NCBI RefSeq assembly: GCF_024223415.1 | Contig: NZ_CP100500.1 | From: Escherichia coli | GTDB taxonomy: Bacteria > Pseudomonadota > Gammaproteobacteria > Enterobacterales > Enterobacteriaceae | Strand: one strand, 5' to 3' | DNA length: 64,000 bases | Shown: piece by piece, positions 1 through 64,000 of the stretch | Position numbering within the stretch: the stretch's first letter is position 1 | How the letters are laid out: each line of letters begins with the position of its first letter | Translations under genes and position numbers: made by a program | The notes under the pieces: generated by a model | What the model was told of the DNA's origin: nothing | The model's database searches: none | What the model saw: the letters and a program-made list of their open reading frames with translations, nothing else

Positions 1-602
1 ACGAGGTAGTGAGTAAAAAATGGCAGGGCAGAGCGGTAGTGACCTTCTGTCGTCGCCATATTGGTATTCCGCTGGAGAAAGCGCCAGGGGAGTGGGTACA
101 CAGTGTGGCTGCACCGCATGAGCTACCGGCATTATTGGCGCGTATTTATTTGATCGAGATGGAGAGCGACGATCCTGCTAACGCTCTGACGTCGACGGAC
201 AAAGCGGTCAGCGATAATGACGATATGATGATTCTGGTCGTGGATGATCATCCGATTAACCGACGTCTGCTGGCAGATCAGTTGGGATCGTTGGGCTATC
301 AATGTAAAACCGCGAATGATGGCGTCGATGCGCTTAATGTACTTAGCAAGAATCATATTGATATCGTGCTTAGCGACGTCAACATGCCAAATATGGATGG
401 TTACCGCTTGACGCAACGCATTCGTCAGTTGGGACTGACGTTGCCGGTAATCGGAGTAACTGCTAATGCGTTGGCTGAAGAGAAGCAGCGGTGTCTGGAG
501 TCCGGTATGGACAGCTGCCTCTCGAAGCCGGTAACGCTGGATGTGATAAAACAGACGCTGACGGTATATGCCGAGAGGGTCAGGAAATCGCGGGAATCGT
601 AG
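1..602 (+). CDS. rcsC: Hybrid sensor kinase RcsC, C-terminal receiver part (gene begins upstream of the window)
   Basis: The frame is open to the window edge. It carries the receiver-domain motif MILVVDDHPINRRLL...SDVNMPNMDGY and lies convergent with rcsB/rcsD as in E. coli. Confidence 0.9.
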   Translation, partial: EVVSKKWQGRAVVTFCRRHIGIPLEKAPGEWVHSVAAPHELPALLARIYLIEMESDDPANALTSTDKAVSDNDDMMILVVDDHPINRRLLADQLGSLGYQCKTANDGVDALNVLSKNHIDIVLSDVNMPNMDGYRLTQRIRQLGLTLPVIGVTANALAEEKQRCLESGMDSCLSKPVTLDVIKQTLTVYAERVRKSRES

Positions 603-800
603 GACGGATAAGGTGTTTATGCCGCATCAGGCATTCAGTGCAAATGCCAGATGCGACGCTGACGCGTCTTATCTGGCCTACTTTAATGTAATCTGTTGAA
701 ATAATGGGAATCGTAGGACGGATAAGGCGTTTACGCCGCATCCGGCAATCGGTGCAAATGCCAGATAAGACACTAACGCGTCTTATCTGGCCTACAGGTG
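598..800. repeat. REP/BIME element with two ~100-bp direct copies of paired palindromic units
   Basis: The string cgtaggacggataagg..gccgcatc.ggca..gccagat..acgcgtcttatctggcctac occurs twice in tandem between the convergent rcsC and rcsB genes. Confidence 0.8.
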
Positions 801-801
801 A

Positions 802-1452
802 TTAGTCTTTATCTGCCGGACTTAAGGTCACTGAAGAGAGATAATTCAGCAGGGCGATATCGTTCTCGACACCCAGCTTCATCATCGCAGATTTCTTCTG
901 GCTACTGATGGTTTTAATACTGCGGTTCAGCTTTTTAGCGATCTCGGTCACCAGGAAGCCTTCCGCAAACAGGCGCAGAACTTCACTCTCTTTTGGCGAG
1001 AGACGCTTGTCACCGTAACCACCAGCACTGATTTTTTCCAACAGGCGAGAAACGCTTTCCGGGGTAAATTTCTTCCCTTTCTGCAGCGCGGCGAGAGCTT
1101 TCGGCAGATCGGTCGGTGCACCTTGTTTCAGCACGATCCCTTCGATATCCAGATCCAATACCGCACTAAGAATCGCCGGGTTGTTGTTCATAGTCAGAAC
1201 AATGATCGACAGGCTTGGGAAATGGCGCTTGATGTACTTGATTAAGGTAATGCCATCGCCGTACTTATCGCCAGGCATGGAGAGATCGGTAATCAACACA
1301 TGCGCATCCAGTTTCGGCAGGTTGTTGATCAGTGCTGTAGAGTCTTCAAATTCGCCGACAACATTCACCCACTCAATTTGCTCAAGTGATTTGCGAATAC
1401 CGAACAAGACTATCGGATGGTCATCGGCAATAATTACGTTCATATTGTTCAT
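802..1452 (-). CDS. rcsB: Response regulator RcsB (LuxR/FixJ family)
   Basis: The ORF is 802..1497. The accepted start MNNMNVIIADDHP is at 1452. It has a receiver domain plus a C-terminal HTH (LSPKESEVLRLFAEGFLVTEIAKKLNRSIKTISSQK). Confidence 0.95.
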   Translation of the reverse strand: MNNMNVIIADDHPIVLFGIRKSLEQIEWVNVVGEFEDSTALINNLPKLDAHVLITDLSMPGDKYGDGITLIKYIKRHFPSLSIIVLTMNNNPAILSAVLDLDIEGIVLKQGAPTDLPKALAALQKGKKFTPESVSRLLEKISAGGYGDKRLSPKESEVLRLFAEGFLVTEIAKKLNRSIKTISSQKKSAMMKLGVENDIALLNYLSSVTLSPADKD

Positions 1453-1468
1453 GTAATAGGCTACCTTG

Positions 1469-4141
1469 CTACAGCAAGCTCTTGACATAACTGTCAATGT
1501 CGCTGATGTATTTTTCTATTCCTGGAACATCCTTCTCACGAATCAGATGTTCCAGCGTTTCACATAACTGCTTGCCGGGTACCAGATTTAGCATGGCAAA
1601 TACGCCTTTAAGACGATGAGCCGTTTGGGCTAACGCAGCAAAGTCACTGGTTGCTGCTTCAGTATACAGCCTCTTAACATCATCCGGTACTGTGTCTACA
1701 AAGAGCGCATAATAGCCGCTGGCATGGAGTTGCGCATTTTCATCTCCGCCCAGAGGCGATTCTGTCACCTCTTCCTGCGCCAGTTGCACTTCAATTAATT
1801 GTAAGACCGCTTCCTGCATAGCGTTGCTCATATTGAAGTTGACGCACAATTGACCAGGCCCAATTTCTCGTACGCCAGACTCATCATCGCTTAAAAGCAA
1901 GCCAGAGGCAGTAAGATTAGACGGATTATCCGTTAAAAAGATATCATAATCTTGACTAATTAATCTTTCATCGGGTGTGATACAGGTTGCACCCCAATTT
2001 TCTAACTGGCGAGTGACAATATTCCGAATTTCTGCCGAAGTAACATCCACCATTACGCAGACATCATCCAGTAAACGCTCTTCTTCCTCTTCAACTTCCG
2101 GGTCAGCTGCGAGCATTTTGATATGCACAGAGTAGCGTGTACCAAGCCCATCCCGCGTTTTGATGTTTAAATGACCGCCCAGTTTACGTGCCAGTTGATC
2201 GCTCAGCCAGAATGCCAGCGGGTCCGCCTTGCCATAGCGATCGTTTTGGGTCTGGTTGATAAACGGGAAGTGCAAATTATCCATTTCATGAATGCTTACG
2301 CCTTCTCCGGTGTCCAGAATGCGGAACGTCAGGCGGTCTTCGGAGGACTCATCCTGATCAACCTCAAGGGTGATTTTTCCCAATTGCGTTGAGGTCACGG
2401 CATATTGCATCAGTAGCAGCAAAATACGTCGTAAGGCATCGCGATCGCCGCGGCGCATATCGTGTGCTTTCAGATGATTGTTAATCAGCAGTTGCAGACC
2501 TTTACGCTTGATGGCAGGCAACACTGAAGGCACAACTTCATCAATTAAATCCTGCACGGAGAACAGCACCGTCTCACTTTTCCAGCTATCGTCCGCAAGC
2601 ATGTTCGCTAACTGTATTTCATCGACCAGCCGCACCAGCACATCTGCCTGATTCGCCAGTTGTTTGCTTTCCGGGGCGTTGAGTTTAGCCGCGCTCTCCG
2701 CCAGGGACTGTGCAGGTTCTTTCAGCGCATCGCCAATGTTTTTCATAAAGGTCATCCGCCCCTGCTGGTTTTTCTCATACAGACGCTGCGCCTGCTTGAG
2801 TTTCTTGTTTACCAGCACTTCGCGATCCTGATCGCGAATAATGAAAATTTGTGTGCGCGGCGCAACCTGGCTGCGGAACATGCGGATCTCATACAGCTCG
2901 TTATTGATCGTCGCCTGAATAATCCCCTGATGCTGTTCCGCCATGGTGGTGATGTTTTGCAGATTCAAATGCGGCAGCAAATGATCGGCAATTTTGTTAC
3001 TTATGACAGTGCGGTTCGATTCCTGATCGTGAACCAGCAGGCCGAGCGGCAGCAGTGAGACTATCTCTTCATTGATTGCCCGTAAAATGCGCAATTCGTT
3101 ATTGACCGCCGTGCTGGGGACGCTTTCTGTACTGCGGCTGGAGAAATGGCGGAATGTGGTATAGCCAAATAACGCCAGCGCCAGCAAACCGATGTTCAGC
3201 AGCAGTGGCAGCAGAATGTTTTGCAACGTATCCAGCAGTAAGGTGCCATAAGGAACCTGCCAGACCAGTCGCATATCGGTAGAGTTGAGTGCCGAGGAGA
3301 TTTCAATCTTCGTACTGTTAAAGTGGATACTGACGCTATCCGTCCCTTCTTTCTCATTATCATTGTCTCCCGTTGCCGTCGCGTCTGGCTCAAGGCGGAA
3401 ACTGTCCAGCGGCATACCCGGTGGGATCAAATCATTAATCGGCAGATCAAAAGCCACGACCGTTGCCAGATGTCCCGGCTGGTTGAACGTGGTACGCAAG
3501 GTAAAGTAATGACCGTTCTGCCAGGCCAGGCGGCGCATGTTAGAAAAACTTTCGCGTTCATCGAGGGCGTTGGCCTGTTGCAACATCTCTGCACGACGTG
3601 AATCAACAATGTCACTGACGGTCGATTCTTTAAATCCGGAGGTGAGATCTTTGAGGGGCAGGGTTGAGATCAGCACCAGACTGTTATCCTGACCATTCAG
3701 GTAATACATTGACCACGGTACATTTTCTGCGCCCCACAATGTGTCCAGATAGGTGGACATCCGCTGAGTCATCTCAAGCGTTGAGTTGTCGTGAGAGCCA
3801 AAGATTAACGCTTCCGTTTTGCGACGCGGTTTTTCCAGATAGTAGACATCCTGTTTCAGGCGCGTCTCTTGTAAACCTTCGCCGGAGGAGGGGGAGGTCG
3901 TCGCGGCAATGTTGTCGTAGATCTGCCAGGTCACGTAACGCCAGGTATCGACGCGCTTTTGGATAGCGTGGGTAATGTCGACAATCTGGTAACTTTTATC
4001 TTTCAGCCAGGCGTTAACGGCGCTTTGTACCATTACCCCCATCGTCACCAGTAACACAATGATCAACAGTAAAAAGAAGCGGGTAATGCTCCCCGGTAGG
4101 AGTGAAAAGCGGGTCGTGGCCGTTGTCTCTTTCTGACGCAT
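1469..4141 (-). CDS. rcsD: Phosphotransfer intermediate RcsD (YojN)
   Basis: This is an 890-aa ORF with N-terminal transmembrane segments and a C-terminal HPt motif (AHRLKGVFAMLNL), immediately upstream of rcsB. Confidence 0.93.
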   Translation of the reverse strand: MRQKETTATTRFSLLPGSITRFFLLLIIVLLVTMGVMVQSAVNAWLKDKSYQIVDITHAIQKRVDTWRYVTWQIYDNIAATTSPSSGEGLQETRLKQDVYYLEKPRRKTEALIFGSHDNSTLEMTQRMSTYLDTLWGAENVPWSMYYLNGQDNSLVLISTLPLKDLTSGFKESTVSDIVDSRRAEMLQQANALDERESFSNMRRLAWQNGHYFTLRTTFNQPGHLATVVAFDLPINDLIPPGMPLDSFRLEPDATATGDNDNEKEGTDSVSIHFNSTKIEISSALNSTDMRLVWQVPYGTLLLDTLQNILLPLLLNIGLLALALFGYTTFRHFSSRSTESVPSTAVNNELRILRAINEEIVSLLPLGLLVHDQESNRTVISNKIADHLLPHLNLQNITTMAEQHQGIIQATINNELYEIRMFRSQVAPRTQIFIIRDQDREVLVNKKLKQAQRLYEKNQQGRMTFMKNIGDALKEPAQSLAESAAKLNAPESKQLANQADVLVRLVDEIQLANMLADDSWKSETVLFSVQDLIDEVVPSVLPAIKRKGLQLLINNHLKAHDMRRGDRDALRRILLLLMQYAVTSTQLGKITLEVDQDESSEDRLTFRILDTGEGVSIHEMDNLHFPFINQTQNDRYGKADPLAFWLSDQLARKLGGHLNIKTRDGLGTRYSVHIKMLAADPEVEEEEERLLDDVCVMVDVTSAEIRNIVTRQLENWGATCITPDERLISQDYDIFLTDNPSNLTASGLLLSDDESGVREIGPGQLCVNFNMSNAMQEAVLQLIEVQLAQEEVTESPLGGDENAQLHASGYYALFVDTVPDDVKRLYTEAATSDFAALAQTAHRLKGVFAMLNLVPGKQLCETLEHLIREKDVPGIEKYISDIDSYVKSLL

Positions 4142-4452
4142 TCGTGTTTATGACCTGTTAAAACTTCGCGAAGTGATAGGGCAGTATAAAGGGTACAGTG
4201 TGAAATTCCAGACTCTTACCTGATTGATGATTCTCTATTCTCCCGTGATATTTATCATCCTGCATTGGGGGAAATAGATGTACAAGCGCCATTTTGCTGT
4301 ACAAATAACCTACAAAAAGCCCAACGAAAATAATTGCAAATAAACAAAGATTGCTGGAAATTATGCTGATGTTAATTATTTGTGAAATAGTTAACAAGCG
4401 TTATAGTTTTTCTCTGGTAGCACAGAATAATGAAAAGTGTGTAAAGAAGGGT

Positions 4453-4545
4453 AAAAAAAACCGGATGCGAGGCATCCGGTTGAAATAGGGGTAAACAGAC
4501 ATTCAGAAATGAATGACGGTAATAAATAAAGTTAATGATGATAGC
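4453..4545 (-). ncRNA. micF: MicF antisense sRNA
   Basis: The minus strand reads GCTATCATCATTAACTTTATTTATTACCGTCATTCATTTCTGAATGTCTGTTTACCCCTATTTCAACCGGATGCCTCGCATCCGGTTTTTTTT, which matches my memory of micF. It is divergent from ompC and ends in a terminator hairpin plus U-run. Confidence 0.85.
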
Positions 4546-4700
4546 GGGAGTTATTCTAGTTGCGAGTGAAGGTTTTGTTTTGACATTCAGTGCTGTCAAA
4601 TACTTAAGAATAAGTTATTGATTTTAACCTTGAATTATTATTGCTTGATGTTAGGTGCTTATTTCGCCATTCCGCAATAATCTTAAAAAGTTCCCTTCTA

Positions 4701-4762
4701 TTTACATTTTGAAACATCTATAGCGATAAATGAAACATCTTAAAAGTTTTAGTATCATATTC
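4701..4762 (+). promoter_or_regulatory. ompC upstream OmpR-binding boxes (C1-C3)
   Basis: Three tandem ~20-bp units are present: TTTACATTTTGAAACATCTA, TAGCGATAAATGAAACATCT and TAAAAGTTTTAGTATCATAT. They lie upstream of a GAGAAT -10-like hexamer and fit the known ompC promoter architecture. Confidence 0.6.
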
Positions 4763-4879
4763 GTGTTGGATTATTCTGCATTTTTGGGGAGAATGGACTT
4801 GCCGACTGATTAATGAGGGTTAATCAGTATGCAGTGGCATAAAAAAGCAAATAAAGGCATATAACAGAGGGTTAATAAC

Positions 4880-5992
4880 ATGAAAGTTAAAGTACTGTCC
4901 CTCCTGGTCCCAGCTCTGCTGGTAGCAGGCGCAGCAAACGCTGCTGAAGTTTACAACAAAGACGGCAACAAATTAGATCTGTACGGTAAAGTAGACGGCC
5001 TGCACTATTTCTCCGACAACGATAAGGTTGATGGCGACAAGACCTACATGCGTCTTGGCTTCAAAGGTGAAACTCAGGTTACTGACCAGCTGACCGGTTA
5101 CGGCCAGTGGGAATATCAGATCCAGGGCAACGCTCCTGAAAGCGAAAACAACTCCTGGACCCGTGTGGCATTTGCTGGTCTGAAATTCCAGGACGTTGGT
5201 TCTTTCGACTACGGTCGTAACTACGGCGTTGTTTACGACGTAACCTCCTGGACCGACGTGCTGCCAGAATTCGGTGGCGACACCTACGGTTCTGACAACT
5301 TCATGCAGCAGCGTGGTAACGGCTTCGCGACCTACCGTAACACCGACTTCTTCGGTCTGGTTGACGGCCTGAACTTTGCTGTTCAGTACCAGGGCAAAAA
5401 CGGTAGCGTAAGCGGCGAAGGCATGACCAACAACGGTCGTGATGCTCTTGAGCAGAACGGTGACGGTGTTGGTGGTTCTATCACTTATGACATCGGTGAA
5501 GGCTTCAGCTTCGGTGGTGCGATCTCCAGCTCCAAACGCACCGCAGAGCAGAACAACAGTGCTCGTTTCATCGGTAATGGTGATCGTGCAGAAACCTACA
5601 CTGGTGGTCTGAAATACGACGCTAACAACATCTACCTGGCTGCTCAGTACACCCAGACTTATAACGCAACTCTGGCTGGTGATTTAGGCTGGGCGAACAA
5701 AGCCCAGAACTTTGAAGTGGTTGCCCAGTATCAGTTCGACTTCGGTCTGCGTCCTTCTGTTGCTTACCTGCAGTCCAAAGGTAAAAATCTGAATGCCAAC
5801 ATCGCTGGTCGTACTTACGACGACGAAGATCTGGTGAAATATGTTGATGTTGGTGCTACCTACTACTTCAACAAAAACATGTCCACCTATGTTGATTACA
5901 AAATCAACCTGCTGGACGACAATAACTTCACCCGCGCTGCTGGCATCAACACTGATGACATCGTAGCTCTGGGTCTGGTTTACCAGTTCTAA
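4880..5992 (+). CDS. ompC: Outer membrane porin OmpC (non-K-12 allele, 370 aa)
   Basis: The signal peptide [21 protein letters not shown], the [24 protein letters not shown] start and the terminal LGLVYQF are all present. The RBS is GAGGG. Confidence 0.95.
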
Positions 5993-6013
5993 TCTCGATT
6001 TCTATCGAACAAA

Positions 6014-6033
6014 GGGCCTGCGGGCCCTTTTTT
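6014..6033 (+). terminator. Rho-independent terminator of ompC
   Basis: GGGCC-tgcg-GGCCC hairpin followed by TTTTTT. Confidence 0.8.
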
Positions 6034-6103
6034 CATTGTTTTCAGCGTACAAACTCAGTTTTTTGGTGTACTCTTGCGACCGTTCGCATGAGGATAATCA
6101 CGT

Positions 6104-7159
6104 ATGGAAATAAGCTTTACCCGCGTGGCACTGCTGGCTGCCGCGCTCTTCTTTGTTGGTTGCGATCAAAAACCACAACCCGCCAAAACCCACGCTACTG
6201 AAGTTACCGTTCTTGAAGGCAAAACTATGGGTACCTTCTGGCGTGCCAGCATCCCGGGCATTGACGCCAAACGCAGCGCCGAACTTAAAGAAAAGATTCA
6301 GACCCAGCTGGACGCCGACGATCAGCTGCTTTCGACCTATAAAAAAGATTCCGCGCTGATGCGCTTTAACGATTCGCAAAGTTTATCGCCGTGGCCGATA
6401 AGTGAAGCGATGGCCGAAATCGTCACTACCTCGCTGCGCATTGGCGCAAGGACCGATGGCGCGATGGATATAACCGTCGGGCCGCTGGTGAATCTGTGGG
6501 GCTTTGGCCCGGAACAACAGCCGGTTCAAATTCCGAGCCAGGAACAGATCGATGCGATGAAAGCCAAAACCGGCTTACAGCACCTGACGGTCATTAATCA
6601 GTCGCATCAGCAATATCTGCAAAAAGACCTGCCGGATTTATATGTCGATCTCTCCACCGTCGGTGAAGGTTATGCGGCGGATCACCTGGCACGCTTGATG
6701 GAGCAGGAAGGGATTTCCCGCTATCTGGTGTCGGTGGGCGGCGCGCTGAACAGCCGTGGTATGAACGGTGAAGGCCAGCCGTGGCGGGTAGCGATTCAAA
6801 AGCCAACCGATAAAGAAAATGCGGTTCAGGCCGTGGTGGATATCAACGGTCATGGTATTAGCACCTCTGGCAGCTACCGTAACTATTACGAACTGGACGG
6901 CAAACGTCTTTCCCATGTTATCGATCCGCAAACCGGGCGTCCCATCGAACACAATCTGGTATCTGTGACGGTGATTGCTCCGACGGCGCTGGAAGCCGAT
7001 GCCTGGGATACTGGCTTGATGGTCCTCGGGCCGGAGAAAGCCAAAGAGGTTGTTCGCCGGGAAGGGCTGGCGGTTTATATGATCACCAAAGAAGGCGATA
7101 GCTTTAAAACCTGGATGTCACCACAGTTTAAAAGCTTCCTTGTCAGCGAAAAAAATTAA
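6104..7159 (+). CDS. apbE: FAD:protein FMN transferase lipoprotein ApbE (Ftp)
   Basis: This is a 351-aa ORF with a lipobox (LFFVGC) and conserved ApbE family sequence. Its position between ompC and ada matches synteny. Confidence 0.9.
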   Translation: MEISFTRVALLAAALFFVGCDQKPQPAKTHATEVTVLEGKTMGTFWRASIPGIDAKRSAELKEKIQTQLDADDQLLSTYKKDSALMRFNDSQSLSPWPISEAMAEIVTTSLRIGARTDGAMDITVGPLVNLWGFGPEQQPVQIPSQEQIDAMKAKTGLQHLTVINQSHQQYLQKDLPDLYVDLSTVGEGYAADHLARLMEQEGISRYLVSVGGALNSRGMNGEGQPWRVAIQKPTDKENAVQAVVDINGHGISTSGSYRNYYELDGKRLSHVIDPQTGRPIEHNLVSVTVIAPTALEADAWDTGLMVLGPEKAKEVVRREGLAVYMITKEGDSFKTWMSPQFKSFLVSEKN

Positions 7160-7232
7160 AGCGCAAGATTGTTGGTTTTTGCGTGATGGTGGCCGGGCAG
7201 ACTAAAGGCTATCCTTAACCAGGGAGCTGATT

Positions 7233-8297
7233 ATGAAAAACGCCACATGCTTAACTGACGATCAACGCTGGCAATCTGTCTTAGCCCGCGACCCGAATGC
7301 CGACGGCGAATTCGTTTTCGCCGTGCGCACCACAGGCATCTTTTGCCGTCCGTCTTGCCGCGCCAGACATGCTTTGCGGGAAAACGTCTCCTTCTACGCA
7401 AATGCCAGCGAGGCACTCGCCGCCGGATTTCGCCCCTGCAAACGCTGCCAACCTGATAAAGCCAATGCCCAGCAACATCGGTTGGATAAAATCACCCACG
7501 CGTGTCGACTGCTGGAACAGGAAACGCCTGTAACGCTGGAAGCCTTAGCCGACCAGGTGGCGATGAGTCCGTTCCATCTGCATCGGTTGTTTAAAGCGAC
7601 TACCGGAATGACGCCTAAAGCCTGGCAACAGGCCTGGCGCGCTCGCCGTTTGCGCGAATCGCTGGCGAAAGGGGAGAGCGTGAAGACGTCTATTCTTAAT
7701 GCCGGATTCCCCGACAGCAGCAGTTACTACCGCAAAGCCGATGAAACGCTGGGCATGACGGCTAAACAATTCCGTCACGGTGGCGAAAATCTGGCGGTGC
7801 GTTACGCGCTGGCTGATTGTGAGCTGGGTCGTTGCCTGGTGGCAGAAAGCGAGCGGGGGATTTGCGCGATATTGCTGGGCGATGATGACGCGACACTAAT
7901 CAGCGAGTTGCAGCAGATGTTTCCCGCTGCCGACAACGCGCCTGCCGATCTGACGTTTCAGCAACATGTGCGTGAAGTGATCGCCAGCCTCAATCAACGC
8001 GATACGCCGCTGACGTTACCGCTGGATATTCGCGGCACTGCTTTTCAGCAACAAGTCTGGCAGGCACTGCGCACGATACCTTGCGGTGAAACCGTCAGTT
8101 ATCAGCAACTGGCTAACGCCATCGGCAAACCGAAAGCGGTACGGGCCGTTGCCAGTGCCTGTGCCGCCAACAAGCTGGCTATCGTAATTCCCTGTCATCG
8201 AGTGGTCCGTGGTGATGGCACACTTTCCGGTTACCGCTGGGGCGTGTCGCGTAAAGCGCAACTGCTGCGCCGCGAAGCTGAAAATGAGGAGAGGTAA
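7233..8297 (+). CDS. ada: Bifunctional Ada regulator / O6-methylguanine-DNA methyltransferase
   Basis: The N-terminal Zn Cys cluster (FCRPSCRARHA...PCKRCQP), an AraC HTH and the C-terminal PCHRV active site are present. An Ada-box-like AATTAAAGCGCAAG lies upstream at about 7154. Confidence 0.95.
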   Translation: MKNATCLTDDQRWQSVLARDPNADGEFVFAVRTTGIFCRPSCRARHALRENVSFYANASEALAAGFRPCKRCQPDKANAQQHRLDKITHACRLLEQETPVTLEALADQVAMSPFHLHRLFKATTGMTPKAWQQAWRARRLRESLAKGESVKTSILNAGFPDSSSYYRKADETLGMTAKQFRHGGENLAVRYALADCELGRCLVAESERGICAILLGDDDATLISELQQMFPAADNAPADLTFQQHVREVIASLNQRDTPLTLPLDIRGTAFQQQVWQALRTIPCGETVSYQQLANAIGKPKAVRAVASACAANKLAIVIPCHRVVRGDGTLSGYRWGVSRKAQLLRREAENEER

Positions 8298-8947
8298 TGT
8301 TGGATCTGTTTGCCGATGCTGAACCGTGGCAAGAGCCACTGGCGGCTGGTGCGGTGATTTTACGGCGTTTTGCTTTTAACGCTGCAGAGCAACTAATCCG
8401 CGATATTAATGACGTTGCCAGCCAGTCGCCGTTTCGCCAGATGGTCACCCCCGGGGGATATACCATGTCGGTGGCGATGACCAACTGTGGGCATCTGGGC
8501 TGGACGACCCATCGGCAAGGTTATCTCTATTCGCCCATTGATCCGCAAACAAATAAACCGTGGCCCGCCATGCCGCAGAGTTTTCATAATTTATGTCAAC
8601 GTGCGGCTACGGCGGCGGGCTATCCAGATTTCCAGCCAGATGTTTGTCTTATCAACCGCTACGCTCCTGGCGCGAAACTGTCGCTGCATCAGGATAAAGA
8701 CGAACCGGATCTGCGCGCGCCAATTGTTTCTGTTTCTCTGGGCTTACCCGCGATTTTTCAATTTGGTGGCCTGAAACGTAATGATCCGCTCAAACGTTTG
8801 TTGTTGGAACATGGCGATGTGGTGGTATGGGGCGGTGAATCGCGGCTGTTTTATCACGGTATTCAACCGTTGAAAGCGGGGTTTCATCCACTCACCACCG
8901 ACTGCCGCTACAACCTGACATTCCGTCAGGCAGGTAAAAAAGAATAA
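8297..8947 (+). CDS. alkB: Fe(II)/2-oxoglutarate DNA dioxygenase AlkB
   Basis: This is a 216-aa ORF whose start overlaps the ada stop (ATG/TAA overlap). It carries the HQDKDE and RYNLTFR motifs. Confidence 0.95.
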   Translation: MLDLFADAEPWQEPLAAGAVILRRFAFNAAEQLIRDINDVASQSPFRQMVTPGGYTMSVAMTNCGHLGWTTHRQGYLYSPIDPQTNKPWPAMPQSFHNLCQRAATAAGYPDFQPDVCLINRYAPGAKLSLHQDKDEPDLRAPIVSVSLGLPAIFQFGGLKRNDPLKRLLLEHGDVVVWGGESRLFYHGIQPLKAGFHPLTTDCRYNLTFRQAGKKE

Positions 8948-9022
8948 AAATAAGAATTATTATTGCTGTGCGCGCGAAGATGTTTAAACTGCGGGCTGTA
9001 ATTCATTGTCCGGGTTTTCTGC

Positions 9023-10666
9023 ATGGAACTTCTTGTACTTGTCTGGCGGCAGTATCGCTGGCCATTTATCAGTGTGATGGCGCTAAGCCTCGCCAGTGCG
9101 GCTTTAGGCATTGGCTTAATTGCTTTTATCAATCAGCGCCTTATCGAAACGGCGGATACCAGTCTGCTGGTGTTGCCGGAGTTTCTGGGATTATTGCTGC
9201 TGTTGATGGCAGTCACTCTCGGATCGCAACTGGCGCTCACCACTTTGGGGCATCACTTCGTTTACCGACTGCGTAGTGAATTTATCAAGCGGATTCTGGA
9301 TACCCACGTCGAGCGCATTGAACAACTCGGTAGCGCCTCGTTGCTGGCGGGATTAACCAGCGATGTGCGCAATATCACCATTGCTTTTGTGCGTCTGCCG
9401 GAACTGGTGCAGGGGATCATTCTCACTATCGGTTCCGCGGCGTATCTGTGGATGCTGTCGGGCAAAATGTTGCTGGTAACGGCTATCTGGATGGCAGTCA
9501 CCATCTGGGGCGGTTTTGTGCTGGTGGCGCGGGTGTACAAACATATGGCGACCCTGCGTGAAACCGAAGACAAGCTGTACACGGATTTTCAAACTGTACT
9601 TGAAGGGCGCAAAGAGCTGACTCTGAACCGGGAACGCGCCGAGTATGTGTTTAACAACCTCTACATTCCTGATGCGCAAGAGTATCGCCATCATATTATT
9701 CGCGCAGACACCTTCCATCTTAGTGCCGTGAACTGGTCAAACATCATGATGCTGGGCGCTATCGGCCTGGTGTTCTGGATGGCGAACAGTCTCGGTTGGG
9801 CTGATACCAACGTTGCCGCGACCTATTCGTTGACGCTTTTATTCCTGCGTACGCCGCTGCTTTCGGCGGTTGGCGCATTGCCGACGCTGCTGACGGCGCA
9901 GGTGGCGTTTAACAAGCTGAACAAATTCGCGCTCGCGCCTTTCAAAGCAGAATTTCCGTGCCCGCAGGCGTTTCCAAACTGGCAAACGCTGGAGCTGCGT
10001 AATGTGACGTTTGCTTATCAGGATAACGCGTTTTCCGTTGGTCCGATTAATCTCACCATCAAACGTGGCGAGCTGCTGTTTCTGATTGGCGGCAACGGTA
10101 GCGGAAAATCGACGCTGGCGATGTTGTTGACGGGCTTGTATCAGCCACAAAACGGCGAAATCTTGCTGGATGGCAAACCTGTCAGCGGCGAACAACCGGA
10201 AGATTATCGCAAACTGTTTTCGGCAGTGTTTACCGATGTCTGGCTGTTTGATCAACTGCTGGGGCCGGAGGGTAAACCCGCTAACCCGCAACTGGTTGAG
10301 AAGTGGCTGGCGCAGCTGAAAATGGCTCATAAGCTTGAGTTAAGCAACGGGCGTATTGTTAACCTGAAGTTATCAAAAGGGCAGAAAAAACGCGTGGCGC
10401 TGTTGCTGGCGCTGGCAGAAGAACGCGATATTATCCTGCTGGATGAATGGGCGGCGGATCAGGATCCACACTTCCGTCGTGAGTTTTATCAGGTGTTGCT
10501 GCCGCTGATGCAGGAGATGGGTAAAACTATTTTCGCTATCAGTCATGATGATCATTACTTTATCCACGCCGACCGCCTGCTGGAAATGCGCAACGGGCAA
10601 CTTAGCGAGCTGACGGGCGAAGAGCGCGATGCTGCTTCGCGTGATGCCGTTGCCCGGACGGCATAA
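9023..10666 (+). CDS. yojI: ABC transporter YojI (fused permease-ATPase, microcin J25 efflux)
   Basis: This is a 547-aa ORF with six predicted transmembrane segments, Walker [10 protein letters not shown], the signature LSKGQKKR and Walker [12 protein letters not shown]. Confidence 0.9.
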
Positions 10667-10871
10667 TATTACGACGCTGACCTGGCGGACTGCTGCCGCC
10701 AGGTCAATATGCTACAAATCCCTTCATTTCTAATAACCCTATAATTAATCAACGAAATTATAATGTTTCTAAAATTAGAATATAATTTATAAACATTATT
10801 TAAATGTTGTTACTTAAGTGTTACCGTTGATGCCGCGCAAATCTCACCTGCAATAAAGCGACTAAAAGTAA

Positions 10872-12530
<1,659 letters not shown>

Positions 12531-12927
12531 TGATGTGCCACATCCGGCATGGTATGCCGGATGTGGCGTATGCTGATAAGACGCGCCAGCGTCGCATCAG
12601 GCAACCGGCTTGGGTGTTAGATGTCGGATGCGGCGTAACCGACTTATTCGACCTACGGGGTGGAGCACTTCACAGCGGTGTAGGCCTGATAACACGCGTC
12701 AGCGTCGCATCAGGCAACCGGCTCGGGTGTTAGATGTCGGATGCGGCGTAACCGACTTATTCGACCTACGGGGTGGAGCACTTCACAGCGGTGTAGGCCT
12801 GATAAGACGCGTCAGCGTCGCATCAGGCAACCGGCTCGGACGTTGGATGTCGGATGCGGCGTAACCGCCTTATCCGACCTACGGGGTGGAGCACTTCACA
12901 GCGGTGTAGGCCTGATAACACGCGTCA
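12531..12927. repeat. BIME/REP tandem array (113-bp unit, three copies before the IS)
   Basis: The unit gcgtcgcatcaggcaaccggct.ggg.gttagatgtcggatgcggcgtaacc..cttat.cgacctacggggtggagcacttcacagcggtgtaggcctgataa.acgcgtca starts at 12589, 12702 and 12815. The ORFs at 12530-12995 in the track are translations of this repeat. Confidence 0.85.
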
Positions 12928-13451
12928 TGAACTGCACCCCAAATGTTGGACATAATCTGACATCTGAAGGTGCAGTTTATGAAACATTCATTTGAAGTAA
13001 AACTTGCCGCTGTAAATCATTACCTGGCCGGTCATGCAGGCATCATTTCTACGGCAAAACTCTTTCAACTTTCTCACACCAGCCTCTCACACTGGATTAA
13101 TCTTTTTCTTCTTCACGGTCCTCAGGCACTGGATTGCAGACACAAGCGTAGCTATTCTCCTGAAGATAAACTTTGCGTGGTTCTTTATGCTCTCGGGCAT
13201 TCTGAGTCTCTACCCCGGGTAGCTGCCCGGTTTAACATTCCCAGCCACAACATGGTTAAAAACTGGATAAAAGGCTACCGCAAATCTGGTAATGAGGCCT
13301 TTATCAGGCGCAGGAAGGAGAAAAGCATGACCCGTTCTGATGATACCCATGAAAACGAGGCAAACATGACGCCGGAAGAGATGAAGAATGAGCTGCGTTA
13401 TCTTCGCGCAGAAAATGCATATCTGAAAGCCATGCAGGAGCATCTCCTGGA

Positions 13452-14359
<908 letters not shown>

Positions 14360-14445
14360 GTCAGCGTCGCATCAGGCAACCGGCTCGGGCGTTAGATGTC
14401 GGATGCGGCGTGACCGCTTTATCCAACCTACGGGGTGCCGCACTT
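14360..14445. repeat. Continuation of the BIME/REP array (fourth unit, displaced by the IS)
   Basis: The sequence gtcagcgtcgcatcaggcaaccggctcgggcgttagatgtcggatgcggcgtgacc... resumes the 113-bp unit exactly where the IS interrupts it. Confidence 0.75.
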
Positions 14446-14454
14446 CACGGCAGT

Positions 14455-14943
14455 TTAGCGAACTACCGCGTTGTCAATTTTCTCTTCCGCCTTCCAGACG
14501 CGGTACTTCACATCTACATTGTCTGGCGTATACACCACGATCGGCAGCTTGCTGTTGTAACGCAGCATTCCAGCATCGCCCAGATACGCGGTGACAAATT
14601 TCTTCTCTTTCTTGCCATCCGGGCAGGCCATCATCGTGGAAACCGGCGAGCTAACTTTATCAAAGACATAATAATCATAGCCCCAGCCTTCCAGCGTTTT
14701 GCTTTCCAGCTTCCCGCCGAGACGATGCAAATTGCAATCGACTTCCAGCGTCTGACCGATTAACAGTTCTACTTTCAGGGTAGATTCATCTTCTTGCGGG
14801 GTTAACTGAATCACCTGACGCTTCATGCCTTTTTCAGCTTGTGGATAAGGCGCGATTTTTTCCAGTGGCTGGACGCTCTCTGCCGCCCAGGCGGAAGTGG
14901 TGGCGAAAGCGGCAAACAATACTGCAGGTAGAATGGTCTTCAT
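14455..14943 (-). CDS. eco: Ecotin, periplasmic serine-protease inhibitor
   Basis: This is a 162-aa ORF with a signal peptide ending SAWA and the reactive-site region [13 protein letters not shown]. Confidence 0.95.
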
Positions 14944-15201
14944 TTTTTGCTTTCCTTCTTCATTTATAGGTTTGCACCGATGATGTCGCTGAAGGTTAAC
15001 ATATTCATCAGATTTATTAATTTGCTTTATGAATAACTTAAAGAATATTCAGACAATTTTACCTGCTCTTTTAGTGTTAAATTCTGATGAGAGAGCAAAC
15101 CAGCAGAAATATCTCTGGTGAATTAATCGCTATATAAATATATTTATAACCATTTGAAATGTGAGCAAAAGCCCGTTTTTGCCACGCTTCCCGCCACTCT
15201 T

Positions 15202-15215
15202 TTGATCCTGCTACA
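15202..15215 (+). promoter_or_regulatory. Candidate FNR site of the napF promoter
   Basis: The sequence is TTGATCCTGCTACA, with the left half-site exact to the TTGAT-N4-ATCAA consensus. Its centre lies 20 bp upstream of the NarP/NarL site centre, as in the described napF control region. Confidence 0.55.
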
Positions 15216-15220
15216 GGTTT

Positions 15221-15236
15221 TACCTCGATCGGGGTA
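15221..15236 (+). promoter_or_regulatory. NarP/NarL 7-2-7 heptamer pair of the napF promoter
   Basis: TACCTCG-AT-CGGGGTA is an inverted pair of TACYYMT-type heptamers. Confidence 0.6.
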
Positions 15237-15349
15237 TGCATCTTTGACACATCCTTTAATATCTTAGCGGCTATAAAAATGGCTTATTAATTATGCGGTT
15301 TATTTGGTCGCTCTCAATTTTCAGAGCGCGTTAATGATGGAAGGTCAAT

Positions 15350-15844
15350 GTGAAGATTGATGCATCCCGTCGGGGCATACTCACTGGTCGCTGGCGCAAA
15401 GCCAGTAACGGTATCCGTCCGCCCTGGTCCGGTGATGAATCTCATTTTCTGACCCATTGCACCCGCTGCGACGCCTGTATTAATGCTTGTGAAAACAACA
15501 TCCTGCAACGCGGCGCGGGCGGCTATCCGAGCGTTAATTTCAAAAATAACGAGTGCAGCTTCTGTTACGCCTGCGCGCAGGCTTGCCCCGAATCGCTATT
15601 TTCTCCGCGCCACACCAGGGCCTGGGATTTGCAGTTCACCATTGGGGACGCGTGCCTGGCGTATCAGTCAGTTGAATGCCGCCGCTGTCAGGATAGCTGT
15701 GAGCCAATGGCAATTATCTTTCGCCCGACGCTCTCCGGGATCTACCAGCCGCAACTTAATAGCCAACTTTGCAACGGATGTGGAGCATGTGCAGCCAGCT
15801 GTCCGGTATCAGCCATAACTGCGGAGTATCTCCATGCACACTAA
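15350..15844 (+). CDS. napF: Ferredoxin-type protein NapF
   Basis: This is a 164-aa ORF with a GTG start and several CxxCxxCxxxCP 4Fe-4S motifs. It is the first gene of the nap operon. Confidence 0.9.
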   Translation: MKIDASRRGILTGRWRKASNGIRPPWSGDESHFLTHCTRCDACINACENNILQRGAGGYPSVNFKNNECSFCYACAQACPESLFSPRHTRAWDLQFTIGDACLAYQSVECRRCQDSCEPMAIIFRPTLSGIYQPQLNSQLCNGCGACAASCPVSAITAEYLHAH

Positions 15845-16097
15845 CTGGCAAGTTTGCAGCCTGGTCGTGCAGGCCAAAAGCGAACGAATTTCAGACATCA
15901 GCACCCAACTGAACGCCTTTCCCGGCTGTGAAGTTGCTGTCAGCGACGCGCCGAGCGGTCAGTTGATTGTGGTGGTGGAAGCAGAAGACAGCGAAACGCT
16001 GATCCAAACCATTGAGTCAGTACGCAACGTAGAGGGCGTGCTGGCGGTGTCGCTGGTTTATCACCAGCAGGAAGAGCAAGGTGAGGAAACACCATGA
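15834..16097 (+). CDS. napD: NapA chaperone NapD
   Basis: This is an 87-aa ORF that overlaps napF and napA (translational coupling). Confidence 0.9.
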
Positions 16098-18580
16098 AAC
16101 TCAGTCGTCGTAGCTTTATGAAAGCTAACGCCGTTGCGGCCGCTGCGGCGGCTGCCGGTCTCAGCGTGCCGGGCGTTGCCCGCGCCGTTGTTGGTCAGCA
16201 GGAAGCCATTAAATGGGACAAAGCGCCGTGCCGTTTCTGCGGTACTGGTTGCGGCGTTCTGGTCGGAACGCAGCAGGGGCGTGTGGTGGCCTGTCAGGGC
16301 GACCCGGACGCACCGGTTAACCGTGGCCTGAACTGCATTAAGGGCTATTTCCTGCCCAAGATCATGTACGGTAAAGACCGTTTGACGCAGCCGCTGCTGC
16401 GTATGAAAAACGGTAAATATGACAAAGAAGGCGAATTTACCCCAATCACCTGGGATCAAGCCTTCGATGTGATGGAAGAGAAATTCAAAACCGCCCTGAA
16501 AGAAAAAGGGCCGGAATCGATCGGTATGTTCGGTTCTGGTCAGTGGACTATCTGGGAAGGTTATGCCGCGTCCAAGCTGTTTAAAGCGGGCTTCCGTTCG
16601 AACAACATCGACCCGAACGCGCGTCACTGTATGGCGTCGGCAGTAGTTGGCTTTATGCGTACCTTTGGTATGGATGAGCCGATGGGCTGCTATGACGACA
16701 TCGAGCAGGCTGACGCGTTTGTGCTGTGGGGTGCAAACATGGCGGAGATGCACCCGATCCTCTGGTCACGCATCACTAACCGTCGTCTCTCTAACCAGGA
16801 CGTCACCGTGGCGGTGCTTTCAACCTACCAGCATCGTAGCTTCGAGCTGGCGGATAACGGCATCATCTTTACGCCACAGTCTGACCTGGTGATCCTGAAC
16901 TACATCGCCAATTATATCATTCAAAACAATGCGATAAATCAGGACTTCTTCAGCAAACACGTTAACCTGCGCAAAGGGGCGACGGACATCGGCTACGGTT
17001 TACGTCCGACCCATCCGCTGGAAAAAGCAGCGAAGAATCCGGGTTCTGACGCCTCCGAACCGATGAGCTTTGAAGATTACAAAGCCTTCGTTGCTGAGTA
17101 TACGCTGGAAAAAACCGCTGAAATGACTGGCGTACCAAAAGATCAGCTGGAACAACTGGCGCAGCTGTATGCCGATCCGAACAAGAAAGTCATCTCCTAC
17201 TGGACGATGGGCTTCAACCAGCATACTCGTGGCGTGTGGGCCAACAACCTGGTCTACAACCTGCACCTGCTGACCGGCAAAATTTCCCAGCCGGGTTGCG
17301 GTCCGTTCTCCCTGACCGGGCAGCCTTCCGCGTGTGGTACTGCGCGTGAAGTGGGCACCTTTGCTCACCGTCTGCCTGCGGACATGGTGGTAACTAACGA
17401 GAAACATCGTGATATCTGCGAGAAGAAGTGGAATATCCCGAGCGGCACCATTCCGGCAAAAATCGGTCTGCACGCGGTGGCACAAGACCGTGCGCTGAAA
17501 GACGGCAAGCTGAATGTTTACTGGACCATGTGTACCAACAACATGCAGGCCGGGCCGAACATTAATGAAGAGCGTATGCCGGGCTGGCGCGATCCGCGCA
17601 ACTTCATCATCGTCTCCGATCCGTATCCGACAGTCAGTGCGCTGGCAGCGGACTTGATCCTGCCGACCGCAATGTGGGTAGAGAAAGAGGGCGCTTACGG
17701 TAACGCCGAACGCCGTACTCAGTTCTGGCGTCAGCAGGTACAGGCGCCAGGCGAAGCGAAATCGGACCTCTGGCAGTTAGTCCAGTTCTCCCGCCGCTTC
17801 AAAACTGAAGAAGTATGGCCGGAAGAGCTGCTGGCGAAGAAACCGGAACTGCGTGGCAAAACGCTGTACGAAGTTCTGTATGCCACCCCCGAAGTGAGCA
17901 AATTCCCGGTATCCGAACTGGCGGAAGATCAGCTGAACGATGAATCACGCGAGCTGGGCTTCTATCTGCAAAAAGGGCTGTTCGAAGAGTACGCATGGTT
18001 TGGTCGCGGTCACGGTCACGATCTCGCGCCGTTTGATGACTACCACAAAGCGCGCGGTCTGCGCTGGCCGGTGGTGAACGGTAAAGAAACGCAGTGGCGT
18101 TACAGCGAAGGTAACGACCCGTACGTGAAAGCGGGCGAAGGCTATAAGTTCTACGGTAAACCGGATGGTAAAGCGGTGATCTTCGCGCTGCCGTTCGAAC
18201 CGGCGGCAGAAGCACCGGATGAAGAGTACGACCTGTGGCTCTCTACCGGACGCGTCCTGGAGCACTGGCACACCGGCAGTATGACTCGCCGTGTGCCGGA
18301 ACTGCACCGCGCCTTCCCGGAAGCGGTCCTGTTTATTCACCCGCTGGATGCGAAAGCGCGCGATCTGCGCCGTGGCGACAAAGTGAAAGTGGTTTCTCGC
18401 CGTGGCGAAGTGATCTCGATTGTCGAAACGCGCGGTCGTAACCGTCCGCCGCAGGGCCTGGTGTACATGCCGTTCTTCGACGCCGCACAGCTGGTTAACA
18501 AACTGACGCTGGATGCGACCGATCCGCTCTCGAAAGAGACGGACTTCAAGAAGTGCGCGGTCAAACTGGAGAAGGTGTAA
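16094..18580 (+). CDS. napA: Periplasmic nitrate reductase catalytic subunit NapA
   Basis: This is an 828-aa ORF with the twin-arginine signal [19 protein letters not shown], the N-terminal 4Fe-4S motif CRFCGTGCG and a molybdopterin oxidoreductase fold. Confidence 0.96.
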
Positions 18581-18586
18581 GCCATT

Positions 18587-19282
18587 ATGTCCCGGTCAGC
18601 GAAACCTCAAAATGGCCGCCGCCGCTTTCTGCGCGATGTCGTTCGCACAGCAGGCGGGCTGGCTGCCGTGGGTGTGGCGCTGGGGTTACAACAGCAAACC
18701 GCACGCGCATCTGGCGTGCGGTTGCGCCCGCCCGGAGCCATAAACGAGAACGCCTTTGCCAGTGCCTGTGTGCGTTGCGGTCAGTGTGTTCAGGCTTGCC
18801 CTTACGACACCTTAAAACTGGCGACGCTGGCTTCTGGCCTGTCGGCGGGCACGCCATATTTTGTCGCACGGGATATTCCTTGCGAAATGTGTGAGGACAT
18901 TCCGTGCGCCAAAGTGTGCCCGAGCGGTGCGCTGGATCGTGAGATCGAATCGATCGACGAAGCGCGGATGGGGCTGGCGGTACTGGTGGACCAGGAAAAC
19001 TGTCTCAACTTTCAGGGGCTGCGCTGCGATGTTTGTTATCGCGAATGCCCGAAAATTGATGAGGCCATCACCCTAGAGCTGGAGCGCAACACGCGTACCG
19101 GTAAGCACGCCCGCTTTCTGCCGACGGTTCACAGCGACGCCTGTACCGGCTGCGGTAAGTGCGAAAAAGTGTGCGTGCTGGAACAACCGGCAATCAAGGT
19201 GTTACCGCTGTCACTGGCGAAAGGGGAGTTAGGTCACCATTACCGCTTCGGCTGGCTGGAGGGGAACAATGGCAAATCGTAA
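18587..19282 (+). CDS. napG: Ferredoxin-type NapG
   Basis: This is a 231-aa ORF with a Tat-like RRRFLR signal and four Cys clusters. Confidence 0.92.
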
Positions 19283-20132
19283 ACGTGACGCCGGGCGCGA
19301 GGCGCTGGAGAAAAAAGGCTGGTGGCGCAGTCACCGTTGGCTGGTGTTACGTCGCCTTTGTCAGTTCTTCGTGCTGGGGATGTTTTTTAGCGGTCCGTGG
19401 TTTGGTGTGTGGATCTTGCACGGCAACTACAGCAGTAGCCTGTTATTCGACACCGTTCCGCTGACCGATCCGCTGATGACGCTGCAAAGTCTTGCCAGTG
19501 GTCATCTGCCTGCCACGGTGGCGTTGACCGGTGCGGTGATTATCACCGTGCTCTACGCCCTGGCAGGAAAGCGATTATTTTGCAGCTGGGTCTGCCCGCT
19601 GAACCCGATTACCGACTTAGCGAACTGGTTACGCAGGCGCTTTGACCTCAATCAGTCTGCGACGATCCCTCGCCACATTCGCTACGTGCTGTTGGTGGTC
19701 ATTCTGGTGGGATCAGCCTTAACTGGCACGCTCATCTGGGAATGGATCAACCCCGTTTCCCTGATGGGGCGTAGCCTGGTAATGGGCTTCGGCAGCGGCG
19801 CGCTGCTTATTCTCGCGCTGTTTTTATTTGATCTACTGGTCGTTGAACACGGCTGGTGCGGGCACATTTGTCCGGTTGGCGCGCTGTATGGCGTGCTGGG
19901 TAGCAAAGGTGTGATTACCGTTGCGGCCAGCGATCGGCAGAAATGTAACCGCTGTATGGATTGTTTTCATGTTTGCCCGGAACCGCATGTGCTACGTGCC
20001 CCGGTGCTGGATGAACAAAGCCCGGTGCAGGTCACCAGCCGCGATTGCATGACGTGCGGTCGCTGCGTGGATGTCTGTTCTGAGGATGTATTTACAATAA
20101 CTACACGATGGAGTTCGGGAGCGAAATCATGA
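19269..20132 (+). CDS. napH: Membrane ferredoxin-type NapH
   Basis: This is a 287-aa ORF with transmembrane segments and C-terminal CxxCxxCxxxCP motifs. Confidence 0.92.
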
Positions 20133-20578
20133 AAAGCCATGACCTGAAGAAAGCGCTGTGTCAATGGACGGCGATGCTGGCCCTGGTGGTAAGCGGCGCG
20201 GTTTGGGCGGCTAATGGCGTCGATTTTAGCCAGTCGCCGGAAGTATCCGGGACGCAGGAAGGGGCCATTCGGATGCCAAAAGAGCAGGATCGGATGCCGC
20301 TGAACTATGTGAATCAGCCGCCAATGATCCCGCATAGCGTTGAAGGTTATCAGGTAACGACCAATACCAACCGCTGCTTGCAGTGCCACGGTGTCGAAAG
20401 CTATCGCACCACTGGCGCGCCGCGTATCAGTCCTACTCACTTTATGGACAGCGACGGCAAAGTGGGCGCGGAAGTGGCTCCGCGTCGTTATTTCTGTCTG
20501 CAATGTCACGTACCGCAGGCCGATACCGCGCCAATCGTGGGGAATACCTTTACCCCATCAAAAGGTTACGGGAAATAA
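20129..20578 (+). CDS. napB: Dihaem cytochrome c NapB
   Basis: The ORF is 20108..20578. The accepted start MKSHDLKK is at 20129. It has two CxxCH motifs (CLQCH twice). Confidence 0.9.
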   Translation: MKSHDLKKALCQWTAMLALVVSGAVWAANGVDFSQSPEVSGTQEGAIRMPKEQDRMPLNYVNQPPMIPHSVEGYQVTTNTNRCLQCHGVESYRTTGAPRISPTHFMDSDGKVGAEVAPRRYFCLQCHVPQADTAPIVGNTFTPSKGYGK

Positions 20579-20587
20579 GAGGTTATT

Positions 20588-21190
20588 ATGGGAAATTCTG
20601 ACCGTAAGCCTGGTCTGATTAAGCGCCTGTGGAAATGGTGGCGTACCCCCAGCCGTCTGGCGCTGGGGACGCTGCTGTTGATCGGTTTTGTCGGCGGCAT
20701 CGTCTTCTGGGGCGGCTTTAACACCGGGATGGAAAAAGCCAATACCGAAGAGTTCTGCATTAGCTGCCACGAAATGCGTAACACGGTGTATCAGGAATAC
20801 ATGGATTCCGTGCACTACAACAACCGTAGCGGCGTCCGTGCGACCTGTCCGGATTGTCACGTTCCGCACGAGTTTGTGCCGAAGATGATACGCAAGCTCA
20901 AAGCAAGTAAAGAGCTGTATGGTAAAATTTTTGGCGTTATTGACACGCCGCAGAAATTTGAAGCTCATCGTCTGACGATGGCACAGAATGAGTGGCGGCG
21001 CATGAAGGACAATAACTCGCAGGAGTGCCGTAACTGTCACAACTTCGAGTATATGGATACAACCGCCCAGAAATCGGTTGCCGCGAAGATGCATGACCAG
21101 GCGGTGAAAGATGGGCAAACCTGTATTGATTGCCATAAAGGGATAGCGCACAAGCTGCCCGATATGCGTGAAGTCGAGCCAGGTTTTTAA
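20588..21190 (+). CDS. napC: Tetrahaem cytochrome c NapC (NapC/NirT family)
   Basis: This is a 200-aa ORF with an N-terminal transmembrane anchor and four CxxCH motifs (CISCH, CPDCH, CRNCH, CIDCH). Confidence 0.95.
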   Translation: MGNSDRKPGLIKRLWKWWRTPSRLALGTLLLIGFVGGIVFWGGFNTGMEKANTEEFCISCHEMRNTVYQEYMDSVHYNNRSGVRATCPDCHVPHEFVPKMIRKLKASKELYGKIFGVIDTPQKFEAHRLTMAQNEWRRMKDNNSQECRNCHNFEYMDTTAQKSVAAKMHDQAVKDGQTCIDCHKGIAHKLPDMREVEPGF

Positions 21191-21202
21191 CAGGGTTATT
21201 GC

Positions 21203-21826
21203 GTGGGTATGCTTGAAGTCAGAGAGTTACTTTGTGAGCGGGATGAACGAACCTTATTTAGTGGCTTGTCATTTACGCTGAACGCAGGAGAGTGGGTACA
21301 AATCACCGGTAGCAACGGCGCGGGGAAGACAACGCTTCTCCGTTTGCTGACGGGGTTGTCTCGCCCTGACGCAGGCGAGGTTCTCTGGCAAGGGCAGCCC
21401 TTGCATCAGGTACGCGACAGCTACCATCAAAACCTGTTATGGATAGGCCATCAGCCGGGGATCAAAACCCGGCTGACGGCGTTAGAAAATCTGCACTTTT
21501 ATCATCGCGATGGCGATACCGCACAATGTCTGGAAGCCCTGGCGCAGGCCGGGCTTGCCGGATTCGAAGATATTCCGGTAAATCAACTTTCTGCCGGGCA
21601 ACAACGCCGCGTCGCTTTAGCGCGTCTGTGGCTGACCCGTGCCACGTTATGGATCCTCGACGAGCCTTTTACCGCGATTGACGTCAACGGCGTCGATCGT
21701 CTGACCCAGCGTATGGCGCAGCATACGGAGCAGGGGGGGATTGTGATTCTGACTACCCACCAGCCGCTCAACGTTGCTGAAAGTAAAATTCGCCGCATTT
21801 CACTGACGCAAACGAGGGCTGCATGA
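21203..21826 (+). CDS. ccmA: Haem exporter ATPase CcmA
   Basis: This is a 207-aa ORF with Walker A GSNGAGKT, the signature LSAGQQRR and Walker B LWILDEP. Confidence 0.93.
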
Positions 21827-22485
21827 TGTTCTGGCGCATTTTCCGTCTTGAGCTGCGCGTAGCGTTTCGCCATAGCGCCGAAATCGCCAACCCGCTGTGG
21901 TTCTTCCTGATTGTAATTACCCTTTTTCCGCTCAGTATCGGTCCGGAGCCGCAACTGCTGGCGCGTATTGCACCGGGCATTATCTGGGTTGCTGCGCTGC
22001 TTTCATCCTTGCTGGCGCTGGAACGACTGTTCCGTGACGATTTGCAGGACGGCAGTCTTGAACAATTGATGTTGTTGCCGTTACCCTTGCCCGCCGTTGT
22101 GCTGGCGAAGGTGATGGCGCACTGGATGGTAACCGGTCTGCCGTTACTCATCCTTTCGCCCCTGGTAGCAATGCTACTGGGAATGGATGTTTATGGCTGG
22201 CAAGTGATGGCGTTAACGCTACTGCTGGGAACGCCTACGCTTGGCTTTCTTGGTGCACCGGGCGTGGCGCTGACAGTGGGACTTAAGCGCGGTGGTGTGC
22301 TGCTCAGCATACTGGTGTTACCGCTGACTATCCCATTACTCATCTTTGCCACCGCCGCGATGGACGCGGCTTCTATGCATTTGCCCGTTGACGGGTATCT
22401 GGCAATTTTAGGCGCGTTGCTGGCAGGCACCGCGACATTAAGTCCTTTTGCGACGGCGGCAGCGTTACGAATCAGCATTCAATAA
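21823..22485 (+). CDS. ccmB: Haem exporter permease CcmB
   Basis: This is a 220-aa polytopic membrane ORF that overlaps the ccmA stop. Confidence 0.93.
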
Positions 22486-22526
22486 CGCTGGATTACTGAT
22501 TTTTGTTCGAGTCTGGTATCGAAACT

Positions 22527-23264
22527 ATGTGGAAAACACTGCATCAACTGGCGATCCCACCACGGCTGTATCAAATCTGTGGCTGGTTTATACCGTGGCT
22601 GGCAATTGCCAGTGTGGTCGTGCTTACCGTCGGCTGGATCTGGGGATTCGGCTTTGCTCCGGCTGATTATCAACAGGGAAATAGCTACCGCATTATTTAC
22701 CTGCATGTGCCTGCGGCGATCTGGTCGATGGGCATTTATGCATCAATGGCGGTGGCGGCGTTTATTGGCCTTGTCTGGCAGATGAAAATGGCCAACCTGG
22801 CGGTGGCGGCGATGGCCCCCATTGGTGCCGTGTTTACCTTTATTGCCCTGGTTACCGGCTCTGCATGGGGAAAACCGATGTGGGGCACCTGGTGGGTATG
22901 GGATGCACGTCTGACTTCTGAACTGGTGCTGCTGTTTTTGTATGTGGGTGTGATTGCCCTGTGGCACGCCTTCGACGACCGCCGTCTGGCGGGCCGTGCG
23001 GCAGGTATCCTGGTGCTGATTGGCGTGGTGAATCTGCCGATTATTCATTACTCCGTGGAGTGGTGGAACACCCTGCATCAGGGATCAACGCGGATGCAGC
23101 AAAGTATCGATCCGGCGATGCGTTCGCCGCTGCGCTGGTCGATTTTTGGCTTCCTGCTCCTGTCTGCCACGCTGACGCTGATGCGGATGCGTAATTTGAT
23201 TTTGCTGATGGAAAAACGCCGTCCGTGGGTGAGTGAACTGATACTGAAAAGAGGCCGTAAATGA
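22527..23264 (+). CDS. ccmC: Haem lyase/exporter subunit CcmC
   Basis: The ORF is 22503..23264. The accepted start is MWKTLHQLAIPPRLYQ at 22527. It carries the WGxxWxWD tryptophan-rich motif (WGKPMWGTWWVWDARL). Confidence 0.92.
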   Translation: MWKTLHQLAIPPRLYQICGWFIPWLAIASVVVLTVGWIWGFGFAPADYQQGNSYRIIYLHVPAAIWSMGIYASMAVAAFIGLVWQMKMANLAVAAMAPIGAVFTFIALVTGSAWGKPMWGTWWVWDARLTSELVLLFLYVGVIALWHAFDDRRLAGRAAGILVLIGVVNLPIIHYSVEWWNTLHQGSTRMQQSIDPAMRSPLRWSIFGFLLLSATLTLMRMRNLILLMEKRRPWVSELILKRGRK

Positions 23265-23470
23265 CCCCTGCATTTGCTTCCTGGAATGAATTTTTCGCAA
23301 TGGGCGGTTACGCCTTTTTTGTCTGGCTGGCGGTGGTGATGACCGTTATTCCGCTGGTGGTTTTGGTCGTGCACTCGGTGATGCAGCATCGCGCAATTCT
23401 GCGTGGTGTGGCGCAACAGCGGGCGCGTGAGGCGCGTTTACGTGCTGCGCAACAGCAGGAGGCTGCATGA
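23261..23470 (+). CDS. ccmD: CcmD
   Basis: This is a 69-aa single-transmembrane ORF coupled between ccmC and ccmE. Confidence 0.9.
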
Positions 23471-23946
23471 ATATTCGCCGTAAAAACCGCTTGTGGATTG
23501 CCTGTGCCGTGTTGGCAGGGCTGGCGCTGACTATCGGTCTGGTGCTATATGCGCTGCGCTCGAATATCGATCTCTTTTATACGCCGGGGGAAATTCTCTA
23601 CGGCAAGCGTGAAACTCAGCAGATGCCGGAAGTCGGTCAGCGTCTGCGCGTTGGCGGGATGGTGATGCCGGGTAGCGTGCAGCGCGATCCCAATTCGCTG
23701 AAAGTGACCTTCACCATTTACGATGCTGAAGGCTCAGTGGATGTCTCTTACGAAGGCATTTTGCCGGATCTGTTCCGTGAAGGGCAGGGCGTTGTGGTGC
23801 AGGGCGAGCTGGAAAAAGGCAATCATATCCTCGCAAAAGAAGTGCTGGCGAAACATGATGAAAATTATACGCCGCCAGAAGTTGAGAAAGCGATGGAAGC
23901 TAACCATCGTCGCCCGGCGAGTGTTTATAAGGACCCAGCATCATGA
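23467..23946 (+). CDS. ccmE: Haem chaperone CcmE
   Basis: This is a 159-aa ORF with a membrane anchor and the haem-binding region [13 protein letters not shown]. Confidence 0.94.
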
Positions 23947-25886
23947 TGCCGGAAATTGGAAACGGGCTGCTGTGCCTGGCGTTAGGGATTGCGCTGCTGC
24001 TGTCCGTGTATCCGCTATGGGGCGTGGCGCGCGGAGATGCGCGCATGATGGCGTCTTCCCGCTTGTTTGCCTGGCTGCTGTTTATGTCTGTGGCTGGCGC
24101 ATTTCTGGTGCTGGTCAATGCTTTCGTGGTCAACAACTTTACCGTCACCTATGTTGCCAGCAACTCCAATACCCAGCTTCCGGTGTGGTATCGCGTGGCG
24201 GCTACCTGGGGCGCGCATGAAGGTTCGCTTCTGCTGTGGGTGCTGCTGATGAGCGGCTGGACCTTTGCGGTGGCGATTTTTAGTCAGCGTATTCCGCTGG
24301 ATATTGTGGCCCGTGTACTGGCGATAATGGGGATGGTCAGCGTCGGCTTTTTGCTGTTCATTCTCTTTACCTCTAACCCGTTCTCACGCACGCTGCCGAA
24401 CTTCCCGATTGAAGGGCGCGATCTTAACCCGCTGTTACAGGATCCGGGGCTGATCTTCCATCCGCCTCTGCTCTATATGGGGTACGTGGGTTTCTCGGTG
24501 GCGTTTGCTTTTGCCATTGCTTCTTTGTTGAGCGGGCGTCTGGACAGCACTTATGCGCGTTTTACTCGTCCGTGGACACTGGCAGCGTGGATCTTTCTGA
24601 CGCTCGGCATTGTGCTCGGTTCCGCATGGGCCTATTACGAACTCGGCTGGGGCGGCTGGTGGTTCTGGGATCCGGTAGAAAACGCCTCATTTATGCCGTG
24701 GTTGGTGGGGACTGCGCTGATGCACTCACTGGCGGTCACTGAACAACGCGCCAGCTTCAAAGCGTGGACATTACTGCTGGCAATCAGTGCCTTCTCGTTG
24801 TGTCTGTTGGGGACTTTCCTCGTGCGTTCCGGCGTGCTGGTATCGGTACACGCGTTTGCGTCTGATCCGGCGCGCGGTATGTTTATCCTCGCCTTTATGG
24901 TGCTGGTGATTGGCGGTTCGCTGCTGCTGTTTGCCGCGCGTGGACACAAAGTTCGCTCACGCGTAAACAATGCGCTGTGGTCGCGGGAATCTCTGCTGTT
25001 AGCGAACAACGTTTTGCTGGTCGCCGCGATGCTGGTGGTGTTGCTGGGGACGCTGCTGCCGCTGGTGCACAAGCAACTGGGACTAGGCAGTATTTCGATT
25101 GGCGAACCGTTCTTCAACACCATGTTTACCTGGCTGATGGTGCCGTTTGCGCTACTGCTGGGTGTCGGTCCTCTGGTGCGCTGGGGGCGCGATCGCCCAC
25201 GTAAAATCCGCAATTTATTGATTATCGCCTTCATCTCTACGCTGGTGCTGTCTCTGCTGTTGCCGTGGCTGTTCGAAAGCAAAGTTGTGGCGATGACGGT
25301 GCTCGGCCTGGCAATGGCCTGCTGGATTGCGGTGCTGGCAATTGCGGAAGCTGCGCTACGTATTTCACGCGGCACGAAAACCACCTTCAGTTATTGGGGG
25401 ATGGTGGCGGCTCACCTGGGGCTGGCAGTGACAATTGTTGGCATTGCCTTTAGCCAGAATTATAGCGTTGAGCGTGATGTGCGCATGAAGTCCGGCGATA
25501 GCGTCGATATTCATGAATATCGCTTCACCTTCCGTGATGTCAAAGAGGTGACTGGCCCGAACTGGCGTGGCGGTGTGGCGACTATCGGCGTAACGCGAGA
25601 GGGTAAACCGGAAACGGTGCTGTATGCGGAAAAACGTTATTACAACACTGCCGGGTCGATGATGACCGAAGCGGCGATTGACGGCGGCATCACCCGTGAC
25701 CTGTACGCCGCGCTCGGTGAAGAACTGGAAAACGGTGCCTGGGCTGTTCGTCTCTACTACAAACCTTTTGTTCGCTGGATCTGGGCGGGCGGGCTGATGA
25801 TGGCGCTGGGCGGGCTGCTGTGCCTGTTTGATCCTCGCTATCGTAAGCGCGTGAGCCCGCCAAAAACTGCGCCGGAGGCTGTATGA
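23943..25886 (+). CDS. ccmF: Cytochrome c haem lyase subunit CcmF
   Basis: This is a 647-aa polytopic ORF with the WWFWD tryptophan-rich motif. Confidence 0.95.
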
Positions 25887-26440
25887 AGCGCAAAGTATTG
25901 TTAATTCCGTTGATTATCTTCCTGGCGATTGCCGCGGCGCTGCTGTGGCAGCTGGCGCGTAATGCCGAAGGGGATGATCCGACCAATCTGGAATCGGCGC
26001 TCATTGGCAAGCCTGTGCCGAAGTTTCGTCTCGAATCACTGGACAATCCGGGGCAGTTTTATCAGGCGGATGTGCTGACTCAGGGCAAACCTGTGCTGCT
26101 TAACGTCTGGGCGACCTGGTGTCCGACCTGCCGTGCGGAACATCAATATCTGAATCAGCTTTCTGCGCAGGGCATCCGCGTGGTCGGCATGAACTATAAA
26201 GACGATCGCCAGAAGGCAATCAGCTGGCTGAAAGAGCTGGGCAATCCTTACGCGCTAAGCCTGTTTGATGGCGACGGCATGTTAGGGCTGGATCTCGGTG
26301 TCTATGGCGCGCCAGAAACGTTCCTTATTGACGGCAACGGCATCATTCGCTATCGCCATGCGGGCGATCTGAATCCTCGCGTCTGGGAAGAAGAGATCAA
26401 GCCGCTGTGGGAGAAATACAGTAAGGAGGCCGCACAATGA
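25883..26440 (+). CDS. ccmG: Thiol:disulfide interchange protein CcmG (DsbE)
   Basis: This is a 185-aa ORF with the thioredoxin motif WATWCPTC. Confidence 0.95.
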   Translation: MKRKVLLIPLIIFLAIAAALLWQLARNAEGDDPTNLESALIGKPVPKFRLESLDNPGQFYQADVLTQGKPVLLNVWATWCPTCRAEHQYLNQLSAQGIRVVGMNYKDDRQKAISWLKELGNPYALSLFDGDGMLGLDLGVYGAPETFLIDGNGIIRYRHAGDLNPRVWEEEIKPLWEKYSKEAAQ

Positions 26441-27489
26441 GGTTTTTATTGGGCGTGCTGATGCTGATGATCTCCGGCTCAGCGCTGGCGACCATCGACG
26501 TGTTGCAGTTTAAAGATGAAGCACAGGAACAACAGTTCCGTCAGCTCACTGAAGAACTGCGCTGCCCGAAATGTCAGAATAACAGCATTGCCGATTCCAA
26601 CTCGATGATTGCCACCGACCTGCGCCAGAAAGTGTATGAACTGATGCAGGAAGGCAAAAGTAAGAAAGAGATTGTCGATTATATGGTGGCGCGTTACGGC
26701 AACTTCGTCACTTACGATCCGCCGTTAACGCCGCTGACCGTGCTGCTGTGGGTGCTTCCGGTAGTGGCTATTGGTATTGGCGGTTGGGTCATTTACGCCC
26801 GCTCGCGGCGTCGGGTACGCGTGGTACCGGAAGCGTTTCCTGAACAAAGCGTGCCGGAAGGTAAGCGTGCCGGATATGTTGTTTATCTGCCGGGTATTTT
26901 AGTGGCGTTAATTGTAGCTGGCGTCAGCTACTACCAGACTGGCAATTATCAGCAGGTGAAAATCTGGCAGCAGGCCACGGCACAGGCTCCGGCGTTGCTG
27001 GACAGGGCGCTGGATCCGAAAGCCGATCCGCTCAACGAAGAAGAGATGTCGCGCCTTGCGCTGGGGATGCGTACTCAACTGCAAAAAAATCCGGGAGATA
27101 TAGAAGGCTGGATTATGTTGGGCCGCGTTGGCATGGCGCTGGGTAACGCCAGTATCGCCACCGATGCATACGCTACTGCGTATCGCCTCGATCCGAAAAA
27201 CAGCGATGCCGCACTGGGTTATGCTGAAGCGTTGACACGTTCATCTGATCCCAACGACAACCGCCTCGGCGGCGAACTGCTGCGCCAGTTGGTGAGAAGC
27301 GACCACAGCAATATCCGTGTGTTAAGCATGTATGCGTTTAATGCCTTTGAGCAGCAGCGATTTGGCGAAGCCGTTGCCGCGTGGGAGATGATGTTGAAAC
27401 TCTTACCTGCCAACGATACTCGCCGTGCGGTGATTGAACGTAGTATCGCGCAGGCGATGCAACATTTGTCGCCGCAGGAGAGTAAATAA
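26437..27489 (+). CDS. ccmH: Cytochrome c maturation protein CcmH (fused CcmH/CcmI type)
   Basis: This is a 350-aa ORF with the LRCPKCQ motif and a TPR-like C-terminal half. Confidence 0.93.
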   Translation: MRFLLGVLMLMISGSALATIDVLQFKDEAQEQQFRQLTEELRCPKCQNNSIADSNSMIATDLRQKVYELMQEGKSKKEIVDYMVARYGNFVTYDPPLTPLTVLLWVLPVVAIGIGGWVIYARSRRRVRVVPEAFPEQSVPEGKRAGYVVYLPGILVALIVAGVSYYQTGNYQQVKIWQQATAQAPALLDRALDPKADPLNEEEMSRLALGMRTQLQKNPGDIEGWIMLGRVGMALGNASIATDAYATAYRLDPKNSDAALGYAEALTRSSDPNDNRLGGELLRQLVRSDHSNIRVLSMYAFNAFEQQRFGEAVAAWEMMLKLLPANDTRRAVIERSIAQAMQHLSPQESK

Positions 27490-27495
27490 AAAGAG

Positions 27496-27525
27496 GCCCG
27501 ATGGTGATGCCATCGGGCTATTTTT
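27496..27525. terminator. Bidirectional terminator between convergent ccmH and narP
   Basis: GCCCGATGG-tgatg-CCATCGGGC hairpin flanked by an A-run and a T-run. Confidence 0.75.
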
Positions 27526-28171
27526 ATTGTGCCCCGCGTTGTTGCAGGAACAGAATGGTGGCTGCCACGCGTGAGCGGACATTGAGTTTGCGCAGCAGAT
27601 TGCGAATATGTACTTTTACTGTCTGCTCGGAAATATTCAACACCGAGGCAATCTGTTTATTTGACAGCCCCTGTGCCAGCTCGTGCAGAACATCCAGCTC
27701 GCGCTCCGTCAGCACGCTGAAGGGATCTTCTTCCGCGCCAAACATTTCACGTTCATGTAAGTACTGATTGACGCGTTCGCTAAAGACTTTGCTGCCTTTC
27801 GCTCCGGCACGAATCGCTTCCAGCAACACTTCCGGGTCGCTGTCTTTCAACAGATAACCGTCTGCGCCTGCGTCTATCAGCGCAAAGACATCGCTGGAGG
27901 CATCTGATACGGTCAGGATAATAATTTGCGCGGTAACGCCATCCCTGCGCAAGGCATTGAGGGTATCCAGGCCACTCATACCTTTCATATTGAGATCCAG
28001 CAAGATCACGTCGATATCCAGTCTATTCGCCAGATCGATCGCGCTCGCGCCGTCGCCTGCTTCGGCGACCACTTCAAAGCCACGATCAAGCTCCAGTAAC
28101 TGACGAACACCGCGTCGCATAAGTGGATGATCATCCACAATCATCACCTGAAAAGGCGTTGCTTCAGGCAT
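27524..28171 (-). CDS. narP: Nitrate/nitrite response regulator NarP
   Basis: The ORF is 27524..28201. The accepted start MPEATPFQVMIVDDHPLMRRG is at 28171. It has a receiver domain plus a LuxR HTH. Confidence 0.93.
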   Translation of the reverse strand: MPEATPFQVMIVDDHPLMRRGVRQLLELDRGFEVVAEAGDGASAIDLANRLDIDVILLDLNMKGMSGLDTLNALRRDGVTAQIIILTVSDASSDVFALIDAGADGYLLKDSDPEVLLEAIRAGAKGSKVFSERVNQYLHEREMFGAEEDPFSVLTERELDVLHELAQGLSNKQIASVLNISEQTVKVHIRNLLRKLNVRSRVAATILFLQQRGAQ

Positions 28172-28490
28172 AGTAGTCTCCTGAGGTTTTATTAGAATCA
28201 TTATGTTTGAGCGTAGCGTTGGTAACGCTACCAGGCGCGTGAATGTTACCCCATTTTATGTATGGACATGTAGCGAAAACTACAACCTTGTCGTTCGCTT
28301 TGGCATCATTTTCATTATAAAGACGGAATTTTGCATCAGCTTCTCATCAAGAAAAACAACTAAAAAATCAATCACAATACTTGTGCATTTCTTTAAACAG
28401 TTTTTAAAAACTGACTCCGGGTATGGAGCTATGGGTATTTTCTCTACCCAATGCTTTTAACAGCAATTAATTTCATAGGATGAAAGCTCA

Positions 28491-31082
28491 ATGCATCAAT
28501 CTGGTTCTGTTTCTCTTTGTCGTTCCGCAATATCTGTTCTGGTGGCTACAGCGTTATATTCACCCATAGCATTGGCATCAACAGTTGAGTATGGTGAGAC
28601 AGTTGATGGTGTTGTCCTGGAAAAAGATATCCAGCTGGTTTATGGGACCGCCAATAATACGAAAATCAATCCTGGCGGAGAACAGCATATTAAAGAATTT
28701 GGTATAAGTAGTAATACTGAAATTAACGGCGGGTATCAGTACATTGAAATGAATGGCACCGCAGAATACTCAGTATTAAATGATGGTTATCAAATTGTTC
28801 AAATGGGTGGCGCGGCAAACCAGACTACGCTCAATAATGGTGTGCTACAGGTTTATGGCGCGGCGAATGATCCCACGATTAAAGGCGGGCGCTTAATTGT
28901 TGAAAAAGATGGGATTGCCGTCTTTGCCGCTATCGAAAAGGGAGGATTACTGGAGGTTAAAGACGGGGGATTAGCATTTGCGGTAGATCAGAAGGCAGGC
29001 GGTGCTATTAAAGCAACCACGCGGGTCATGGAGGTATTCGGAACAAACCGTCTCGGTCAGTTCGATATCAAGAATGGAATTGCAAACAATATGCTGTTGG
29101 AAAACGGCGGAAGTTTGCGAGTTGAAGAAAATGACTTCGCTTATAATACTACTGTAGATAGTGGCGGCTTACTGGAGGTTATGGATGGCGGGACTGCAAC
29201 TGGCGTTGATAAAAAAGCAGGCGGAAAATTAATTGTCTCAACGAATGCGCTGGAAGTGAGTGGTACAAACAGTAAAGGCCAATTTAGTATAAAAGATGGT
29301 GTGTCAAAAAATTATGAACTGGATGATGGTTCCGGGCTTATTGTTATGGAGGACACGCAGGCCATTGACACTATCCTTGATGAGCATGCCACTATGCAAT
29401 CGCTGGGAAAGGATACTGGGACGAGAGTGCAGGCAAATGCGGTATATGATCTCGGTCGATCAGATCAGAATGGAAGTATCACGTATTCCTCAAAAGCCAT
29501 CTCTGAAAATATGGTTATCAACAATGGCCGCGCTAACGTCTGGGCTGGCACAATGGTTAACGTGTCAGTCAGAGGGAATGATGGCATTCTTGAGGTCATG
29601 AAGCCGCAAATAAATTATGCACCCGCAATGTTGGTGGGTAAGGTAGTGGTTTCTGAGGGCGCTTCTTTTAGAACGCATGGTGCCGTGGATACCAGCAAAG
29701 CGGACGTTTCGCTCGAAAATAGCGTATGGACCATCATTGCCGATATCACTACGACGAACCAAAACACCCTCCTCAACTTAGCCAACCTTGCGATGTCTGA
29801 CGCAAATGTGATTATGATGGATGAGCCAGTGACTCGTTCATCAGTGACGGCAAGTGCGAAAAATTTCATTACGTTGACCACCAATACCCTGTCGGGAAAC
29901 GGCAATTTTTATATGCGTACCGATATGGCTAATCATCAGAGCGATCAGCTCAACGTCACCGGTCAGGCAACAGGTGATTTCAAAATATTCGTGACGGACA
30001 CCGGTGCCAGCCCGGCAGCAGGAGATAGCCTTACACTGGTAACAACGGGCGGCGGTGATGCTGCATTTACGTTGGGCAATGCCGGAGGTGTTGTTGATAT
30101 CGGTACGTATGAATATACCTTGCTGGATAATGGCAACCATAGCTGGAGTCTGGCAGAGAATCGCGCGCAAATTACCCCTTCAACCACTGATGTGCTGAAT
30201 ATGGCGGCCGCACAACCGCTGGTATTTGATGCAGAACTGGACACCGTGCGTGAGCGTCTTGGTAGCGTAAAAGGCGTTAGTTACGATACGGCGATGTGGA
30301 GTTCGGCAATTAACACCCGCAACAACGTGACCACTGATGCGGGAGCTGGTTTTGAGCAAACATTGACGGGCCTGACGCTCGGTATCGATAGCCGTTTCTC
30401 CCGTGAAGAAAGCAGCACAATTCGCGGCTTGTTCTTTGGTTACTCTCATTCTGATATTGGTTTTGATCGCGGCGGCAAAGGCAATGTCGATAGCTATACC
30501 CTGGGTGCTTATGCCGGTTGGGAGCATCAGAACGGTGCCTATGTTGATGGGGTGGTGAAAGTTGACCGTTTTGCCAACACCATCCATGGCAAGATGAGTA
30601 ATGGGGCAACAGCGTTTGGAGATTACAATAGTAACGGCGCGGGTGCTCATGTTGAGAGCGGGTTCCGTTGGGTTGACGGATTGTGGAGTGTTAGACCCTA
30701 TCTGGCCTTTACCGGCTTTACCACAGATGGTCAGGACTACACGTTATCAAACGGCATGCGCGCGGACGTGGGAAATACCCGGATATTACGCGCTGAAGCG
30801 GGAACGGCGGTAAGCTATCACATGGACCTGCAAAACGGTACGACGCTGGAACCCTGGCTGAAAGCCGCCGTGCGTCAGGAATACGCCGATTCTAACCAGG
30901 TGAAAGTTAATGACGATGGCAAATTTAATAATGATGTGGCTGGAACCAGTGGCGTTTATCAGGCTGGGATAAGGTCATCGTTTACCCCGACGTTAAGCGG
31001 TCATTTGTCAGTCAGCTATGGCAATGGCGCAGGGGTAGAATCGCCGTGGAATACCCAGGCGGGTGTGGTCTGGACGTTCTGA
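28491..31082 (+). CDS. yejO: Autotransporter adhesin-like protein YejO (intact, 863 aa)
   Basis: It has a signal peptide, an AIDA-type repeated beta-helix passenger (repeated GG.L.V..GG.A units) and a C-terminal beta-barrel ending VVWTF. Confidence 0.88.
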   Translation: MHQSGSVSLCRSAISVLVATALYSPIALASTVEYGETVDGVVLEKDIQLVYGTANNTKINPGGEQHIKEFGISSNTEINGGYQYIEMNGTAEYSVLNDGYQIVQMGGAANQTTLNNGVLQVYGAANDPTIKGGRLIVEKDGIAVFAAIEKGGLLEVKDGGLAFAVDQKAGGAIKATTRVMEVFGTNRLGQFDIKNGIANNMLLENGGSLRVEENDFAYNTTVDSGGLLEVMDGGTATGVDKKAGGKLIVSTNALEVSGTNSKGQFSIKDGVSKNYELDDGSGLIVMEDTQAIDTILDEHATMQSLGKDTGTRVQANAVYDLGRSDQNGSITYSSKAISENMVINNGRANVWAGTMVNVSVRGNDGILEVMKPQINYAPAMLVGKVVVSEGASFRTHGAVDTSKADVSLENSVWTIIADITTTNQNTLLNLANLAMSDANVIMMDEPVTRSSVTASAKNFITLTTNTLSGNGNFYMRTDMANHQSDQLNVTGQATGDFKIFVTDTGASPAAGDSLTLVTTGGGDAAFTLGNAGGVVDIGTYEYTLLDNGNHSWSLAENRAQITPSTTDVLNMAAAQPLVFDAELDTVRERLGSVKGVSYDTAMWSSAINTRNNVTTDAGAGFEQTLTGLTLGIDSRFSREESSTIRGLFFGYSHSDIGFDRGGKGNVDSYTLGAYAGWEHQNGAYVDGVVKVDRFANTIHGKMSNGATAFGDYNSNGAGAHVESGFRWVDGLWSVRPYLAFTGFTTDGQDYTLSNGMRADVGNTRILRAEAGTAVSYHMDLQNGTTLEPWLKAAVRQEYADSNQVKVNDDGKFNNDVAGTSGVYQAGIRSSFTPTLSGHLSVSYGNGAGVESPWNTQAGVVWTF

Positions 31083-31143
31083 TAACAGACAATAAACAGG
31101 CCGTGATGTGTCGCGGTCTGTTTATCGAATTAAATGCAGATAT

Positions 31144-31175
31144 AAAAAAACCAACCTTTACGGTTGGTTTTTTTT
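31144..31175. terminator. Bidirectional hairpin terminator, likely the ancestral proL terminator displaced by the island
   Basis: An A-run, an ACCAACC-tttac-GGTTGGT hairpin and a T-run lie directly next to the degenerate copy of the tRNA 3' end. Confidence 0.7.
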
Positions 31176-31177
31176 GG

Positions 31178-31206
31178 GATTTTTGGTCCACGAGAGTAGT
31201 TTAATT
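31178..31206. repeat. Distal att repeat, a degenerate copy of the proL 3' end
   Basis: gattttTGGTC-CACGAGAGtagTTTaAtt aligns with gatt-TGGTCGGCACGAGAGgaTTTgAac at 42416-42445. The minus strand reads CTCTCGTG--GACCA, against CTCTCGTGCCGACCA for the tRNA end. Confidence 0.65.
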
Positions 31207-31257
31207 GAGTGTGTAACCACATGATTTTAAATAATATGCTTGATTCAACTTTTAAAT

Positions 31258-31278
31258 CGTATAACCAAACGTATAACT
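31258..31278 (+). repeat. Two direct CGTATAAC(C/T) motifs, candidate integrase arm-type sites at the distal end
   Basis: CGTATAACC at 31258 and CGTATAACT at 31270. The same 9-mer occurs four times next to int at 42236-42285. Confidence 0.55.
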
Positions 31279-31447
31279 AAAATCATTTGCTGAAAAAGTG
31301 TACAATTTAAAGGCGAGTTTTCCCAGAGGTTTATTAAACTACGAAAATTTCGTAGTTTGTGAATATATTCCGGCCTGCTGGTTAACAGTCCTCAGATGTG
31401 AGGGATGTAGCCAGCGCAATTTTGCGCTTTGCTTTAATCTCAGTCAG

Positions 31448-31729
31448 TTATCGCCGTAACCGCTCCGGCTTCTTCCAGTGGTACGTAATTTTTTCTTTCT
31501 CCCGATACAGTTCAACGCGGCGATTGTAGGCCAGCATTTCCAGAACGCGGATCCGTATGTCGCGCATATCCACGCCGTTAAGCTCAATACCGTCACGGCG
31601 CATCACCTCAGCAACCACACGCGCATAATTTTCGGCGGTCACGCTGTCCGGCTGCGTGGCCTGTTCGTCAGCCTGCTGGCTGATTCCGGCAACGCGACGG
31701 ATTAATCGCAGTAGTTCGGCTTCTGTCAT
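31448..31729 (-). CDS. Hypothetical 93-aa protein flanking cos-1
   Basis: The ORF has a plausible composition, is the last gene before the island end, and abuts the cosQ side of cos-1. I do not recognise the family. Confidence 0.55.
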   Translation of the reverse strand: MTEAELLRLIRRVAGISQQADEQATQPDSVTAENYARVVAEVMRRDGIELNGVDMRDIRIRVLEMLAYNRRVELYREKEKITYHWKKPERLRR

Positions 31730-31763
31730 TGTGCCCCCATCGTTCTGATAGTCTGGTGTCGTC

Positions 31764-31989
31764 GGGTCCTTCCTGGAATTATGGCCCGTTACGGGGCGTC
31801 GACCTCGCGGTTTTTCGCTATTTATGAGATTTTTTGAGGGGGTGGTTGTTGTTTAATTGTTTGGTATATCTAATTGATAAGTAAGGTAAAAATAAAATAA
31901 ATACAACAACCTTACGGTGTATTTTGATGTCATTAATGTGAAAAAATTCAATGATATCAAATGGTTTTGTAAAAACATATGGTTGTTGT
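31764..31989 (+). other. cos-1: lambda-type cohesive-end site (cosQ GGGTCCT, cosN, cosB with GGTTGTTGT repeats), reading rightward
   Basis: gggtccttcctggaattatggcccgttacg|GGGCGTCGACCT|cgcggtttttcgctatttatgag aligns with the lambda junction GGGTCCTTTCCGGTGATCCGACAGGTTACG|GGGCGGCGACCT|CGCGGGTTTTCGCTATTTATGAA. The 12-nt end equivalent is at 31794-31805. Confidence 0.8.
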
Positions 31990-32163
31990 ATCGCGTATTT
32001 GATGGCGTAACAGAAAGTGATTTTTAACTTTACCGCTCTGTAACTACGGATTATTCCATGCTGGCACGGAGAACGGCTACGGCATGACGCCACCCAGCCT
32101 ATACAGAACAGTAAAGCCGATAAATTGTTAATCACGCGCAGCAATGCGTGTGATTTTTGCACA

Positions 32164-32359
32164 CTTCCGGTTAACGGGTACGATGTCCGGTTTGTTTGTA
32201 CATTTTTTGCACATGTCCGGTTCGCAGAAAGCATGTTTTTATATTTTTCATATAGTTAACTTGCAGAGAAACCGGACATGGATCCCGAAAAATTTTCATA
32301 AATAGTGAAAACGCGCGAGGTCGACGCCCCGTAACGGGTCCACATGCCGGAAAGGACCC
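32164..32359 (-). other. cos-2: second lambda-type cos site in inverted orientation (cosB with ATGTCCGGTT repeats), reading leftward
   Basis: The minus strand reads gggtcctttccggcatgtggacccgttacg|GGGCGTCGACCT|cgcgcgttttcactatttatgaaaattttc. The 12-nt end equivalent is at 32329-32318. Confidence 0.8.
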
Positions 32360-32361
32360 GC

Positions 32362-32384
32362 AAAAAAAGCCGGATTTCTCCGGC
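32362..32384 (-). terminator. Rho-independent terminator ending the capsid operon
   Basis: The minus strand reads GCCGGA-gaaa-TCCGGC followed by TTTTTTT, 7 nt after the stop of the 137-aa gene. Confidence 0.8.
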
Positions 32385-32390
32385 CTTGTC

Positions 32391-32804
32391 TCAGATGGTT
32401 TTCAGTATGCGATCGATGTTGCCGTCATCGACCGGGTTTCTGCCATCGTATGCCATGCCAGCTGATACGGCTTTCGGGCTGTGCATGTCCATAAAGTTTT
32501 CAAAGGCTGAAGTAAGCTGTGGTGCAACCTTCGGGCGTTCCTGCTCTATGGTCATGCTAAGGATGCTTTTAGCCGTACCAACATCGATACAAGGCACGTT
32601 AGCCATTGCACGTAACAGCGGCTGGTAGTCGTCAGATTCATGAAGCGCCATAATCGCATCAGCGCGCTGCTTGTCCTGTTCTTCCAGTTTGTTTAGTCGG
32701 TGTATGGCCTCGTAGGTTGATAAACCTCTGTCAGCCATTGCCCGCGCTTCGGCTTTAAATTTACTCGCCAGCGGTAGCGTCATGATACTTTCATTCGTTG
32801 CCAT
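32391..32804 (-). CDS. Hypothetical 137-aa protein, last gene of the capsid operon (possible scaffold or size-determination factor)
   Basis: The ORF is tightly spaced after the decoration gene and has an acidic, helical-looking sequence. I do not recognise the family. Confidence 0.6.
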   Translation of the reverse strand: MATNESIMTLPLASKFKAEARAMADRGLSTYEAIHRLNKLEEQDKQRADAIMALHESDDYQPLLRAMANVPCIDVGTAKSILSMTIEQERPKVAPQLTSAFENFMDMHSPKAVSAGMAYDGRNPVDDGNIDRILKTI

Positions 32805-32816
32805 CGTTCCCCCTGC

Positions 32817-33152
32817 TTATCGGGCCAGCGGCTGAACGGATACGCCGGAACCCGCAAAGGCGGCGCATTTTTTCGCATCGGTGTCGACGCTGTCAGGCCA
32901 GTTAACGGCGGCAATATTGAATATCCCCGTTTTGTAACACTGTGCTGATTTCTGCTTTGACGTGTCCACGGGGTGCGAAGTCAGATAAACAGCTTTGCCA
33001 GATTCCTGACCATCCCACGCCTTAAACTCGCCATTGTCTGCCAGCATCAGCGGGGTAAATTCCTGAATAACGCCAGCATCAGCGGCAAAATGTACCAGCG
33101 TCGTGGATACCTGCTGGCTGCCTGCAAATAACTCAATATATGGAGCGTCCAT
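32817..33152 (-). CDS. Head decoration protein, lambda gpD family
   Basis: TPLMLADNGEFKAWDG and YKTGIFNIAAVNWP...KKCAAFAGSGVSV align with lambda gpD TPLMLDTSSRKLVAWDG and YKSGTFRYEDVLWP...KKRTAFAGTAISI. Confidence 0.85.
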   Translation of the reverse strand: MDAPYIELFAGSQQVSTTLVHFAADAGVIQEFTPLMLADNGEFKAWDGQESGKAVYLTSHPVDTSKQKSAQCYKTGIFNIAAVNWPDSVDTDAKKCAAFAGSGVSVQPLAR

Positions 33153-33163
33153 AGAATCCCCCG

Positions 33164-34219
33164 TTAAGCAATTTTGACGGTAACAAATTTGCGAATATCT
33201 GCCGGTACCGGCTGCGGTGCGCTGTGCGTCTGCACGTACTCAATCGCCGGATCGCCGTCCTCAATCCAGTTTTTCGGGTAGTACATGTTTTGCGTTGCGC
33301 CCGTTCTTACCGCTTCCTGATCCATAATCGCACCATATGCCACAAGCCCTTTATTGTTGGTGTTACCCAGGACAAGCAAATCAGGCTCAAGGAAATATTT
33401 TTCGGTGCCGTCGCTGTCAGTGTATTTGCCGGAATAGACGATAAGGGCCAGATCACCAAGATAGCCTTTAAAGCTCACCACTTCGCCCAGGTTTTTACAG
33501 GCCAGCTCGGCGGCGGATTCTGAGCCACGGTAAAGATCGTACAGTTCACGGAATTTTTTAAAGCTGCGTAATGTGCGCCATGCCTCACCGCCCATAATCA
33601 TGACGTTGGCGGGGCAACCTGCCTGATCAGCATAAAGCTCGATGTCATAGATTGGGTCGTGCATGTCTTTATCCTGCTGGGACCATTTTTTACCACTGGC
33701 CTGCTGTATGATGCAGTTTTCCGGTATTTTCCAGTCGATTTCATAGCGTTCTATGCCTTCGCCCTCAATGATGTTTTTTCCGGTCGTTACCGCATTCACC
33801 GCCAGCCATTCCACGCGCGCCTTAATGGCGTTTATCTGGCGGCGCATGTTGCCAGTAATCAGGCGCATACGGCGGTAAGTTGGATCGTTAAGCTGTGCCG
33901 GATCTTCTCCAGCCATGCGCATGATGGTCTTTGTTGGATCGATTTCGTGCTTTGGCTTCATGTAGCCTGGTTTAATCGTGCTGGTTTCGTACCCTTTATC
34001 GCGCTGGACCTGACTACCCACCATAGGAGAACAGAACGCTGACATCGTAACCTCTTCAATGTCCAGGGTGTCCAGCATGATGTTTTGGGTGTTGAAGGTC
34101 GCCACGTTCGGGAAAAACAGCGTGGTAAACAGCGGACTAAATTTAAATTCCGAAATATCCCCGCGATTCAGGTACGCGAAAAGCTGGTTAGTTGTAAGTG
34201 CCGTTGCTTTGCCTGTCAT
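33164..34219 (-). CDS. Major capsid protein, lambda gpE family
   Basis: FKFSPLFTTLFF, PGYMKPKHEIDP, DPTYRRMRLI, IVYSGKY and YPKNWIEDGDPAIEY align with lambda gpE FKFDPLFLRLFF, PGYVKPKHEVNP, DPAYRRRRII, VVYSGQY and YPKNWVTTGDPAREF. Confidence 0.9.
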   Translation of the reverse strand: MTGKATALTTNQLFAYLNRGDISEFKFSPLFTTLFFPNVATFNTQNIMLDTLDIEEVTMSAFCSPMVGSQVQRDKGYETSTIKPGYMKPKHEIDPTKTIMRMAGEDPAQLNDPTYRRMRLITGNMRRQINAIKARVEWLAVNAVTTGKNIIEGEGIERYEIDWKIPENCIIQQASGKKWSQQDKDMHDPIYDIELYADQAGCPANVMIMGGEAWRTLRSFKKFRELYDLYRGSESAAELACKNLGEVVSFKGYLGDLALIVYSGKYTDSDGTEKYFLEPDLLVLGNTNNKGLVAYGAIMDQEAVRTGATQNMYYPKNWIEDGDPAIEYVQTHSAPQPVPADIRKFVTVKIA

Positions 34220-34425
34220 TATTCACCTCCGTGAACCTGATTGATACCCAGCGCCGCACGTAAATAGGTACGCACCTGCCAGCCTGTTGACGGCTCAACC
34301 ATCGCCAGCGGATCAAGTCCTGCCGCAATGCCTGCTTTTACATTCTGCTGGTGGCGTTCCTTGAGCGCCTCCACGATGTCGGGGCTTATGTAGACCGTCA
34401 CCCCGCCTTTTTTCTCTTCTGCCAT
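34219..34425 (-). CDS. Hypothetical 68-aa protein, first gene of the capsid operon
   Basis: The RBS AGAGGAA precedes the ATG, and the stop overlaps the capsid gene start (ATGA coupling). Confidence 0.6.
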   Translation of the reverse strand: MAEEKKGGVTVYISPDIVEALKERHQQNVKAGIAAGLDPLAMVEPSTGWQVRTYLRAALGINQVHGGE

Positions 34426-34459
34426 AGTCAGAAATTCCTCTTTGACTTAAAAAATCATA

Positions 34460-34509
34460 ACTGGATGTTCATCCAGTCCTGATTATAATCATGATTGCAT
34501 TTTGCGCAA
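34460..34509 (-). promoter_or_regulatory. Candidate sigma70 promoter of the capsid operon with an overlapping palindromic operator
   Basis: The minus strand reads TTGCGC (34509-34504), a 16-nt spacer, then TATAAT (34487-34482). The inverted repeat ACTGGATG-aa-CATCCAGT (34477-34460) follows at about +1. Confidence 0.5.
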
Positions 34510-34592
34510 CAATATTGAGTTACGTTGCAAATTATGAAATGATTATCCCGATCATGTGTGCCAGTGCACCATAAAAAACCTCGTATACAAAA

Positions 34593-34630
34593 GCCCGATA
34601 AGCCCCCTGTGACCTTATCGGGCTTTTTTT
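34593..34630. terminator. Hairpin terminator upstream of the capsid promoter
   Basis: GCCCGATAAG-11 nt-CTTATCGGGC hairpin followed by TTTTTTT on the plus strand and by TTTTG on the minus strand. Confidence 0.6.
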
Positions 34631-34636
34631 AGGCGT

Positions 34637-34658
34637 AAAAAAGCCGGATTGCTCCGGC
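34637..34658 (-). terminator. Rho-independent terminator after the ProQ/FinO-like gene
   Basis: The minus strand reads GCCGGA-gcaa-TCCGGC followed by TTTTTT, 26 nt after the stop at 34684. Confidence 0.75.
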
Positions 34659-34683
34659 TTCGTCTCTTCATGTGGTCAGGGTT

Positions 34684-35278
34684 TTATGCTTTCCGTACGC
34701 CCGAGGAACTGGCATTTTTCAGAATAATATTATGCCCTGCTGGTGGCTTACCGTTATGCTTATTTTCTGCCTTCATGTTTCTGCGCTCCTGCTGTTTTTT
34801 CTTCATCTCATCCAGTCGCTTCCCCGCGTTCAACTGGTGCTCCTGTGTCACCTCCCCGCACGGATGGCCTTTCAGGTCGTAACGCACGCCACCAGCCATC
34901 AGGGAACGGTAATATCGCACTGAACTGACATAATACGCCAGCGTTGCGCGAAGCGCTCCCTGACCTAATGAAATACCTCTCGCAGTAATATCCTCCATCA
35001 GGTCATCAAATATGCCAACCTTAAGCGGTCTGGGCGATTCCTGGCTGAAAAGTTCAGGCCAGAGCGCGGCAAGGCGTTCAACGCGTCTGATATTTTTTTT
35101 CCGGCTCTTTTCTGATTTGCGTTTTGCTGCCGTCTTCTGTTGTGTTTTCTGCTCGCGGCTCTGCTTTTGCGCTGGTGTGGTTTTATCCGGCTGTTCAGCC
35201 TCCTGCGTCTTTTTCTGCGGTGTGCCGTATATGCCTTTTGGTTTTCGGTTAATGGTCAGCTTTGTCATGTTCTCCCCC
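34684..35278 (-). CDS. ProQ/FinO-domain RNA-binding protein with a lysine-rich N-terminal tail
   Basis: PRPLKVGIFDDL...LRATLAYYVSSVRYYRSL..GGVRYDLKGHPCGEVTQEH aligns with E. coli ProQ ARPLKIGIFQDL...LRSALRLYTSSWRYLYGV..GATRVDLDGNPCGELDEQH. The preferred start is MTKLTINRK at 35278, behind the RBS AGGGGGAG. The track ORF extends to 35364. Confidence 0.8.
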
Positions 35279-35347
35279 TTTGTGCTGTTCCACCAGCGGC
35301 ATCTGCTACCCCGTGTCGCTCCCGCTGGTGTCGTGTTTCCCCGCCTG

Positions 35348-35668
35348 TTAATAACCGTCATCATTTACGTTATCAGGGTAATCACGCCATATTTCATCAG
35401 TAAGCGACGGTAGCCCCATCTGTTGTATTGTCCTGTCTGCGGCCCTTCTGACTGCGTGAACATCATAACGGTTTTCAGGTATCGGGCGCTTTGCCTTCCT
35501 GATACATTCCCTTGCTCTCATTGCCGCAAGTTCTCTGTGCCTGTCTTCCTGAAGAGTAATCATCACATCCTGCCACCTTCTGGCAGCCCGTCGCCACAGT
35601 CCCCTGCTCTCGAGTTCTTCTGCTGTCGCGTCGCTTATTGTCCGGTTCTTCGGTGTGCTGTTGTTCAT
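35348..35668 (-). CDS. PerC-family (PerC/Pch-like) transcriptional regulator
   Basis: This is a 106-aa ORF. The N-terminal AEELESRGLWRRAARRW motif resembles the PerC signature. The call is made from memory of the family only. Confidence 0.55.
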   Translation of the reverse strand: MNNSTPKNRTISDATAEELESRGLWRRAARRWQDVMITLQEDRHRELAAMRARECIRKAKRPIPENRYDVHAVRRAADRTIQQMGLPSLTDEIWRDYPDNVNDDGY

Positions 35669-35685
35669 GTTGCTCCCCGCCTGAT

Positions 35686-36096
35686 TCAGAAGGGTATATC
35701 ATCTCCGTAGGGGTCATCGCCTCCCGCTGGTGGCTCATTCCCCTGTGTGCCTGTGGTTTTGCGTCTGTTCCCGCCATGACGTGCCGCACGCGCACTGATT
35801 ACGCTGTCTGCGATAACCTGCCAGCCCTGCCGCGTTTCCCCGTTCTGTCCGGTCCACTGGCTCACCTGCATGTTACCCGCCACGCTCAGGAGTTCACCTT
35901 TGCGGTGCTTTGCCAGTGCTTCGGCCTGTCTGCCAAACGCCAGCACAGATAACCACATCGTCGCCGTTCCGTCATCTGCCTGGCTGCACGGAAGGGGGAC
36001 CGCCATACTCGCCATCGCCATTTGTGTCCCCTTGCTGGTGGTCTTTAACTGCGGGTCAGCCACCAGCCGCCCGTAAGCCGCTATCTGTGCTGTCAT
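35686..36096 (-). CDS. ssb: Single-stranded DNA-binding protein
   Basis: It has an OB-fold N-terminus (GRLVADPQLKTTSKG...WLSVLAFGRQAE), a Gly/Pro-rich linker and the canonical acidic tip DDIPF. Confidence 0.85.
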   Translation of the reverse strand: MTAQIAAYGRLVADPQLKTTSKGTQMAMASMAVPLPCSQADDGTATMWLSVLAFGRQAEALAKHRKGELLSVAGNMQVSQWTGQNGETRQGWQVIADSVISARAARHGGNRRKTTGTQGNEPPAGGDDPYGDDIPF

Positions 36097-36344
36097 GCTG
36101 TATGCTCTCCGGTTTTAACGTTGATGGTTGTCACCTGTTCCGCTCCGGCAATCTCCCGTTCTGTCAGCGTGGCAAAATTTGCCGCTACCGTTGTCATGAA
36201 TGCGCTTATCAGTTCGGGATGTGCTTTCGCGTATCCTTCTCCCGCGTGGCGGTCTATCGTTCTGATTGCCACCTTTAAGGCGTGCTCTGTCATGTCTAAC
36301 GCTTTATATTTTGGCGCTGTCTTATCTCTGGTTTTTCTGTTCAT
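36093..36344 (-). CDS. Hypothetical protein (83 aa from MNRKTRDK)
   Basis: The track ORF is 36093..36374. Its first 10 codons are translated iteron repeats, so the start at 36344 is preferred. It overlaps the ssb start. Confidence 0.55.
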   Translation of the reverse strand: MNRKTRDKTAPKYKALDMTEHALKVAIRTIDRHAGEGYAKAHPELISAFMTTVAANFATLTEREIAGAEQVTTINVKTGEHTA

Positions 36345-36555
36345 TCCCCACCACTCCCCACTTTTGCTCCCCACTTTTTAAATTCCCCACTTGCTCCCCA
36401 CCTCGTTTTTTGAGTGAATCTAATGCTTTGTTTTTCATTGCGTTTTTTACTCCCCACTTTTTTGGATGTATACAGGTGGGAAAGTGGGGAATTATGTTTC
36501 AATTTTGTTAAATTCCCCACTCTCCCCACTTTTACTACCCACTTTTTACAGTGGG
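36345..36555. repeat. Iteron-type replication origin: about 13 copies of YCCCCAC(T) flanking an AT-rich spacer
   Basis: Direct copies are tccccac, ctccccact (x4), ttccccac (x2), tctccccact and tacccact. Inverted copies are gtggga, gtgggga and gtgggta. The AT-rich core is at 36411-36448. The region lies immediately 3' of the helicase gene. Confidence 0.7.
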
Positions 36556-37961
36556 TAAACATCATCCCCATCGACACAAATCACGCCGTCTTTTTCCAGC
36601 TTGGACAGCCAGCGCCGGAAGTGCTTCATCTCATACCCCAGCTTTTTCATATCGTCGCGGAGAAGGGCGATAGTGCATGGCTCTTTGTGTGCCGTCCGCG
36701 TTCTGATGCACTGCCATAGCGCGGTATGGTTTTCCGTCTTGTTGCCTGCCTCCTCGATGCGCTCCAGTTCAACGGGAGAGCGCGGCTTATCAACCACCAC
36801 CAGCGACGTGATTAACTCCCCGTCAGCGTCGGTAAAAAGCTCCACCACGCGTAAATCGTAGGCGGCCTCTTTCAGTTCCTCCGCGTCCTTCATTTTGGTG
36901 CAGGATATAACCAGGGCTTTACTGTCTGCACCTTCTCGGCGAATACGGTATTCAGCGTCCAGAGATGCACGAAATGCACTGGAACCACGCGCCCCCTTTG
37001 TTTCATCCTTGCCGGAATGGTGGACCACCAGCACCGTGGCCCCTGTGCGTCGTTTCAGGTCGTCACATCCACGGATAAACGCCCCCATATCCCGCGCGTC
37101 ATTTTCATCATTACCGCCAAAGCAACGCGCCAGCGTATCCAGAATAATCATGCGTACCGGTTTACCCGTTTCCCGTTCAACCTGGCGGGAAGCGATAACC
37201 ATTTCATCAACATCAAGCGGGGCTGCCGGAAAAATCGGGCGGTTTACCAGGTACAGATTTTTCACCCGTTCATCATTAACGATTTCCCATGCCTTGATAC
37301 GACGGGGGACACCAATGCCACCTTCACCGACAACATACATCACCGAACCATGCGCCACCCTGCGGCCTCCCCAGTGGCGCCCCGTGGCAACATGACACGC
37401 CCAGGAACACGCAAGGAATGATTTATAGGAACCGCTCGCACCGTATGTGCTGCACAATGAATTAGCCGGAATCACGCCCTTAACGACATAATCAAGCTGT
37501 GTGTCGTATCCTGCAGATCCAATGCTCATGGGTAGCGTGGTTTTTCGCTGGCTGTATTGCTCATCAGTAAGTATTTCCCCGCGCTCTGCCTGTTCGCGGA
37601 TCCGTTGCAGGTAGTCGCGCCATTCCTCCCGCTTCTGGCTGTGCATTCCCTCGGGGTAATAACTCGCATCCCGTATACCTGCCGCCGCCAGTTTTTGCCC
37701 GATGGCATTAATATTTGATGGCTTGATGTGGCCTGCCTTGTACAGCCGGACACAATAGCGACCATCGTCGATAATTTTCAGGTCTGCCAGTTCGTCAAGC
37801 TGACTGTCTCCCAGCCATACTGGCGGGACGTTATCGCCAGCAAGTCGCCCGTCCTGTTCCTGCCATTGTTTTGCGTGCGCCCAGGCATCACTACCTGCAA
37901 AAATAATGACTTCGGTCATTTTGTTGTGTGGCTGTTTTTTTAAGTTCGGTGCCAGTTTCAT
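36546..37961 (-). CDS. Replication initiator helicase (RecA-fold, RepA/DnaB-like AAA_25 type) with a C-terminal winged-helix domain
   Basis: This is a 471-aa ORF with a Walker A-like GASGSYKS, Walker B MIILDTLARCFGG and the motif VLVVHHSGKD. The start is coupled to the upstream gene (ATGA). Confidence 0.8.
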   Translation of the reverse strand: MKLAPNLKKQPHNKMTEVIIFAGSDAWAHAKQWQEQDGRLAGDNVPPVWLGDSQLDELADLKIIDDGRYCVRLYKAGHIKPSNINAIGQKLAAAGIRDASYYPEGMHSQKREEWRDYLQRIREQAERGEILTDEQYSQRKTTLPMSIGSAGYDTQLDYVVKGVIPANSLCSTYGASGSYKSFLACSWACHVATGRHWGGRRVAHGSVMYVVGEGGIGVPRRIKAWEIVNDERVKNLYLVNRPIFPAAPLDVDEMVIASRQVERETGKPVRMIILDTLARCFGGNDENDARDMGAFIRGCDDLKRRTGATVLVVHHSGKDETKGARGSSAFRASLDAEYRIRREGADSKALVISCTKMKDAEELKEAAYDLRVVELFTDADGELITSLVVVDKPRSPVELERIEEAGNKTENHTALWQCIRTRTAHKEPCTIALLRDDMKKLGYEMKHFRRWLSKLEKDGVICVDGDDVYPL

Positions 37962-38257
37962 TTTTTATCCCTGAATCCGTTAATCATGGTTTTCATCTTC
38001 TGAATATTGGCGCGTGCTTTCTCCCTGCTGGTTGGTTTACTGCGGGGCGCTGCCTGTACCAGAGAAAAATCACGCCGGAACTGATAAACAGGCATCACGC
38101 AGTCATATTCGTAGCCATCACGGCGGTAAGTGATGCGCCGTTCTGCCACGCCTTTAATCGTTACCGTACCGCCGTAGTTATCACGGAAAATATCGCCGGG
38201 ACGGATTTCAGGCCGAGCGGGGCCGCTGGCAGTAAAGCCAGAATTTTTCTTTTTCAT
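37958..38257 (-). CDS. Hypothetical 99-aa protein (possibly DUF4222-like)
   Basis: The ORF is coupled to the helicase gene, and small proteins of this type commonly precede satellite primase/helicase genes. The family assignment is only a recollection. Confidence 0.55.
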   Translation of the reverse strand: MKKKNSGFTASGPARPEIRPGDIFRDNYGGTVTIKGVAERRITYRRDGYEYDCVMPVYQFRRDFSLVQAAPRSKPTSREKARANIQKMKTMINGFRDKK

Positions 38258-38261
38258 GGTT

Positions 38262-38462
38262 TTATTTTCCTGTCAGTGATTCCGGCTTTATTCCGGCGCG
38301 AATACAGGCTTCAGAAAAAAAAGCCAGAGAACCAATAACCTCATTATTTCTAAGGCGGCATTGCGATTTCACTTTCCCTTTATCCAGGAATATCAAAACG
38401 CGCCCCGTATAATCAGATGGCACATTAAGCACTACAGGTAAGTGCGCTTCATGATTATTCAT
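38262..38462 (-). CDS. Hypothetical 66-aa protein
   Basis: The start MNNHEAHLPV at 38462 lies behind the RBS CAGGAGGTGG and overlaps the upstream stop (ATGAATAA). The track ORF extends to 38531. Confidence 0.6.
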   Translation of the reverse strand: MNNHEAHLPVVLNVPSDYTGRVLIFLDKGKVKSQCRLRNNEVIGSLAFFSEACIRAGIKPESLTGK

Positions 38463-38898
38463 GGCTAACCACCTCCTGGAATTTTCTTCTGTAACGCGCC
38501 TCTGCCACATATTCAGCATAGTCCGACGCAATATTGAGAATATCGCTACCCGTTCCTGAATGTTCGGCGGTTTCCAGTAAAAAACATGCAGCTTTTACCA
38601 TGTCAGCAACACATAACAGCGCAATATCTGTATCTTCCGGTGTGCCATCAAATTCCTGTTTCAGGGCATTAAAACGATCATCACGCATAACCCCATATTC
38701 ACAATCAGCAATCAGGATGGCTTTGGCCTCATTCAGTGCCATATCAGCGGTAAGCTGTGCGTAGGCCAGCAAATGCGGGATTATTGCCCCTGTATATTCC
38801 GGCTCTCTGATAATGTGGTCGGATGTGTTGATTAAATAGTTTGTGCGAAAAATGCACCTGTAACCATCAGTTAACAACGGATATACAGGGGGGACCAT
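38455..38898 (-). CDS. Hypothetical protein (about 147 aa if started at MVPPVY; the true start is uncertain)
   Basis: The C-terminal ~130 aa have protein-like composition (..ALNEAKAILIADCEYGVMRDDRFNALKQEFDGTPEDTDIALLCVADMVKAACFLLETAEH..) and the stop is coupled to the next gene. No strong RBS precedes 38898. Confidence 0.5.
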   Translation of the reverse strand: MVPPVYPLLTDGYRCIFRTNYLINTSDHIIREPEYTGAIIPHLLAYAQLTADMALNEAKAILIADCEYGVMRDDRFNALKQEFDGTPEDTDIALLCVADMVKAACFLLETAEHSGTGSDILNIASDYAEYVAEARYRRKFQEVVSHE

Positions 38899-39681
38899 GA
38901 ATGATAAGGGGGTGCCGTTTGATGTGCTCCTGCAAAAGCTGAATGCTGCACGCGCCGCAAGGGAACGTGAGCGCATGAGTAATAACCCTGTCCCTCCTGA
39001 ATTACCTCGCCCTGAACATTTTCCGCTTGAGGATTTCATCAGGGGACGAATCCGAACAAAACGATAACCGCCGCCGTGATATGAGGCATCACGACGCAAT
39101 GCATTACAGGTGAGCACCATGAACAAATCCATATTATCCCCCACAGTTCTGGACGTAAACACAAAGCAGCGACAGATATTATTACGCGCCGTCATTAAAG
39201 CCAGACACGAGAAATTAAACCAAATCTTAAAATAAGATACGCCGCTACCGCTGTAAGTCTTCATCAGAAACAGAAAACGCCAGAGCAGATGAGCACGGAG
39301 GTAACTCTTTATGAAAATAAACGAATCAGGGGAAATTACCGAAGCCAGCGTGGTACGCCAGCGGAGGCGGGAACGACGGGTACGGCCCCCCGCGCCATCC
39401 GATAATTTCCCGCTTGAGCGCTTCATCAGTGAACGGCCCCGCATACGCTGGAACGGCACAACCCCATACCCCGAGGAGAGACAGACAAAAAACAAACAGC
39501 GATGATGAAATCTGGAGGCCAATACCATCACGCAGCCATCAGGAGATTGCTGACGCGCTTCCTGTTCGCTGGTGGCCTCGATGGTAATCACGCGCGGTTG
39601 TGCAGTGCTCAGGGCGATAAAACGCCACACAAAGGCCGTTTGTGTGTGCGCAAGGCGTGGGGTATGCTGTGTTCCAGCCAT
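38455..39681 (-). CDS. Icd-like (host cell-division inhibitor-like) N-terminus continuing without a stop into the downstream gene. This may not be a single real protein.
   Basis: A strong RBS AGGAG lies 7 nt before the ATG at 39681. The sequence MAGTQHTPRLAHTQTAFVWRFIALSTAQPRVITIEATSEQEARQQ resembles Icd-like proteins of P4-type elements. The following ~260 codons are R/S/C-rich and junk-like, yet stop-free. Confidence 0.35.
   Translation of the reverse strand: MAGTQHTPRLAHTQTAFVWRFIALSTAQPRVITIEATSEQEARQQSPDGCVMVLASRFHHRCLFFVCLSSGYGVVPFQRMRGRSLMKRSSGKLSDGAGGRTRRSRLRWRTTLASVISPDSFIFIKSYLRAHLLWRFLFLMKTYSGSGVSYFKIWFNFSCLALMTARNNICRCFVFTSRTVGDNMDLFMVLTCNALRRDASYHGGGYRFVRIRPLMKSSSGKCSGRGNSGGTGLLLMRSRSLAARAAFSFCRSTSNGTPLSFMVPPVYPLLTDGYRCIFRTNYLINTSDHIIREPEYTGAIIPHLLAYAQLTADMALNEAKAILIADCEYGVMRDDRFNALKQEFDGTPEDTDIALLCVADMVKAACFLLETAEHSGTGSDILNIASDYAEYVAEARYRRKFQEVVSHE
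38897..39067 (+). CDS. Candidate small ORF (56 aa), paralogous to 39311..39505
   Basis: A G-rich RBS (GGGGGG) precedes the ATG. It shares ..FPLE.FI..R.RIR with the second ORF. It is antisense to the long minus-strand frame. Confidence 0.3.
   Translation: MNDKGVPFDVLLQKLNAARAARERERMSNNPVPPELPRPEHFPLEDFIRGRIRTKR
39311..39505 (+). CDS. Candidate small ORF (64 aa), paralogous to 38897..39067
   Basis: The RBS GGAGG lies 8 nt before the ATG. It shares the NFPLERFISERPRIR block with the other ORF. Confidence 0.3.
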   Translation: MKINESGEITEASVVRQRRRERRVRPPAPSDNFPLERFISERPRIRWNGTTPYPEERQTKNKQR

Positions 39682-39808
39682 AATCGTTACTCCTGTTAAC
39701 GGTTTGGTTAGACGCCCTGCATGTGTGCCACCACTGCGGGGCGTTGTTTTTGTGGTGTCATTGGTATACATTGTCACCTTAATGGCATTATCACTACAGA
39801 GGTTTATC

Positions 39809-39985
39809 ATGTCAACCAATGACAACAAAAAAGAAAGATTTTCCGTACAACTACGCCTAGACGCAGATTTGTTCGAGCGTTTAAGTATTGCCATGAAAGA
39901 AGATGGCGACGATAACCGATCTGGATGGATCAAAAGGCTTTTACGACGCGAATTAGATAAACGCGGCATTGAGTCAAAAAGCTGA
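39809..39985 (+). CDS. Ribbon-helix-helix (Arc/MetJ/CopG-like) DNA-binding protein and candidate island repressor. It is the only convincing plus-strand gene in the island.
   Basis: MSTNDNKKERFSVQLRLDADLFERLSIAMKEDGDDNRSGWIKRLLRRELDKRG has the beta-strand/helix/helix pattern typical of RHH proteins. An AGAGG RBS precedes it, and a terminator follows at 40079-40107. Confidence 0.6.
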   Translation: MSTNDNKKERFSVQLRLDADLFERLSIAMKEDGDDNRSGWIKRLLRRELDKRGIESKS

Positions 39986-40078
39986 CAGCCAACCAGCAAG
40001 CCAGCACACTGATCACATTGCCCACCAGCCGCAAATGTGGCATTGTTGGTGATGCTTTTGTTTTCCCTTGTTCCCACT

Positions 40079-40107
40079 GGCGACCCTTTTGCGGTCGCCT
40101 TTGTTTT
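40079..40107 (+). terminator. Plus-strand rho-independent terminator downstream of the RHH gene
   Basis: GGCGACC-cttttgc-GGTCGCC hairpin followed by TTTGTTTT. Confidence 0.65.
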
Positions 40108-40203
40108 GCCTGTTATCCGGCAATTGTGGCGCTTCGCCACACGGTTTATATAACCCCACTGCTCAGATTCATTTTTTGCGCAGTAGGTTAATTGTTCGCA
40201 AGG

Positions 40204-40230
40204 GCGGCTCCTTATCGGGGCCGCTTTTTT
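40204..40230 (+). terminator. Second plus-strand terminator, possibly the 3' end of a small antisense RNA
   Basis: GCGGCTCC-ttatc-GGGGCCGC hairpin followed by TTTTTT. It is not functional in the minus orientation, where no U-run follows. Confidence 0.55.
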
Positions 40231-40256
40231 CGTGTTTGTCATATCTGTGATACCCG

Positions 40257-40463
40257 TTAAGCAGCCGTTCCGCGTGCTTCCTGTTCGCGTTCTTTCTGCC
40301 AGGCCAACACATCATCCTCATACCATCCGCGACGGCGTAAACCAACGCGAAAACCCTGCGGAAATTCTCCGGCGTTGATCATGCTTTGCAGCGTGCTGTC
40401 TGCCTTGATGTGGATAATTTTTTTTACTTCCTGGCGAAAGATAATTTTTCTGATTGCTTCCAT
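40257..40463 (-). CDS. alpA: AlpA-family regulator/excisionase (MerR-type wHTH)
   Basis: This is a 68-aa ORF. The sequence ...STLQSMINAGEFPQGFRVGLRRRGWYEDDVLAWQ is typical of the AlpA/prophage CP4-57 regulatory family. Confidence 0.8.
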   Translation of the reverse strand: MEAIRKIIFRQEVKKIIHIKADSTLQSMINAGEFPQGFRVGLRRRGWYEDDVLAWQKEREQEARGTAA

Positions 40464-40481
40464 CGTGATTTACCTTGTGAA

Positions 40482-40498
40482 TCCGGTGTATTCCGGTG
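40482..40498. repeat. Two TCCGGTG motifs 10 bp apart just upstream of alpA
   Basis: The sequence is aTCCGGTGtatTCCGGTGac. The same heptamer is phased at 10 bp three times at 42386-42412, next to the att core. Confidence 0.6.
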
Positions 40499-40596
40499 AC
40501 AAATACGGTAAATCATCGGATATGGGTAAAAACAGTTCCCACCGTTTTTAAACGGTATACACCGTTTTTTATATTGATGATTTGAAATGGAATTAT

Positions 40597-40619
40597 AAAA
40601 AAAGCGGCATTTCTGCCGC
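40597..40619 (-). terminator. Rho-independent terminator after the int-orf83 unit
   Basis: The minus strand reads GCGGCA-gaaa-TGCCGC followed by TTTTTTT. Confidence 0.75.
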
Positions 40620-40630
40620 TTCCAGGATTG

Positions 40631-40882
40631 TTACCGCCATTTTTTGGGCCTGCCTCCGATCTTCATAGATGCCGGACGTACGACCTTATCAATACTTACC
40701 GCCAGATTTCTGGAAGCGCCACGGGATACCAGAAAATCTACTACCTGTTTTTTTGATGGGGCCGTCGTCCTGTCCTCCGGATCGTAGGTTGACCAAAATT
40801 CATGCTGAACCATCAGGGCCAGTTGCAGCCCGTCGCAATTGCATCTGATATTTTTTTGCATCTTAACGGTTTCATGTTTCAC
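40631..40882 (-). CDS. Hypothetical 83-aa protein downstream of int
   Basis: The ORF ends in a basic C-terminus (GGRPKKWR). I do not recognise the family. Confidence 0.5.
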   Translation of the reverse strand: MKHETVKMQKNIRCNCDGLQLALMVQHEFWSTYDPEDRTTAPSKKQVVDFLVSRGASRNLAVSIDKVVRPASMKIGGRPKKWR

Positions 40883-40959
40883 GGCCTTGTCGTTAAATTT
40901 GATGCAATTATACGACGGTTTTACATGGTTTTCGTAGTTTTTACTGGTTTTCTGTACAG

Positions 40960-42219
40960 CTACACGGCTCGGATACCCCTTTTACCACTGGCGAGGGTTA
41001 CGCCCGTCGCCGCAGCCTCGACAAATTCGCCCCACCAGCGCATCAGCACGATGCGTTTTTCTATGTAGTTGCTCCGGTTGTATGCCCGTCTAACTTCGTT
41101 GGTGTCGACGTGGGCAAGTGCCGCCTCTATTACGTCCGGCTCGAATCCTTCCTCGTTCGCTGCTGTGCTGAATATGGCGCGTAATCCATGAGACACCAGC
41201 ACGCCAGCGAATCCCATACGCCGCAATGCTGCGTTAGCTGTCTGGCTGTTCATCGGCTGCTGTGGGTCTTTCAGACTTGGGAAAACGTAATTGCGGTGGT
41301 GGCTGATTGGTTTCATGGCCTCCAGCACCGCCATAGCCTGACCGGAAAGCGGGATAACGTGATCCCTGCGCATCTTCATGCGTCCGGCAGGTATCGTCCA
41401 TTGCTTCGCGTCCAGGTTGATTTCATCCCACCGCGTTGATGACGCTTCGGCGGGACGGGTTACGGTCAGTAACTGCCATTCAATCAGTAATCTGGTCTGC
41501 CGTTCTGTTGCCGATACTGATAAAGCCTGCATAAGCTCGGGCAGCTGTTCGGGGCGGATTGTTGGCATATGTTTTTTTACAGGTGAGGGAAACGCCTTAC
41601 GCACATTCATAGCCGGATTGGCATCAATCAGCCCACTGTTGGCGGCGTAATCCATTACCTCATTAACGCGCTGTAAAACCCGCTTGAGTGTTTCCAGGTT
41701 GCCGCGCTCCTTGATGGGGGTAAGCACTTCAACGAACCTTCGGGCGGTGAGGGTATCTATTGGCGTGTTGCCGATGAACGGGAATACATATTTATCCAGC
41801 GAACGCCAGATGTCTTTAATCGTGTTGGGGGCCAGATTCTGGCTGATTTTCACCTGGTACCATGCCGCCGCCACATTTTCGAACGTGTTCCCTTGTCTTC
41901 GGGCCTCTGTCTCTCTTTTTTGCCTCTCGTGGTCCTGCGGGTCAGTTCCGGCACTGATTAACGTCCTGTACTCGCTACGGCGTTTTCTGGCATCAGCCAG
42001 GGAAACATCTTCAAGCGATCCAAAACTCAGCAATATTCTTTTTTTGTCCGATGGTCGGTAGTAGGAAAATCTCCAGAGTTTTGATCCAGACGGTTTGACC
42101 AGGAGAAAAAGCCCTCCGCCGTCCTGCAGGGTGTACTCCTTTTGCGCTGGTCTGGCTGCTTTGATCTGCACTGTGGTTAATGGGTGTGTTTTTCTCGCCA
42201 TATGTCTATGATTCCACAC
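40960..42219 (-). CDS. int: Tyrosine integrase, P4/CP4-57 (DUF4102 N-terminal arm-binding) type
   Basis: The N-terminus reads LTTVQIKAARPAQKEYTLQDGGGLFLLVKPSGSKLWRFSY. The catalytic region contains HGLRAIFST..ALAHV and RAYNRSNY. An alternative start MARKTHP lies at 42201. The gene is adjacent to the tRNA. Confidence 0.9.
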   Translation of the reverse strand: MWNHRHMARKTHPLTTVQIKAARPAQKEYTLQDGGGLFLLVKPSGSKLWRFSYYRPSDKKRILLSFGSLEDVSLADARKRRSEYRTLISAGTDPQDHERQKRETEARRQGNTFENVAAAWYQVKISQNLAPNTIKDIWRSLDKYVFPFIGNTPIDTLTARRFVEVLTPIKERGNLETLKRVLQRVNEVMDYAANSGLIDANPAMNVRKAFPSPVKKHMPTIRPEQLPELMQALSVSATERQTRLLIEWQLLTVTRPAEASSTRWDEINLDAKQWTIPAGRMKMRRDHVIPLSGQAMAVLEAMKPISHHRNYVFPSLKDPQQPMNSQTANAALRRMGFAGVLVSHGLRAIFSTAANEEGFEPDVIEAALAHVDTNEVRRAYNRSNYIEKRIVLMRWWGEFVEAAATGVTLASGKRGIRAV

Positions 42220-42235
42220 GAAAAAACAGGGTTTT

Positions 42236-42285
42236 AGTTATACGGCTTTAGTTATACGTCAGCCCGTATAACTAAACGTATAACT
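42236..42285. repeat. Four CGTATAACT motifs (two inverted, two direct), candidate integrase arm-type sites
   Basis: AGTTATACG at 42236 and 42250; CGTATAACT at 42265 and 42277. They lie directly upstream of int. Confidence 0.6.
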
Positions 42286-42385
42286 AAAAAATCCGGCTGA
42301 TAGCTTATAAATCCGGTGATGTTCGGTGACTAAAAAACATAAAAAAACCCGCCAATCAAGTGATTAGCGGGTTATCCCTGTCTTA

Positions 42386-42412
42386 TCCGGTGCTTTCCGG
42401 TGATATCCGGTG
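42386..42412. repeat. Three TCCGGTG motifs at exact 10-bp phasing abutting the tRNA 3' end
   Basis: The sequence is taTCCGGTGcttTCCGGTGataTCCGGTGgg. Confidence 0.65.
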
Positions 42413-42419
42413 GGCGATT

Positions 42420-42496
42420 TGGTCGGCACGAGAGGATTTGAACCTCCGACCCCCGACACCCCATGACGGTGCGCTACCAGGCTGCGCTACGTGCCG
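42420..42496 (-). tRNA. proL: tRNA-Pro (anticodon GGG)
   Basis: The minus strand reads CGGCACGTAGCGCAGCCTGGTAGCGCACCGTCATGGGGTGTCGGGGGTCGGAGGTTCAAATCCTCTCGTGCCGACCA. It is 77 nt with cloverleaf-compatible arms and an encoded CCA. Confidence 0.92.
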
Positions 42497-42570
42497 ACTC
42501 GTGGCTGTTAATACTACCGTTTTCCACACCGATTGCAAGTAAGATATTTCGCTAACTGATTTATAATTAA

Positions 42571-44331
42571 TCAGTTAGCGATAAAACGCTTCTCGTCTGT
42601 CAGTACTTGCAATAACAAACTTAACTGTGGTTTTTCATCTTTCACTCTTTCACCACGTAAGTTGTAAGTGCGGTATTTACCGTTATTGTTCAGCACCAGC
42701 GTCTTTTTCGGGGTGGTAATTGCCAGCGTATCGTTATCCGCTGCGGTAACCCAGTAATGACGGCGTTGAGGGTTGAACAAATCCTGACCTTGCGAATATT
42801 CGCTGGCAGGTGTGCTGACATGTAGCAGGCGTTGCATCAGCGTCGTCATCAGATCGGTATGATCAGTCAGCGCATTAATACGCTGCGCCGGCGTGCCTGG
42901 CCAGTGAATCACTAATGGCACCTGCAGGTGACCGTGGGACCAGTCAAAGGTTTCTTCCTCTTCGCTCAGTGGAATACCCCGACCGGCAGTGATAATCACC
43001 ACCGTATTGCCCAGTTTGCCAGAATCACGCAGTGCATTGAGCACGCGGTTGATCTGGTCATCGACATTGCCTGCCGCCCGGCTATATTTCCGTGCAAATG
43101 CCTGCTGATTGCTGTCGTCAATGTTGGTGCCATTGAAAGAGACCCACGAGAACCAGCGGTTATCTTCTTGTGCGTAGCGTCCCAGCCAGTTGATCCACTG
43201 CGTGGCGGTCTGCTCGTCGGATTGGGTGCGTACGCTCGGCATCGAGAAATCTGACAACAATGCCTGACGATAAAGCGGACTGGTAAAGCCATCTGACGAG
43301 AATAGGCCCAACTGATAGCCTTGCTGGTTGAGAGCGGTAATTAACGCCGCAGGCGTACGGGTCGACAGAATGCCGTCCATATAGCTCGGTGAGATGCCAT
43401 AGAACAGGCCAAAGATGCCGTTGTCTGTAGTGTTGCCGGAGCTCATATGGCGCGTGAACGAAATATTTTGCTCAGCAAAACCTGCCAGCGCAGGCATCTG
43501 CTTCTCGAAGCGTGAGTAGTTCAGGCCATCGACAGTAATCAACAAGACATTCTGCCCGGTGCCCATATCGCGATAGCGCAGTTCGCTTAACGGATACTGA
43601 ACGGAAACGGCGTCTGGATTACCTTGCTCAATAAGACGGCGTTGATACTCCTGTGCATCAAGCAGGCCATGCTTTTCAAGAAAACGTCGCGCCGTCATCG
43701 GGTACGAAAGCGGCAGGTTAGCGCGCTGCATGGTGATCGGGCGATAGAAGTTGGCATCGGCCCAGATATACACCACATGCGAGGCGATAAAGGCGATAAA
43801 TAAGAATGCGGCCAGCGGACGCGCGAAGCGCCGACGACGCGTCAGGCTGCGCAGCTTTTGCCAGCTCCACGTCGCAAACACCAGTTCAAGCAATAAAATA
43901 ACCGGCACGCTGATGAACATCAGCTGCCAGTCGCGCGCCATCTCATTTTCGTCTGGGTTGATAACCAGTTGCCAGACGATGGGATTAAGATGGAGATGGA
44001 AACGAGTAAAGACTTCGCTATCGATCAGTAATAGCGTCATTCCCGCCGTTGCCAGAATGACGGACAAAAACCTCATCAGCCTCTGGGAGCCGACGATAAA
44101 GGTCAGCGGGAAGAGGATCAGCAAGTAGGTGGCGAACACCAGGAAGCTGAAATGGCCGATAATGCTTACGTAGGAATAAATGCGACCAGCAAGCGTGGTC
44201 GGCCAGTCGGCGATAAACAGGTAACGGCTGCCAATGACGAGCGAAAGCAGAATATTGAACAGTGCAAACCAGTGCCCCCAACTGACCATCTGGGAGACTT
44301 TTTCACGGTAGCGCTGACGATGAGTTACCAT
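42571..44331 (-). CDS. yejM: Inner-membrane LPS/cardiolipin homeostasis protein YejM (PbgA/LapC)
   Basis: This is a 586-aa ORF with five N-terminal transmembrane segments and a sulfatase-like periplasmic domain. Confidence 0.92.
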   Translation of the reverse strand: MVTHRQRYREKVSQMVSWGHWFALFNILLSLVIGSRYLFIADWPTTLAGRIYSYVSIIGHFSFLVFATYLLILFPLTFIVGSQRLMRFLSVILATAGMTLLLIDSEVFTRFHLHLNPIVWQLVINPDENEMARDWQLMFISVPVILLLELVFATWSWQKLRSLTRRRRFARPLAAFLFIAFIASHVVYIWADANFYRPITMQRANLPLSYPMTARRFLEKHGLLDAQEYQRRLIEQGNPDAVSVQYPLSELRYRDMGTGQNVLLITVDGLNYSRFEKQMPALAGFAEQNISFTRHMSSGNTTDNGIFGLFYGISPSYMDGILSTRTPAALITALNQQGYQLGLFSSDGFTSPLYRQALLSDFSMPSVRTQSDEQTATQWINWLGRYAQEDNRWFSWVSFNGTNIDDSNQQAFARKYSRAAGNVDDQINRVLNALRDSGKLGNTVVIITAGRGIPLSEEEETFDWSHGHLQVPLVIHWPGTPAQRINALTDHTDLMTTLMQRLLHVSTPASEYSQGQDLFNPQRRHYWVTAADNDTLAITTPKKTLVLNNNGKYRTYNLRGERVKDEKPQLSLLLQVLTDEKRFIAN

Positions 44332-44350
44332 AACCTGTTATCTGTTTCCC

Positions 44351-44578
44351 TTAGTGCGCTTTGTCTTCGTTGATAGAGGACTGTAAGGCGCGGGCAAAAG
44401 AGTTGGCAATTGCCTGGCGTTGGGCCGGGGCAATGCTGGTGTTGATAAGGTTAGTGACCATGTTGCCTAACACCATCAGGGAAAGGTCGGTCGGAGCCTT
44501 ATGTTTTTCCAGTACGTTGAGCAGCTCTGCGAGCAATTGTTCAACCTGTTCATCACTGTAGCGGGAAATTTGTGGCAT
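44351..44578 (-). CDS. yejL: UPF0352 protein YejL
   Basis: This is a 75-aa ORF ([32 protein letters not shown]) in conserved synteny. Confidence 0.9.
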
Positions 44579-44759
44579 AAATCGAAATCAGTTAGTTGAT
44601 GAAAGGGCAACATATTACCGTAGCAACGGTTTTTTTTCTGCTTTTTTATGCGTTAAATCATTCTCGTTACGCTGCCTTCTGTAAAATGACCGCCATCTTT
44701 TATTGCGTCGCTTAACCGGCGGTGGTTGAATACCGCCCGGTCTTAAAGGAGAGTTTATC

Positions 44760-45767
44760 ATGAGTCTGGATATCAACCAGATTGCTCTGCACCAGCTTAT
44801 CAAGCGTGATGAGCAGAACCTTGAGCTGGTGTTGCGCGATTCATTGCTGGAACCGACAGAAACCGTCGTTGAGATGGTGGCAGAACTGCATCGGGTCTAT
44901 AGCGCCAAAAATAAAGCTTACGGCTTGTTTAGCGAAGAGAGTGAACTGGCGCAGACGCTGCGCTTACAGCGTCAGGGCGAAGAGGACTTTCTGGCATTTA
45001 GCCGCGCGGCAACCGGTCGCCTGCGTGACGAATTAGCGAAATATCCTTTTGCTGACGGTGGATTCGTGCTGTTTTGCCACTACCGTTATCTGGCGGTGGA
45101 GTATCTGCTGGTGGCAGTTCTGAGCAACCTGAGCAGTATGCGCGTTAACGAAAATCTCGACATCAACCCAACCCATTATCTTGATATCAATCATGCGGAT
45201 ATTGTTGCGCGTATCGATTTAACCGAATGGGAAACCAATCCAGAGTCGACCCGCTATCTCACTTTCCTGAAAGGGCGAGTAGGGCGCAAAGTGGCGGATT
45301 TCTTTATGGATTTCCTCGGGGCCAGCGAAGGATTGAACGCGAAAGCGCAAAACCGTGGGCTGTTGCAAGCGGTTGATGATTTCACTGCCGAAGCACAACT
45401 GGATAAAGCAGAGCGACAGAACGTGCGCCAGCAGGTTTATAGCTACTGTAATGAGCAGCTGCAGGCAGGCGAAGAGATCGAACTGGAATCGCTGTCGAAA
45501 GAGCTGGCAGGCGTCAGCGAAGTGAGCTTCACGGAGTTTGCGGCTGAAAAAGGCTACGAACTGGAAGAGAGCTTCCCGGCAGACCGTAGCACACTGCGTC
45601 AGTTGACGAAGTTTGCCGGTAGCGGCGGTGGCTTGACTATTAATTTTGATGCGATGCTGTTGGGCGAACGGATTTTCTGGGATCCGGCGACCGATACCCT
45701 GACTATTAAAGGCACGCCGCCGAATTTGCGCGATCAATTGCAGCGCCGGACGTCCGGCGGCAATTAA
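44760..45767 (+). CDS. yejK: Nucleoid-associated protein YejK (NdpA)
   Basis: This is a 335-aa ORF with full-length NdpA-like sequence. Confidence 0.92.
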
Positions 45768-45784
45768 TCGGTTTTGTGTTATGA

Positions 45785-45820
45785 ATGCCAGATGCGGCGT
45801 GAACGCCTTATCTGGCCTGC
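45785..45820. repeat. REP palindromic unit
   Basis: atgccagatgcggcgtgaacgccttatctggcctgc. Confidence 0.7.
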
Positions 45821-45861
45821 AAAAAATAGCAATATCGTAATCAGGCATAATCTGCAGATAC

Positions 45862-45889
45862 AAAAAACCCCGCCGGAGCGGGGTTTTTT
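45862..45889. terminator. Bidirectional terminator between yejK and rplY
   Basis: An A-run, a CCCCGC-cgga-GCGGGG hairpin and a T-run. Confidence 0.85.
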
Positions 45890-45905
45890 ACAACTTATTC
45901 AGCAA

Positions 45906-46298
<393 letters not shown>

Positions 46299-46314
46299 TC
46301 AATCAAAACTACCA

Positions 46315-48075
46315 TTAACCGCGTAATTCGTGTGCCCGACGAAAACGACCTTCGTAATCGAACACTTTTTCACGCACTTGCCAGTACTGACCTTTCATGC
46401 GGGCAACGACAAAATCCGGGTGTCGCAATAAGGCTTGCTGGGCGAGGATATCGGCGGCGGTGATCCAGCGCAGAGGGATGCCCGGTGTGCGCGTATGCGG
46501 GCGGATAAAAAGCTGCTCGAAGGCAGTTCGCTGGGCGGGCGTTTGCAGACGGAAACGCTCACTCACATCCGCGCCGTCTTCATCGTAATAGGTGATTTTC
46601 AACCATTCGCCTTTCTCGTCGTGCCCATGCTGCAAAGACATGCCGCTACAGCGTAATACCAGCGCATCTTTCAGTCGTAGCGCCGCTTTTAACATATCAT
46701 CCGGATCAACCAGTACCGTGTCACATTCGCGGCAGCGGCGAGCGGCAATATCATTTTCTGCGTTACATTGCGGGCAATTTTTAAAACGGAAACGGAAGTC
46801 ACACTGTTCGCGATGACCGTCGTCATCTTCAAACCATCCCTGACAGCGGCGACCAAAGTGTTCAATCAATGTCCCGTCGGCGGTCGTTTTCCCCCAAAAG
46901 GTGTTGGCAAAACCGCAGGCAGGGCAGAAAACCTGTACCGGAACGTTGTCACTTTTGCCTTTCGGTGTACCAACTTCCGGCGCGTAGAGATCGTGAGGAT
47001 TACCCGCATAATCAAGAATTAAGCAATCAGTCTTGCCAGGAGCGAGACGCAGACCGCGCCCGACAATTTGTTGGTAAAGACTCACTGATTCGGTAGGGCG
47101 CAGAATGGCGATAAGATCGACGTGCGGGGCGTCAAATCCGGTGGTCAGTACCGCGACGTTGACCAGATAGCGAAAACGCTGGGCTTTAAAATCTTCAATT
47201 AACACATCGCGCTCAGCGCCGGGGGTGTCGCCAGTAATCAGTGCAGCATCTTCGGCGGGTAGTAATCCCACAATCTCTTTTGCGTGTTCAACGGTGGCGG
47301 CGAAAATCATCACCCCTTTGCGCGTTGCAGCAAACTCCATAATCTGGCTGATGATGTGCGGGGTAATACGTTGTTGTTTTTTTAGCTCGCGGTTGAGATC
47401 GGCTTCGCTGAATAGCCCGTTACTCTGTGCCTGCAAGCGGCTGAAATCGTATTGCACTACTGGCATATCCAGTCGTTCTGGCGGCGTCAGATAGCCGTGT
47501 TTAATCATATAACGCAGCGGCAGTTCATAAATGCAGTCACGGAAAAGGGCTTTCTCATCGCCGCGTACCATGCCGTGATAATGGAACTGGTAGATCCAGC
47601 CTTTGCCCAGTCGAAAAGGCGTGGCAGTCAGCCCCAGCAGGCGTAAGTGGGGATTCACTTTTGTCAGGTGAGTGAGGATTTGCTGATACTGGCTCTCTTC
47701 ATCGTCACCAATACGGTGACATTCATCGACAATCAACAGCGAAAATTCACCCTGAAAGGCATCAAGATTACGGGCGACCGACTGCACGCTGCCAAATACC
47801 ACTTTACCGTGGCTCTCTTTGCGCTTTAGCCCGGCGGCAAAAATATCGGCTTCCAGCCCCAGCGCCTGATACTTTGCATGGTTTTGCGCCACCAGTTCTT
47901 TAACGTGTGCCAGCACCAGCACGCGACCACGAGCCAGCCGCGCAAGTTCCGCTATCACCAGGCTTTTACCTGCACCGGTGGGCAGCACGATAACGGCAGG
48001 GGTTTTATGATGACGAAAATGGTTGAGCGTGGCATCCACGGCTTCTTGCTGATATGGGCGAAGTGTAAAAATCAT
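46315..48075 (-). CDS. radD: Superfamily-2 DNA repair helicase RadD (YejH)
   Basis: This is a 586-aa ORF with Walker A PTGAGKS, a DECH box and a zinc-finger CxxC pair. Confidence 0.92.
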
Positions 48076-48224
48076 GGTCTCGCGTAGGTAGATTATTCTG
48101 CTAATAGTATGCCACGGATCTTTTTCCCTTGAGGGATGTTATTAGACCGCTATACTGGGCAGACAACAGTTCAGATTTTCGGGTCATTACCCGACCTCCG
48201 TTTTTTACAGGCAAAATCACACAC

Positions 48225-48920
48225 ATGCGACTTGATAAATTTATCGCACAGCAACTCGGCGTTAGCCGTGCTATTGCCGGGCGTGAAATCCGCGGCAATC
48301 GTGTCACCGTCGATGGCGAAATCGTCCGTAATGCAGCGTTCAAACTGCTTCCTGAACATGATGTCGCTTATGATGGCAACCCGCTGGCGCAGCAACACGG
48401 TCCACGTTACTTCATGCTCAATAAGCCTCAGGGCTATGTTTGCTCCACGGACGACCCTGATCACCCAACGGTGCTCTATTTTCTAGATGAACCAGTGGCG
48501 TGGAAACTGCACGCCGCAGGGCGGCTGGATATCGATACCACCGGTCTGGTGCTAATGACTGATGATGGTCAGTGGTCGCACCGCATTACTTCTCCGCGCC
48601 ATCATTGCGAGAAGACCTATCTGGTGACGCTGGAATCACCCGTAGCTGACGATACGGCAGAGCAATTTGCTAAAGGCGTGCAGCTGCATAACGAAAAAGA
48701 TCTCACTAAGCCGGCGGTGCTGGAAGTGATTACCCCAACGCAGGTTCGTCTGACCATCAGCGAAGGGCGTTATCATCAGGTGAAACGCATGTTCGCCGCT
48801 GTGGGTAACCATGTGGTTGAGCTGCATCGTGAACGTATTGGCGGCATTACGCTGGATGCTGATTTAGCCCCCGGTGAATATCGTCCGTTAACTGAAGAAG
48901 AAATTGCCAGCGTCGTCTAA
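48225..48920 (+). CDS. rsuA: 16S rRNA pseudouridine-516 synthase RsuA
   Basis: The accepted start [15 protein letters not shown] is at 48225. It has an S4 domain and the catalytic GRLDIDTTG motif. Confidence 0.93.
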
Positions 48921-48947
48921 CTTTTCAATGACTTTCAGGAGCCCGTT

Positions 48948-50138
48948 GTGACCACCCGACAGCATTCGTCGTTTGCTATTGTTTTTATCCTTGGCCTGCT
49001 GGCCATGTTGATGCCGCTGTCGATTGATATGTATCTGCCCGCGCTACCGGTAATTTCAGCGCAGTTTGGCGTACCGGCGGGCAGTACGCAGATGACCCTC
49101 AGTACTTATATTCTGGGCTTTGCGTTGGGGCAGTTAATCTACGGGCCGATGGCAGACAGCTTCGGGCGTAAGCCGGTGGTTCTTGGCGGTACGCTGGTGT
49201 TTGCCGCCGCCGCGGTGGCGTGTGCGTTGGCACAAACCATCGATCAGCTGATTGTGATGCGTTTCTTCCACGGGCTGGCGGCGGCTGCGGCCAGCGTGGT
49301 TATCAACGCCTTGATGCGTGATATCTACCCGAAAGAAGAGTTCTCGCGGATGATGTCGTTTGTCATGCTGGTGACAACCATTGCACCGCTGATGGCACCG
49401 ATAGTTGGCGGCTGGGTGCTGGTGTGGCTGAGCTGGCATTACATCTTCTGGATCCTCGCCGTGGCGGCGATTTTGGCTTCGGCAATGATCTTCTTTCTGA
49501 TCAAAGAAACCTTACCACCGGAGCGTCGCCAGCCTTTTCACATTCGTACCACTATTGGTAACTTTGCGGCGCTGTTCCGCCATAAACGTGTCCTGAGCTA
49601 CATGCTTGCCAGTGGTTTCAGCTTTGCCGGGATGTTCTCGTTCTTAAGCGCCGGACCGTTTGTCTACATTGAAATTAACCACGTCGCGCCGGAAAACTTT
49701 GGTTATTACTTTGCACTAAACATTGTTTTCCTGTTCGTGATGACCATCTTTAATAGCCGCTTCGTCCGCCGTATTGGCGCGTTAAATATGTTCCGCTCTG
49801 GGTTGTGGATACAATTTATTATGGCAGCGTGGATGGTCATCAGTGCGCTGCTGGGGCTGGGATTTTGGTCGCTGGTGGTTGGCGTTGCGGCGTTTGTGGG
49901 CTGCGTGTCGATGGTGTCATCCAATGCGATGGCGGTCATTCTTGATGAGTTTCCCCATATGGCGGGAACGGCATCTTCGCTGGCAGGAACCTTCCGTTTT
50001 GGCATAGGGGCAATTGTTGGCGCATTGCTTTCTCTTGCGACCTTTAACTCTGCATGGCCGATGATTTGGTCAATTGCATTCTGCGCAACCAGCTCCATTC
50101 TCTTCTGTCTGTACGCCAGTCGGCCGAAAAAACGGTGA
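48948..50138 (+). CDS. bcr: MFS bicyclomycin/multidrug efflux transporter Bcr
   Basis: This is a 396-aa, 12-transmembrane ORF with a GTG start and the motif [11 protein letters not shown]. Confidence 0.92.
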
Positions 50139-50470
50139 TCTATTGCACAACGAGGAAGCTAAAAGGCTTCCTTTGTTGATGCATGTCAACCACAAATCTA
50201 TCATTCCCCCGATATATGTTTATTTTATGTAAAATCAATTTATGTAAAAAGTCACATCATTGTAGTTAAAAAGGTTGAGTTAGATCGCAGAAACGGGTAC
50301 ATATAGCCCCGCAAACGTGACCACGCCCGCAGATATTACTTAAATCAGAGCCATAGAGGCCACGCAGGCGAGGCATCAATCTTTACGATCTGTATAAAGA
50401 CGGATTGTTGATGATGTGTTAAAATTGATGTAAACAAATTGTGAAGTAAATGTGCTTCCGGGGAAAATAA

Positions 50471-50815
50471 GTGACTTCATTACAACTCTCAATCGTCCAT
50501 CGACTGCCGCAGAACTATCGCTGGTCTGCTGGTTTCGCAGGTTCGAAGGTTGAACCGATTCCGCAAAATGGACCGTGCGGTGACAACAGCCTGGTGGCGC
50601 TTAAATTGCTTAGCCCGGATGGTGATAATGCATGGTCGGTGATGTATAAACTAAGCCAGGCGTTAAGCGACATCGAAGTTCCATGTTCGGTGCTGGAGTG
50701 TGAAGGTGAGCCGTGCCTGTTTGTAAATCGCCAGGACGAGTTTGCTGCAACATGCCGATTGAAAAATTTTGGTGTGGCAATTGCCGAACCCTTTTCAAAC
50801 TACAATCCTTTTTAA
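50471..50815 (+). CDS. yejG: Uncharacterised protein YejG
   Basis: This is a 114-aa ORF in the conserved position between bcr and yejF. Confidence 0.85.
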
Positions 50816-50818
50816 GCG

Positions 50819-52408
50819 TCAGCTCAACGCCAGTAGCTGACGCGTATACTCCTGCTGCGGTGTGGCAAACACGCGCGCGCACGGTCCTTGTTCCACTACT
50901 TCCCCTTGTCGCAGTACGATAACCTGATGACATAACGCGCGGACAACGTGCAAATCATGGCTGATAAACAAATAGGCCAGTTGATGCTTTTGTTGCAATG
51001 ATTTCAATAGCGTTAATATTTGCGCCTGTACCGTTTTGTCGAGTGATGATGTCGGTTCATCAAGTATGATCAGCGAGGGCTTAAGAATTAATGCCCTGGC
51101 AATCGCAATACGTTGTCGCTGACCACCAGAGAACTCCGCCGGATAACGGTGGCGTGTTTCAGGATCTAATCCCACTTCATGCATCACGGCTATCACTTGT
51201 TGTTCGCGTTGTGCGGCAGAAAGCGTCGGCTGGTGAACCCGTAAGCCTTCCTCAATAATCTGCAAAACGTTGAGTCGTGGGTTGAGCGAGGAGTTTGGAT
51301 CCTGAAATACCACCTGAATGCGATGACGAATAGGTAACAGCTGGCGGCGATTTAAATTTTGCAGTGGCTGACCGTCAAAGATGATGCTGCCCTGAGAATT
51401 AATCAGTCGCAGCAGCGCCAGTCCCGTCGTGCTTTTCCCGGAACCGGACTCGCCCACTAAACCCAGTGTTTCACCCGCCCGTAACGTAAAACTGATGTTT
51501 TTCACCACCACATTATGATCCACAATGCGCTTCAAAATCCCTTTGCGAATGGGGAAGGCAACCTGAAGCTGTTCAACATCCAGCAACGTTGAGGCAGGTT
51601 CTGGCAATGGCACCGGGTCGCCTGACGGTTCACTGTTGAGTAGCTTTTGTGTGTAAGGATGAGTGGGTGAGGCAAATAGCGTAGCGGCGTTATTTTGCTC
51701 GACACAGCGACCGTTTTGCATTACCGCCACGCGGTGGGCCAGTTTTCTGACAATGCTGAGATTATGAGTAATAAACAGCATGCCCATATTCAGCTCGCCT
51801 TGCAGTTCGCGCAACAGCTGTAAAATCTGCGCCTGGACAGAGACGTCCAGTGCGGTGGTCGGTTCATCGGCAATTAATAATTCCGGTCGCGTTAACAGTG
51901 CCATCGCAATCATCACCCGCTGGCGTTCGCCGCCGGAGAGCTGATGCGGATAATCTGTCAGCCGTTTTGCCGCCTGGCGGATACCGACGCGATCAAGGCA
52001 GTTAAGAATTTCGCCACGAGCCGCTTCCCGACGCATCCCGCGGTGGAGTGAAAGCACTTCATAAAGCTGTTTTTCCAGGGTATGCAATGGATTTAACGAC
52101 ACCATCGGCTCCTGAAAAATCATGGCGATCTTATTACCGCGTACACCGCGCAACGTTTGATCGCTGGCATGAAGCAGCGATTCGCCATGAAAACGAATAT
52201 CGCCGGAGAGATATTCAACCGGCGGGGAAGGGAGCAGGCGTAAAATTGACAGCGCGGTAACGCTTTTGCCTGAACCTGACTCACCCACCAGCGCCAGCGT
52301 TTCGCCAGCCTCAATCTGTAGTGAAACATCATTTACTACTGTACGTACGGTTTGCTGATGGCGAAAACCCACCGACAAATCTTCAATCGCTAACAGAGTT
52401 TGCGTCAT
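50819..52408 (-). CDS. yejF: Peptide/microcin C ABC importer ATPase YejF (two ATPase domains)
   Basis: The accepted start [13 protein letters not shown] is at 52408. It has two Walker A motifs (GESGSGKS twice). Confidence 0.93.
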
Positions 52409-52409
52409 G

Positions 52410-53435
52410 CTACACCGCCTTATTAGGATCAAATGCGTCGCGGACGGCTTCACCAATAAAGATCAGCAAAGACAATAATATCGCCACCGACAAGAAGGCG
52501 GTGATCCCAAGCCACGGGGCCTGAAGGTTATTTTTCCCTTGTAACAGCAGTTCACCGAGTGACGGTGAACCGAGCGGCAGACCGAAGCCGAGGAAATCGA
52601 GTGAGGTCAGGGTGGTTATCGAACTACATAAAATAAACGGTAAAAAGGTGAGGGTCGCGACCATGGCATTAGGCAACATATGACGCAGGATGATACTGCG
52701 ATCGCTGACGCCAAGCGCCTGCGCCGCACGAATGTAGTCGAAATTACGGGTACGTAAAAACTCCGCCCGCACCACGCCGACCAGACTCATCCAGCCAAAC
52801 AAGACAGTAATTGCCAGCAGCCACCAGAAGTTAGGCTGTACGACGCTGGAAAGTAAAATAATCAAAAACAGCGTCGGCATCCCCGACCATACTTCAATAA
52901 AGCGCTGCCCCCAGAGATCGACCTTACCGCCGTAATAGCCTTGTAGCGCCCCCGCCAGCACGCCCATCACGCTGGAACAAAGAGTCAGCATCAGGCCAAA
53001 CAGAACCGAGATCCGCGTGCCATAGAGAATACGTGCCAGCACATCGCCGCCGTTGGCATCCGTTCCCAGCCAGTTTTGCCGGGAGGGGGGAGAAGGGAAG
53101 GGCTTATCGGTAGCAAAGTTGATACTGGTAGCACCAAAGCGAATCGGTGCCCACAGTACCCAGCCATTATTTTCCAGCCGTTGTTTCAGCCACGGGTCCT
53201 GATAATCAGCCTGACTTGCCAGAGGGCCGCCAAAATCGCTTTCACTGTAATTTTTCAACAACGGGAAATACCAACTGCCGTCATAACGCACCAGCAACGG
53301 TTTATCGTTGGCGATAAGTTCAGAACACAAACTCAAACCAAACAAAACGAGGAAAATCCATAACGACCAGTAGCCGCGACGGTTATGGCGAAAACGCGCC
53401 CAACGGGTCTGATTGACGGGGCTGAGTCGCGACAT
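52410..53435 (-). CDS. yejE: ABC importer permease YejE
   Basis: This is a 341-aa polytopic BPD-type permease. Confidence 0.92.
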   Translation of the reverse strand: MSRLSPVNQTRWARFRHNRRGYWSLWIFLVLFGLSLCSELIANDKPLLVRYDGSWYFPLLKNYSESDFGGPLASQADYQDPWLKQRLENNGWVLWAPIRFGATSINFATDKPFPSPPSRQNWLGTDANGGDVLARILYGTRISVLFGLMLTLCSSVMGVLAGALQGYYGGKVDLWGQRFIEVWSGMPTLFLIILLSSVVQPNFWWLLAITVLFGWMSLVGVVRAEFLRTRNFDYIRAAQALGVSDRSIILRHMLPNAMVATLTFLPFILCSSITTLTSLDFLGFGLPLGSPSLGELLLQGKNNLQAPWLGITAFLSVAILLSLLIFIGEAVRDAFDPNKAV

Positions 53436-54529
53436 TAACGTCCCTCAAAATCTATACGCGGATCGACCAGCGTATAGCTGATATCACTGACAATATTCAG
53501 CAGCAGGCCAATCAGGGTGAAAATATACAAGGTACCAAACATTACAGGATAATCGCGCGAGACGGTCGCTTCGTAGCCCAGTAAGCCAAGACCATTGAGT
53601 GAAAACATCACCTCAATCAGCAGCGAGCCGGTAAAAAACATGCTGATAAACGTCGCCGGAAAACCGGCAATCACCAGCAGCATGGCGTTGCGGAACACAT
53701 GTTTCCAGAGAATATTTTTTTCACTTACCCCTTTCGCACGCGCGGTCACCACGTATTGCTTGCGCACTTCATCAAGGAATGAGTTTTTTGTCAGCATAGT
53801 CAGCGCCGCAAAGCCACCAATCACCGTCGCCAGCACCGGCAGCGTGATATGCCACAGATAATCGGTGATTTTCTGATACCACGGCAGCGAATCAAAGTTA
53901 GCGGAAACCAGGCCGCGTAGAGGGAACAGGTCGAAATAGCTGCCGCCTGCGAAGAAGACAATCAGCAGGATGGCAAACAAAAAGGCCGGAATGGCGTAGC
54001 CGATGATGATAAATGCGCTACTCCAGACGTCAAAGCGGCTCCCATTATAAACAGCTTTGCGAATGCCTAACGGAATCGACACCAGATAGATAATCAGCGT
54101 GCTCCACAATCCGAGGGTGATGGAAACCGGCAGACTGTCTTTAATCAGCGTCAGCACCGAGGCGCTGCGAAACAGGCTATCGCCAAAATCAAAGCGGATG
54201 TAGTCCCAGAGCATTTTGAAGTAACGTTCATGGATCGGCTTATCGAAACCGTAGCGATGAGTGATCTCGGCGATCACTTCTGGATCTAATCCGCGTCCGC
54301 CACGGTAATTACTGTCGCTGATATTGCCGACACCCGTTTGCGCATGGCTGGCACGAACACCTTCACCGCCTGCGCCGGGTAATACTCCGGCATTACCAAA
54401 CTCAATGGCGGCGATGGCCTGGTCGACCGGACCGCCAGGCGCAATTTGCACGATGAAAAAGTTGATAGTGATAATCGCCCATAACGTTGGGATCACCAGC
54501 AACAGACGGCGAATCAGATAAGCGCCCAT
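53435..54529 (-). CDS. yejB: ABC importer permease YejB
   Basis: This is a 364-aa polytopic permease that overlaps the yejE start. Confidence 0.92.
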
Positions 54530-56350
54530 CTACTCTCCCTGTTGTCTGGCTGACGGCAGTTTGGCCGCTTTATTAACGTCATACCACCAGGTATCGATAC
54601 CCAGGCTGTAAACAGGGCGTACAGCGGGTTGGGAGAATTTATCCCACCAGGCGAGACGGTCTTCCGCCATGTACCACATTGGCAGCATGTAATAATTCCA
54701 CGTTAATACGCGATCCAGTGCTCGCCCCAACGGCAGTAATTTTTCTTTATTTCCCTGCGCGGCAATAATTTGGTTGATCAGCGAGTCGATAACCGGGCTT
54801 TGCACGCCGGGGGCATTATAAGTGGAATTGATATATTCCGATGACCAGGAAATCTGTAAATCGGAACTGGGCCACGGCATCGCCCGCCATACGCGCGGCA
54901 TCATGTCATAGTCGCGATTGCGCATGCGGTTGGTGATTTGCGAGTTATCCACCTTGCGAATGTCCATGTTGATACCCAGCCGTTGCAGGCTGTACTGGAA
55001 CGGCAATACCCACTGACTATTGCTGCTTGCAGGAAGCAATAATTCAAAGCTGAGCGGCTGACCCGTAGTGGCATTAACGCGTTGCTGACCTTTCAGCACC
55101 CAGCCTGCTTCGTTAAGAAGTTTGTCGGCTTTTAACAGGTTGTCACGATCGTAGCCATCGCCTTTAGATACCGGCGGCTGGTAGATTTGTGTGAAGACTT
55201 CTGACGGTAGATCTTTTTTCATTGGTGCCAGAAGCACCAGCTCCGCGGCGTCGGGGTAATTTCTGGCCGCGTATTCGGTATTCTGAAAATAACTGTTCGT
55301 GCGACTCCAGGCATTGTAAAACAACGCCTTGTTCATCCATTCAAAGTCAAAGGCGAGGGTGATTGCTTCCCGGACCCGGCGATCGCTGAATACCAGACGT
55401 TGGATATTAAACGCCAGCCAGCGCGTATCCTGGGCTGATTCGTTCTTTTGCTCATCTTTGATGATGTATTTTTTATCGAAATTTTTACCGGTATAACGCG
55501 TGGCCCAGTTTTTAGCGTCGTTTTCCATACGCAAATCAAAAGCACCTGCTTTAAACGCTTCAAAGGCGACATTATCATCGAGGTAATAATCGTAGCGAAT
55601 GGTGTCGAAATTCCAGCGTCCACGGTTTACCGGTAAGTTTGCTGCCCAGTAATCTTTCACGCGGGAATAGACAATATTTTGCCCCATTTTCCAGGACGTA
55701 ATTCGGTACGGACCACTGGCAAGCGGAGGCGTGGCGAGCGGATCGCTAAGTTTGTGATCCTTCCAGTACTTTTCTGGAAATACCGGCAGCGAAAACAGAC
55801 TCAACATATCTTCTTTGCCGGGTTTAGCTAACTCAATGCGCACGGTTAACGGCGCAATGGCTTTGACGGTGGTGCCTTTGTAGACCAGACGAAATTGCGG
55901 CACGCCTTCGGTCATAAATTTTTGAAAAGTAAACTCTACATCGCGGGCAGTAATGGGCGAACCATCATGAAAACGGGCGCGCGGATTAATAGCGACCTCC
56001 ACCCAGGAATAATCGTCAGCATAGCGTGCACTTTCAGCAATCAGCGGGTAATAACTGCCTGGTTCGTCATCGGAAGTCGTAAATAGCGTGTCGTACAGCT
56101 GCTCGGTGCGTGCGCCCGGGTTGCCGCGCAGTGCATAGCGGTTGAAATTATCGAAGGTACCGAGGGCTGACAACGTTATCTGCCCACCTTTTGGCGCGGC
56201 GGGGTTCACATAATCAAAATGGTTGAAATTAAACGCGTACCGGGGTTCGCCCAGCACGGCAAAGACATAGCTTTCCTTGATAGCCTGCGCCTGCGCACCA
56301 AAGGTGAACAGAGCGATAAACAGCAGCAGTATGCGCACAATCATCTGCAA
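54530..56350 (-). CDS. yejA: Periplasmic substrate-binding protein YejA
   Basis: This is a 606-aa ORF with a signal peptide and an SBP family 5 fold. The start may be two codons downstream. Confidence 0.92.
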
Positions 56351-56425
56351 CGGATTTCCTTTTACTCATCATTAGCCGCAATCCGGCATGCTTTCACTAT
56401 GAATAATAAGGGACGTAAGCACACC

Positions 56426-57982
56426 TTACCACTGCGGCGTATACGGTTTCTTCAGCCAGCGGACAAAATCGTCCAGCGGTAACGGGCGACTAATCCAGTA
56501 GCCTTGCATGAAATTAACGCCGCGTTCGCTTAGCCATCGCGCCTGTTCCGGCGTTTCGACCCCTTCAGCAACCGTCAGCATATTGAGGCGTTTCGCCAGC
56601 GTCAGCACCGCGTCAAGTACGGGGGAAGTGATCGTTTCCGTACCGATGGCGTTGATAAATCCACGGTCAATTTTCAGATAATCGAGCGTAAAACGCTCAA
56701 GATAGATAAGCGCGCTGTGCCCGGTGCCGAAGTCATCAATAGCAATTTCTATGCCGACCGAGTGCAGCCAGGCGAAGAGTTGTGTGGCTTCTTGCTCTTT
56801 CAGCATATCGCGCTCGGTAATTTCCAGCACAATCTGGAAATGGTGTGCGGGTAGGGAAGTGAGCAGTTTCTGGATATCTGCTTTAAAGCTTTCGCTGTGC
56901 AGATGGTCCGGCGCAATGTTAATGCCAAATTTGACGCCTACCGGCAGAACTTTTTCTAATTCTGCGGCATCGCGGGCAATTAACTCAAACAGGTGCTGAG
57001 TCAGCGGCACAATCATCTTTTGCGATTCGGCAAAGTTAATGAAGGCATCCGGGGGAATTTCTCCCGCGACAGGATGCCGCCAGCGTAGCAGTACTTCCAG
57101 GCCCGTTACTCGCAAAGCTTGTGTATCCACCACCGGTTGATACGCCACGTAAAATTGTTCGCGCTTGATGGCGGTCATGATTTCTCTGCCGGGGCGCATA
57201 CGTACGCTCATCAGGTAATAGCAGAGCAGGCCAACGACAGTTCCACTCATGCCGCCCAGTAAAAATGCGTACCACACATCGTTCCATGTCCAGTCATCTG
57301 CATAAAGCCGAACGGTCAGAGGAATGCCCGCAATTTTAGTTTCACGGACTGGCATGTCGGTTAATTCGTTAACGTTCATCAAACGTGAAGAAAAGGTAGA
57401 TAGCGCAGTATTGCCAATAATGAGGGCGACGCCATCGTAATCTTCCTGCCGTGAACTATAAAAGAGTGAAGGCGTCAGGTTGAGATTCAGAGCGGCAAAG
57501 ACGCCGCTATTTTTCAGCAAAGGGTTGCGATACCAGATGACGATTGCGGGTTTGTTCGGCACCATCGGCGTGCCGGGTAAGATCGCCATATCGACATTTT
57601 TATTAATGTCGAGCGCCGGAATCAATTCATTGAGTGGAATGTCCATCTCACCGGTCGCAGATGAACAGAATGTTTTTTTATCTTTCACCAGCACAAACGT
57701 ACGGACATTCATGCTAAACGCCGCGCGGGCGGTCAGTTCGGGGTTAGCCTGCTGGCAGGTATCTAAGGTCAGCGGCTGAAGCCGGTCAGTAGTGGATTTC
57801 AGGTCGGCAAAATAGGTATCGAGATACTTTTGTACGTCGGTAATCAGTGTGTCGTATTTGACTTCGTGCTTATGCCAGGCCACCAAAAACTGAAGGCAGC
57901 TCACCAGTATCGCAATCATCACGCCTGCAACAATGCAGGTAAGCAGGAGCTTACGTCCAGAATTGGGAGCGCGTATGAACAT
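56426..57982 (-). CDS. pdeN: c-di-GMP phosphodiesterase Rtn/PdeN (CSS-motif sensor plus EAL domain)
   Basis: This is a 518-aa ORF with two transmembrane segments flanking a periplasmic domain with Cys residues, and an EAL domain (EVLLRW..DDFGTG). Confidence 0.9.
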   Translation of the reverse strand: MFIRAPNSGRKLLLTCIVAGVMIAILVSCLQFLVAWHKHEVKYDTLITDVQKYLDTYFADLKSTTDRLQPLTLDTCQQANPELTARAAFSMNVRTFVLVKDKKTFCSSATGEMDIPLNELIPALDINKNVDMAILPGTPMVPNKPAIVIWYRNPLLKNSGVFAALNLNLTPSLFYSSRQEDYDGVALIIGNTALSTFSSRLMNVNELTDMPVRETKIAGIPLTVRLYADDWTWNDVWYAFLLGGMSGTVVGLLCYYLMSVRMRPGREIMTAIKREQFYVAYQPVVDTQALRVTGLEVLLRWRHPVAGEIPPDAFINFAESQKMIVPLTQHLFELIARDAAELEKVLPVGVKFGINIAPDHLHSESFKADIQKLLTSLPAHHFQIVLEITERDMLKEQEATQLFAWLHSVGIEIAIDDFGTGHSALIYLERFTLDYLKIDRGFINAIGTETITSPVLDAVLTLAKRLNMLTVAEGVETPEQARWLSERGVNFMQGYWISRPLPLDDFVRWLKKPYTPQW

Positions 57983-58162
57983 GATTCCGTTAATTTCCTG
58001 AAATTACGACAACATTTAAAAGATAACAATGACCGGACTATAGCCTGGATCAAGACGCGGAAACATCATTTTCTCTGATGAATGAAAACAAAAAAGCACT
58101 GCCTAAGCAGTGCTTTCAGTTAACTCGTCAGGATAGCCAAGGGATTGCATCCAAACGGTTTA

Positions 58163-58729
58163 TTAGCTGCGGCTGAGAACCCGGCGTGCTTCGTTGTAAC
58201 GCTTCTTCCAGTACGGTTCATTCATGCTGGAAATAATAACACCACTGCTGGTGGAAGCATGGACAAACTGATTGTTGCCGATATAAATACCGACATGGCG
58301 TCCCGTTGAACCGGCACGGAACAGAACTAAATCACCCGTACGCAAATTACTGCGGGAAACAGATTTACCCATTTCCTGCTGTTCGTAAGTCGAACGCGGA
58401 AGTTCTAAGCCAAATTGCTCACGGAATGTACGCTGTACGAAACCAGAACAATCGATACCTTTTTTAGTGCTGCCGCCCAGACGATAACGTACGCCTTTCC
58501 AGTCAGCATACTGATCCATAATTCGCGATTTTACGTCGACATTACGAACCAGGTTTTCAAATTCATCCTGAGAAGCTTGCAGTGATGATGTTTCACTACC
58601 CACTGCACGTGTCTCAGGATGCATATTCTTTGCGGTGTTATTTGCACTACATGCAGAAAGCAGAACCGCTACTGCAATCGCGGGGATCCCGCGCAAGATA
58701 TATCTCAAAATCGGTTGAGATTTGACCAT
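58163..58729 (-). CDS. mepS: Peptidoglycan DD-endopeptidase lipoprotein MepS (Spr), NlpC/P60
   Basis: This is a 188-aa ORF with the lipobox LLSAC and the catalytic motifs DCSGF and HVGIY. Confidence 0.93.
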
Positions 58730-59140
58730 GTTGTTTGTTTTCCCTTGAAGTCCTTAACGACAAATATCGTTATAAAAAAATGCCAAGCGACACGAGACTA
58801 ATTACCTGGGCATGTTGAAACAATTCCTTAAGGCCAAATCTGTGGACTAACGCACAAAATTATATGCTGTGAGGATAATCTACCGCCGAGGCAAAACGAG
58901 TTCGAGATTACCCGATTGGTGCGGTCTTGGCGAGCGGTTTTACATGATTTTTTATAAGAAAAAGTGATACAGAAAGTTAATAAGCGGGATTGGTCAATTA
59001 AAGTACGATTGAGTGAAACGCATGCAATCCATTCATTTACTTAGAGAATGATTTTTGCTTTCGATGGATGAAAGCACGGTGCGCATCATCAGGATTATCC
59101 TCACTATAAAAATAAACCTGATGATGTTAATTACTGTGAG

Positions 59141-59854
59141 TTATTTGTTTTGGAAATGTTTGTTTTTTCCCGGTAGTGATTTGTCAAAAAAGGTGATTAA
59201 TCGATCACTTAATGGCGTCAGCAACACCCAGGGCAAACCGATCAATATCACGGTCATCGAACCGACAATGATGTCAGTAAACCAGTGTGCGCCAATCATT
59301 ACTCTGGGAAACGCAAAAACCACAAAAATAATAAGGGCGATAAGACCTGCAACTTTGCCGAAATAACGCCACATGAATGCCGAAAAAATAAGCAGCATCA
59401 TGCCGTGATCGCCGGGAAAGCTATCTCGTGAGGCATCTTTCGTGGGGACAGAGAGCAGTTCGCTGACGCAGTTAATATCGGTAAAAGTCAATGTTGGGCT
59501 GGCCCGTTTTACAGGAATTAATGCCTGACCCAGCTGGTTTAATACCACTGCAGTTAATAGCATGACCAGACCAATAATCACGATACGTCGTCTGCCTGGG
59601 GCGTTTTCTTTCAGCCAGAAACTCAGCATCAACATTCCCATCGCCAGCAGTGAACAACCGTCGAAAGCGCGATTGTTGGTCAATGCAACCAGCCACAAAA
59701 AGGCCTTACTTTCGACCAGTTTCTGATTAAAGAAATAAAAAATATCCGCATCAATCGGCAACCAGAATCCATGATTAACGGGAATATACCAGGAAAGAAA
59801 CAGCGCGAGGCCGACAATATTCAACAACACTATTTGCGGCAAATTTTTAATCAT
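59141..59854 (-). CDS. lpxT: Lipid A 1-diphosphate synthase LpxT (YeiU), PAP2 family
   Basis: The accepted start MIKNLPQIVLLN is at 59854. It carries the PAP2 motifs SFPGDH and AHWFTD. Confidence 0.9.
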   Translation of the reverse strand: MIKNLPQIVLLNIVGLALFLSWYIPVNHGFWLPIDADIFYFFNQKLVESKAFLWLVALTNNRAFDGCSLLAMGMLMLSFWLKENAPGRRRIVIIGLVMLLTAVVLNQLGQALIPVKRASPTLTFTDINCVSELLSVPTKDASRDSFPGDHGMMLLIFSAFMWRYFGKVAGLIALIIFVVFAFPRVMIGAHWFTDIIVGSMTVILIGLPWVLLTPLSDRLITFFDKSLPGKNKHFQNK

Positions 59855-59892
59855 ATTTTCTCTAATTATCTTACTGAAAAACGCAGGCAACC

Positions 59893-60879
59893 TTACGCGG
59901 TAGTCGCTAAACGAAGCTTCAACAGCGCGCTCTGCAAGGCATTCCAGTCAGCTTCGCTGCTGGAAATCAGCTCAATACGGCTGTCCGGTGGCGCAACGTT
60001 TTGCGTTTCAATGTGCAGGTCATCGCCCTGACGGTTGATTCGCACCAGCCCTTCGGGAATACGCAGCACGCCTTTGACGCGTTCCACCGGTGCAAGTCGC
60101 GCCCATTCCAGAATGCCAATGGTGTCGAATACCGTATCAGCGTCGAATATCCAGCCGCAGGCCTGATGTCCTTGTCCACTGTTCAGACTGCGACGCCAGC
60201 GTTGATGCTCTGGCAGGCTTAACGCTGCTAACCCTTTTTTCACGACATGCTGATGAGAATGCGCGGCGCTGGCGGGCAACTCGGCTAAATTGCGACGCGG
60301 CAAATCCAGAAGATGACCGTCAACTTTCCCATGCTCACTGTGAATTAATTGCCGATCGCCACCATTTTGCTGCCACCAGCGCTGTAGCGCTTGCTCGCTT
60401 TCAGGTGTCGCACGGTCGGATTTATTGGCGACAATGATGTCTGCGGCAGCCAGCTGGTCACGGAAGTTTTCATTGCTGGCGCTTTTTTCGGCCAGCAGCA
60501 GGCGTGGATCGAGAATGCACAACGTGGCGCGTAGATCTATCCACGGTTCATAGACTGGTGCGGTTAACAGATCGAGGATCTGTTTCGGATGGCCCAGCCC
60601 AGTCGGCTCTATCAACAAGCGGTCTGGTTTTCCCTGACGCAGTAAGGTATTCAACCCTACCTGCATGGGTAAACCATTAACGCAGCACATGCAGCCGCCG
60701 GGGATCTCTTTCAGCAATGCGCCGCTATCGGCGAGCAAAGCACCATCAATTCCGACTTCCCCAAATTCATTAACCAGTACCGCCCATTTTTCGTTGGGAT
60801 CTTTATGGGCTAACAGATGAAGAATCGACGTGGTTTTCCCGCTGCCGAGAAAACCGGTGATGAGGTTGGTCCTGGTCAC
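59893..60879 (-). CDS. yeiR: COG0523 zinc-associated GTPase YeiR
   Basis: This is a 328-aa ORF with the P-loop GFLGSGKTT and the CxCC motif GCMCC. Confidence 0.92.
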   Translation of the reverse strand: MTRTNLITGFLGSGKTTSILHLLAHKDPNEKWAVLVNEFGEVGIDGALLADSGALLKEIPGGCMCCVNGLPMQVGLNTLLRQGKPDRLLIEPTGLGHPKQILDLLTAPVYEPWIDLRATLCILDPRLLLAEKSASNENFRDQLAAADIIVANKSDRATPESEQALQRWWQQNGGDRQLIHSEHGKVDGHLLDLPRRNLAELPASAAHSHQHVVKKGLAALSLPEHQRWRRSLNSGQGHQACGWIFDADTVFDTIGILEWARLAPVERVKGVLRIPEGLVRINRQGDDLHIETQNVAPPDSRIELISSSEADWNALQSALLKLRLATTA

Positions 60880-60996
60880 AACGGCTCCGCAATACTCTGG
60901 TAAGTTAACTGAGCGTTAATCCTGGCTAAAAACGGCAGAAAAGAGAAGGGGAGAGCGGACGAAGGCGAGTTTCATCCGCTTTAACCGCAGAAATCG

Positions 60997-62463
60997 TTAA
61001 ATTTTGAGGGTGTTTAATAGCGCCTGATGTGCGCCGAATTGTACGATTTGTTGCCAGGCTTGTTCGATGGCCTGCACAAAATGCGGGTTATCTGGCAGAT
61101 CATCACCGAAAACTTCACGCAGGGAAAGCAGGGCGGTGACGCGTTGTTCACTGCTGCTGCCCGCAACAAGTTCGCGAATTTTATCGCTAAGCGGATCGCG
61201 AACATCAATGGCATTTCCGGCATCATCAACGCCGCTGACGTAACGCATCCAGCCTGCAACGCCTAATGCCAGCAACGACCAGTCCGTTTCGCGCCCCAGA
61301 TGTATGCGAATACCTGCCAGCATGCGTTGCGGTAATTTCTGGCTGCCATCCATCGCGATTTGCCAGGTCTTATGTTTCAGCGCCGGATTAGCAAAACGTG
61401 CAATTAACTTATCCGAATATTGTGTTAAATCGACATCTTTAATCCGCAGTGTCGGCGCTTGCTCATCCAGCATTAATGTTCTGGCAGCATGGCGAAATGC
61501 GCGATCCTGCATGCAATCACTGATATGGGCGAATCCTGAGAGGTAACCCAGATAAGCGAGAAAAGAGTGGCTGCCATTAAGCATACGCAGTTTCATCTCT
61601 TCCCATGGCAGGACATCATTCACCATTTGTACACCTGCGACTTCCCAGGCAGGACGCCCAGCGACGAAGTTATCTTCCACCACCCACTGGATAAACGGTT
61701 CGCAGCTAATCGCGCAGGGATCATTTACCCCCAGATGCTGGCTGATTTCTGCCAGTGATTCGTCGGTTGCAGCCGGAACAATGCGGTCGACCATGGTTCC
61801 CGGAAAACTGACGTGTTCTTTTATCCACCCGGCGAGTTCTGGCGAACGTTTTTCTGCCATTCCCAGCACCGCGTTTTTCACCACATGGCCATTGTCGGGA
61901 ATATTGTCGCAGGAGAGCACGGTAAACGGTGTAAGGCCGCGCTCACGGCGGCGTTTCAGTGCTTCGACGAGAATACCCGGTGCGGAGTGAGGTTCTTCAG
62001 GGGTTTGTAGATCGTGAATAATCCGCGGATTGCTGGTGTCGAGTGCACCGGTGGCCGGGTCAATACAATAGCCTTTTTCGGTAATCGTCAGGGAAACAAT
62101 TGCCACCTGTGGCTCGCAAAATTTCTCAATAATTGCCGCTAAGGAATCCAGTTTTGCATTCAGGCATTCGTGAACGGCACCGACAATTATCGCCTGATTG
62201 CCGTCCGCCCCTTTCTCCAGCACGGTATATAAATGGTTCTGTGCGCGGAGCTGGCTCATCAGTTGATCACCGCTGAACAAGCTGATTTCACAGATCCCCC
62301 AGTCGCCGCCCTGGGCATTCAGCACACGATCGGTCAGTAACGCCTGATGTGCGCGGTGAAAGGCTCCAAAGCCAAAATGAACGATACGTGATTGCAACTG
62401 CTGGCGATCGTAGCGTGGAGCGTGTACATGATGCGGGAGCGTAACGGAGGCGATTGTATTCAT
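60997..62463 (-). CDS. yeiQ: Mannitol-dehydrogenase-family oxidoreductase YeiQ
   Basis: The ORF extends to 62472. The likely start is MNTIASVTLPHH at 62463. It has a Rossmann N-terminus (VHFGFGAFHRAH). Confidence 0.9.
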   Translation of the reverse strand: MNTIASVTLPHHVHAPRYDRQQLQSRIVHFGFGAFHRAHQALLTDRVLNAQGGDWGICEISLFSGDQLMSQLRAQNHLYTVLEKGADGNQAIIVGAVHECLNAKLDSLAAIIEKFCEPQVAIVSLTITEKGYCIDPATGALDTSNPRIIHDLQTPEEPHSAPGILVEALKRRRERGLTPFTVLSCDNIPDNGHVVKNAVLGMAEKRSPELAGWIKEHVSFPGTMVDRIVPAATDESLAEISQHLGVNDPCAISCEPFIQWVVEDNFVAGRPAWEVAGVQMVNDVLPWEEMKLRMLNGSHSFLAYLGYLSGFAHISDCMQDRAFRHAARTLMLDEQAPTLRIKDVDLTQYSDKLIARFANPALKHKTWQIAMDGSQKLPQRMLAGIRIHLGRETDWSLLALGVAGWMRYVSGVDDAGNAIDVRDPLSDKIRELVAGSSSEQRVTALLSLREVFGDDLPDNPHFVQAIEQAWQQIVQFGAHQALLNTLKI

Positions 62464-62638
62464 AGGAGTCACGTCTTAGTAACGATTAATTAACAATGAC
62501 AGTGTAAAGTTATATGACAGCAATTGAAATTGGTCTGGATTGTTAATGCGATGAAGTGTGAGGGCGATCAATCAACGAGTGAAAATTGAGGGCGTAAGGT
62601 GTTCAGGAAGCGCAAAATAGAAGATTGGTATAATAAAT

Positions 62639-62666
62639 TAAAAAAGGGACAGCCTGAGCTATCCCT
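62639..62666 (-). terminator. Terminator of yeiP
   Basis: The minus strand reads AAGGGATAGC-tcag-GCTGTCCCTT followed by TTTTTT. Confidence 0.7.
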
Positions 62667-62685
62667 TTTCTGCATGCGGCTGAAG

Positions 62686-63258
62686 TTAGTCAGCACGCCC
62701 CATATAACGGCGTTCTTCGATATGGATACGAATTTTTTCGCCCGGGCTTAAATATTCTGGTACCTGAATCACCAGACCAGTGCTCAATGTCGCCGGTTTG
62801 TTACGGGCGCTTGCAGATGCCCCTTTGATGCCTGGTGCGGTTTCAACGATTTCCAGATCAACGGTCTGCGGCAGCTCAAGCGCCAGCAGTTGACCGTCCC
62901 AGGTCAGCACCTGCATGTCCGGCATGCCGCCCTCTGGCATAAACAGCAACTCTTCTTCAATCTGATCTTTGGTGAAGGTATACGGGGTATAGTCTTCTTT
63001 ATCCATAAAGACATATTCGTTGCCATCGACATAGGAGAAGTCAACGTAACGGCGGGTCAGCGTCACGGTGTCAACGATATCATCACCTTTGAAACGCTCT
63101 TCTACTTTCAGCCCGGTACGGACATCAGAAAAACGCATTTTGTACAGCGTAGCGGCACCGCGGGCAGTGGGCGACTGAATATCAATGTCCTTAACCAGCA
63201 GCAGTTTGCCGTTGTAATTCAGTACCATACCTTTTTTAATTTCGTTCGCTCTTGGCAT
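62686..63258 (-). CDS. yeiP: Elongation factor P-like protein YeiP
   Basis: The 190-aa protein starts at [20 protein letters not shown] (63258). The track ORF is N-terminally over-extended. Confidence 0.93.
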
Positions 63259-63412
63259 CGAAAAATTCCTGTAGTCGAAAATGTCAAAAATATCGCGACA
63301 AAGTACTCGCGACGGGCCTTTCGGGCAAGTGGTATTCGCACTTTTGCTGGTGCAAAAAAGGTGGTACTGTGCGCGCTCATCAATCCGGTGGTTAACCTTA
63401 AGAGAACAACGT

Positions 63413-63667
63413 ATGGAATGCCGTCCGGGTTGCGGGGCGTGTTGCACTGCCCCTTCAATTTCCAGCCCTATTCCCGGTATGCCTGATGGCAAGCCCGCCA
63501 ATACTCCCTGCATTCAGCTTGATGAACAGCAACGCTGTAAAATTTTCACCTCGCCACTGCGGCCGAAAGTCTGTGCAGGCTTACAAGCCAGCGCTGAAAT
63601 GTGCGGTAACTCGCGTCAGCAGGCAATGACCTGGCTTATCGATCTGGAAATGCTGACCGCGCCTTAA
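63413..63667 (+). CDS. yeiW: UPF0153 cysteine-cluster protein YeiW
   Basis: The 84-aa protein starts at [18 protein letters not shown] (63413). Confidence 0.85.
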
Positions 63668-64000
63668 ACATCTTTAATCCGCAGTAAGCAAAACAGAGTG
63701 GCGATAATCATCACCATCGCAAACCAGAACACAGCGTGATAATTCCAGATCTCGGCGACGATGCCCGCCACTGATCCTGCGATGATCCAGCCCACGCGCG
63801 ACGTGTTGGTATAGAGCGTGGTGGCTGAACCCGCTTGACCGGGCATCAGATCCTGAAAATAGAGCATCCCGATGCCGCCCAGAATGCCAATAAAAATAGC
63901 ATTTAGCAGCTGCAAGCCCAACAGAATGGCAGGTGAATGCGCCATCAGCATTCCTGCGTAAAAACAGACGCCACCCACGGCAGCAACGCGCATTAAGAAA
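63664..64000 (-). CDS. setB: Sugar efflux MFS transporter SetB, C-terminal part (gene continues beyond the window)
   Basis: The frame is open to the window edge and reads as hydrophobic MFS helices, ending ..LLRIKDV. Confidence 0.85.

Follow-up and report, generated by a model that had tools for sequence, protein, structure and literature searches.

EcCICFT073 of E. coli CFT073, located at the ycfD-phoQ site, is the prototype of Gram-negative cos-type phage-inducible chromosomal islands, or PICIs (Fillol-Salom 2018, 2019). It encodes homologues of a capsid protein (c1499) and of a head-decoration protein (c1500), has two lambda-like functional cos sites and a PerC protein, and its induction is AlpA-dependent (PMC6092414). 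Efficient transfer of EcCICFT073 requires RppA together with cos1; once rppA is deleted, lambda and phi80 transfer it far less, and cos2 does not suffice by itself (PMC6739421). The yejM/proL locus is a further published attachment (attC) site of E. coli PICIs (Table S1 of PMC6092414), and ProQ/FinO proteins have been noted in PICIs (PMC13612085).

In the present work, a 64-kb window of E. coli DNA (the whole stretch that was analysed) was found to contain an island of 11,236 bp between yejO and proL, matching the ~11.2-kb element between these K-12 neighbours proposed in an original prediction. This island is very likely a classical Gram-negative PICI of the EcCICFT073 lineage, inserted in the 3' end of proL via its own tyrosine integrase, with packaging by the helper terminase most likely direct. 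Its one unusual trait is the loss of its own packaging gene with retention of two helper-phage-type packaging sites. The boundaries are as follows.

42420-42496, minus: proL, tRNA-Pro(GGG)
42417-42434: right att core repeat TTTGGTCGGCACGAGAG, inside the proL 3' end
42346..42373, minus: island-borne terminator, now 3' of proL
42237..42284: integrase arm-type repeats CGTATAAC, right end
31258..31281: integrase arm-type repeats CGTATAAC, left end, two copies (at 31258 and 31270)
31181-31196: left att core repeat TTTGGTC--CACGAGAG, degenerate copy of the proL 3' end

The two core repeats were aligned with each other and with the empty site of K-12 MG1655, where the yejO stop is followed by the terminator and proL without interruption; this intact junction provides the empty-site check that had been proposed. 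The repeat of the proL 3' end bounding the island is 16-18 bp long, with a 2-nt deletion in the left copy as compared to the proL-side repeat, and the yejO/proL bidirectional terminator (31144-31174) directly precedes the left copy, as was expected for a degenerate copy beside a displaced terminator. The left-end arm-type repeats agree with the repeat given for yejM-site PICIs (Table S1, PMC6092414).

Integration and regulatory genes occupy the proL-proximal part of the island.

40960..42204, minus: tyrosine integrase with an arm-DNA-binding domain (Pfam)
40631..40882, minus: orf83, 100% identical in the Nissle PICI
40257..40463, minus: AlpA-type HTH regulator, weak Pfam AlpA match, 100% identical to the Nissle proL PICI regulator
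39779..39985, plus: RHH-like gene resembling YlcI/YnfO, weak NikR and YlcI_YnfO_N matches
39787..39815, minus: strongest sigma-70-like promoter of the island, TTGACA-17-GATAAT
39502..39681, minus: Icd-like domain ORF (NF033153, 59 bits)

Thus, the predicted int, orf83, alpA and opposite-strand RHH genes are all present, the last two with weak profile matches. Of 5,426 complete E. coli genomes, about 280 encode an integrase at least 90% identical to this one. Assignment of AlpA is weak, based on synteny and a sub-threshold Pfam score (17.6 bits, where the cutoff is 21). The RHH-like ORF, which is followed by plus-strand terminators at 40079-40228, shares 37% identity with an opposite-strand ORF in the related locus L014. 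The promoter is overlapped by an inverted repeat and points toward the Icd/replication genes. The Icd-like domain is 70-76% identical to Icd-like proteins of other PICIs; however, the predicted Icd-like ORF holds only as a domain of ~60 aa, since it lacks the normal stop and reads into a 595-aa open frame (38455-40242), which PGAP annotates as a single protein and which is probably not a real one. Within this frame, a 600-bp segment (38899..39501) contains three tandem ~30-bp repeats, and no homologues of it were found on either strand.

Replication genes and accessory regulators follow on the same strand.

38455..38898, minus: ORF of 147 aa, phrog_2512 (2.3e-50)
38262..38462, minus: small conserved ORF of 66 aa, phrog_340
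37958..38257, minus: DUF4222 protein of the RgdR family, 99 aa
36546..37961, minus: RepA-family (AAA_25) replicative helicase/initiator
36345..36550, directly 3' of the helicase gene: replication origin with at least eight GTGGGGA iterons
36093..36374, minus: conserved PICI ORF of 93 aa, phrog_1231
35686..36096, minus: SSB, single-strand DNA-binding protein (Pfam SSB), 82% identical to EcCICFT073 SSB
35348..35668, minus: PerC-family regulator (Pfam PerC, 9.5e-27), 39% identical to EcCICFT073 PerC
34684..35268, minus: FinO-domain (ProQ/FinO) protein (Pfam ProQ, 2.1e-26)

Profile matches, and for the origin the iteron count, bear out the helicase, iteron origin, SSB, PerC-like and ProQ/FinO-like genes of the original prediction; its orf83b exists also, but measures 93 aa. 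Over its first 131 aa, the helicase shares 60% identity with the N-terminal end of the primase of EcCICFT073. The PerC, FinO-domain and RgdR-family proteins constitute accessory regulators. The last of these is 74% identical to its EcCICFT073 counterpart and has PGD at residues 20-22 as compared to RGD in RgdR. The reading frame of the FinO-domain protein is open to 35364, with the start placed at 35268 following the PGAP annotation in L001; the protein scores below the NCBIfam cutoffs of ProQ and of FinO alike, and such a gene adjoins PerC in other PICI-like islands too.

The remaining genes form the capsid module and its surroundings.

34459..34478, minus: terminator-like hairpin upstream of the capsid operon
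34219..34425, minus: orf68, first in the capsid operon, phrog_3255
33164..34219, minus: major capsid protein, gpE type (Pfam Phage_cap_E, 1.7e-50), 95% identical to EcCICFT073 c1499
32817..33152, minus: head-decoration protein, gpD type (Pfam HDPD, 1.7e-17), 95% identical to EcCICFT073 c1500
32391..32804, minus: orf137, probable Nu3-like scaffolding protein, phrog_1999
32362..32389, minus: terminator hairpin 3' of the capsid operon, GCCGGA-GAAA-TCCGGC then T7, read from the sequence
31448..31729, minus: orf93, conserved PICI protein, phrog_1561, 89% aa identity to the EcCICFT073 homologue

The two hairpins flank the operon, in line with the terminator insulation that had been proposed. Protein identities of orf68, the capsid protein, gpD, orf137 and orf93 to their EcCICFT073 counterparts are in the range of 89-95%. 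Weak similarity of orf137 (9e-8) to the head-protease family phrog_53, in the scaffold portion at its C-terminal end, and 36% identity to the C-terminal part of gpC/Nu3 from PhiR12_1 suggest that orf137 is probably a Nu3-like scaffolding protein. No island ORF matched terminase, portal, protease, tail or lysis families, consistent with the gene content originally described.

Between the capsid operon and orf93 lies the packaging region.

32313..32366, minus: cos2, with cosN (32313-32329) and a cosQ-like sequence, leftward, convergent with cos1
32183..32312, minus: cosB-B, phage-type, with R3 CCATGTCCGGTTTC, an AT-rich IHF-like stretch, R2 GAACCGGACATG and R1 AAACCGGACATC
32024..32098, minus: rpp remnant, only the last 23-25 codons, between the two cos sites
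31836..32009, plus: cosB-A, phage-type, AT-rich stretch surrounded by three copies of GGTTGTTGT (31843, 31904 in inverted orientation, and 31981)
31762..31835, plus: cos1, with cosQ-like GGGTCCTTCCTGG and cosN (31794-31810), rightward

The predicted double cos is real as two lambda-type cosN, with the correction that the sites are convergent; no other cosN was found across the window, and convergent pairs are present in every related PICI examined. Both cosB regions are complete, with R3, the AT-rich stretch, R2 and R1. Across cos1 and the cosB-A flank (31762-31994/32009), identity to the cos-cosB of lambdoid prophages in strains EC28 and JB2 is 92-93%; in these prophages, cos-cosB runs up to the start codon of terS. 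cosB-B shares 89-91% identity with its counterpart in phage PhiR12_1, where cos-cosB extends to the Nu1 start, and 90% with the cos2 flank of EcCICFT073. TerS proteins of the two matching phage types differ in the N-terminal DNA-binding part and have a common C-terminus, and by these matches the two cosB regions derive from two different lambdoid TerS specificity groups. Using tblastn with RppA and its homologues, the rpp remnant was recognized as residues 123-147 (74-80% identity, E 1e-5 to 2e-7), and no further rpp or terS match was obtained in the island or the window. The junction at this remnant is palindromic and resembles a rearrangement scar. This truncated gene between the cos sites had no mention in the original prediction.

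With rpp lost and a full phage-type cosB at each cos from two TerS groups, packaging is most likely direct, by helper terminases of two specificities. For induction, replication, packaging and transfer we infer the following course. If the island behaves like EcCICFT073, alpA would be turned on by a lytic lambdoid helper phage, and AlpA would activate transcription of the one-directional operon. The island would then excise and replicate from the iteron origin with the RepA-type helicase and SSB to yield concatemers, which the helper terminase would package from a cos site into lambda-type heads; with four island copies, the length comes to 44.9 kb, a fraction of 0.93 relative to the lambda genome. 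Terminase from a helper of either type would suffice without modification and without any packaging protein encoded by the island. Because EcCICFT073 needs rppA and its cos2 alone is insufficient, an rpp-less island may transfer poorly when a matching helper is absent. Further points against this course are the scar-like junction at the rpp remnant, the lack of another cosN in the window, the rarity of the cassette and, in strain 135 (see below), the lack of a matching resident prophage.

This requirement for RppA and cos1 also lends some weight to a less favoured reading, which we regard as unlikely, namely that the island descends from a PICI but is now defective, and that an inversion or deletion removed rpp with its cognate cosB, so that packaging occurs only at background levels and upkeep depends on vertical descent and gene conversion between co-resident PICIs. 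Reduction of rpp to its last ~25 codons at a palindromic junction and loss of the normal stop of the Icd-like ORF fit such decay, but the remaining genes are all intact and both cosB regions keep the complete architecture, matching live phages. Distribution bears on both sides. Only four of the 5,426 complete E. coli genomes contain the full island (at least 80% of its length), always at proL, as might be the case for a defective element. In strain 135, whose island is 99.9% identical to the one described here, no second match to either cosB was found, and hence no matching resident prophage. The rpp-less cos cassette occurs in 10 of the 5,426 genomes (0.2%) at 96.7-99.8% identity, and strain GF4 has two PICIs carrying it at 99.8% identity, which fits intragenomic conversion. 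However, the cassette falls into two sequence classes ~3% apart, at three att sites, in both orientations, on backbones that differ in integrase and replicase, and its hosts come from several continents, which argues against a defective island. None of the 14 differences between two cassette variants falls within the six R-repeat cores, a distribution that is not statistically significant.

That the island represents a new satellite family, apart from P4-like elements, classical PICIs, cf-PICIs and PLEs, as the original prediction read it, is very improbable. The combination of a RepA helicase, ProQ/FinO and PerC without terS or rpp is rare, as reflected in the four genomes above, but close counterparts of each module exist in PICIs already described, the prototype has the same capsid genes and double cos and also carries PerC, the attachment site is already published, and collinearity with 89-100% protein identities to known PICIs contradicts it. 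Still less credible is a lambdoid prophage that lost most of its genome: lambda-type cos sites and gpE, gpD and Nu3 homologues recall one, but E-D-Nu3 runs opposite to the gene order of lambda, the modules for replication and regulation are PICI-type, and among 50,697 phage records none matches the capsid protein, ~95% identical among PICIs, at more than 47% identity. A decayed full-size prophage is also contradicted by the related loci inspected (L001, L002, L008 and L011-L015, counted as seven), all ~11-kb islands of identical gene order without the contiguous morphogenesis genes that had been named beforehand as the mark of such a remnant.

Comparison with known satellites places the island closest to EcCICFT073 and the yejM/proL-site PICIs, not outside the named families. 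P4-like satellites resemble it in their tyrosine integrase at a tRNA gene, AlpA/Vis-type regulator, Icd-like ORF and ~11-kb size; however, it lacks psu, delta, sid, the Ash/epsilon domain and the alpha primase, and its cos is lambda-type whereas theirs is P2-type. cf-PICIs likewise encode capsid proteins, but also a large terminase, portal, protease, HNH nuclease and head-tail connectors, all absent here. Cos-type SaPIs such as SaPIbov5, which use the helper's cos instead of a terS gene and encode a capsid-protein homologue, offer only a functional analogy, as they are Gram-positive elements of an unrelated lineage under control of the Stl repressor. The SaPIbov5 homologue Ccm shrinks the capsid, whereas we know of no phenotype for E. 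coli PICI capsid genes. The yejM/proL-site PICIs (EcCIATCC25922, EcCIED1a.1, EcCI11128, EcCI11368.1 and the Nissle 1917 island, L002) share the attachment site, convergent cos sites and a capsid module 88-95% identical. In the Nissle island, the integrase, orf83 and AlpA are 100% identical, but it encodes a P4-type primase, its cos sites enclose a full-length TerS homologue, and PerC and ProQ are absent. With EcCICFT073, gene order and collinearity uphold the predicted PICI logic: integrase, AlpA-type regulator, opposite-strand RHH, Icd-like ORF, small ORFs and DUF4222/RgdR are followed in both by replicase with 3' iterons, small ORF, SSB, PerC, orf68, capsid, gpD, orf137, paired cos and orf93, within similar sizes (11.2-11.4 kb) and with two convergent lambda-like cosN in each. 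The two differ in that the integrases are only 24% identical and the att sites distinct, the regulatory region of the island is rearranged, a RepA/AAA_25 helicase stands where EcCICFT073 has a P4-type primase, the FinO-domain gene is extra, and rppA with its Rpp-dependent cosB is replaced by a second phage-type cos-cosB.

On sequence comparison, the island is identified as a new mosaic member of the EcCICFT073-type family of phage-inducible chromosomal islands (PICIs) at a known attachment site. It is a PICI because the literature on EcCICFT073, the prototype Gram-negative PICI (PMC6092414), settles the class, and the two elements are collinear. The original prediction was hence right in recognizing the logic of a phage-inducible chromosomal island, and wrong in placing the element outside the named satellite families, given this collinearity, the known PICI attachment site and protein identities of 89-100% for the capsid-module and integrase proteins. 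Comparison with known PICIs, which had been proposed as a check, additionally revealed 100% identity of the integrase, orf83 and AlpA to their counterparts in the proL PICI of E. coli Nissle 1917.

Identity of island proteins to their EcCICFT073 counterparts
orf68: 93%
major capsid protein: 95%
gpD: 95%
orf137: 91%
orf93: 89%
SSB: 82%
DUF4222: 74%
PerC: 39%

The position of the island was defined against E. coli K-12 MG1655, in which a 102-bp stretch with nothing inserted takes in the stop codon of yejO, a bidirectional hairpin terminator and the proL 3' end, so that the empty-site check at the yejO-proL junction gave an uninterrupted site. The features that frame the island are as follows.

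28491-31082, plus strand: yejO, flanking gene
42420-42496, minus strand: proL, tRNA-Pro (GGG), the single tRNA found by ARAGORN
42571-44331, minus strand: yejM, flanking gene

When K-12 and both window junctions are aligned, the left junction follows the K-12 sequence up to TTGGGATTTTTGGTC, continues with CACGAGAG and then diverges, and the right junction returns to the K-12 sequence at TTTGGTCGGCACGAGAGG. The proL 3' end is therefore directly repeated, over 16-18 bp, at the two ends of the island, the left copy carrying a 2-nt deletion, in agreement with the predicted location between yejO and proL and the predicted degenerate left copy. Integrase arm-type repeats (CGTATAAC) are located inside both ends, and an island-borne terminator at 42346-42373 now lies 3' of proL. 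The G+C content is 49.8%, as compared to 50.5-52.1% in the flanks. Among the features by which Fillol-Salom et al. 2018 define Gram-negative PICIs, the attachment site is represented by the att repeats, the K-12 empty site and the listing of yejM/proL as a PICI attC. Table S1 of PMC6092414 gives this site as yejM-luxR/aidA, used by EcCIATCC25922, EcCIED1a.1, EcCI11128, EcCI11368.1 and two Shigella islands. As for the flanking gene itself, yejO is an intact 863-aa ORF in the window, while the K-12 gene is split by IS5, that of strain 135 is frameshifted and that of STEC2017-197 contains an internal stop.

Assignment of genes by Pfam, PHROGs and NCBIfam confirmed nearly all entries of the predicted gene list. 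The minus-strand order begins with a tyrosine integrase that carries an arm-binding domain, orf83, an AlpA-like HTH protein (17.6 bits in Pfam, under the cutoff of 21, with the protein identical to the Nissle PICI regulator), an Icd-like domain (NF033153, 59 bits) and ORFs of phrog_2512 and phrog_340. It proceeds with DUF4222, a RepA/AAA_25 helicase, a phrog_1231 ORF, SSB, PerC and a FinO-domain protein, and ends with orf68, a gpE-type major capsid protein, a gpD-type decoration protein, orf137 and orf93, with the orf68-E-D-orf137 operon being flanked by terminators. Between alpA and the Icd-like ORF, the opposite strand carries an RHH-like gene, and at least eight GTGGGGA iterons are found directly 3' of the helicase gene (36345-36550). 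No island ORF on either strand matched terminase, portal, protease, tail or lysis families, in line with the predicted lack of terminase, portal, tail and lysis genes. A PADLOC scan of ten island proteins yielded no defence-system match. Searching the island against Rfam at E up to 0.1 gave proL alone, and hence neither a C4-like RNA nor any other known RNA close to the Icd-like ORF. With respect to two further features used by Fillol-Salom et al., Pfam, PHROG and collinearity evidence reveals an integrase, an AlpA-type regulator and a replication origin directly 3' of the initiator gene, and the length of 11,236 bp falls within about 8-15 kb, without lysis, tail, portal or terminase genes. 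The reading of the region as a remnant of a full-size prophage fails, because its capsid protein is at most 47% identical to any of 50,697 phage records and every related locus inspected is an island of ~11 kb without contiguous morphogenesis genes. Its identity to the capsid protein of the icd-site lambdoid prophage of CFT073 is 46%.

The orf137 product (32391-32804, minus strand), which is kept in these PICIs, shows similarity to the Nu3 scaffold portion at the C-terminus of lambda-type head proteases (phrog_53, 9e-8) and is 36% identical to gpC of PhiR12_1. On this basis the islands would encode scaffold, capsid and decoration proteins, in an order E-D-Nu3 that is the reverse of lambda's; deletion of c1499 or c1500 in EcCICFT073 gave no phenotype (PMC6092414). 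Over residues 1-131, the RepA-type helicase (36546-37961, minus strand) shares 60% identity with the N-terminus of P4-type primases from EcCICFT073 and the Nissle island, to which it is unrelated beyond these 131 aa. This pattern points to domain shuffling between PICI replicases.

A 600-bp segment at 38899-39501 with three tandem ~30-bp repeats is present in 9 of 5,426 genomes, and no homologue was found on either strand. Its minus strand falls within a stop-free frame of 595 aa (38455-40242, 1.8 kb), which links the Icd-like domain with the phrog_2512 ORF and is annotated by PGAP as a single 'Icd-like' protein. This frame has no Pfam match and is probably a read-through artefact, although an open frame of this length is unlikely to arise by chance. 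Small plus-strand ORFs at 38897-39067, 39110-39235 and 39311-39505, all in one frame, were considered as the phrog_21027 gene that PICIs carry on the opposite strand and rejected, since this family is matched by the PICI genes but by none of the window ORFs, and tblastn gave no match. A degenerate Ash gene, suggested by a 58-bp match to 'ash family' pseudogenes, was likewise discarded, since the 595-aa frame has no Phage_ASH match and the 58-bp match lies upstream of the Ash domain.

The accessory regulators PerC and ProQ/FinO both have precedents in PICIs. Homologues of PerC are frequent among PICI cargo genes (PMC6092414), and an Enterobacter PICI is reported to carry ProQ/FinO (PMC13612085). 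The two are neighbours downstream of the replication genes in a PICI-like island of E. coli O104:H4 (L009, 8622-9436), and the same pair directly follows SSB in a PICI-like island of strain Z1323MEC0001 (L016, 36-765), with capsid genes absent from both islands. Related chromosomal FinO-domain genes are found in ~1,075 complete E. coli genomes. The DUF4222 protein (37958-38257, minus strand; 99 aa) belongs to the family of RgdR, a regulator of LEE and motility encoded by O-island 51 (PMC3378721). Its residues 20-22 are PGD in this island and RGD in the CFT073 copy, and the R20C variant of RgdR does not stimulate type III secretion (PMC3378721).

As a whole, the island adds little beyond another EcCICFT073-type mosaic, and its packaging region is the part of note. 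This module is a variant in which rpp has been lost and two phage-type cos-cosB units are present. The predicted double cos is borne out by two convergent cosN sites.

31794-31810, plus strand: cosN of cos1
32313-32329, minus strand: cosN of cos2

A convergent cosN pair is also present in EcCICFT073, the Nissle island and two further, directly scanned PICIs (L011 and L012). The pair flanks a slot that is occupied by rppA in EcCICFT073 and, in the Nissle island, by a full TerS homologue; here the slot comprises ~500 bp of 37.6% G+C with no PGAP gene. With RppA and two homologues as queries, the last 23-25 codons of rpp (residues 123-147) were found at 32098-32024, with no further match in the island or the 64-kb window, so that of rppA, the only known interference gene of the prototype, only a 3' remnant is left. 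Homology to the EcCICFT073 cos1 region ends at position 11105 of L008, the EcCICFT073 locus, ahead of its cosB. A 138-aa ORF between the cos sites (31818-32234) was treated as non-coding, because it spans both cosB regions and has no family match or PGAP call.

The cos-cosB units themselves resemble those of phages. The cos1-cosB-A region (31762-31994/32009) shares 92-93% identity with the cos-cosB of lambdoid prophages in strains EC28 and JB2 up to the terS start codon, and cos2-cosB-B (32183-32366) is 89-91% identical to the PhiR12_1 cos-cosB up to the Nu1 start. Both flanks have a lambda-like cosB layout of one repeat, an AT-rich stretch and two oppositely oriented repeats, the repeats being GGTTGTTGT in cosB-A and CCGGACAT in cosB-B. 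TerS proteins of the EC28 and PhiR12_1 types differ in the N-terminal DNA-binding region and share the C-terminal region, a pattern that fits two recognition specificities with one large-terminase type. The cosB-B flank is also 90% identical to the flank of the rpp-distal cos2 of EcCICFT073. Near copies of real lambdoid-phage cosB are, as in this island, found in the distal cos flanks of the rpp-carrying PICIs EcCICFT073, L011 and L012: that of EcCICFT073 (L008, 11575-11840) is about 90% identical to a complete PhiR12_1-type cosB, and that of L012 (3912-4200) is about 90% identical to a complete EC28-prophage-type cosB. The published comparisons of PICI cos sites covered lambda, phi80 and CFT073 phage 4 alone, and no phage cosB was reported (PMC6092414, PMC6739421).

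Prevalence was determined among 5,426 complete E. coli genomes. The integrase is present at an identity of at least 90% in about 280 of them, some part of the capsid/cos/PerC-ProQ segment (31400-35700) is matched in 1,759, and at least 80% of this island mosaic in only 4. The EcCICFT073-type PICI family occurs in roughly a third of the complete genomes. The full cassette of two cos-cosB units without rpp was found at 96.7-99.8% identity in 10.

Inspected sites of the rpp-less cassette
proL: this island, with RepA helicase
roxA-phoQ, strain GF4 (L013): different integrase; cassette inverted relative to the capsid operon
thiM-rcnR, strain ST130 (L014): primase-type replicase

It could be argued that this cassette is a one-off accident, since the palindromic junction at the rpp remnant resembles a scar of rearrangement, the two nearly identical copies in GF4 fit gene conversion, and no prophage matching either cosB was found in strain 135, which carries the same island. 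However, recurrence of the cassette in the 10 genomes, at the three inspected sites, makes this probably incorrect. In GF4, two different PICIs (L013 and one at 5148515-5159914) share the cassette at 99.8% identity, which fits an exchange between co-resident islands. The inter-cos segment is also found in either orientation with respect to the capsid operon (window 31836-32295 versus L013 12001-12460), which suggests that it was inverted through recombination between the inverted cos repeats. Two cassette classes exist, ~3% apart, with 14 differences, none of which falls within the six repeat cores as compared to about 1.8 expected; selection on the R repeats was dismissed, as this deficit is not significant.

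On the EcCICFT073 model, alpA would be activated by a lytic lambdoid helper, and AlpA would turn on the operon; the integrase would then excise the island, and concatemers would be generated by the RepA helicase together with the iteron origin and SSB. The helper terminase is presumed to recognize cos1-cosB-A or cos2-cosB-B directly and fill a lambda-type head. Four island copies amount to 44.9 kb, or 0.93 of a lambda genome, and EcCICFT073 DNA is packaged at phage size (PMC6092414). Without Rpp, the island would probably exert no helper block of the EcCICFT073 style. In the published EcCICFT073-type model, Rpp retargets the helper TerS to a PICI-specific cosB (PMC6739421), and the second cos site is explained neither there nor in PMC6092414. 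We tentatively propose, while regarding it as rather doubtful, that the rpp-less cassette might be a working 'two-key' packaging signal, in which each convergent cos carries the complete cosB of a different lambdoid TerS group, so that two helper classes could package PICIs directly with no island packaging protein. By extension, the second cos of EcCICFT073-type PICIs might be a phage-type site for non-lambda helpers, and the inter-cos segment an exchangeable and invertible helper-range module. If the arrangement works, it would provide a simple, testable account of helper range and of why two cos sites are kept.

The SatelliteFinder PICI model (de Sousa et al. 2023) employs five core components, namely integrase, regulator (AlpA/MerR/Stl), primase-replicase, capsid-morphogenesis and terS. 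By Pfam, the integrase, regulator and capsid are present and the replicase is the RepA/AAA_25 helicase, with no terS/rpp match in the island except the 25-codon remnant. As terS is absent, the island would rate, by applying this published scheme, as Type B (four of five components), which the SatelliteFinder authors accept as PICI (PMC10085698). In contrast to cf-PICIs, it has no matches to large terminase, portal, protease or head-tail connector genes, and unlike P4-like satellites, it has no Pfam or PHROG match to the psu-delta-sid operon, Ash/epsilon or alpha primase. Compared to the Rpp-type cos PICI subfamily, it is without an intact rpp and the cognate Rpp-dependent cosB by cos1, but shares with it the two convergent lambda-like cosQ/cosN sites between orf137 and orf93.

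Follow-up and report, generated by a model that had tools for sequence, protein, structure and literature searches.

EcCICFT073 is the model E. coli PICI and was found in 2018 to contain two cosN sequences (Fillol-Salom et al., ISME J, PMC6092414). Each of its cos sites alone let lambda and phi80 transfer a plasmid. When the sites were deleted from the island itself, loss of cos1 lowered transfer, loss of cos2 raised it and loss of both abolished it, and the increase upon cos2 deletion was seen with lambda as well as with phi80 (PMC6092414). A heterodimer of RppA (c1503) and phage TerS recognises the cosB of cos1 (2019 Mol Cell, PMC6739421), and both EcCICFT073 cos sequences are given in Figure S1A of that work. 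Murialdo and Feiss (2022, PMC9026076) considered only the cos-rpp arrangement and left the second site unmentioned. The same paper summarises the established lambda-21 paradigm of packaging specificity, in which N-terminal DNA-binding domains of TerS are exchangeable on a common TerL-binding C-terminus (PMC9026076). Two putative cos sites have also been cited for SaPIbov4 (PMC6092414). Our searches found no later literature explaining cos2 and nothing relevant on PhiR12 or on inverted cos sites.

In the CFT073 genome (locus L006) the two sites lie at 19559 on the plus strand and at 20309 on the minus strand. They are convergent, as are those in the 64-kb stretch of DNA analysed here (the window). 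The order in CFT073 is a 137-aa ORF, cos1, cosB1, rppA (144 aa), a hairpin, cosB2, cos2 (inverted) and a 93-aa ORF. Because the two EcCICFT073 sites are both functional and convergent, an element with two opposed cos sites was already known, and the suggestion of the first-pass annotation that such an element was without precedent does not hold. An rpp gene downstream of cos1 and an Rpp-specific cosB are traits of the Rpp subgroup and not of all PICIs.

An ~11-kb PICI of the EcCICFT073 family

The island lies between a yejO pseudogene and tRNA-Pro/yejM, with chromosomal genes flanking both sides, and the window is 99.9% identical to E. coli strain 135. A 16-bp candidate att repeat, AAACGTATAACTAAAA, is present at the left border (31267..31282) and again at 42274-42289, so that one unit would measure 11,007 bp; it was chosen as the longest exact repeat common to the border regions, which is the one line of evidence for it. 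A tyrosine integrase gene (40960..42219, minus strand; Pfam) stands at one end of the island, and an AlpA-like HTH regulator/excisionase is encoded at 40257..40463 (minus strand; annotation, PHROG). The replication module comprises a RepA-type helicase (AAA_25; 36546..37961, minus strand; annotation and Pfam) and iteron-like repeats that adjoin it (36335..36548; repeat search). In these repeats, just downstream of the helicase ORF, TTTTRCTMCCCACTTTTT occurs three times at 83-85 bp spacing inside two 46-nt repeats, and they are probably the island's replication origin. SSB and PerC genes are also present.

The major capsid protein (lambda gpE family; 33164..34219, minus strand; Pfam Phage_cap_E, 1.7e-50) and a head decoration protein (lambda gpD family; 32817..33152, minus strand; Pfam HDPD, 1.7e-17) are the only structural proteins in the RefSeq annotation of the identical island. 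Neither that annotation nor Pfam revealed terminase, portal, tail or lysis genes in the island, and no hit to TerS or TerL was obtained within the 64-kb window. The island thus has the size (~11 kb, against ~10-15 kb for this kind of island), att repeats, end integrase, AlpA and own replication module that characterise PICIs, and the capsid homologue that is common in them, which makes the double-cos region the packaging module of a PICI from the EcCICFT073 family.

Two conserved ORFs frame this module. Just outside the left cos is a 93-aa ORF (phrog_1561; 31448..31729, minus strand), homologous to the CFT073 ORF at 20374-20655 of L006 and giving no hit in a Pfam search. We rejected it as a candidate Rpp, the supplement of PMC6739421 placing RppA as a 144-aa protein between the sites. 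On the other side, a 137-aa ORF (phrog_1999; 32391..32804, minus strand) weakly matches the C-terminal part of head maturation protease, covering 494-566 of the 583 residues of that family. It is reminiscent of the lambda Nu3 scaffold nested in gpC and is named 'head-tail connector' by PGAP in some genomes. A hairpin with a T-run, AAAAAAGCCGGATTNCTCCGGC, separates this ORF from cosQ (32363..32392, minus strand). It looks terminator-like by eye and was not listed in a terminator scan of 31300-32900; it is repeated at 34637-34666, upstream of the capsid operon region.

Two other genes were noted. A ProQ/FinO-family RNA-chaperone gene (34684-35364, minus strand; Pfam, 2.1e-26) is not in the CFT073 island annotation. 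A 595-aa ORF annotated 'Icd-like' (38455-40242, minus strand), without a hit in the Pfam search, has PHROG matches only, one to a repressor-like stretch in its interior and one to an unknown family at its C-terminus, which gives it the look of a fusion. In CFT073 this position is taken by several small ORFs and a primase.

Two convergent cores match the lambda cos junction

The packaging module is built on an inverted repeat, the 73-nt arms of which (31763-31835 and 32288-32360) are 84% complementary and separated by 452 nt. The left core, cos-L (31763..31835, plus strand), reads rightward, with cosQ (GGGTCCT) at 31764-31770, a spacer that we call 'Q93' and an I2-like segment. The right core, cos-R (32288..32360, minus strand), reads leftward, with cosQ at 32353-32359, a 'Q137' spacer and again an I2-like segment. 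The equivalent of the cohesive end, GGGCGTCGACCT, occupies 31794-31805 on the plus strand and 32318-32329 on the minus strand.

We aligned both arms to the genuine lambda genome ends (NC_001416). In both, cosQ and the cosQ-cosN spacing (GGGTCCT-N17-GTTACG) are those of lambda, the I2 segment TTTTC.CTATTTATGA matches, and the 12-nt cohesive end GGGCGTCGACCT carries a single G-to-T difference from lambda that is identical in the two arms. The similarity ends, for each arm, at the start of lambda cosB R3. The full pattern, GGGTCCT-N17-GTTACG followed by GGGCGTCGACCT and CGCG, has exactly two matches in the 64-kb window (31764-31809, plus strand; 32314-32359, minus strand) and none in 100 shuffles. 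Comparison with the real lambda junction therefore bears out the first-pass annotation: it had placed two opposed lambda-type cos sites in a satellite, and both its coordinates and its estimate of about 85% identity over about 75 bp were accurate. As the arms converge, both cosB regions lie back to back between the two cosN sites, as it had also described. A scan for the IHF consensus gave no match in the module, and none in lambda either, so that it carries no weight.

The G-to-T change is present in both arms of the window, of L018 and of the second island of strain GF4 (GF4 #2), while other islands have G in both. The identity of this base in the two arms of each island implies that the arms evolve in concert.

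Each core adjoins a different phage-type cosB

The left cosB region, cosB-L (31836..32027, plus strand), closely copies the cosB native to lambdoid prophages of the EF5/H19 type. Its R-like repeats, GGTTGTTGT, are at 31844-31852 (forward), 31903-31911 (inverted) and 31981-31989 (forward), that is, at positions 51, 110 and 188. Over 155 bp it is 93-97% identical to the cosB of the prophages in strains H19 and EF5-18-41 (L008/L009), against a background of 0.55-0.61; in these prophages the cosB is directly upstream of terS, and the similarity to the window stops at the terS start. The cosB-L type was present in 298 of 5,426 complete genomes and has no counterpart in CFT073. A copy of 82-84% identity occupies the cos2 position of NCTC86/B-2207-type PICIs, beside an intact rpp. 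A search of sequenced phages gave no match, whereas prophages and IMG/VR contigs did.

The right region, cosB-R (32151..32287, minus strand), is of the cos2 type and is a near-copy of the native PhiR12-type cosB. One R-like repeat, TGTCCGGTT, is in forward orientation on the minus strand at 32270-32278 (position 52), and inverse copies are at 32214-32222, 32184-32192 and 32164-32172 (positions 108, 138 and 158). It matches PhiR12_1-5 at 88.6% identity, directly upstream of their Nu1 gene; over the cosB part, identity is 89% to CFT073 cos2 and 78% to PhiR12. The distinct cosB repeats noted earlier are thus real, GGTTGTTGT on the left and TGTCCGGTT on the right.

Set against lambda R repeat positions of 53, 114 and 155, the first two R-like repeats of the window (51/110 on the left, 52/108 on the right) are close to lambda R3/R2 (53/114). 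Both sites consequently contain what is expected of a functional lambda-type cos as judged by sequence, namely cosQ at the lambda spacing, a 12-nt cosN end and R-like repeats. By the same homologies, the cos2-type cosBs are native cosBs of common lambdoid prophage classes.

Two TerS classes and their prophages

The TerS proteins encoded beside the two cosB types, PhiR12 and EF5/H19, both belong to the Phage_Nu1 family. They share 24% identity in residues 1-70 and 88% from residue 71 on. The first ~70 residues are the DNA-binding domain in lambda Nu1, and a divergent N-terminus on a common C-terminus is the same pattern as that of lambda/21 packaging specificity. Phage contigs in IMG/VR show both classes with the cohesive end of the window: L017 and L020 combine the T-variant end with cosB2 (the cos2-type cosB) and a Nu1 100% identical to that of PhiR12, and L019 and L016 combine it with cosB-L and a TerS 98% identical to that of EF5. 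The TerL N-termini of the contigs of both classes are 94-96% identical to that of PhiR12. Since both classes carry the exact T-variant end beside TerS and TerL, this form of the end is one that phages use.

These data bear on the earlier proposal that the element could be packaged by two different terminases. Two specificities are supported comparatively, since the two cosBs are near-copies of those native to two distinct lambdoid TerS classes; the TerL, by contrast, is the same, so the proposal is more precisely one of two TerS specificities. In two of the phage contigs that have their own cosB, TerS and TerL, L020 (at 3595) and L016 (at 12889), we also observed the island 'Q137' cosQ-cosN spacer with at most three mismatches, which points to exchange between islands and phages on the cosQ side too.

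Candidate helper prophages are common. The PhiR12-class junction of cosB and TerS was found in 1,145 of the 5,426 genomes (21%), and the EF5-class junction in 223 (4%). A PhiR12-type prophage is co-resident in three of the 10 module-bearing genomes, which is no enrichment over the 21% background for such prophages. Strain 135 had no other cos-type or cosB match, so neither class has a resident helper there.

The island has lost rpp

The first-pass annotation had treated the element as an Rpp-type PICI, an assumption that the window contradicts. Tblastn recovered only the last 22 codons and the stop of an rpp gene (AGWRHAVAVLRASME*; 32033..32098, minus strand), corresponding to residues 123-144 and 73% identical to RppA and 82% to the Rpp of B-2207; there was no other Rpp hit in the 64-kb window. 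A second rpp tail, consisting of the last codons and stop, was located by alignment to the CFT073 cos2 side at 32100..32150 (plus strand), in the opposite orientation. It includes a terminator-like hairpin (32133-32150, plus strand; hairpin search) that is also found beside CFT073 cos2. The cosB1 motif, CACCACCAC, is absent from the window. The inner segment thus consists of two halves, each an rpp tail with a phage-type cosB, joined tail-to-tail. Nothing in CFT073 corresponds to cosB-L, and rpp is gone, so we rejected a simple inversion of the CFT073 cassette as its source.

The module recurs in other genomes and Rpp loss has a second origin

The search of E. coli genomes that had been called for earlier found the rpp-less inner segment in 13 of 5,426 genomes, so it extends beyond one strain. 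Ten copies are of the window type and are 96.9-99.8% identical. Identity of 96.9-99.9% to other complete E. coli genomes indicates that the module is neither an assembly artefact nor a single-strain oddity. Window-type modules are at three integration sites (yejO/tRNA-Pro, phoQ and clpS) with varied replication modules beside them.

The remaining three genomes (L023 type) form a separate lineage of NCTC86-type islands. There, a phage cosB2 and Nu1 codons 1-9 of the PhiR12 type have taken the place of cosB1 and rpp codons 1-77. In E. coli 2012C-4221 (L023, 1708-1917) an annotated 69-aa ORF joins Nu1 codons 1-9 to rpp codons ~78-128. This fusion is a scar of island-phage recombination at cos and direct evidence of it. 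The L023 type is a second route to the rpp-less state, and Rpp loss has arisen at least twice.

Decay was seen in one module. In GF4 #2 (L012, at phoQ) the outer cosN is degenerate (GGGCGTGGAACC; ~2990-3010), the spacer has a 1-bp deletion and the 93-aa gene is frameshifted, so such modules do decay. We considered whether one cos is a non-functional relic: the island would be an EcCICFT073-type PICI in decay, deprived of rpp by rearrangement and packaged from one cos or from none. The tail-to-tail rpp remnants do resemble rearrangement debris, the one decayed cosN and the lack of a matching prophage in strain 135 would fit, and fewer genomes have the rpp-less variant than the rpp-carrying form (13 versus 68 + 15). 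However, both cores of the window are intact, and every fetched copy but GF4 #2 has two intact cohesive-end motifs. Both cosBs keep all their R-like repeats at lambda-like positions and are still 89-97% identical to working phage or PICI cosBs. The module also occurs in both orientations, at three integration sites and beside more than one kind of replication module. This, and the independent rpp-less lineage of the L023 type, also argue against decay. We regard this explanation as unlikely, though it is the one among the alternatives to which we give most weight.

The cassette between the cores inverts

The cosQ-cosN spacers are fixed by position, 'Q137' beside the 137-aa gene and 'Q93' beside the 93-aa gene, and everything inward of cosN is found in either orientation. 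The window and seven other loci pair Q93 with cosB-L and Q137 with cosB2 (8 loci), and L011-L014 have the opposite pairing, Q137 with cosB-L and Q93 with cosB2 (4 loci). The 545-bp inner segment of L011-L014 is collinear with the window at 96.5-99.3% identity. Strain GF4 has both isomers, in two islands. The switch between the window and L011 falls inside the shared 25-bp core around cosN.

The rpp-carrying cassette also inverts, as we had predicted. We built its flipped junction in silico and found 100% full-length matches to it in 15 genomes, compared with 68 genomes that have the unflipped, canonical cos1-rppA junction. In E. coli WP4-S17-ESBL-08 (L024) the 751-bp cassette is 100% identical to that of CFT073 and inverted, so that rppA is directed against the capsid operon. 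At L024 3342-3372 both arms have a Q93-type spacer, that is, one arm has been converted. This converted spacer suggests that the inverted repeats recombined homologously, with gene conversion, and not that terminase made a clean cut and rejoining. Cut-and-rejoin as the sole mechanism of flipping, the premise of which is that an excised inner fragment would bear identical overhangs at both ends, is unsupported in view of the converted cosQ spacer in the L024 arm; it is a possibility at other loci.

Such inversion might itself be the function of the paired sites. The inverted cos pair would then primarily be an inversion switch, setting for example the orientation of rpp relative to late transcription, and the dual specificity would be incidental. 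Both orientations are indeed natural in rpp-carrying (68 versus 15 genomes) and rpp-less (8 versus 4 loci) cassettes, and rpp in the flipped islands is directed against the capsid operon. But the window cassette holds no intact gene to regulate and no invertase gene adjoins it, ordinary recombination between the 73-bp repeats would account for the switch points and the converted spacer, and the same two packaging sites remain in either orientation. We consider a primary role as a switch to be improbable.

Proposed packaging by two classes of helper

The reading that we favour, and hold to be probable, is that the window contains an EcCICFT073-family PICI without rpp and cosB1, in which each cos carries the cosB of a different helper class and would be served by the TerS of that class. 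A helper of either TerS class would most likely package the island directly, with no part played by Rpp; homology suggests that both sites may be cut, each by its own class. After induction of a helper the island would excise, replicate and form concatemers. A helper of the EF5/H19 TerS class would bind the GGTTGTTGT repeats, nick the left cosN and package rightwards, and a helper of the PhiR12 TerS class would bind the TGTCCGGTT repeats, nick the right cosN and package leftwards. In either direction about four 11-kb units would enter a lambda-sized head and Rpp would not be needed; with a unit of 11,007 bp, we infer by arithmetic that four units (44 kb) would fill such a head. As inverted repeats, the two cores would let the cassette between them invert through homologous recombination or gene conversion, and the shared core would serve as the crossover point for acquiring the cosB of a helper phage.

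The raised transfer of EcCICFT073 by lambda and phi80 upon cos2 deletion implies that, with some helpers, an additional cos in the opposite orientation can come at a cost, and it shows that cos2 engages terminase non-productively there. The second cos might on this basis act mainly in interference, as a decoy that titrates or misdirects the helper terminase by opposed cutting or collision, and not as a productive start. Yet both EcCICFT073 cos sites support plasmid transfer, a productive site also needs an exact copy of the helper's cosB, and nothing in the present data indicates a cost to the helper. The loss of Rpp, the only known interference factor of the island, is in keeping with a decoy, and it could also mark a degenerating island. 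We think it very unlikely that interference is the main role of the second cos.

A more general reading, which we put forward tentatively and at a little under even chances, is that the convergent cos pair of EcCICFT073-family islands would be a modular, invertible helper-range cassette, which captures the cosBs of circulating helper phages by crossover at the conserved cosQ-cosN core. In this reading cos2 would allow packaging independent of Rpp by those TerS classes that Rpp does not serve, and some islands, this one among them, would have abandoned Rpp for direct mimicry of two helper classes. If true, it would explain why a second cos site is present in some PICIs, a question raised in the literature. 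The native-phage identity of the cos2-type cosBs predicts which helpers use which site, the rpp-less islands suggest that Rpp is dispensable and can be replaced by direct mimicry of cos, and the intervening cassette inverts and is exchanged with phages. These points matter for islands with accessory and virulence genes, for their helper range and their spread alike, and for the design of PICI-based delivery vehicles. The rpp-less form with two phage-type cosBs, the phage origin of the cos2-type cosB and the invertible cassette appear to be undescribed in the literature that we searched.

Comparison with known systems

The window shares with lambda the cosQ-cosN-I2 architecture, a 12-nt cohesive end and R-like repeats at the R3/R2 positions. 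It differs in having no terS or rpp after either cos and two opposed sites in one replicon, and its cosB sequences are unrelated to those of lambda. SaPIbov5 and SaPIbov4 are cos-type staphylococcal PICIs that are packaged through carrying the cos of their helper; their cos is of an unrelated type (HNH/cos staphylococcal phages), without sequence relationship to the window.

NCTC86/B-2207-type PICIs (at phoQ; L010) are closer. They have a cosB of the cosB-L type, 82-84% identical, on the 93-aa side, followed by an rpp 3' end that corresponds to the window remnant (82% over 22 aa). In contrast to the window, cosB1 and a complete 146-aa Rpp are still present on their capsid side.

EcCICFT073 and the window have the same flanking genes and gene order, with 91-95% nucleotide identity on both flanks, two convergent lambda-type cores with position-specific cosQ spacers, and a cos2 cosB with TGTCCGGTT repeats that is 89% identical to the window cosB-R. 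This cos2-type cosB lies toward the capsid genes in the window but toward the 93-aa ORF in CFT073. The window cohesive end has the G-to-T change in both arms, and the replication module has a RepA-type helicase where that of CFT073 has a primase. Between its sites EcCICFT073 has rppA and an Rpp-specific cosB1, whereas the window lacks both and has a second phage-type cosB instead.

Follow-up and report, generated by a model that had tools for sequence, protein, structure and literature searches.

A probable complete N15/Monarch-type cosB on one of two inverted lambda-type cos sites of an EcCICFT073-type PICI

Introduction

To the right of a lambda-type cohesive-end sequence in the window (the whole 64-kb stretch of DNA analysed here), a 9-nt box, GGTTGTTGT, occurs three times. 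The question raised by this locus is what reads these boxes: the terminase of a helper phage, a protein of the satellite itself or a factor that has nothing to do with packaging. A preliminary description of the DNA had likened the triad to the R3, R2 and R1 elements of lambda cosB and had proposed a cosB of non-lambda terminase specificity.

The cos sites belong to an island of the family of EcCICFT073, the prototype Gram-negative cos PICI, in which deletion of both cos sites abolished transfer (PMC6092414). According to Fillol-Salom et al., EcCICFT073 encodes capsid and decoration proteins (c1499, c1500) as well as RppA (c1503), and both of its cos sites are functional (PMC6092414; PMC6739421). 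Each cloned cos alone gave plasmid transfer by lambda and phi80, and cos2, which holds the position of cos-1 in the window, was dispensable for transfer by these two helpers (PMC6092414). The cosBs of PICIs have been called completely divergent from phage cosB, no phage cosB was identified in EcCICFT073, and the reason for two cos sites was left open (PMC6092414; PMC6739421); the review by Murialdo and Feiss (2022) treats the Rpp-side cos only and leaves the second cos unmentioned.

Results

The island that carries the cos sites

The island and the trace of rpp that it contains are as follows.

31267..42289, minus strand: EcCICFT073-type PICI of about 11 kb, adjoining tRNA-Pro; boundaries approximate
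32033..32098, minus strand: 3' remnant of rpp, 22 codons, 82% identical to RppA residues 123-144 (tblastn)

A 16-bp direct repeat is found at 31267 and 42274, and the tRNA-Pro gene occupies 42420-42496. In E. coli strain 135, an annotated RefSeq locus with 99.8% identity is flanked by yejO and tRNA-Pro. The island encodes an integrase, a small HTH regulator, an Icd-like/primase protein, a DUF4222 protein, a RepA-family helicase and an SSB, followed in our gene list by PerC, ProQ/FinO, a major capsid protein, a head decoration protein, a 137-aa ORF, the two cos sites and a 93-aa ORF. It thereby resembles EcCICFT073 in its integrase, replication module, capsid and decoration genes and in its two inverted lambda-type cos sites. 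Some genomes have the 137-aa ORF listed as a head-tail connector, and the iterons of the island are situated at 36343-36513, beside the helicase gene.

A tblastn search with RppA found no intact rpp anywhere in the window. In related islands rpp lies between the cos sites and encodes a protein of 146 aa, the first 50 residues of which are identical to those of published RppA; that of island L004, which is intact, matched RppC (6hlk) with E = 2e-31, and the rpp of island L005 is intact as well. Two ORFs close to the triad were considered and set aside. The 93-aa ORF (31448-31729, minus strand), a candidate Rpp- or TerS-like factor, gave no RppC match in PDB and no Pfam match, its only match being phrog_1561. 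The 138-aa ORF that overlaps the triad (31818-32234, minus strand) gave no PDB match and is unannotated in the 99.8% identical RefSeq locus; because it crosses phage-derived non-coding cosB, it was treated as spurious.

Two inverted cos sites with lambda-type cosN

Each cos site of the island has a cosQ and a cosN of its own.

31764..31773, plus strand: cosQ-like element of cos-1, GGGTCCTTCC, starting 30 nt before the nick
31794..31805, plus strand: cosN-1, the 12-nt cohesive-end sequence GGGCGTCGACCT, lambda-type
32318..32329, minus strand: cosN-2, GGGCGTCGACCT on the minus strand, inverted relative to cos-1
32349-32359, minus strand: cosQ of cos-2, as read from the sequence

The distance from cosQ to the nick in cos-1 equals that of lambda, and the element aligns with prophage cosQ. 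CosN-1 corresponds to lambda GGGCGGCGACCT with T in place of G6, a variant that phage contigs L024 and L026 also have. The two cos sites share 73 nt as an inverted repeat (31763-31835 / 32288-32360), in which cosQ-1 is included. The cosQ flank of EcCICFT073 cos2 is that of cos-1 in the window, and both the flank and the position of EcCICFT073 cos1 are those of cos-2.

The box triad of cos-1

The elements to the right of cosN-1, numbered with 31794 as +1, are the following.

31844..31852, plus strand: R3 box, GGTTGTTGT, +51 to +59
31867..31879, minus strand: I1-like putative IHF site, TATCAATTAGATA, one mismatch to WATCAANNNNTTR, between R3 and R2
31903..31911, minus strand: R2 box, ACAACAACC on the plus strand, at +110, inverted relative to R3
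31955..31967, plus strand: further match to the IHF consensus, TATCAAATGGTTT, with one mismatch, within the long spacer between R2 and R1
31981..31989, plus strand: R1 box, GGTTGTTGT, at +188, oriented as R3

The three exact matches to GGTTGTTGT thus lie where, and are oriented as, the preliminary description had placed them; its +50, +109 and +187 counted the nick as 0, and the box starts become +51, +110 and +188 in our numbering. Only five exact copies of the box exist in the whole 64-kb window. Its conservation extends beyond nine nucleotides: the conserved block of R3 runs on to 31863 (GGTTGTTGTTTAATTGTTTG, 20 nt, invariant in a five-sequence alignment), and R2 and R1 have in common the longer sequence TA.GGTTGTTGTAT. 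When the whole window was shuffled (n=100), a triple occurrence of any exact 9-mer within 150 bp, on either strand, appeared in 4 of 100 shuffles; the real window contains six such places, among them the cos-1 triad, the second cosB and the island iterons. The R3-R2 spacer is AT-rich, as had been claimed, and it holds, besides the IHF-consensus match, an A/T tract at 31880-31901, 5' of that match on the minus strand.

Phage counterparts and their small terminase

With the 215 bp rightward of cosN-1 as query, matches were obtained in 298 E. coli genomes. In a spread sample of these, most matches ended at query position 159 or 174, with identities of 90-98%, and the homologous segment of the window is delimited accordingly.

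31836..32009, plus strand: cosB module homologous to prophage cos-to-terS intergenic DNA, ending where terS would begin

Two matched loci that were opened are lambdoid prophages, in which the homologous region lies between the lysis genes and a lambda-like head module that starts with the gene for a 168-aa terminase small subunit and continues with terL and the genes for head-tail joining, portal, S49 peptidase, decoration and capsid proteins. The prophage terS starts at +229 from cosN, R1 ending 32 bp before its start codon, and cosQ, cosN and all three boxes are kept in the alignment of window, prophages and islands. The 168-aa TerS scored 76 bits against Pfam Phage_Nu1 (PF07471; cut-off 30). 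The search for the same triad among lambdoid prophages, which the preliminary description had proposed as a check, was therefore positive, with a Nu1-family terS downstream.

A scan of IMG/VR yielded 431 contigs that encode a relative of the 168-aa TerS, and 80 of them, with TerS identities of 72-100%, were retrieved. Three boxes at fixed offsets were present in 80/80 of the retrieved contigs; counted from the terS start, cosN lies at -228, R3 at -178, R2 at -119 and R1 at -41. In a subgroup with 72-73% TerS identity, cosN, R3 and R2 are each 11 bp nearer terS, and R1 is consequently about 12 bp closer to R2.

Conservation was then counted in an alignment of 53 unique sequences, to which 81 phage and 22 island loci contributed, in which the invariant columns are distributed as follows.

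R3 box: 7/9
R2 box: 9/9
R1 box: 8/9
R3-R2 spacer: 26/55
R2-R1 spacer: 15/69

The R2 box is unchanged in 53/53 sequences and R1 reads GGTTGTTGT in 52/53; the box variants AGTTGTTGT and GGGTGTTGT leave TGTTGT as the core. Within the R3-R2 spacer, the TTGATAAGTAA core of the I1-like site is invariant or nearly so. The second IHF-consensus match (31955-31967) is partially conserved in the phage and island alignment and may have a function, which we infer from its sequence only.

The phage counterparts of cosB-1 were found only among E. coli prophages and IMG/VR contigs, the window's copy being nearly identical to that of phage contig L024; among the isolated phages of INPHARED, blastn with cosB-1 gave no match beyond cosQ-cosN. 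Unlike the sites of N15 and the Monarch prophages, the copy in the window is on a satellite island and has no terS behind it; a TerS homologue was not found anywhere in the 64-kb window. Six island-bearing genomes (H51-H56) had one cosB match each, and no Monarch-type prophage was evident in them, so that in these hosts the helper would need to infect.

Correspondence with N15 and the Monarch prophages

The R3 element of N15, GAGGTTGTTGTT, occupies bp 48-59 and consists of GAGGTT (48-53) and GTTGTT (54-59); it was defined by block mutations, and scrambling GTTGTT lowered the yield about 100-fold (PMC4669245). Only R3 was mutated in N15, which is without R2 and R1; the prophages that Feiss and colleagues name "Monarch" in this study agree with N15 in recognition helix and R sequence, and their cosB is tripartite, R3-I1-R2-R1 (PMC4669245). 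From +48, the N15 left end reads GAGGTTGTTGTTTAAT / …GAGGTTGTTGTTTAATC…. It has 14 consecutive bases in common with the window, GGTTGTTGTTTAAT, which comprise R3 and its flank and lie at +50 in N15. Positions +49 to +60 of the window, GTGGTTGTTGTT, are the counterpart of +48 to +59 in N15, the R3 box being 1 bp nearer the nick in N15 (+50 vs +51).

The proteins agree in the same way. Overall, prophage TerS and N15 TerS are 49% identical; SVQAFDKWGV, the predicted recognition-helix segment, does not differ between them and lies within a region that reads MAFLLNKSDMASSIGISVQAFDKWGV in the prophage protein and MAVLLNKSDMASSLGISVQAFDKWGV in that of N15. Their N-termini, MA.LLNKSDMASS.GISVQAFDKWGV, differ at 2/26 positions. 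The tripartite layout of the window is that of the Monarch cosB, an identity for which we rely on the description in PMC4669245 and on the comparison with N15. Since R3 is that of N15, and since the described Monarch prophages combine the N15 helix with a tripartite cosB, the triad can be assigned to the known N15/Monarch specificity. The earlier proposal of a non-lambda terminase specificity is thus supported, but the specificity is one already described and not a new one. On N15-specific DNA, the terminases of lambda and phage 21 performed more than 1000-fold worse, at about 10^-4 of self (Table 6, PMC4669245), and a cos of this kind should therefore serve only N15/Monarch-type helpers.

Comparison with lambda and phage 21

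In the actual lambda sequence, R3 lies at about +53, R2 (inverted) at about +108 and R1 at about +153; in phage 21 (annotation of M81255, +1 = base 167), R3, R2 and R1 lie at +50, +107 and +150. These two phages are like the window in having R3 near +50, an inverted R2 near +108-110 and a direct R1, and in a nearly identical cosQ and cosN; their IHF site between R3 and R2 has a putative counterpart in the window, whose cosB would likewise be read by a Nu1-family TerS. The sequences of the R elements are unrelated to those of the window (CGTTTCC.TTCT in lambda, CATGTCGG in phage 21). By their offsets, R3 and R2 agree with lambda and 21 in both position and orientation. The lambda-like geometry that had been claimed for the whole triad accordingly stands for these two boxes, whereas R1 has the same orientation but is about 35 bp further from cosN, and the higher-order complex may differ as a result.

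The second cos and the exchange of recognition modules among islands

Cos-2 has a cosB of a different type, whose repeats were read from the sequence.

32162..32280, minus strand: cosB of cos-2, with (C)ATGTCCGGTT boxes
32270-32280, minus strand: forward box of cosB-2, at +50 from the cos-2 nick
32212-32222 and 32182-32192, inverted on the minus strand: inverted boxes of cosB-2, with a degenerate copy at 32162-32172

CosB-2 is near-identical to the cos-to-Nu1 region of PhiR12_1 and to the published EcCICFT073 cos2 sequence. Phage 21 was also considered as its cognate, which holds only loosely, the near-identity being to PhiR12_1 and not to 21. In the TerS of PhiR12_1, the C-terminal ~105 residues are almost exactly those of the Monarch-type TerS and the N-terminal DNA-binding domain differs; the two cosBs of the island hence correspond to one terminase module in two versions that differ in the DNA-binding domain. 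EcCICFT073 has rppA and an Rpp-type cosB at the position of the window's cos-2 (beside the 137-aa ORF) and a ATGTCCGGTT-type cosB at that of cos-1, whereas the window has the ATGTCCGGTT type at the cos-2 position, the Monarch type at the cos-1 position and no rpp.

A survey of 80 IMG/VR islands with the 137-aa ORF contained the following classes.

rpp with Monarch-type cosB: ~10 islands
rpp with ATGTCCGGTT-type cosB (as in CFT073): ~11
rpp absent and both cosBs of phage type, orientation of the window: ~7-8
rpp absent and both cosBs of phage type, segment between the cos sites inverted: ~4
own 180-aa Nu1-family terS behind GGTGGTGG/GGTTGGTGT boxes: ~25

Islands of the last class have a lambda-like CAGATCC(G/T)TTCT triad at the other cos, a sequence read in L094 only. 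The inverted arrangement is exemplified by L146, in which the segment corresponding to 31763-32360 of the window is reversed at 95% identity between collinear flanks of about 90% (blastn); the inverted cos repeats delimit the reversed stretch exactly. At whichever cos position it is found, inverted segments included, the triad keeps its +51 spacing to an intact cosN.

These observations tilt us, by a narrow measure, towards a view of EcCICFT073-type PICIs as carriers of an exchangeable and invertible two-cos cassette, in which each cos has a different recognition module and the second cos would act as a helper-range device, the two helper TerS proteins having one TerL-binding C-terminal half in common and differing in the DNA-binding domain only. 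The modules observed at the cos positions comprise copies of a helper cosB (N15/Monarch, PhiR12_1 or lambda-like), rpp with its own cosB, and a full-length island terS with its own boxes.

Discussion

The triad is probably a complete tripartite N15/Monarch cosB attached to an intact lambda-type cosQ-cosN on an EcCICFT073-type PICI, as judged from its sequence and from that of its phage counterparts. By analogy with those phages, we infer that TerS would bind the island boxes and that cos-1 would be used for packaging of the island.

It is unlikely that cosB-1 is a passive relic, gained by recombination with a Monarch-type prophage across cosQ-cosN in an island that is packaged from its other cos only. 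The near-identity of the window's cosB-1 to that of L024 does indicate a recent exchange, cosB cassettes have clearly been shuffled among islands, and the EcCICFT073 cos at this position is dispensable with lambda and phi80 as helpers (PMC6092414). Such dispensability is, however, expected if the specificity of the site differs from that of lambda and phi80, although it gives no positive function for the position. In the same island the double cos deletion abolished transfer and each cos enabled plasmid transfer (PMC6092414), which counts against a relic. Islands L004 and L005, moreover, have a cosB-1 that has drifted to 77-82% identity with the three boxes and the IHF core unchanged. The preliminary description had set conservation among related islands as a check on the repeats, and this is what was found: invariant boxes between drifting spacers. 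The module is also always joined to an intact cosQ-cosN at +51, in both positions and both orientations. From the unchanged boxes in drifted islands, the constant +51 and the occurrence at either cos position, we argue for selection acting within the islands.

The probability is smaller still that an Rpp-TerS heterodimer recognises the boxes, as it does the cosB of EcCICFT073 cos1, in place of TerS alone. About 10 related islands do pair an intact rppA with a Monarch-type cosB, and Rpp has a Nu1-like winged-helix domain (PMC6739421). The island in the window, however, has only the 22-codon rpp remnant, and in islands with Rpp the gene lies directly behind the other cos, whose cosB differs (GGTGACACCACCACC…). 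In the published cosB swap, RppA acted only on the rpp-adjacent cosB (PMC6739421). The same triad lies upstream of terS in every phage contig examined (80 of the 431 found), and these phages need no Rpp. In alignment, the DNA-binding domain of Rpp is more like lambda Nu1 than like Monarch TerS, which speaks against this reading; the idea that Rpp descends from Monarch TerS was rejected on the same comparison.

That the repeats are regulator operators, promoter elements or replication iterons and not a packaging signal is scarcely credible: direct and inverted short repeats in AT-rich intergenic DNA are typical of operators and origins too, but 31400-32450 contains no sigma-70-like promoter (2.1 expected from shuffles), the island iterons lie elsewhere, the box position is fixed relative to cosN and not to any island gene, and the phage region belongs to the late operon, where it separates the lysis genes from terS.

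If the triad is an N15/Monarch cosB, packaging from cos-1 may be pictured as follows. A lambdoid helper with the N15/Monarch recognition helix (…GISVQAFDKWG…) would grow in a cell in which the island is excised and replicated. A dimer of TerS would bind R3 and R2 through its winged-helix domains, with the DNA between them bent by IHF and R1 as an accessory element, and the bound TerS would position the helper TerL to nick at cosN (31794-31805). Translocation would proceed rightwards (plus strand) along the island concatemer to the next cos of the same orientation, that is, the next cos-1. Cos-2, with its PhiR12_1-type cosB, would serve a second group of helpers and package in the opposite direction. 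As the island is without Rpp, its packaging would rest on plain mimicry of helper cos sites and not on redirection of TerS. A parallel exists in SaPIbov5-type satellites, in which the cos of the helper is copied and the unmodified helper terminase packages the satellite (cited in PMC6092414); these differ in being Gram-positive, in depending on an HNH-dependent cos phage and in having no Nu1-type tripartite cosB.

Because the N15/Monarch type of cosB, the island family and the double cos have all been published, the locus does not represent a new kind of system. In a literature search of limited coverage, which is no proof of absence, we found no phage-type cosB assigned to a PICI cos. What appears to be modestly new is the presence of an N15/Monarch cosB on a PICI, the Rpp-less state of dual mimicry, and the exchange and inversion of cassettes across the family.

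For the island, the assignment names a testable class of helpers, the lambdoid prophages with an N15/Monarch-type TerS, and predicts that the terminases of lambda and phage 21 will not package the island from cos-1. Prophages with a TerS of this type occur commonly in E. coli, O111, O145 and O26 among them. For the family, the cos-1 position would hold a straightforward copy of a phage cosB, islands differing in the specificities they have copied and some having dropped Rpp altogether. This offers a simple hypothesis for a wider helper range and for the sequence-based prediction of helper-satellite pairs from genomes, and cassette exchange, inversion and dual mimicry together may provide a testable explanation for the second cos.

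Modular exchange at the cos sites

Of the two cos sites of the island, an EcCICFT073-type PICI satellite, the inverted cos-2 (cosN on the − strand) lies next to a relic of rpp, the gene for the protein that redirects phage packaging. The features of the cos region are as follows.

32033-32098, − strand: remnant of the rpp 3′ end, 22 codons, 82% identity to RppA residues 123-144
32162-32329, − strand: cos-2, with (C)ATGTCCGGTT boxes at +50 (forward) and at +110 and +140 (both inverted)
31955-31967, + strand: second match to the IHF consensus, TATCAAATGGTTT, within the long spacer that separates R2 from R1 at cos-1
31448-31729, − strand: 93-aa ORF, phrog_1561

The cos-2 box region is nearly identical to the cos-to-Nu1 region of PhiR12_1 (L169). 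The small terminase (TerS) of PhiR12_1 shares its C-terminal ~105 aa with the Monarch-type TerS and differs from it in the N-terminal DNA-binding domain. The ancestor of the island bore Rpp, and the 5′ part of rpp was swapped, together with cosB, for a PhiR12_1-type cosB. In some phages and islands sharing the Monarch-type cosB of cos-1, the cosN region is clearly distinct (…CACCGGGGGTCGGTGGACGCGCAAAAACGCGC…; L005 6950-6990; L066-L071), and cosB and cosN are therefore modules that recombine independently. The second IHF-consensus match, conserved in part among phages, might explain the extra ~35 bp by which R1 lies further out at cos-1 than in lambda.

The entire cos-to-cos segment (31763-32360) is reversed in some related islands (L146, L154, L159 and L161), at 95% identity and between collinear flanks of ~90% identity. 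Since the ends of the inverted segment coincide with 73-nt inverted cosQ-cosN repeats, it looks like an invertible cassette made by recombination between both cos sites.

Beside the cos on the cos-1 side, the 93-aa ORF is detected in nearly all of the related islands with sequence extending there (~60 of the 80 IMG/VR islands carrying the 137-aa ORF). Pfam and PDB comparisons of this ORF gave no match, and it was rejected as a candidate Rpp.

Probable replication origin and ends of the island

Repeats of other kinds mark the interior and the ends of the island.

36343-36513: iteron-like repeat cluster, AAAGTGGGGA(A), directly beside the helicase gene
36546-37961, − strand: RepA-family helicase gene
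42233-42268: three TATAACTAA repeats adjoining the integrase end
31267-31282 and 42274-42289: 16-bp direct repeat, AAACGTATAACTAAAA, one copy at each island end

The iteron-like cluster is probably the replication origin of the island. The TATAACTAA repeats and the 16-bp direct repeat probably represent att sites, of the core or the arm type; the end repeats set a probable island length of ~11 kb. Far from the island, three copies of a 12-mer, GCCAGATAAGAC, form a tight cluster of mixed orientation at 666-783.

Relatives encoding their own TerS

One related locus, L094 (2911-3920), encodes a full-length Nu1-family TerS (180 aa, 49% identity to the Monarch-type TerS), upstream of which lie cosN and GGTGGTGGTGGTGG / GGTTGGTGT boxes; at the second cos of L094, which is inverted, there is a lambda-like CAGATCC(G/T)TTCT triad. 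The same cos spacing, without the other cosB motifs and without rpp, occurs in ~25 of the 80 related islands, a class for which L094 is the member whose sequence was read. Because of this common spacing and the absence of those motifs and rpp, these islands probably match L094. If they do, the family would span TerS-encoding, Rpp-encoding and pure-mimicry forms.

Follow-up and report, generated by a model that had tools for sequence, protein, structure and literature searches.

The analysed stretch of DNA (the window, 64 kb in length) is part of an E. coli chromosome, is 99.9% identical to strain 135 and contains an island of ~11 kb located between yejO and tRNA-Pro (42420-42496), with the integrase gene adjoining tRNA-Pro. 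Besides the integrase, the island encodes an HTH regulator, an Icd/primase-like 595-aa protein, a DUF4222 protein, a RepA-type helicase and an SSB, followed by PerC, a ProQ/FinO protein, a capsid protein, a decoration protein, a 137-aa protein and a 93-aa ORF, and it carries two facing cos sites, cos-1 and cos-2. Iteron-like repeats are present at 36343-36513, downstream of the helicase gene. No terminase gene was found in the island, and no TerS match within the window. The head-gene block (32391..34219, minus strand) has the same order as in EcCICFT073, the likeness extending over PerC, capsid, decoration, 137-aa gene, cos, cos and 93-aa ORF and including two inverted cos sites that share cosQ/cosN. 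The late-region synteny and the two lambda-like cosQ/cosN sites are features of the EcCICFT073-family PICIs and, judged by this synteny, the island is an Rpp-less variant of that family. The features around the two cos sites are listed below, with bp numbers counted from the first base of the cohesive end GGGCGTCGACCT, which for cos-2 is position 32329 on the minus strand.

31448..31729, minus strand: 93-aa ORF (phrog_1561) flanking cos-1; it adjoins the second cos in all relatives
31794..31805, plus strand: cosN of cos-1, GGGCGTCGACCT, facing cos-2
31844..31989, plus strand: cosB of cos-1, with three GGTTGTTGT copies and an IHF-like core at bp 74-86
31844-31852: GGTTGTTGT copy of cos-1, forward (bp 51-59)
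31903-31911: GGTTGTTGT copy of cos-1, inverted (bp 110-118)
31981-31989: GGTTGTTGT copy of cos-1, forward (bp 188-196)
32033..32098, minus strand: rpp relic, the last 22 codons (Rpp residues 123-144), found by tblastn of RppA against the window (73% identity, E = 9e-5)
32099..32182, minus strand: island-specific spacer, absent from phages, which holds CTTCCGGTT (32164-32172)
32131-32157, plus strand: hairpin of the relic rpp terminator, within the island-specific spacer
32183..32192, plus strand: R1-like element of cos-2 (bp 138-147), oriented as R2; the phage match stops directly after it
32213..32222, plus strand: R2-like element of cos-2 (bp 108-117), inverted with respect to R3
32223..32269, minus strand: AT-rich, I1-like spacer of cos-2 (70% A+T), with an IHF-consensus-like core at bp 72-84 (window 32246-32258)
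32270..32279, minus strand: R3-like element ATGTCCGGTT of cos-2 (bp 51-60 from the start of the cohesive end), forward
32288..32360, minus strand: cosQ-cosN arm of cos-2; together with its partner at 31763-31835 it makes up a 73-nt inverted repeat (84% complementary)
32318..32329, minus strand: cosN of cos-2; its 12-nt cohesive end, GGGCGTCGACCT, is of the lambda type apart from G->T at position 6, and the site aligns colinearly with cosN in PhiR12_1, EDL933 and other prophages
32391-32804, minus strand: 137-aa protein, like the C-terminus of a head maturation protease, upstream of cos-2
32817-33152, minus strand: decoration protein (gpD-like), upstream of cos-2
33164-34219, minus strand: major capsid protein (gpE-like), upstream of cos-2

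Two further open reading frames in this region, of 138 aa (31818-32234, minus strand) and 53 aa (32144-32305, plus strand), were rejected as spurious: they are unannotated in RefSeq and span what in phages is non-coding cosB.

A previous examination of the window without database searches (the sequence-only reading) had placed copies of ATGTCCGGTT at +50, +108 and +138 from the cos-2 nick. The three copies are indeed located there, at bp 51-60, 108-117 and 138-147, and they are the only perfect copies in the 64-kb window. As an inverted repeat, R3 and R2 match perfectly over 11 nt and are separated by 47 nt, and the block CCATGTCCGGTTTCTCT at R3 is invariant in 11/11 aligned cos sites. The distance of R3 from cosN is constant over these 11 sites and 80 viral contigs, and its position coincides with that of lambda R3 and of the mapped R3 of N15 (PMC9026076). 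Non-overlapping 10-mer triads within 120 bp occur at 4 loci in the window and in 0/100 block shuffles. A cosQ-like sequence precedes the cosN itself, and the sequence after it, ...CGCGCGTTTTCACTATTTATGAAAATTTT..., is nearly that of lambda.

The segment between R3 and R2 had been described as AT-rich, and bp 61-107 are 70% A+T, compared with 52-54% in the flanks. Its IHF-like core has two mismatches to WATCAANNNNTTR, which is a match to a consensus and not binding data. In strand and position, the core agrees with the best matches in lambda (74-86), in CFT073 phage 4 and in cos-1, and the region is kept across phages and islands; the presence of an IHF-type site in this spacer is suggestive only. 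The arrangement resembles the cosB of lambda: R3 is found at ~bp 50-65 and R2, inverted, at ~107-120; between the two, an AT-rich stretch has a candidate IHF-type site at ~72-86, and a third element lies beyond. The element sequences, by contrast, are unrelated (ATGTCCGGTT versus CGTTTCC-type), and the third elements differ in placement: lambda R1 has the orientation of R3 and lies 46 bp from R2, whereas R1 of cos-2 has the orientation of R2 and lies 30 bp from it.

A degenerate copy, CTTCCGGTT, is also present where the sequence-only reading had placed it (32164-32172; bp 158-166). The statement that TTTTTGCACA precedes the last two full copies stands for the copy at 32213 and fails for the one at 32183; the motif precedes the degenerate copy at 32164 instead. 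The two TTTTTGCACA-led copies constitute a 19-nt direct repeat (32154-32172 and 32204-32222) with 89% identity. Neither CTTCCGGTT nor TTTTTGCACA was retained as an additional R element: both are absent from all phage copies and form part of the island spacer and relic rpp terminator.

The second site, cos-1, is colinear with prophage cos sites located upstream of one type of TerS gene (type 1, below) in strains 2014C-3599 and CFSAN061770. The two sites of the island had been said to carry their repeats at identical distances from cosN. This is approximately true of R3 (bp 51-60 in cos-2 and 51-59 in cos-1) and R2 (108-117 and 110-118), but not of R1, which is found at bp 138-147 in cos-2 and at bp 188-196, in the opposite orientation, in cos-1. 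All that the sites share is the 73-nt inverted cosQ-cosN arm, and the view that they have cosQ and cosN in common without being a simple duplication was upheld.

The anticipated occurrence of ATGTCCGGTT triads beside cosN in phage and prophage cosB was borne out in PhiR12_1, in five prophages and in IMG/VR contigs. When 50,697 phage genomes were searched with cos-2, ~95 lambda-like phages matched at cosN only, and in five (PhiR12_1, _2, _2_star, _4 and _5) the match, at 91%, ran from cosN to the end of the third repeat. In PhiR12_1, the elements ATGTCCGGTT, AACCGGACAT and AACCGGACAT are found at the cos-2 distances between Rz and Nu1, that is, in the phage's own cos. In every inspected prophage (EDL933, E2348/69, M16807, WR3-3 and STEC307), the triad lies directly upstream of the TerS gene; the first four encode an identical TerS (WP_000235436.1), whereas STEC307 differs in cosN and TerL and has the same triad and TerS N-domain. 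As in lambda, the whole site thus directly precedes a gene for a Nu1-family TerS in phages.

In IMG/VR, a pattern scan returned at least 120 contigs with the triad, 80 of which were analysed. The spacers were exactly 47 nt (R3-R2) and 20 nt (R2-R1) in 80/80. The triad was followed by a TerS N-domain of a second type (type 2; 82-98% identity) in 64 of the contigs, the remaining 16 were islands of the EcCICFT073 family, and 0/80 had the triad in any other context. Among complete E. coli genomes, the cosB-2 sequence is present in 1184/5426, and the island-type form with its own spacer in 64. An exact-triad scan of one genome per species produced no matches, although such a collection of single genomes cannot show absence and gives no measure of breadth past E. 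coli-type prophages, and a literature search found no relevant paper on PhiR12.

These phage contexts also bear on the possibility, raised in the sequence-only reading, that the repeats have an unrelated function, such as operators of a local promoter. On this view, an island regulator would bind them and the promoter might serve, for example, the 93-aa ORF or a small RNA. Inverted and direct repeats in an intergenic region, with a terminator-like hairpin nearby on the plus strand, would suit such operators. However, there is no sigma-70-like promoter between the cosN sites, the hairpin is what is left of the rpp terminator, and phages have this sequence as non-coding cosB. Furthermore, 64 of the 80 viral contigs have the identical triad ahead of terS, always equally far from cosN and with no island genes nearby, and the triad follows the TerS N-domain through changes of cosN. 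We regard operators as extremely improbable.

The TerS proteins associated with the two repeat families both belong to the Phage_Nu1 family (PF07471). Residues 1-65 are only 30-33% identical between type 1 and type 2, as opposed to 87-94% for the rest of TerS and 96-98% for TerL of the two phage classes. ATGTCCGGTT and GGTTGTTGT are paired with these divergent N-domains and, because the DNA-binding domains differ, the two repeat families are probably not bound by one protein. In the phage collection, a type-2 N-domain of >95% identity was confined to the five PhiR12 records, and the triad to the same five. Conversely, the type-2 N-domain was the only one to accompany the triad, and at least six different 12-mers stood at the cohesive-end position of these sites; in STEC307 and several IMG/VR prophages, this position is quite different, and yet the triad and the type-2 N-domain are retained. 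Since the triad and the N-domain persist despite changes in cosN and TerL, the repeats track the DNA-binding domain of TerS rather than cosN or TerL.

The same division of labour is established for lambda and phage 21, where the work of the Feiss laboratory (also cited in PMC9026076) placed packaging specificity in the TerS N-domain and cosB, with TerL, cosN and cosQ being interchangeable. The type-1 and type-2 phages resemble this pair, with the difference that here one satellite would serve both by means of two facing cos sites. The N-domain of lambda Nu1 is ~25% identical to that of the TerS cognate to cos-2. A winged-helix fold of the type-2 N-domain is suggested by family membership; a search of solved structures with type-2 TerS gave no meaningful match.

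The GGTTGTTGT repeats pair with the type-1, N15-like N-domain, for which the closest relative in the phage collection is N15 gp1 (65%). N15 has GGTTGTTGT at bp 50-58, within its R3 as mapped by linker scanning to bp 48-60, and lambda TerS contacts bp 55-63 (PMC9026076). The repeat is identical in N15 and cos-1, but N15 has R3 only, whereas cos-1 has three copies and an IHF-like site.

Dual terminase specificity, as opposed to simple duplication, is therefore the reading that the comparison supports, through the identity with phage cosB, the distinct TerS N-domains and the near-identical TerL. We consider it likely that the ATGTCCGGTT repeats correspond to R3, R2 and R1 of a lambda-type cosB and are candidate docking sites for the TerS of PhiR12/EDL933-type E. 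coli prophages, and that the island can be packaged by either helper class through direct cos mimicry. Accommodation of two kinds of helper phages is, in this sense, probably what the two sites provide. In the proposed mechanism, cos-2 would serve TerS of type 2 (ATGTCCGGTT) and cos-1 TerS of type 1 (GGTTGTTGT, with an N15-like R3). The winged-helix N-domain of the type-2 Nu1-family TerS would bind R3 and the inverted R2, which an IHF-type bend in the AT-rich spacer would bring together. TerL would thereby be placed on the cosN of cos-2 and nick it, and the island concatemer would be packaged leftward (minus strand of the window). With a type-1 TerS helper, the same process would start from cos-1 and proceed rightward. 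The sharing of cosQ-cosN is in keeping with a TerL that hardly differs between the two phage classes. The TerS binding, the IHF bending and the actual packaging by either helper are the predicted parts of this scheme. No other match to either cosB or to the cosQ-cosN arm was found in the near-identical genome of strain 135 and, with no cognate prophage resident, the helpers would have to arrive by infection.

EcCICFT073 has been reported to carry two functional cos sites (Fillol-Salom et al. 2018, PMC6092414; 2019, PMC6739421). According to these two papers, cos1 is needed for transfer by lambda and phi80 and is recognised by the RppA-TerS complex; cos2 is not an Rpp target, and its deletion does not impair transfer by lambda or phi80. 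Deletion of cos2 in fact raised lambda-mediated transfer (PMC6092414), and the authors reported no identifiable phage cosB in either cos (PMC6092414, PMC6739421). In CFT073, the cos beside the 137-aa gene is of the Rpp type, with rppA at bp 102; the ATGTCCGGTT triad belongs to the other cos, beside the 93-aa ORF, and its R1 is followed by the spacer seen in the window. Judging by where rpp lies, we infer that the Rpp-type site is cos1 and the triad-bearing site cos2, in which case the ATGTCCGGTT repeat set of the window would be the cosB of the published cos2, matched here to a phage class outside those that the two papers compared. That cos2 is not an Rpp target and is dispensable for lambda and phi80 fits a site meant for another terminase.

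The window island differs from EcCICFT073 in that the latter has its triad on the side of the 93-aa ORF and an Rpp-dependent cos1 followed by rppA at the other site, whereas in the window the other site has a phage-type cosB as well (GGTTGTTGT). The TerS and cosB of CFT073 phage 4 are different and 21/lambda-like. In our literature search, cos2 of EcCICFT073 was mentioned only in the two original papers, and the article by Murialdo and Feiss (PMC9026076) contains no discussion of a second cos.

The Rpp-dependent PICI cos (cos1/R3-PICI), carried by L007, L008, L011 and L012, resembles cos-2 of the window in cosQ-cosN and island position. It differs in having a single R3-like element (…GTGACACCACCACCAC…), no I1, R2 or R1, and rpp from ~bp 102, in agreement with the published description of this type as one R3-like element followed by an rpp start at ~bp 102 (Murialdo and Feiss 2022, PMC9026076). 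Full-length rpp is missing from the window: residues 123-144 alone survive, and alignment with rpp-bearing relatives agrees. In CFT073, L011 and L012, the same 84-bp spacer and terminator lie between the cosB of cos2 and the stop codon of the convergent rpp. L007 and CFT073 keep the full gene, and the L007 product matches RppC (PDB 6hlk; E = 3e-31). The window and its relatives fall into the following architectures.

Type A (CFT073, L011, L012): Rpp-type cos and rpp on the 137-aa side, ATGTCCGGTT on the 93-aa side
Type B (L007, L008): Rpp-type cos and rpp on the 137-aa side, GGTTGTTGT on the 93-aa side
Type C (window, L010, L009): ATGTCCGGTT on the 137-aa side, GGTTGTTGT on the 93-aa side
Type D (L019 and four IMG/VR islands): GGTTGTTGT on the 137-aa side, ATGTCCGGTT on the 93-aa side

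In the window, the ATGTCCGGTT module thus occupies the position of cos1 and rpp, with rpp deleted. The junctions between phage and island sequence fall at different points. The first breakpoint, in the window and CFT073, lies directly after R1; the second, in L009, lies at terS codon 9, so that phage cosB and nine terS codons are retained, with GTTGCCAGG microhomology with rpp; the third, in L030-type islands with a variant cohesive-end sequence, lies at terS codon 24. In all three phage-to-island captures, R3-I1-R2-R1 is complete. The three captures are independent, and the cosB modules were probably taken from helper phages by recombination. The explanation as a whole, with the ATGTCCGGTT repeats as a helper-type cosB that serves packaging, we hold with good confidence. 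Counting against it are the orientation of the cos-2 R1, opposite to that of lambda R1, the G->T at cohesive-end position 6 in both cosN sites of the island, the loss from the island of the overlapping inverted half-site that follows R1 in the phage, ATGACCGGTT, and the lack of a resident cognate helper in the strain 135 genome.

The same recombination could have left cos-2 as a non-functional scar, if an exchange between the island and a co-resident lambdoid prophage brought in cosB and destroyed rpp, in which case the conservation would reflect recency. The reduction of rpp to a 22-codon relic, the useless terS fragments in L009 and L030-type islands and the rarity of a window-like architecture (13/5426 genomes cover >=80% of the cassette) are in line with such an event. 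The cosB region as a whole is 84-100% conserved, alike within the repeats and in their surroundings, which makes the conservation footprint weakly informative; because of this, selection on the repeats is not cleanly separable from recent transfer. However, three independent captures with different breakpoints all brought a complete R3-I1-R2-R1, and the commonest island form ends its phage match exactly after R1, resembling a trimmed minimal unit. Moreover, the model element EcCICFT073 has the triad, as do the 64 genomes with the island-type form. An island with neither Rpp nor a cos that works could not move, and yet several lineages retain both flip states of the cassette. A scar is therefore, in our judgement, unlikely.

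A decoy role, in which the mimic cosB would mainly titrate or mis-position the helper TerS-TerL and so replace the interference of the lost Rpp, appears still less probable. Rpp-type islands unite interference and packaging in one function (PMC6739421), and the higher lambda-mediated transfer upon cos2 deletion indicates that an extra cos can be costly to packaging (PMC6092414). Cutting of two facing cosN could also release a fragment of ~0.5 kb. A decoy effect would, however, be compatible with a packaging role, and the sequence contains no decoy-specific feature. Furthermore, in lambda biology a cos identical to that of the helper suffices alone for packaging when it lies on a replicating concatemer, as in cosmids.

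In L019 and four IMG/VR islands, the segment bounded by the inverted cosQ-cosN arms has the other orientation, type D being type C with the inter-arm segment inverted, and the inter-cos cassette flanked by these arms can probably flip. Recombination between inverted repeats flips the intervening segment and does not delete it, and termination at lambda cosQ is orientation-dependent. The inverted arrangement thus likely avoids both arm-arm deletion and premature termination at cosQ. That the flips arise from terminase cutting of both cosN followed by re-annealing of the cohesive ends, instead of homologous recombination, seems to us doubtful at best. On balance, we lean slightly towards the view that the facing cos sites constitute a modular, invertible helper-range cassette, with halves captured from different helper classes, from which an Rpp-less island would be packaged in opposite directions by two terminase specificities, and that cos2 of EcCICFT073 is a dedicated site for EDL933/PhiR12-type terminases.

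Two-cos PICIs, lambda-type cosB and cos mimicry by satellites are already known. SaPIbov5 and SaPIbov4 employ direct cos mimicry (as cited in PMC6092414), and HE-PICI 11capE has 258 bp at 90% identity in common with the cos of its helper (PMC10111431). In all of these, as proposed for the window island, the satellite bears the cos of the helper and is packaged by the unmodified helper terminase; they have one helper specificity, whereas the window island has two helper-type cosB in one invertible cassette. Relative to the searchable literature, the assignment of the cos2 cosB to a defined and very common TerS class appears to be new, as do the Rpp-less islands with two mimic cos sites, the capture breakpoints and the flipped cassette states.

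Of the two cos sites of EcCICFT073, known since 2018, a role was known for the Rpp-dependent cos1 only. The comparison gives cos2 a concrete candidate role, as a base-for-base copy of the cosB of a terminase class that roughly one complete E. coli genome in five contains, with O157:H7 prophages among its carriers. EcCICFT073 would then have parallel means of piracy, namely Rpp redirection of lambda, phi80 and 21-type helpers and direct mimicry of type-2 helpers, and Rpp-less members of the family, such as the window island, would rely wholly on two mimic cos sites. The pairing also predicts which prophages mobilise EcCICFT073-family islands, and hence which strains can exchange them, and would add a new cosB/TerS specificity pair to those of lambda, 21 and N15. 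Repeated capture of helper packaging signals would be a simple way for satellites to change helper range. In one genome, island L037 (L030-type) resides together with prophage L071; both have the same rare cosN variant, and the 60 nt from cosN to R3 do not differ between them.

Both cosN of the window island, in cos-1 (31794-31805) and in the facing cos-2 (32318-32329), carry a G-to-T change at position 6 of the cohesive end, which creates a SalI site; the resulting end is GGGCGTCGACCT, whereas GGGCGGCGACCT is found in most phages and islands. The position-6 T is also present in both arms of a related island (L008) and in a prophage (L040). Because the same change occurs in both inverted cosQ-cosN arms of the window island, it suggests gene conversion between them.

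Another variant, GGGCGGGAGCGG, is the cohesive end of an island sub-family with one cos only (L030, L037, L045 and L069 (IMG/VR)), in which the triad, the three-repeat cosB of cos-2, is accompanied by a terS fragment of 24 codons. This variant end is also found in prophages L036, L071 and L082. CFT073 phage 4 has been published as the natural helper of EcCICFT073. Its cosB (39745-39940 of L013, which is CFT073) does not correspond to either cos of the island; this cosB carries repeats of its own, GTCCGACATGAAAGTGTCCGA...CATGTCGGGCC, with a lambda/21-like Nu1 downstream. Beyond the island, the sole other strong 10-mer triad in the window, CCAGATAAGAC / GTCTTATCTGG at 640-810, looks like ordinary REP/BIME-type palindromic units, with GCCGGATAAGGCGTTTACGCCGCATCCGGCA close by.

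In the related island L009 (NZ_CP027437.1, 3345-3554), a 69-aa ORF fuses phage terS codons 1-9 to the 3' half of rpp, the gene redirecting helper TerS. This ORF marks a site of recombination, with the joint at the microhomology GTTGCCAGG.

The window island contains the following additional features:

31258-31281, yejO end: two direct copies of CGTATAAC(T/C)AA
32391-32804, minus strand: gene for a 137-aa protein that annotations call 'hypothetical' or 'head-tail connector'
36343-36513, both strands: iteron-like repeat cluster, several copies of AAAAGTGGGGA / ATTCCCCAC
42243-42288, integrase/tRNA-Pro end: two inverted and two direct copies of CGTATAAC(T/C)AA

The match of the 137-aa protein to profiles of the head maturation protease covers their last ~70 residues, at the C-terminus (positions 494-566 of phrog_53). 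The lambda scaffold Nu3 corresponds to the C-terminal part of gpC, and since Nu3 thus relates to gpC as the 137-aa protein does to the protease, a scaffold role is proposed for the latter. By this analogy, the island's set of head proteins may consist of capsid, decoration protein and scaffold, with no portal or protease.

The iteron-like cluster adjoins the RepA-type helicase gene (36546-37961, minus strand) on its downstream side and is probably the replication origin of the island. The CGTATAAC(T/C)AA repeats at both island ends are candidate arm-type binding sites for integrase or excisionase.

Follow-up and report, generated by a model that had tools for sequence, protein, structure and literature searches.

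What controls the capsid genes of this chromosomal island, and what recognizes the palindrome at their predicted transcription start? The intergenic region upstream of these genes lies within the window, the 64,000-nt stretch of Escherichia coli DNA that was analysed, and is read here on the minus strand. On comparative sequence evidence, we consider it likely that the capsid module of this Gram-negative PICI-type phage satellite is controlled from here by a cassette complete in itself, comprising two terminators (T1 and T2), a promoter, a LexA operator and a pair of dyads that probably bind a further regulator.

The island and its capsid operon

Between ~42.2 and 31.4 kb, the minus strand carries the gene set of a Gram-negative phage-inducible chromosomal island (PICI). 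Its genes encode, in order, an integrase, an AlpA-like HTH protein, an Icd/primase, a RepA-type helicase, SSB, a PerC-family regulator and a ProQ/FinO protein. Past the intergenic region, they encode a 68-aa protein (phrog_3255), a lambda-E-type major capsid protein, a lambda-D-type decoration protein and a 137-aa protein that resembles the C-terminal scaffold part of lambda C/Nu3. The leader and the first three genes of the operon are:

34426–34458, minus strand: U-rich 5′ leader with the ribosome-binding site AAGAGGAA (GAGG at 34440–34437; ATG at 34425)
34219–34425, minus strand: first operon gene, encoding the 68-aa protein (open reading frame; PHROG family phrog_3255)
33164–34219, minus strand: major capsid protein, lambda E family (Pfam PF03864, Phage_cap_E, 1.7e-50; PHROG major head)
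32817–33152, minus strand: head decoration protein, lambda D family (Pfam PF02924, 1.7e-17; PHROG head decoration)

The capsid and decoration pair spans 32817–34219 on the minus strand, in agreement with the RefSeq annotation of an identical locus. The Phage_cap_E match and the lambda-D-type decoration protein bear out the original prediction that this is a capsid operon. According to PMC10111431, helper-assisted transfer does not require the capsid genes of PICIs.

In E. coli strain 135, an identical locus is found between tRNA-Pro/yejM and yejO. The block that extends from T1/T2 to the ATG is kept at 86–93% identity in 573 of 5426 complete E. coli genomes, O157:H7 included, and it stays with the capsid module under varied upstream genes (ProQ, a small hypothetical gene, PerC or SSB). 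A phage collection contained nothing that matched the region at the DNA level. A cos site in the intergenic region was considered and rejected; a lambda-cosN-like sequence occurs 2.7 kb away, at ~31792–31817.

To compare the region between islands, we assembled 80 IMG/VR loci, found via the capsid protein, and six loci from E. coli genomes. Five further lineages were reached via distant homologues of the 68-aa protein: Salmonella, Edwardsiella and three metagenomic lineages. The resulting set contained 60 distinct non-Edwardsiella sequences in addition to Edwardsiella and the lineage L099. In the alignment of these homologues, the leader and its Shine-Dalgarno sequence were conserved.

Predicted terminators and promoter, and candidate LexA operator

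The original prediction had placed two terminators between the ProQ-like gene and the capsid operon, and we recovered both at the same place on the minus strand, the second hairpin starting at 34630 and reaching 34589 with its T-run:

34637–34658, minus strand: terminator T1, a clean hairpin of GCCGGA-gcaa-TCCGGC followed by T6 (fold −14.8 kcal/mol, z −3.9)
34589–34630, both strands: terminator T2, predicted by folding, with A7, a GCCCGATAAG/CTTATCGGGC stem, an 11-nt loop and T4

T1 stands after the ProQ/FinO gene and is predicted to end the upstream replication/accessory unit. It was found in 41 of the 60 distinct homologous regions, with five loop variants among the E. coli-type islands, and in two divergent lineages its stem carries a compensatory change from GCCGGA/TCCGGC to GCCGGG/CCCGG. 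T2 folds with −24.2 kcal/mol on the minus strand and −23.0 kcal/mol on the plus strand. Its T-run is longer on the plus strand (T7) than on the minus strand (T4), which suggests a bidirectional terminator. The T2 stem was matched by 54 of the 60 distinct sequences, with 10 different loops, and was essentially invariant, a single-base change in the 3′ arm occurring in one distinct sequence. Salmonella, Edwardsiella and the sequences L093, L094 and L099 each have a GC-rich hairpin of their own, flanked by A/T-runs, at the position of T2. Varied loops on kept stems, compensation in T1 and replacement hairpins at T2 are signatures of real terminators, and they support the proposal that the capsid genes are transcribed as a unit of their own. 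T1 and T2 are best described as predicted intrinsic terminators. The claim that the operon is insulated from the genes upstream is in keeping with these predictions and with the retention of the structures in relatives.

Downstream of T2, the region contains a promoter-like element:

34482–34509, minus strand: predicted sigma-70 promoter (TTGCGC at 34509–34504, a 16-nt spacer and TATAAT at 34487–34482)

The predicted start falls at approximately 34477–34474. The geometry TTGCnn-16-TA(T/A)AAT was present in all 62 distinct sequences and in L099, and thus in six lineages. The −10 element is TATAAT throughout, except for one TGTAAT and two lineages with TAAAAT. This conservation agrees with the proposal that the capsid genes are preceded by a promoter of their own. 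The description of that promoter as near-consensus holds for the −10 element, which matches at six of six positions, and fails for the −35 element, which matches TTGACA at three (TTG only). Because of the latter, a consensus scan did not call the promoter.

Immediately downstream of the −10 element is the palindrome, together with the larger box that contains it:

34460–34477, minus strand: palindrome ACTGGATG-aa-CATCCAGT, a perfect 8 + 8 inverted repeat
34459–34478, both strands: candidate LexA operator (SOS box) GACTGGATGAACATCCAGTT, at ~−3 to +17 of the predicted promoter

The palindrome had been described as lying about 5 nt past the −10 element, with 8-bp arms and a 2-bp spacer. The arms and the spacer are as described, the arms being perfect; the gap is 4 nt. 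Perfect inverted repeats with 8-bp arms gave 36 raw matches in the window, at ~26 distinct places, versus ~7.5 in Markov shuffles. A search for this palindrome elsewhere, which the original prediction had proposed, revealed no second copy in the island or in the rest of the 64-kb window.

The box GACTGGATGAACATCCAGTT has the form CTG-N10-CAG, and its CTGGAT and ATCCAG half-sites are identical to those of the published ruvA box, CGCTGGATATCTATCCAGCA. We scored it with a symmetrised weight matrix built from 18 LexA boxes of UV-induced genes, ruvA among them (PMC3009722, Table 4). The box scored 18.56 bits with a heterology index of ~8.1–8.5, and the 18 published sites, scored by leave-one-out, ranged from 7.0 to 28.2 bits and from 0.6 to 12.8, respectively. 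Among proven operators, the leave-one-out scores were 18.5 bits for ruvA, 19.3 for lexA, 19.7 for cho and 16.2 for uvrD; further proven operators scored 16.3 (ftsK), 14.3 (dinG), 13.5 (dinB) and 7.0 bits (polB). When the look-alike references ruvA, cho and uvrB were dropped from the matrix, the candidate box still scored 17.96 bits. It was the top LexA match of the 64-kb window, and an equal score was reached in none of 20 random windows; 10 Mb of random sequence contained five matches of at least 18.5 bits. CTGG/CCAG in place of CTGT/ACAG at half-site position 4, together with a centre that contains G/C, would make this a site of middling strength. The exact box sequences did not occur in the searchable literature.

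Homologues provided a further means of distinguishing a protein-binding site from an RNA stem. In 59 of the 60 distinct homologues, the best LexA match in the ~310 nt compared was located 3 nt past the −10 element, with scores of 16.3–22.6 bits. Across the variants that bear a box, with the one exception of L054, whose centre contains a 1-nt insertion, the invariant part was CTG-N10-CAG with an A/T-rich centre, and not the 8 + 8 dyad: the base that precedes CTG can be A, G or T, and the innermost pair is broken in the O157 islands. Most internal substitutions raise the LexA score, including G9A, C15A (ATCCAG to ATACAG) and the change from CTGG to CTGT in L094/L095. The E. coli islands barely differ in the core of the box, and the variation that separates the two readings is therefore drawn mostly from a few lineages. 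The forms compared were:

Window and majority forms: hairpin ~−8.3 to −8.7 kcal/mol; LexA score 18.5–20.2 bits
ATCCAG to ATACAG (C15A), three distinct E. coli sequences: hairpin −2.8 kcal/mol; LexA score 21.6 bits
L093: hairpin −3.2 kcal/mol; LexA score 18.0 bits
L094 and L095 (CACTGTATATAAATTCAGTT and TACTGTATATAAATTCAGTT): hairpin ~−1.5 kcal/mol; LexA score 19.7 and 22.0 bits, respectively

The variants hold the LexA score while the hairpin collapses, which argues that selection has kept a LexA-like sequence rather than a stem. L094 and L095 have also lost the U-run after the box. Together, these comparisons support the view that the palindrome behaves as a protein operator and not as an RNA structure, an argument that is comparative and not steric. 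The original prediction had favoured a dimeric DNA-binding protein because a 2-nt spacer seemed too tight for an RNA hairpin. That argument does not hold: opening of the inner G-C pair yields a 7-bp stem with a GAAC tetraloop, and the RNA folds with −7.5 to −11.9 kcal/mol. In kind, a dimeric DNA-binding protein is nevertheless still favoured. We conclude that the palindrome is most likely a binding site for LexA, the host repressor of the DNA-damage response.

The candidate box was absent from two of the six lineages, Edwardsiella (L089–L092) and L099, despite the presence of the promoter and of the dyads described below. LexA would accordingly be an added layer of control and not a universal one.

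Tandem dyads and alternative readings

Two further inverted repeats were detected over and upstream of the −35 element:

34525–34539, minus strand: distal dyad TTTCATAATTTGCAA (TTKC-N7-GMAA), with its centre ~57 nt before the predicted start
34495–34509, minus strand: proximal dyad TTGCGCAAAATGCAA (ATTGCAYAAAATGCAAT in most islands), overlapping the −35 hexamer and the spacer

In their fuller form, the dyads read TTGCAY-N3-RTGCAA, and they are present in all six lineages. The distal dyad sits 30 bp upstream of its proximal partner (32 bp in Edwardsiella) and is found in each of the 62 distinct sequences as well as in L099. The pair is conserved as sequence and not as RNA structure. These tandem dyads are the most conserved element of the region and were missed in the original prediction. 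No convincing further copy was found in the island, and matches across the window were at chance expectation; dyad-like matches at 50074 and 51800 are inside chromosomal coding genes. Edwardsiella and L099 keep the dyads with a weaker −10 element (TAAAAT) and without the LexA box, so the dyads look ancestral and the LexA box added. The dyads probably bind a second regulator.

Among known regulators, CytR offers some resemblance. Its operators take the forms TGCAA-N2-3-TTGCA, TTGCAA or ...TGCAAC-N10-13-GTTRCATT (PMC3454398); the dyads contain four pentamers of the TGCAA/TTGCA type, and TTTGCAAC-N13-GTTGC in the dyad region fits the long-spacer SELEX form. Within each dyad, however, the half-sites face the opposite way to those of CytR (TTGCA...TGCAA). 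Regulation by CytR normally needs flanking CRP sites (PMC3454398), and no CRP-like sites flanking the dyads were conserved in the alignment; CytR is treated as a lead only. It is also not evident what purpose control by nucleosides would serve. The dyads are unrelated to the repeats of the alpA promoter, AAACGGTG. Readings of the motifs as sigma-54, FadR, lambda CII, IHF or MarA-box sites were rejected by eye for wrong spacing or orientation.

Three other accounts of the region were weighed. The palindrome could be the operator of a dimeric regulator other than LexA, encoded by the satellite or by a helper, with the 68-aa product as an autorepressor for example. A perfect 8 + 8 inverted repeat at the predicted start would suit such a protein, the 68-aa protein always accompanies the region, and its N-terminal strand-then-helix pattern is loosely RHH-like. 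Its structural model, a β-hairpin and two helices (pLDDT 77), had no significant match in structure or sequence among solved structures, however, and the protein has no similarity to RHH proteins or to any DNA-binding fold. We thus rejected its assignment as an RHH protein, for which model, structure and sequence comparison gave no support, and with it the suggestion in the original prediction that an RHH protein binds the palindrome. A private operator would also sit poorly with the single copy of the palindrome in the island and with variation that tracks the LexA consensus and keeps no private dyad. Moreover, two lineages retain the 68-aa gene without the palindrome, which does not fit an autoregulatory pair. 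On balance, we regard such a regulator as an unlikely occupant of the palindrome.

The remaining two accounts place the function in RNA. In one, the palindrome and its U-run form a leader terminator or attenuator, overcome by a promoter-loaded Q- or AlpA-like antiterminator, or a stabilising 5′ hairpin. A scan did call the palindrome terminator-like (an 8-pair stem, a 4-nt loop and then ATGATTTTTT), because ATGATTTTTT comes directly after it; the folding energies given above are compatible with a stem, and the promoter spacer holds a conserved, protein-binding-like dyad, as Q-dependent promoters do. But the stem drops to −1.5 to −3.2 kcal/mol in C15A, L093 and L094/L095 with no compensating change, and in L094/L095 the U-run is gone. 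Further, the 5′ arm includes the predicted start (34477–34474), and a transcript from the predicted promoter would hence lack part of the stem. The alpA promoter repeats differ and have no motif in common with the capsid-promoter region. Since natural variants break the stem without compensation, we rejected the hairpin or terminator reading; AlpA as the binder, and a Q- or AlpA-type antitermination cassette, were rejected because the alpA repeats are absent here and the downstream hairpin is not structurally conserved. An RNA element at the palindrome is accordingly improbable. Still less probable, to the point of being very hard to sustain, is a plus-strand antisense small RNA running from the self-complementary −10 element GATTATAATC to T2, on which the neighbouring ProQ/FinO protein might act. 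TATAAT does read on both strands, T2 with its T7 run would terminate better on the plus strand, and a ProQ/FinO gene adjoins the block here and in L094. However, the plus-strand fold did not exceed shuffled sequences in stability (z −0.03), eight lineages gave a consensus structure of −3 kcal/mol with zero compensatory pairs, the plus strand offers no usable −35 element and most islands with the block have no ProQ gene. No Rfam family matched the region near gathering scores, and a small RNA ending at T2 was set aside for want of a structure signal.

With LexA as the preferred ligand of the palindrome, we propose the following model, in which promoter activity, the start, LexA binding, SOS inducibility and termination are all predicted from sequence. 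T1 and T2 would stop transcription arriving from the AlpA-driven early and replication genes, and a separate sigma-70 promoter, TTGCGC-16-TATAAT, would drive the genes for the 68-aa protein, capsid, decoration and scaffold-like proteins. In undamaged cells, a LexA dimer at ~−3 to +17 would block RNA polymerase. DNA damage would activate RecA and bring about the self-cleavage of LexA, and the promoter would then open, coinciding with the induction of resident lambdoid helper prophages. A second regulator would act on the two dyads over and upstream of the −35 element. If the palindrome is a LexA site, the satellite would turn on its capsid genes by the same SOS signal that wakes the helper phage. 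A helper that infects without eliciting SOS would leave LexA repression in place, and another input would then be needed if the module matters in that setting.

More tentatively, the region may be a two-input switch in which the regulator of the universal dyads is the real master of the late module and LexA was added convergently, in the manner of the SaPIs, tying expression to the SOS induction of the helper; we regard this extension as possible but somewhat doubtful. The dyad regulator could in that case be encoded by the satellite, the helper or the host, CytR and the 68-aa protein being among the possibilities.

Comparison with known systems

The candidate box closely resembles chromosomal LexA operators. 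It has the CTG-N10-CAG core in common with the ruvAB operator, CGCTGGATATCTATCCAGCA, and the cho operator, CACTGGATAGATAACCAGCA, and scores 18.6 bits as compared to 18.5 for ruvA and 19.7 for cho. The ruvA and cho operators overlap the core promoter and the start, as the candidate would with its predicted promoter and start. The candidate differs in its GAAC centre, as opposed to an A/T-only tetranucleotide, and in its setting: it precedes capsid genes in a mobile satellite, whereas the ruvA and cho boxes precede chromosomal DNA-repair genes.

The Gram-negative PICI that serves as prototype, EcCICFT073 (Fillol-Salom et al. 2018, 2019), belongs to the same family and carries the same capsid module; its counterpart of 34440–34520 is at ~1385370–1385440 of NC_004431.1. 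In CFT073, T1, T2, both dyads, TATAAT and the box, AACTGGATGAACATCCAGTT, have an arrangement identical to that of the window. The two islands differ in location, that of the window being at tRNA-Pro (yejM/yejO) and EcCICFT073 at roxA/phoQ. The window island also has a ProQ/FinO gene upstream of T1 and, unlike EcCICFT073, seems to be without an intact rpp/terS-like gene. In the searchable literature, published work on EcCICFT073 covers the alpA promoter, replication, cos and Rpp, and not the capsid promoter; papers on the regulation of Gram-negative PICIs describe only the AlpA-controlled early promoter, and not the timing of capsid or packaging genes. That literature contained no report of LexA control in Gram-negative PICIs, LexA being named there only through citation of Ubeda et al. 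2007. The candidate box occurs in the prototype EcCICFT073, in the O157:H7 islands and in hundreds of E. coli genomes, and the prediction bears on the effect of SOS-inducing antibiotics on satellite expression in pathogenic E. coli. If correct, it would mean that satellites sense the host SOS response directly, in parallel to the helper prophage. The tandem dyads point to a further regulator beyond LexA.

Control of mobile-element functions by LexA is itself well known. In colicin operons and at the tum promoter of coliphage 186, host LexA times functions that are costly or lethal, and in colicin promoters the LexA operator is just downstream of the −10 element. The lytic promoters of GIL01 are likewise LexA-controlled, as summarised in PMC13492144. 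The targets in colicin operons, 186 tum and GIL01 are lysis, toxin and lytic-switch genes; here the target would be the capsid module of a satellite that is unable to form particles alone.

A parallel also exists with the staphylococcal islands. SaPIs are Gram-positive and Stl-repressed, with a LexA motif of the GAAC-N4-GTTC type. The promoter of SaPI operon I is reportedly under host LexA, apart from the master regulator of the island. Operon I is a PICI capsid/packaging operon with its own promoter and a host LexA site; the cassette described here has, by sequence, a comparable order of predicted terminators, a predicted promoter with a candidate LexA box, and capsid genes. The SaPI lineage is unrelated to the E. 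coli island and the elements are not homologous; the operon I genes terS and cpm remodel helper capsids, and those of the E. coli island encode homologues of lambda E and D. Ubeda et al. 2007 (Mol Microbiol 65:41) is cited in PMC6092414 and PMC6739421 for LexA control of this operon, which serves packaging and capsid morphogenesis. LexA control of the E. coli capsid promoter would be convergent with that of SaPI operon I, and staphylococcal and enterobacterial islands would then have arrived independently at one solution. LexA-regulated promoters in mobile elements are a known kind; what is new here is a candidate LexA-repressed promoter on the capsid operon of a Gram-negative PICI.

Tandem dyads and variable cargo at the capsid promoter

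The promoter of the capsid operon carries two similar dyads, and the gene slot on the far side of T1, the intrinsic terminator that precedes the promoter, is occupied by cargo.

34495-34509 and 34525-34539, minus strand: tandem dyads TTKC-N7-GMAA (TTGCAY-N3-RTGCAA)
34684-35364, minus strand: ProQ/FinO-family RNA chaperone gene, directly upstream of T1

The dyad centres are 30 bp apart, and the proximal dyad (34495-34509) overlaps the −35 element. Both dyads were found in all six lineages (6/6), including those that lack a LexA box. The pentamers within them resemble those of CytR, which is only a lead to the identity of the binder. The ProQ/FinO-family gene is variable cargo, being present in the window island and in one distant lineage (L094, 1411-1887); in other islands, the same slot upstream of T1 holds PerC, SSB or a small ORF.

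Apparent covariation of the −10 hexamer and the LexA box

Every lineage bearing a LexA box has a perfect TATAAT as its −10 hexamer. In the lineages without the box, namely the Edwardsiella loci L089-L092, and L099, the hexamer is TAAAAT. Judged from this distribution, the LexA operator and the stronger −10 appear to be coupled across lineages. Two loci represent natural mutants of the cassette: L084 has TGTAAT instead of TATAAT, and L054 (IMG/VR 2529293138_000005) has a 1-nt insertion in the middle of the box, GAACAATCCAG. This central insertion should abolish LexA binding in L054. The perfect −10 hexamer is readable on both strands because GATTATAATC (34481-34490) is its own reverse complement. 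Neither a plus-strand −35 usable with the 34481-34490 hexamer nor a structured plus-strand RNA from this region was found.

Candidate regulatory sites near the integrase and alpA-like genes

A second LexA-like box and a set of repeats lie near the integrase and alpA-like genes.

40942-40961, minus strand: second LexA-like box, AGCTGTACAGAAAACCAGTA, 17.4 bits
40520-40600, minus strand: AAACGGTG repeats in the region preceding the alpA-like gene, with an inverted pair among them, AACGGTGTATACCGTT

The AGCTGTACAGAAAACCAGTA box, which ranks second among the LexA matches in the window, begins inside the integrase stop codon. A TATAAT (40912-40907) follows ∼30 nt downstream, ahead of a small ORF (40631-40882). 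From box to hexamer, the sequence is unchanged in an island of just 84% overall identity and contains four phased AAAAC repeats. The AAACGGTG repeats, which are preceded by a terminator (40623-40600), and their AACGGTGTATACCGTT pair are possible sites of AlpA autoregulation.

The cos-like site and a possible packaging gene

31792-31817, plus strand: cosN-like sequence, CGGGGCGTCGACCTCGCGGTTTTTCG
31818-32234, minus strand: 138-aa ORF, absent from the RefSeq annotation

The cosN-like sequence is placed between a 93-aa gene and the 138-aa ORF. The latter had no match in Pfam or PHROG; the corresponding place in related islands is taken by a terminase-small-subunit-like (Rpp) gene. The window island may possess a packaging-redirection gene that is diverged or degenerate. 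Based on its likeness to cosN of phage lambda (GGGCGGCGACCTCGCGGGTTTTCG), CGGGGCGTCGACCTCGCGGTTTTTCG is probably the cos site of the satellite.
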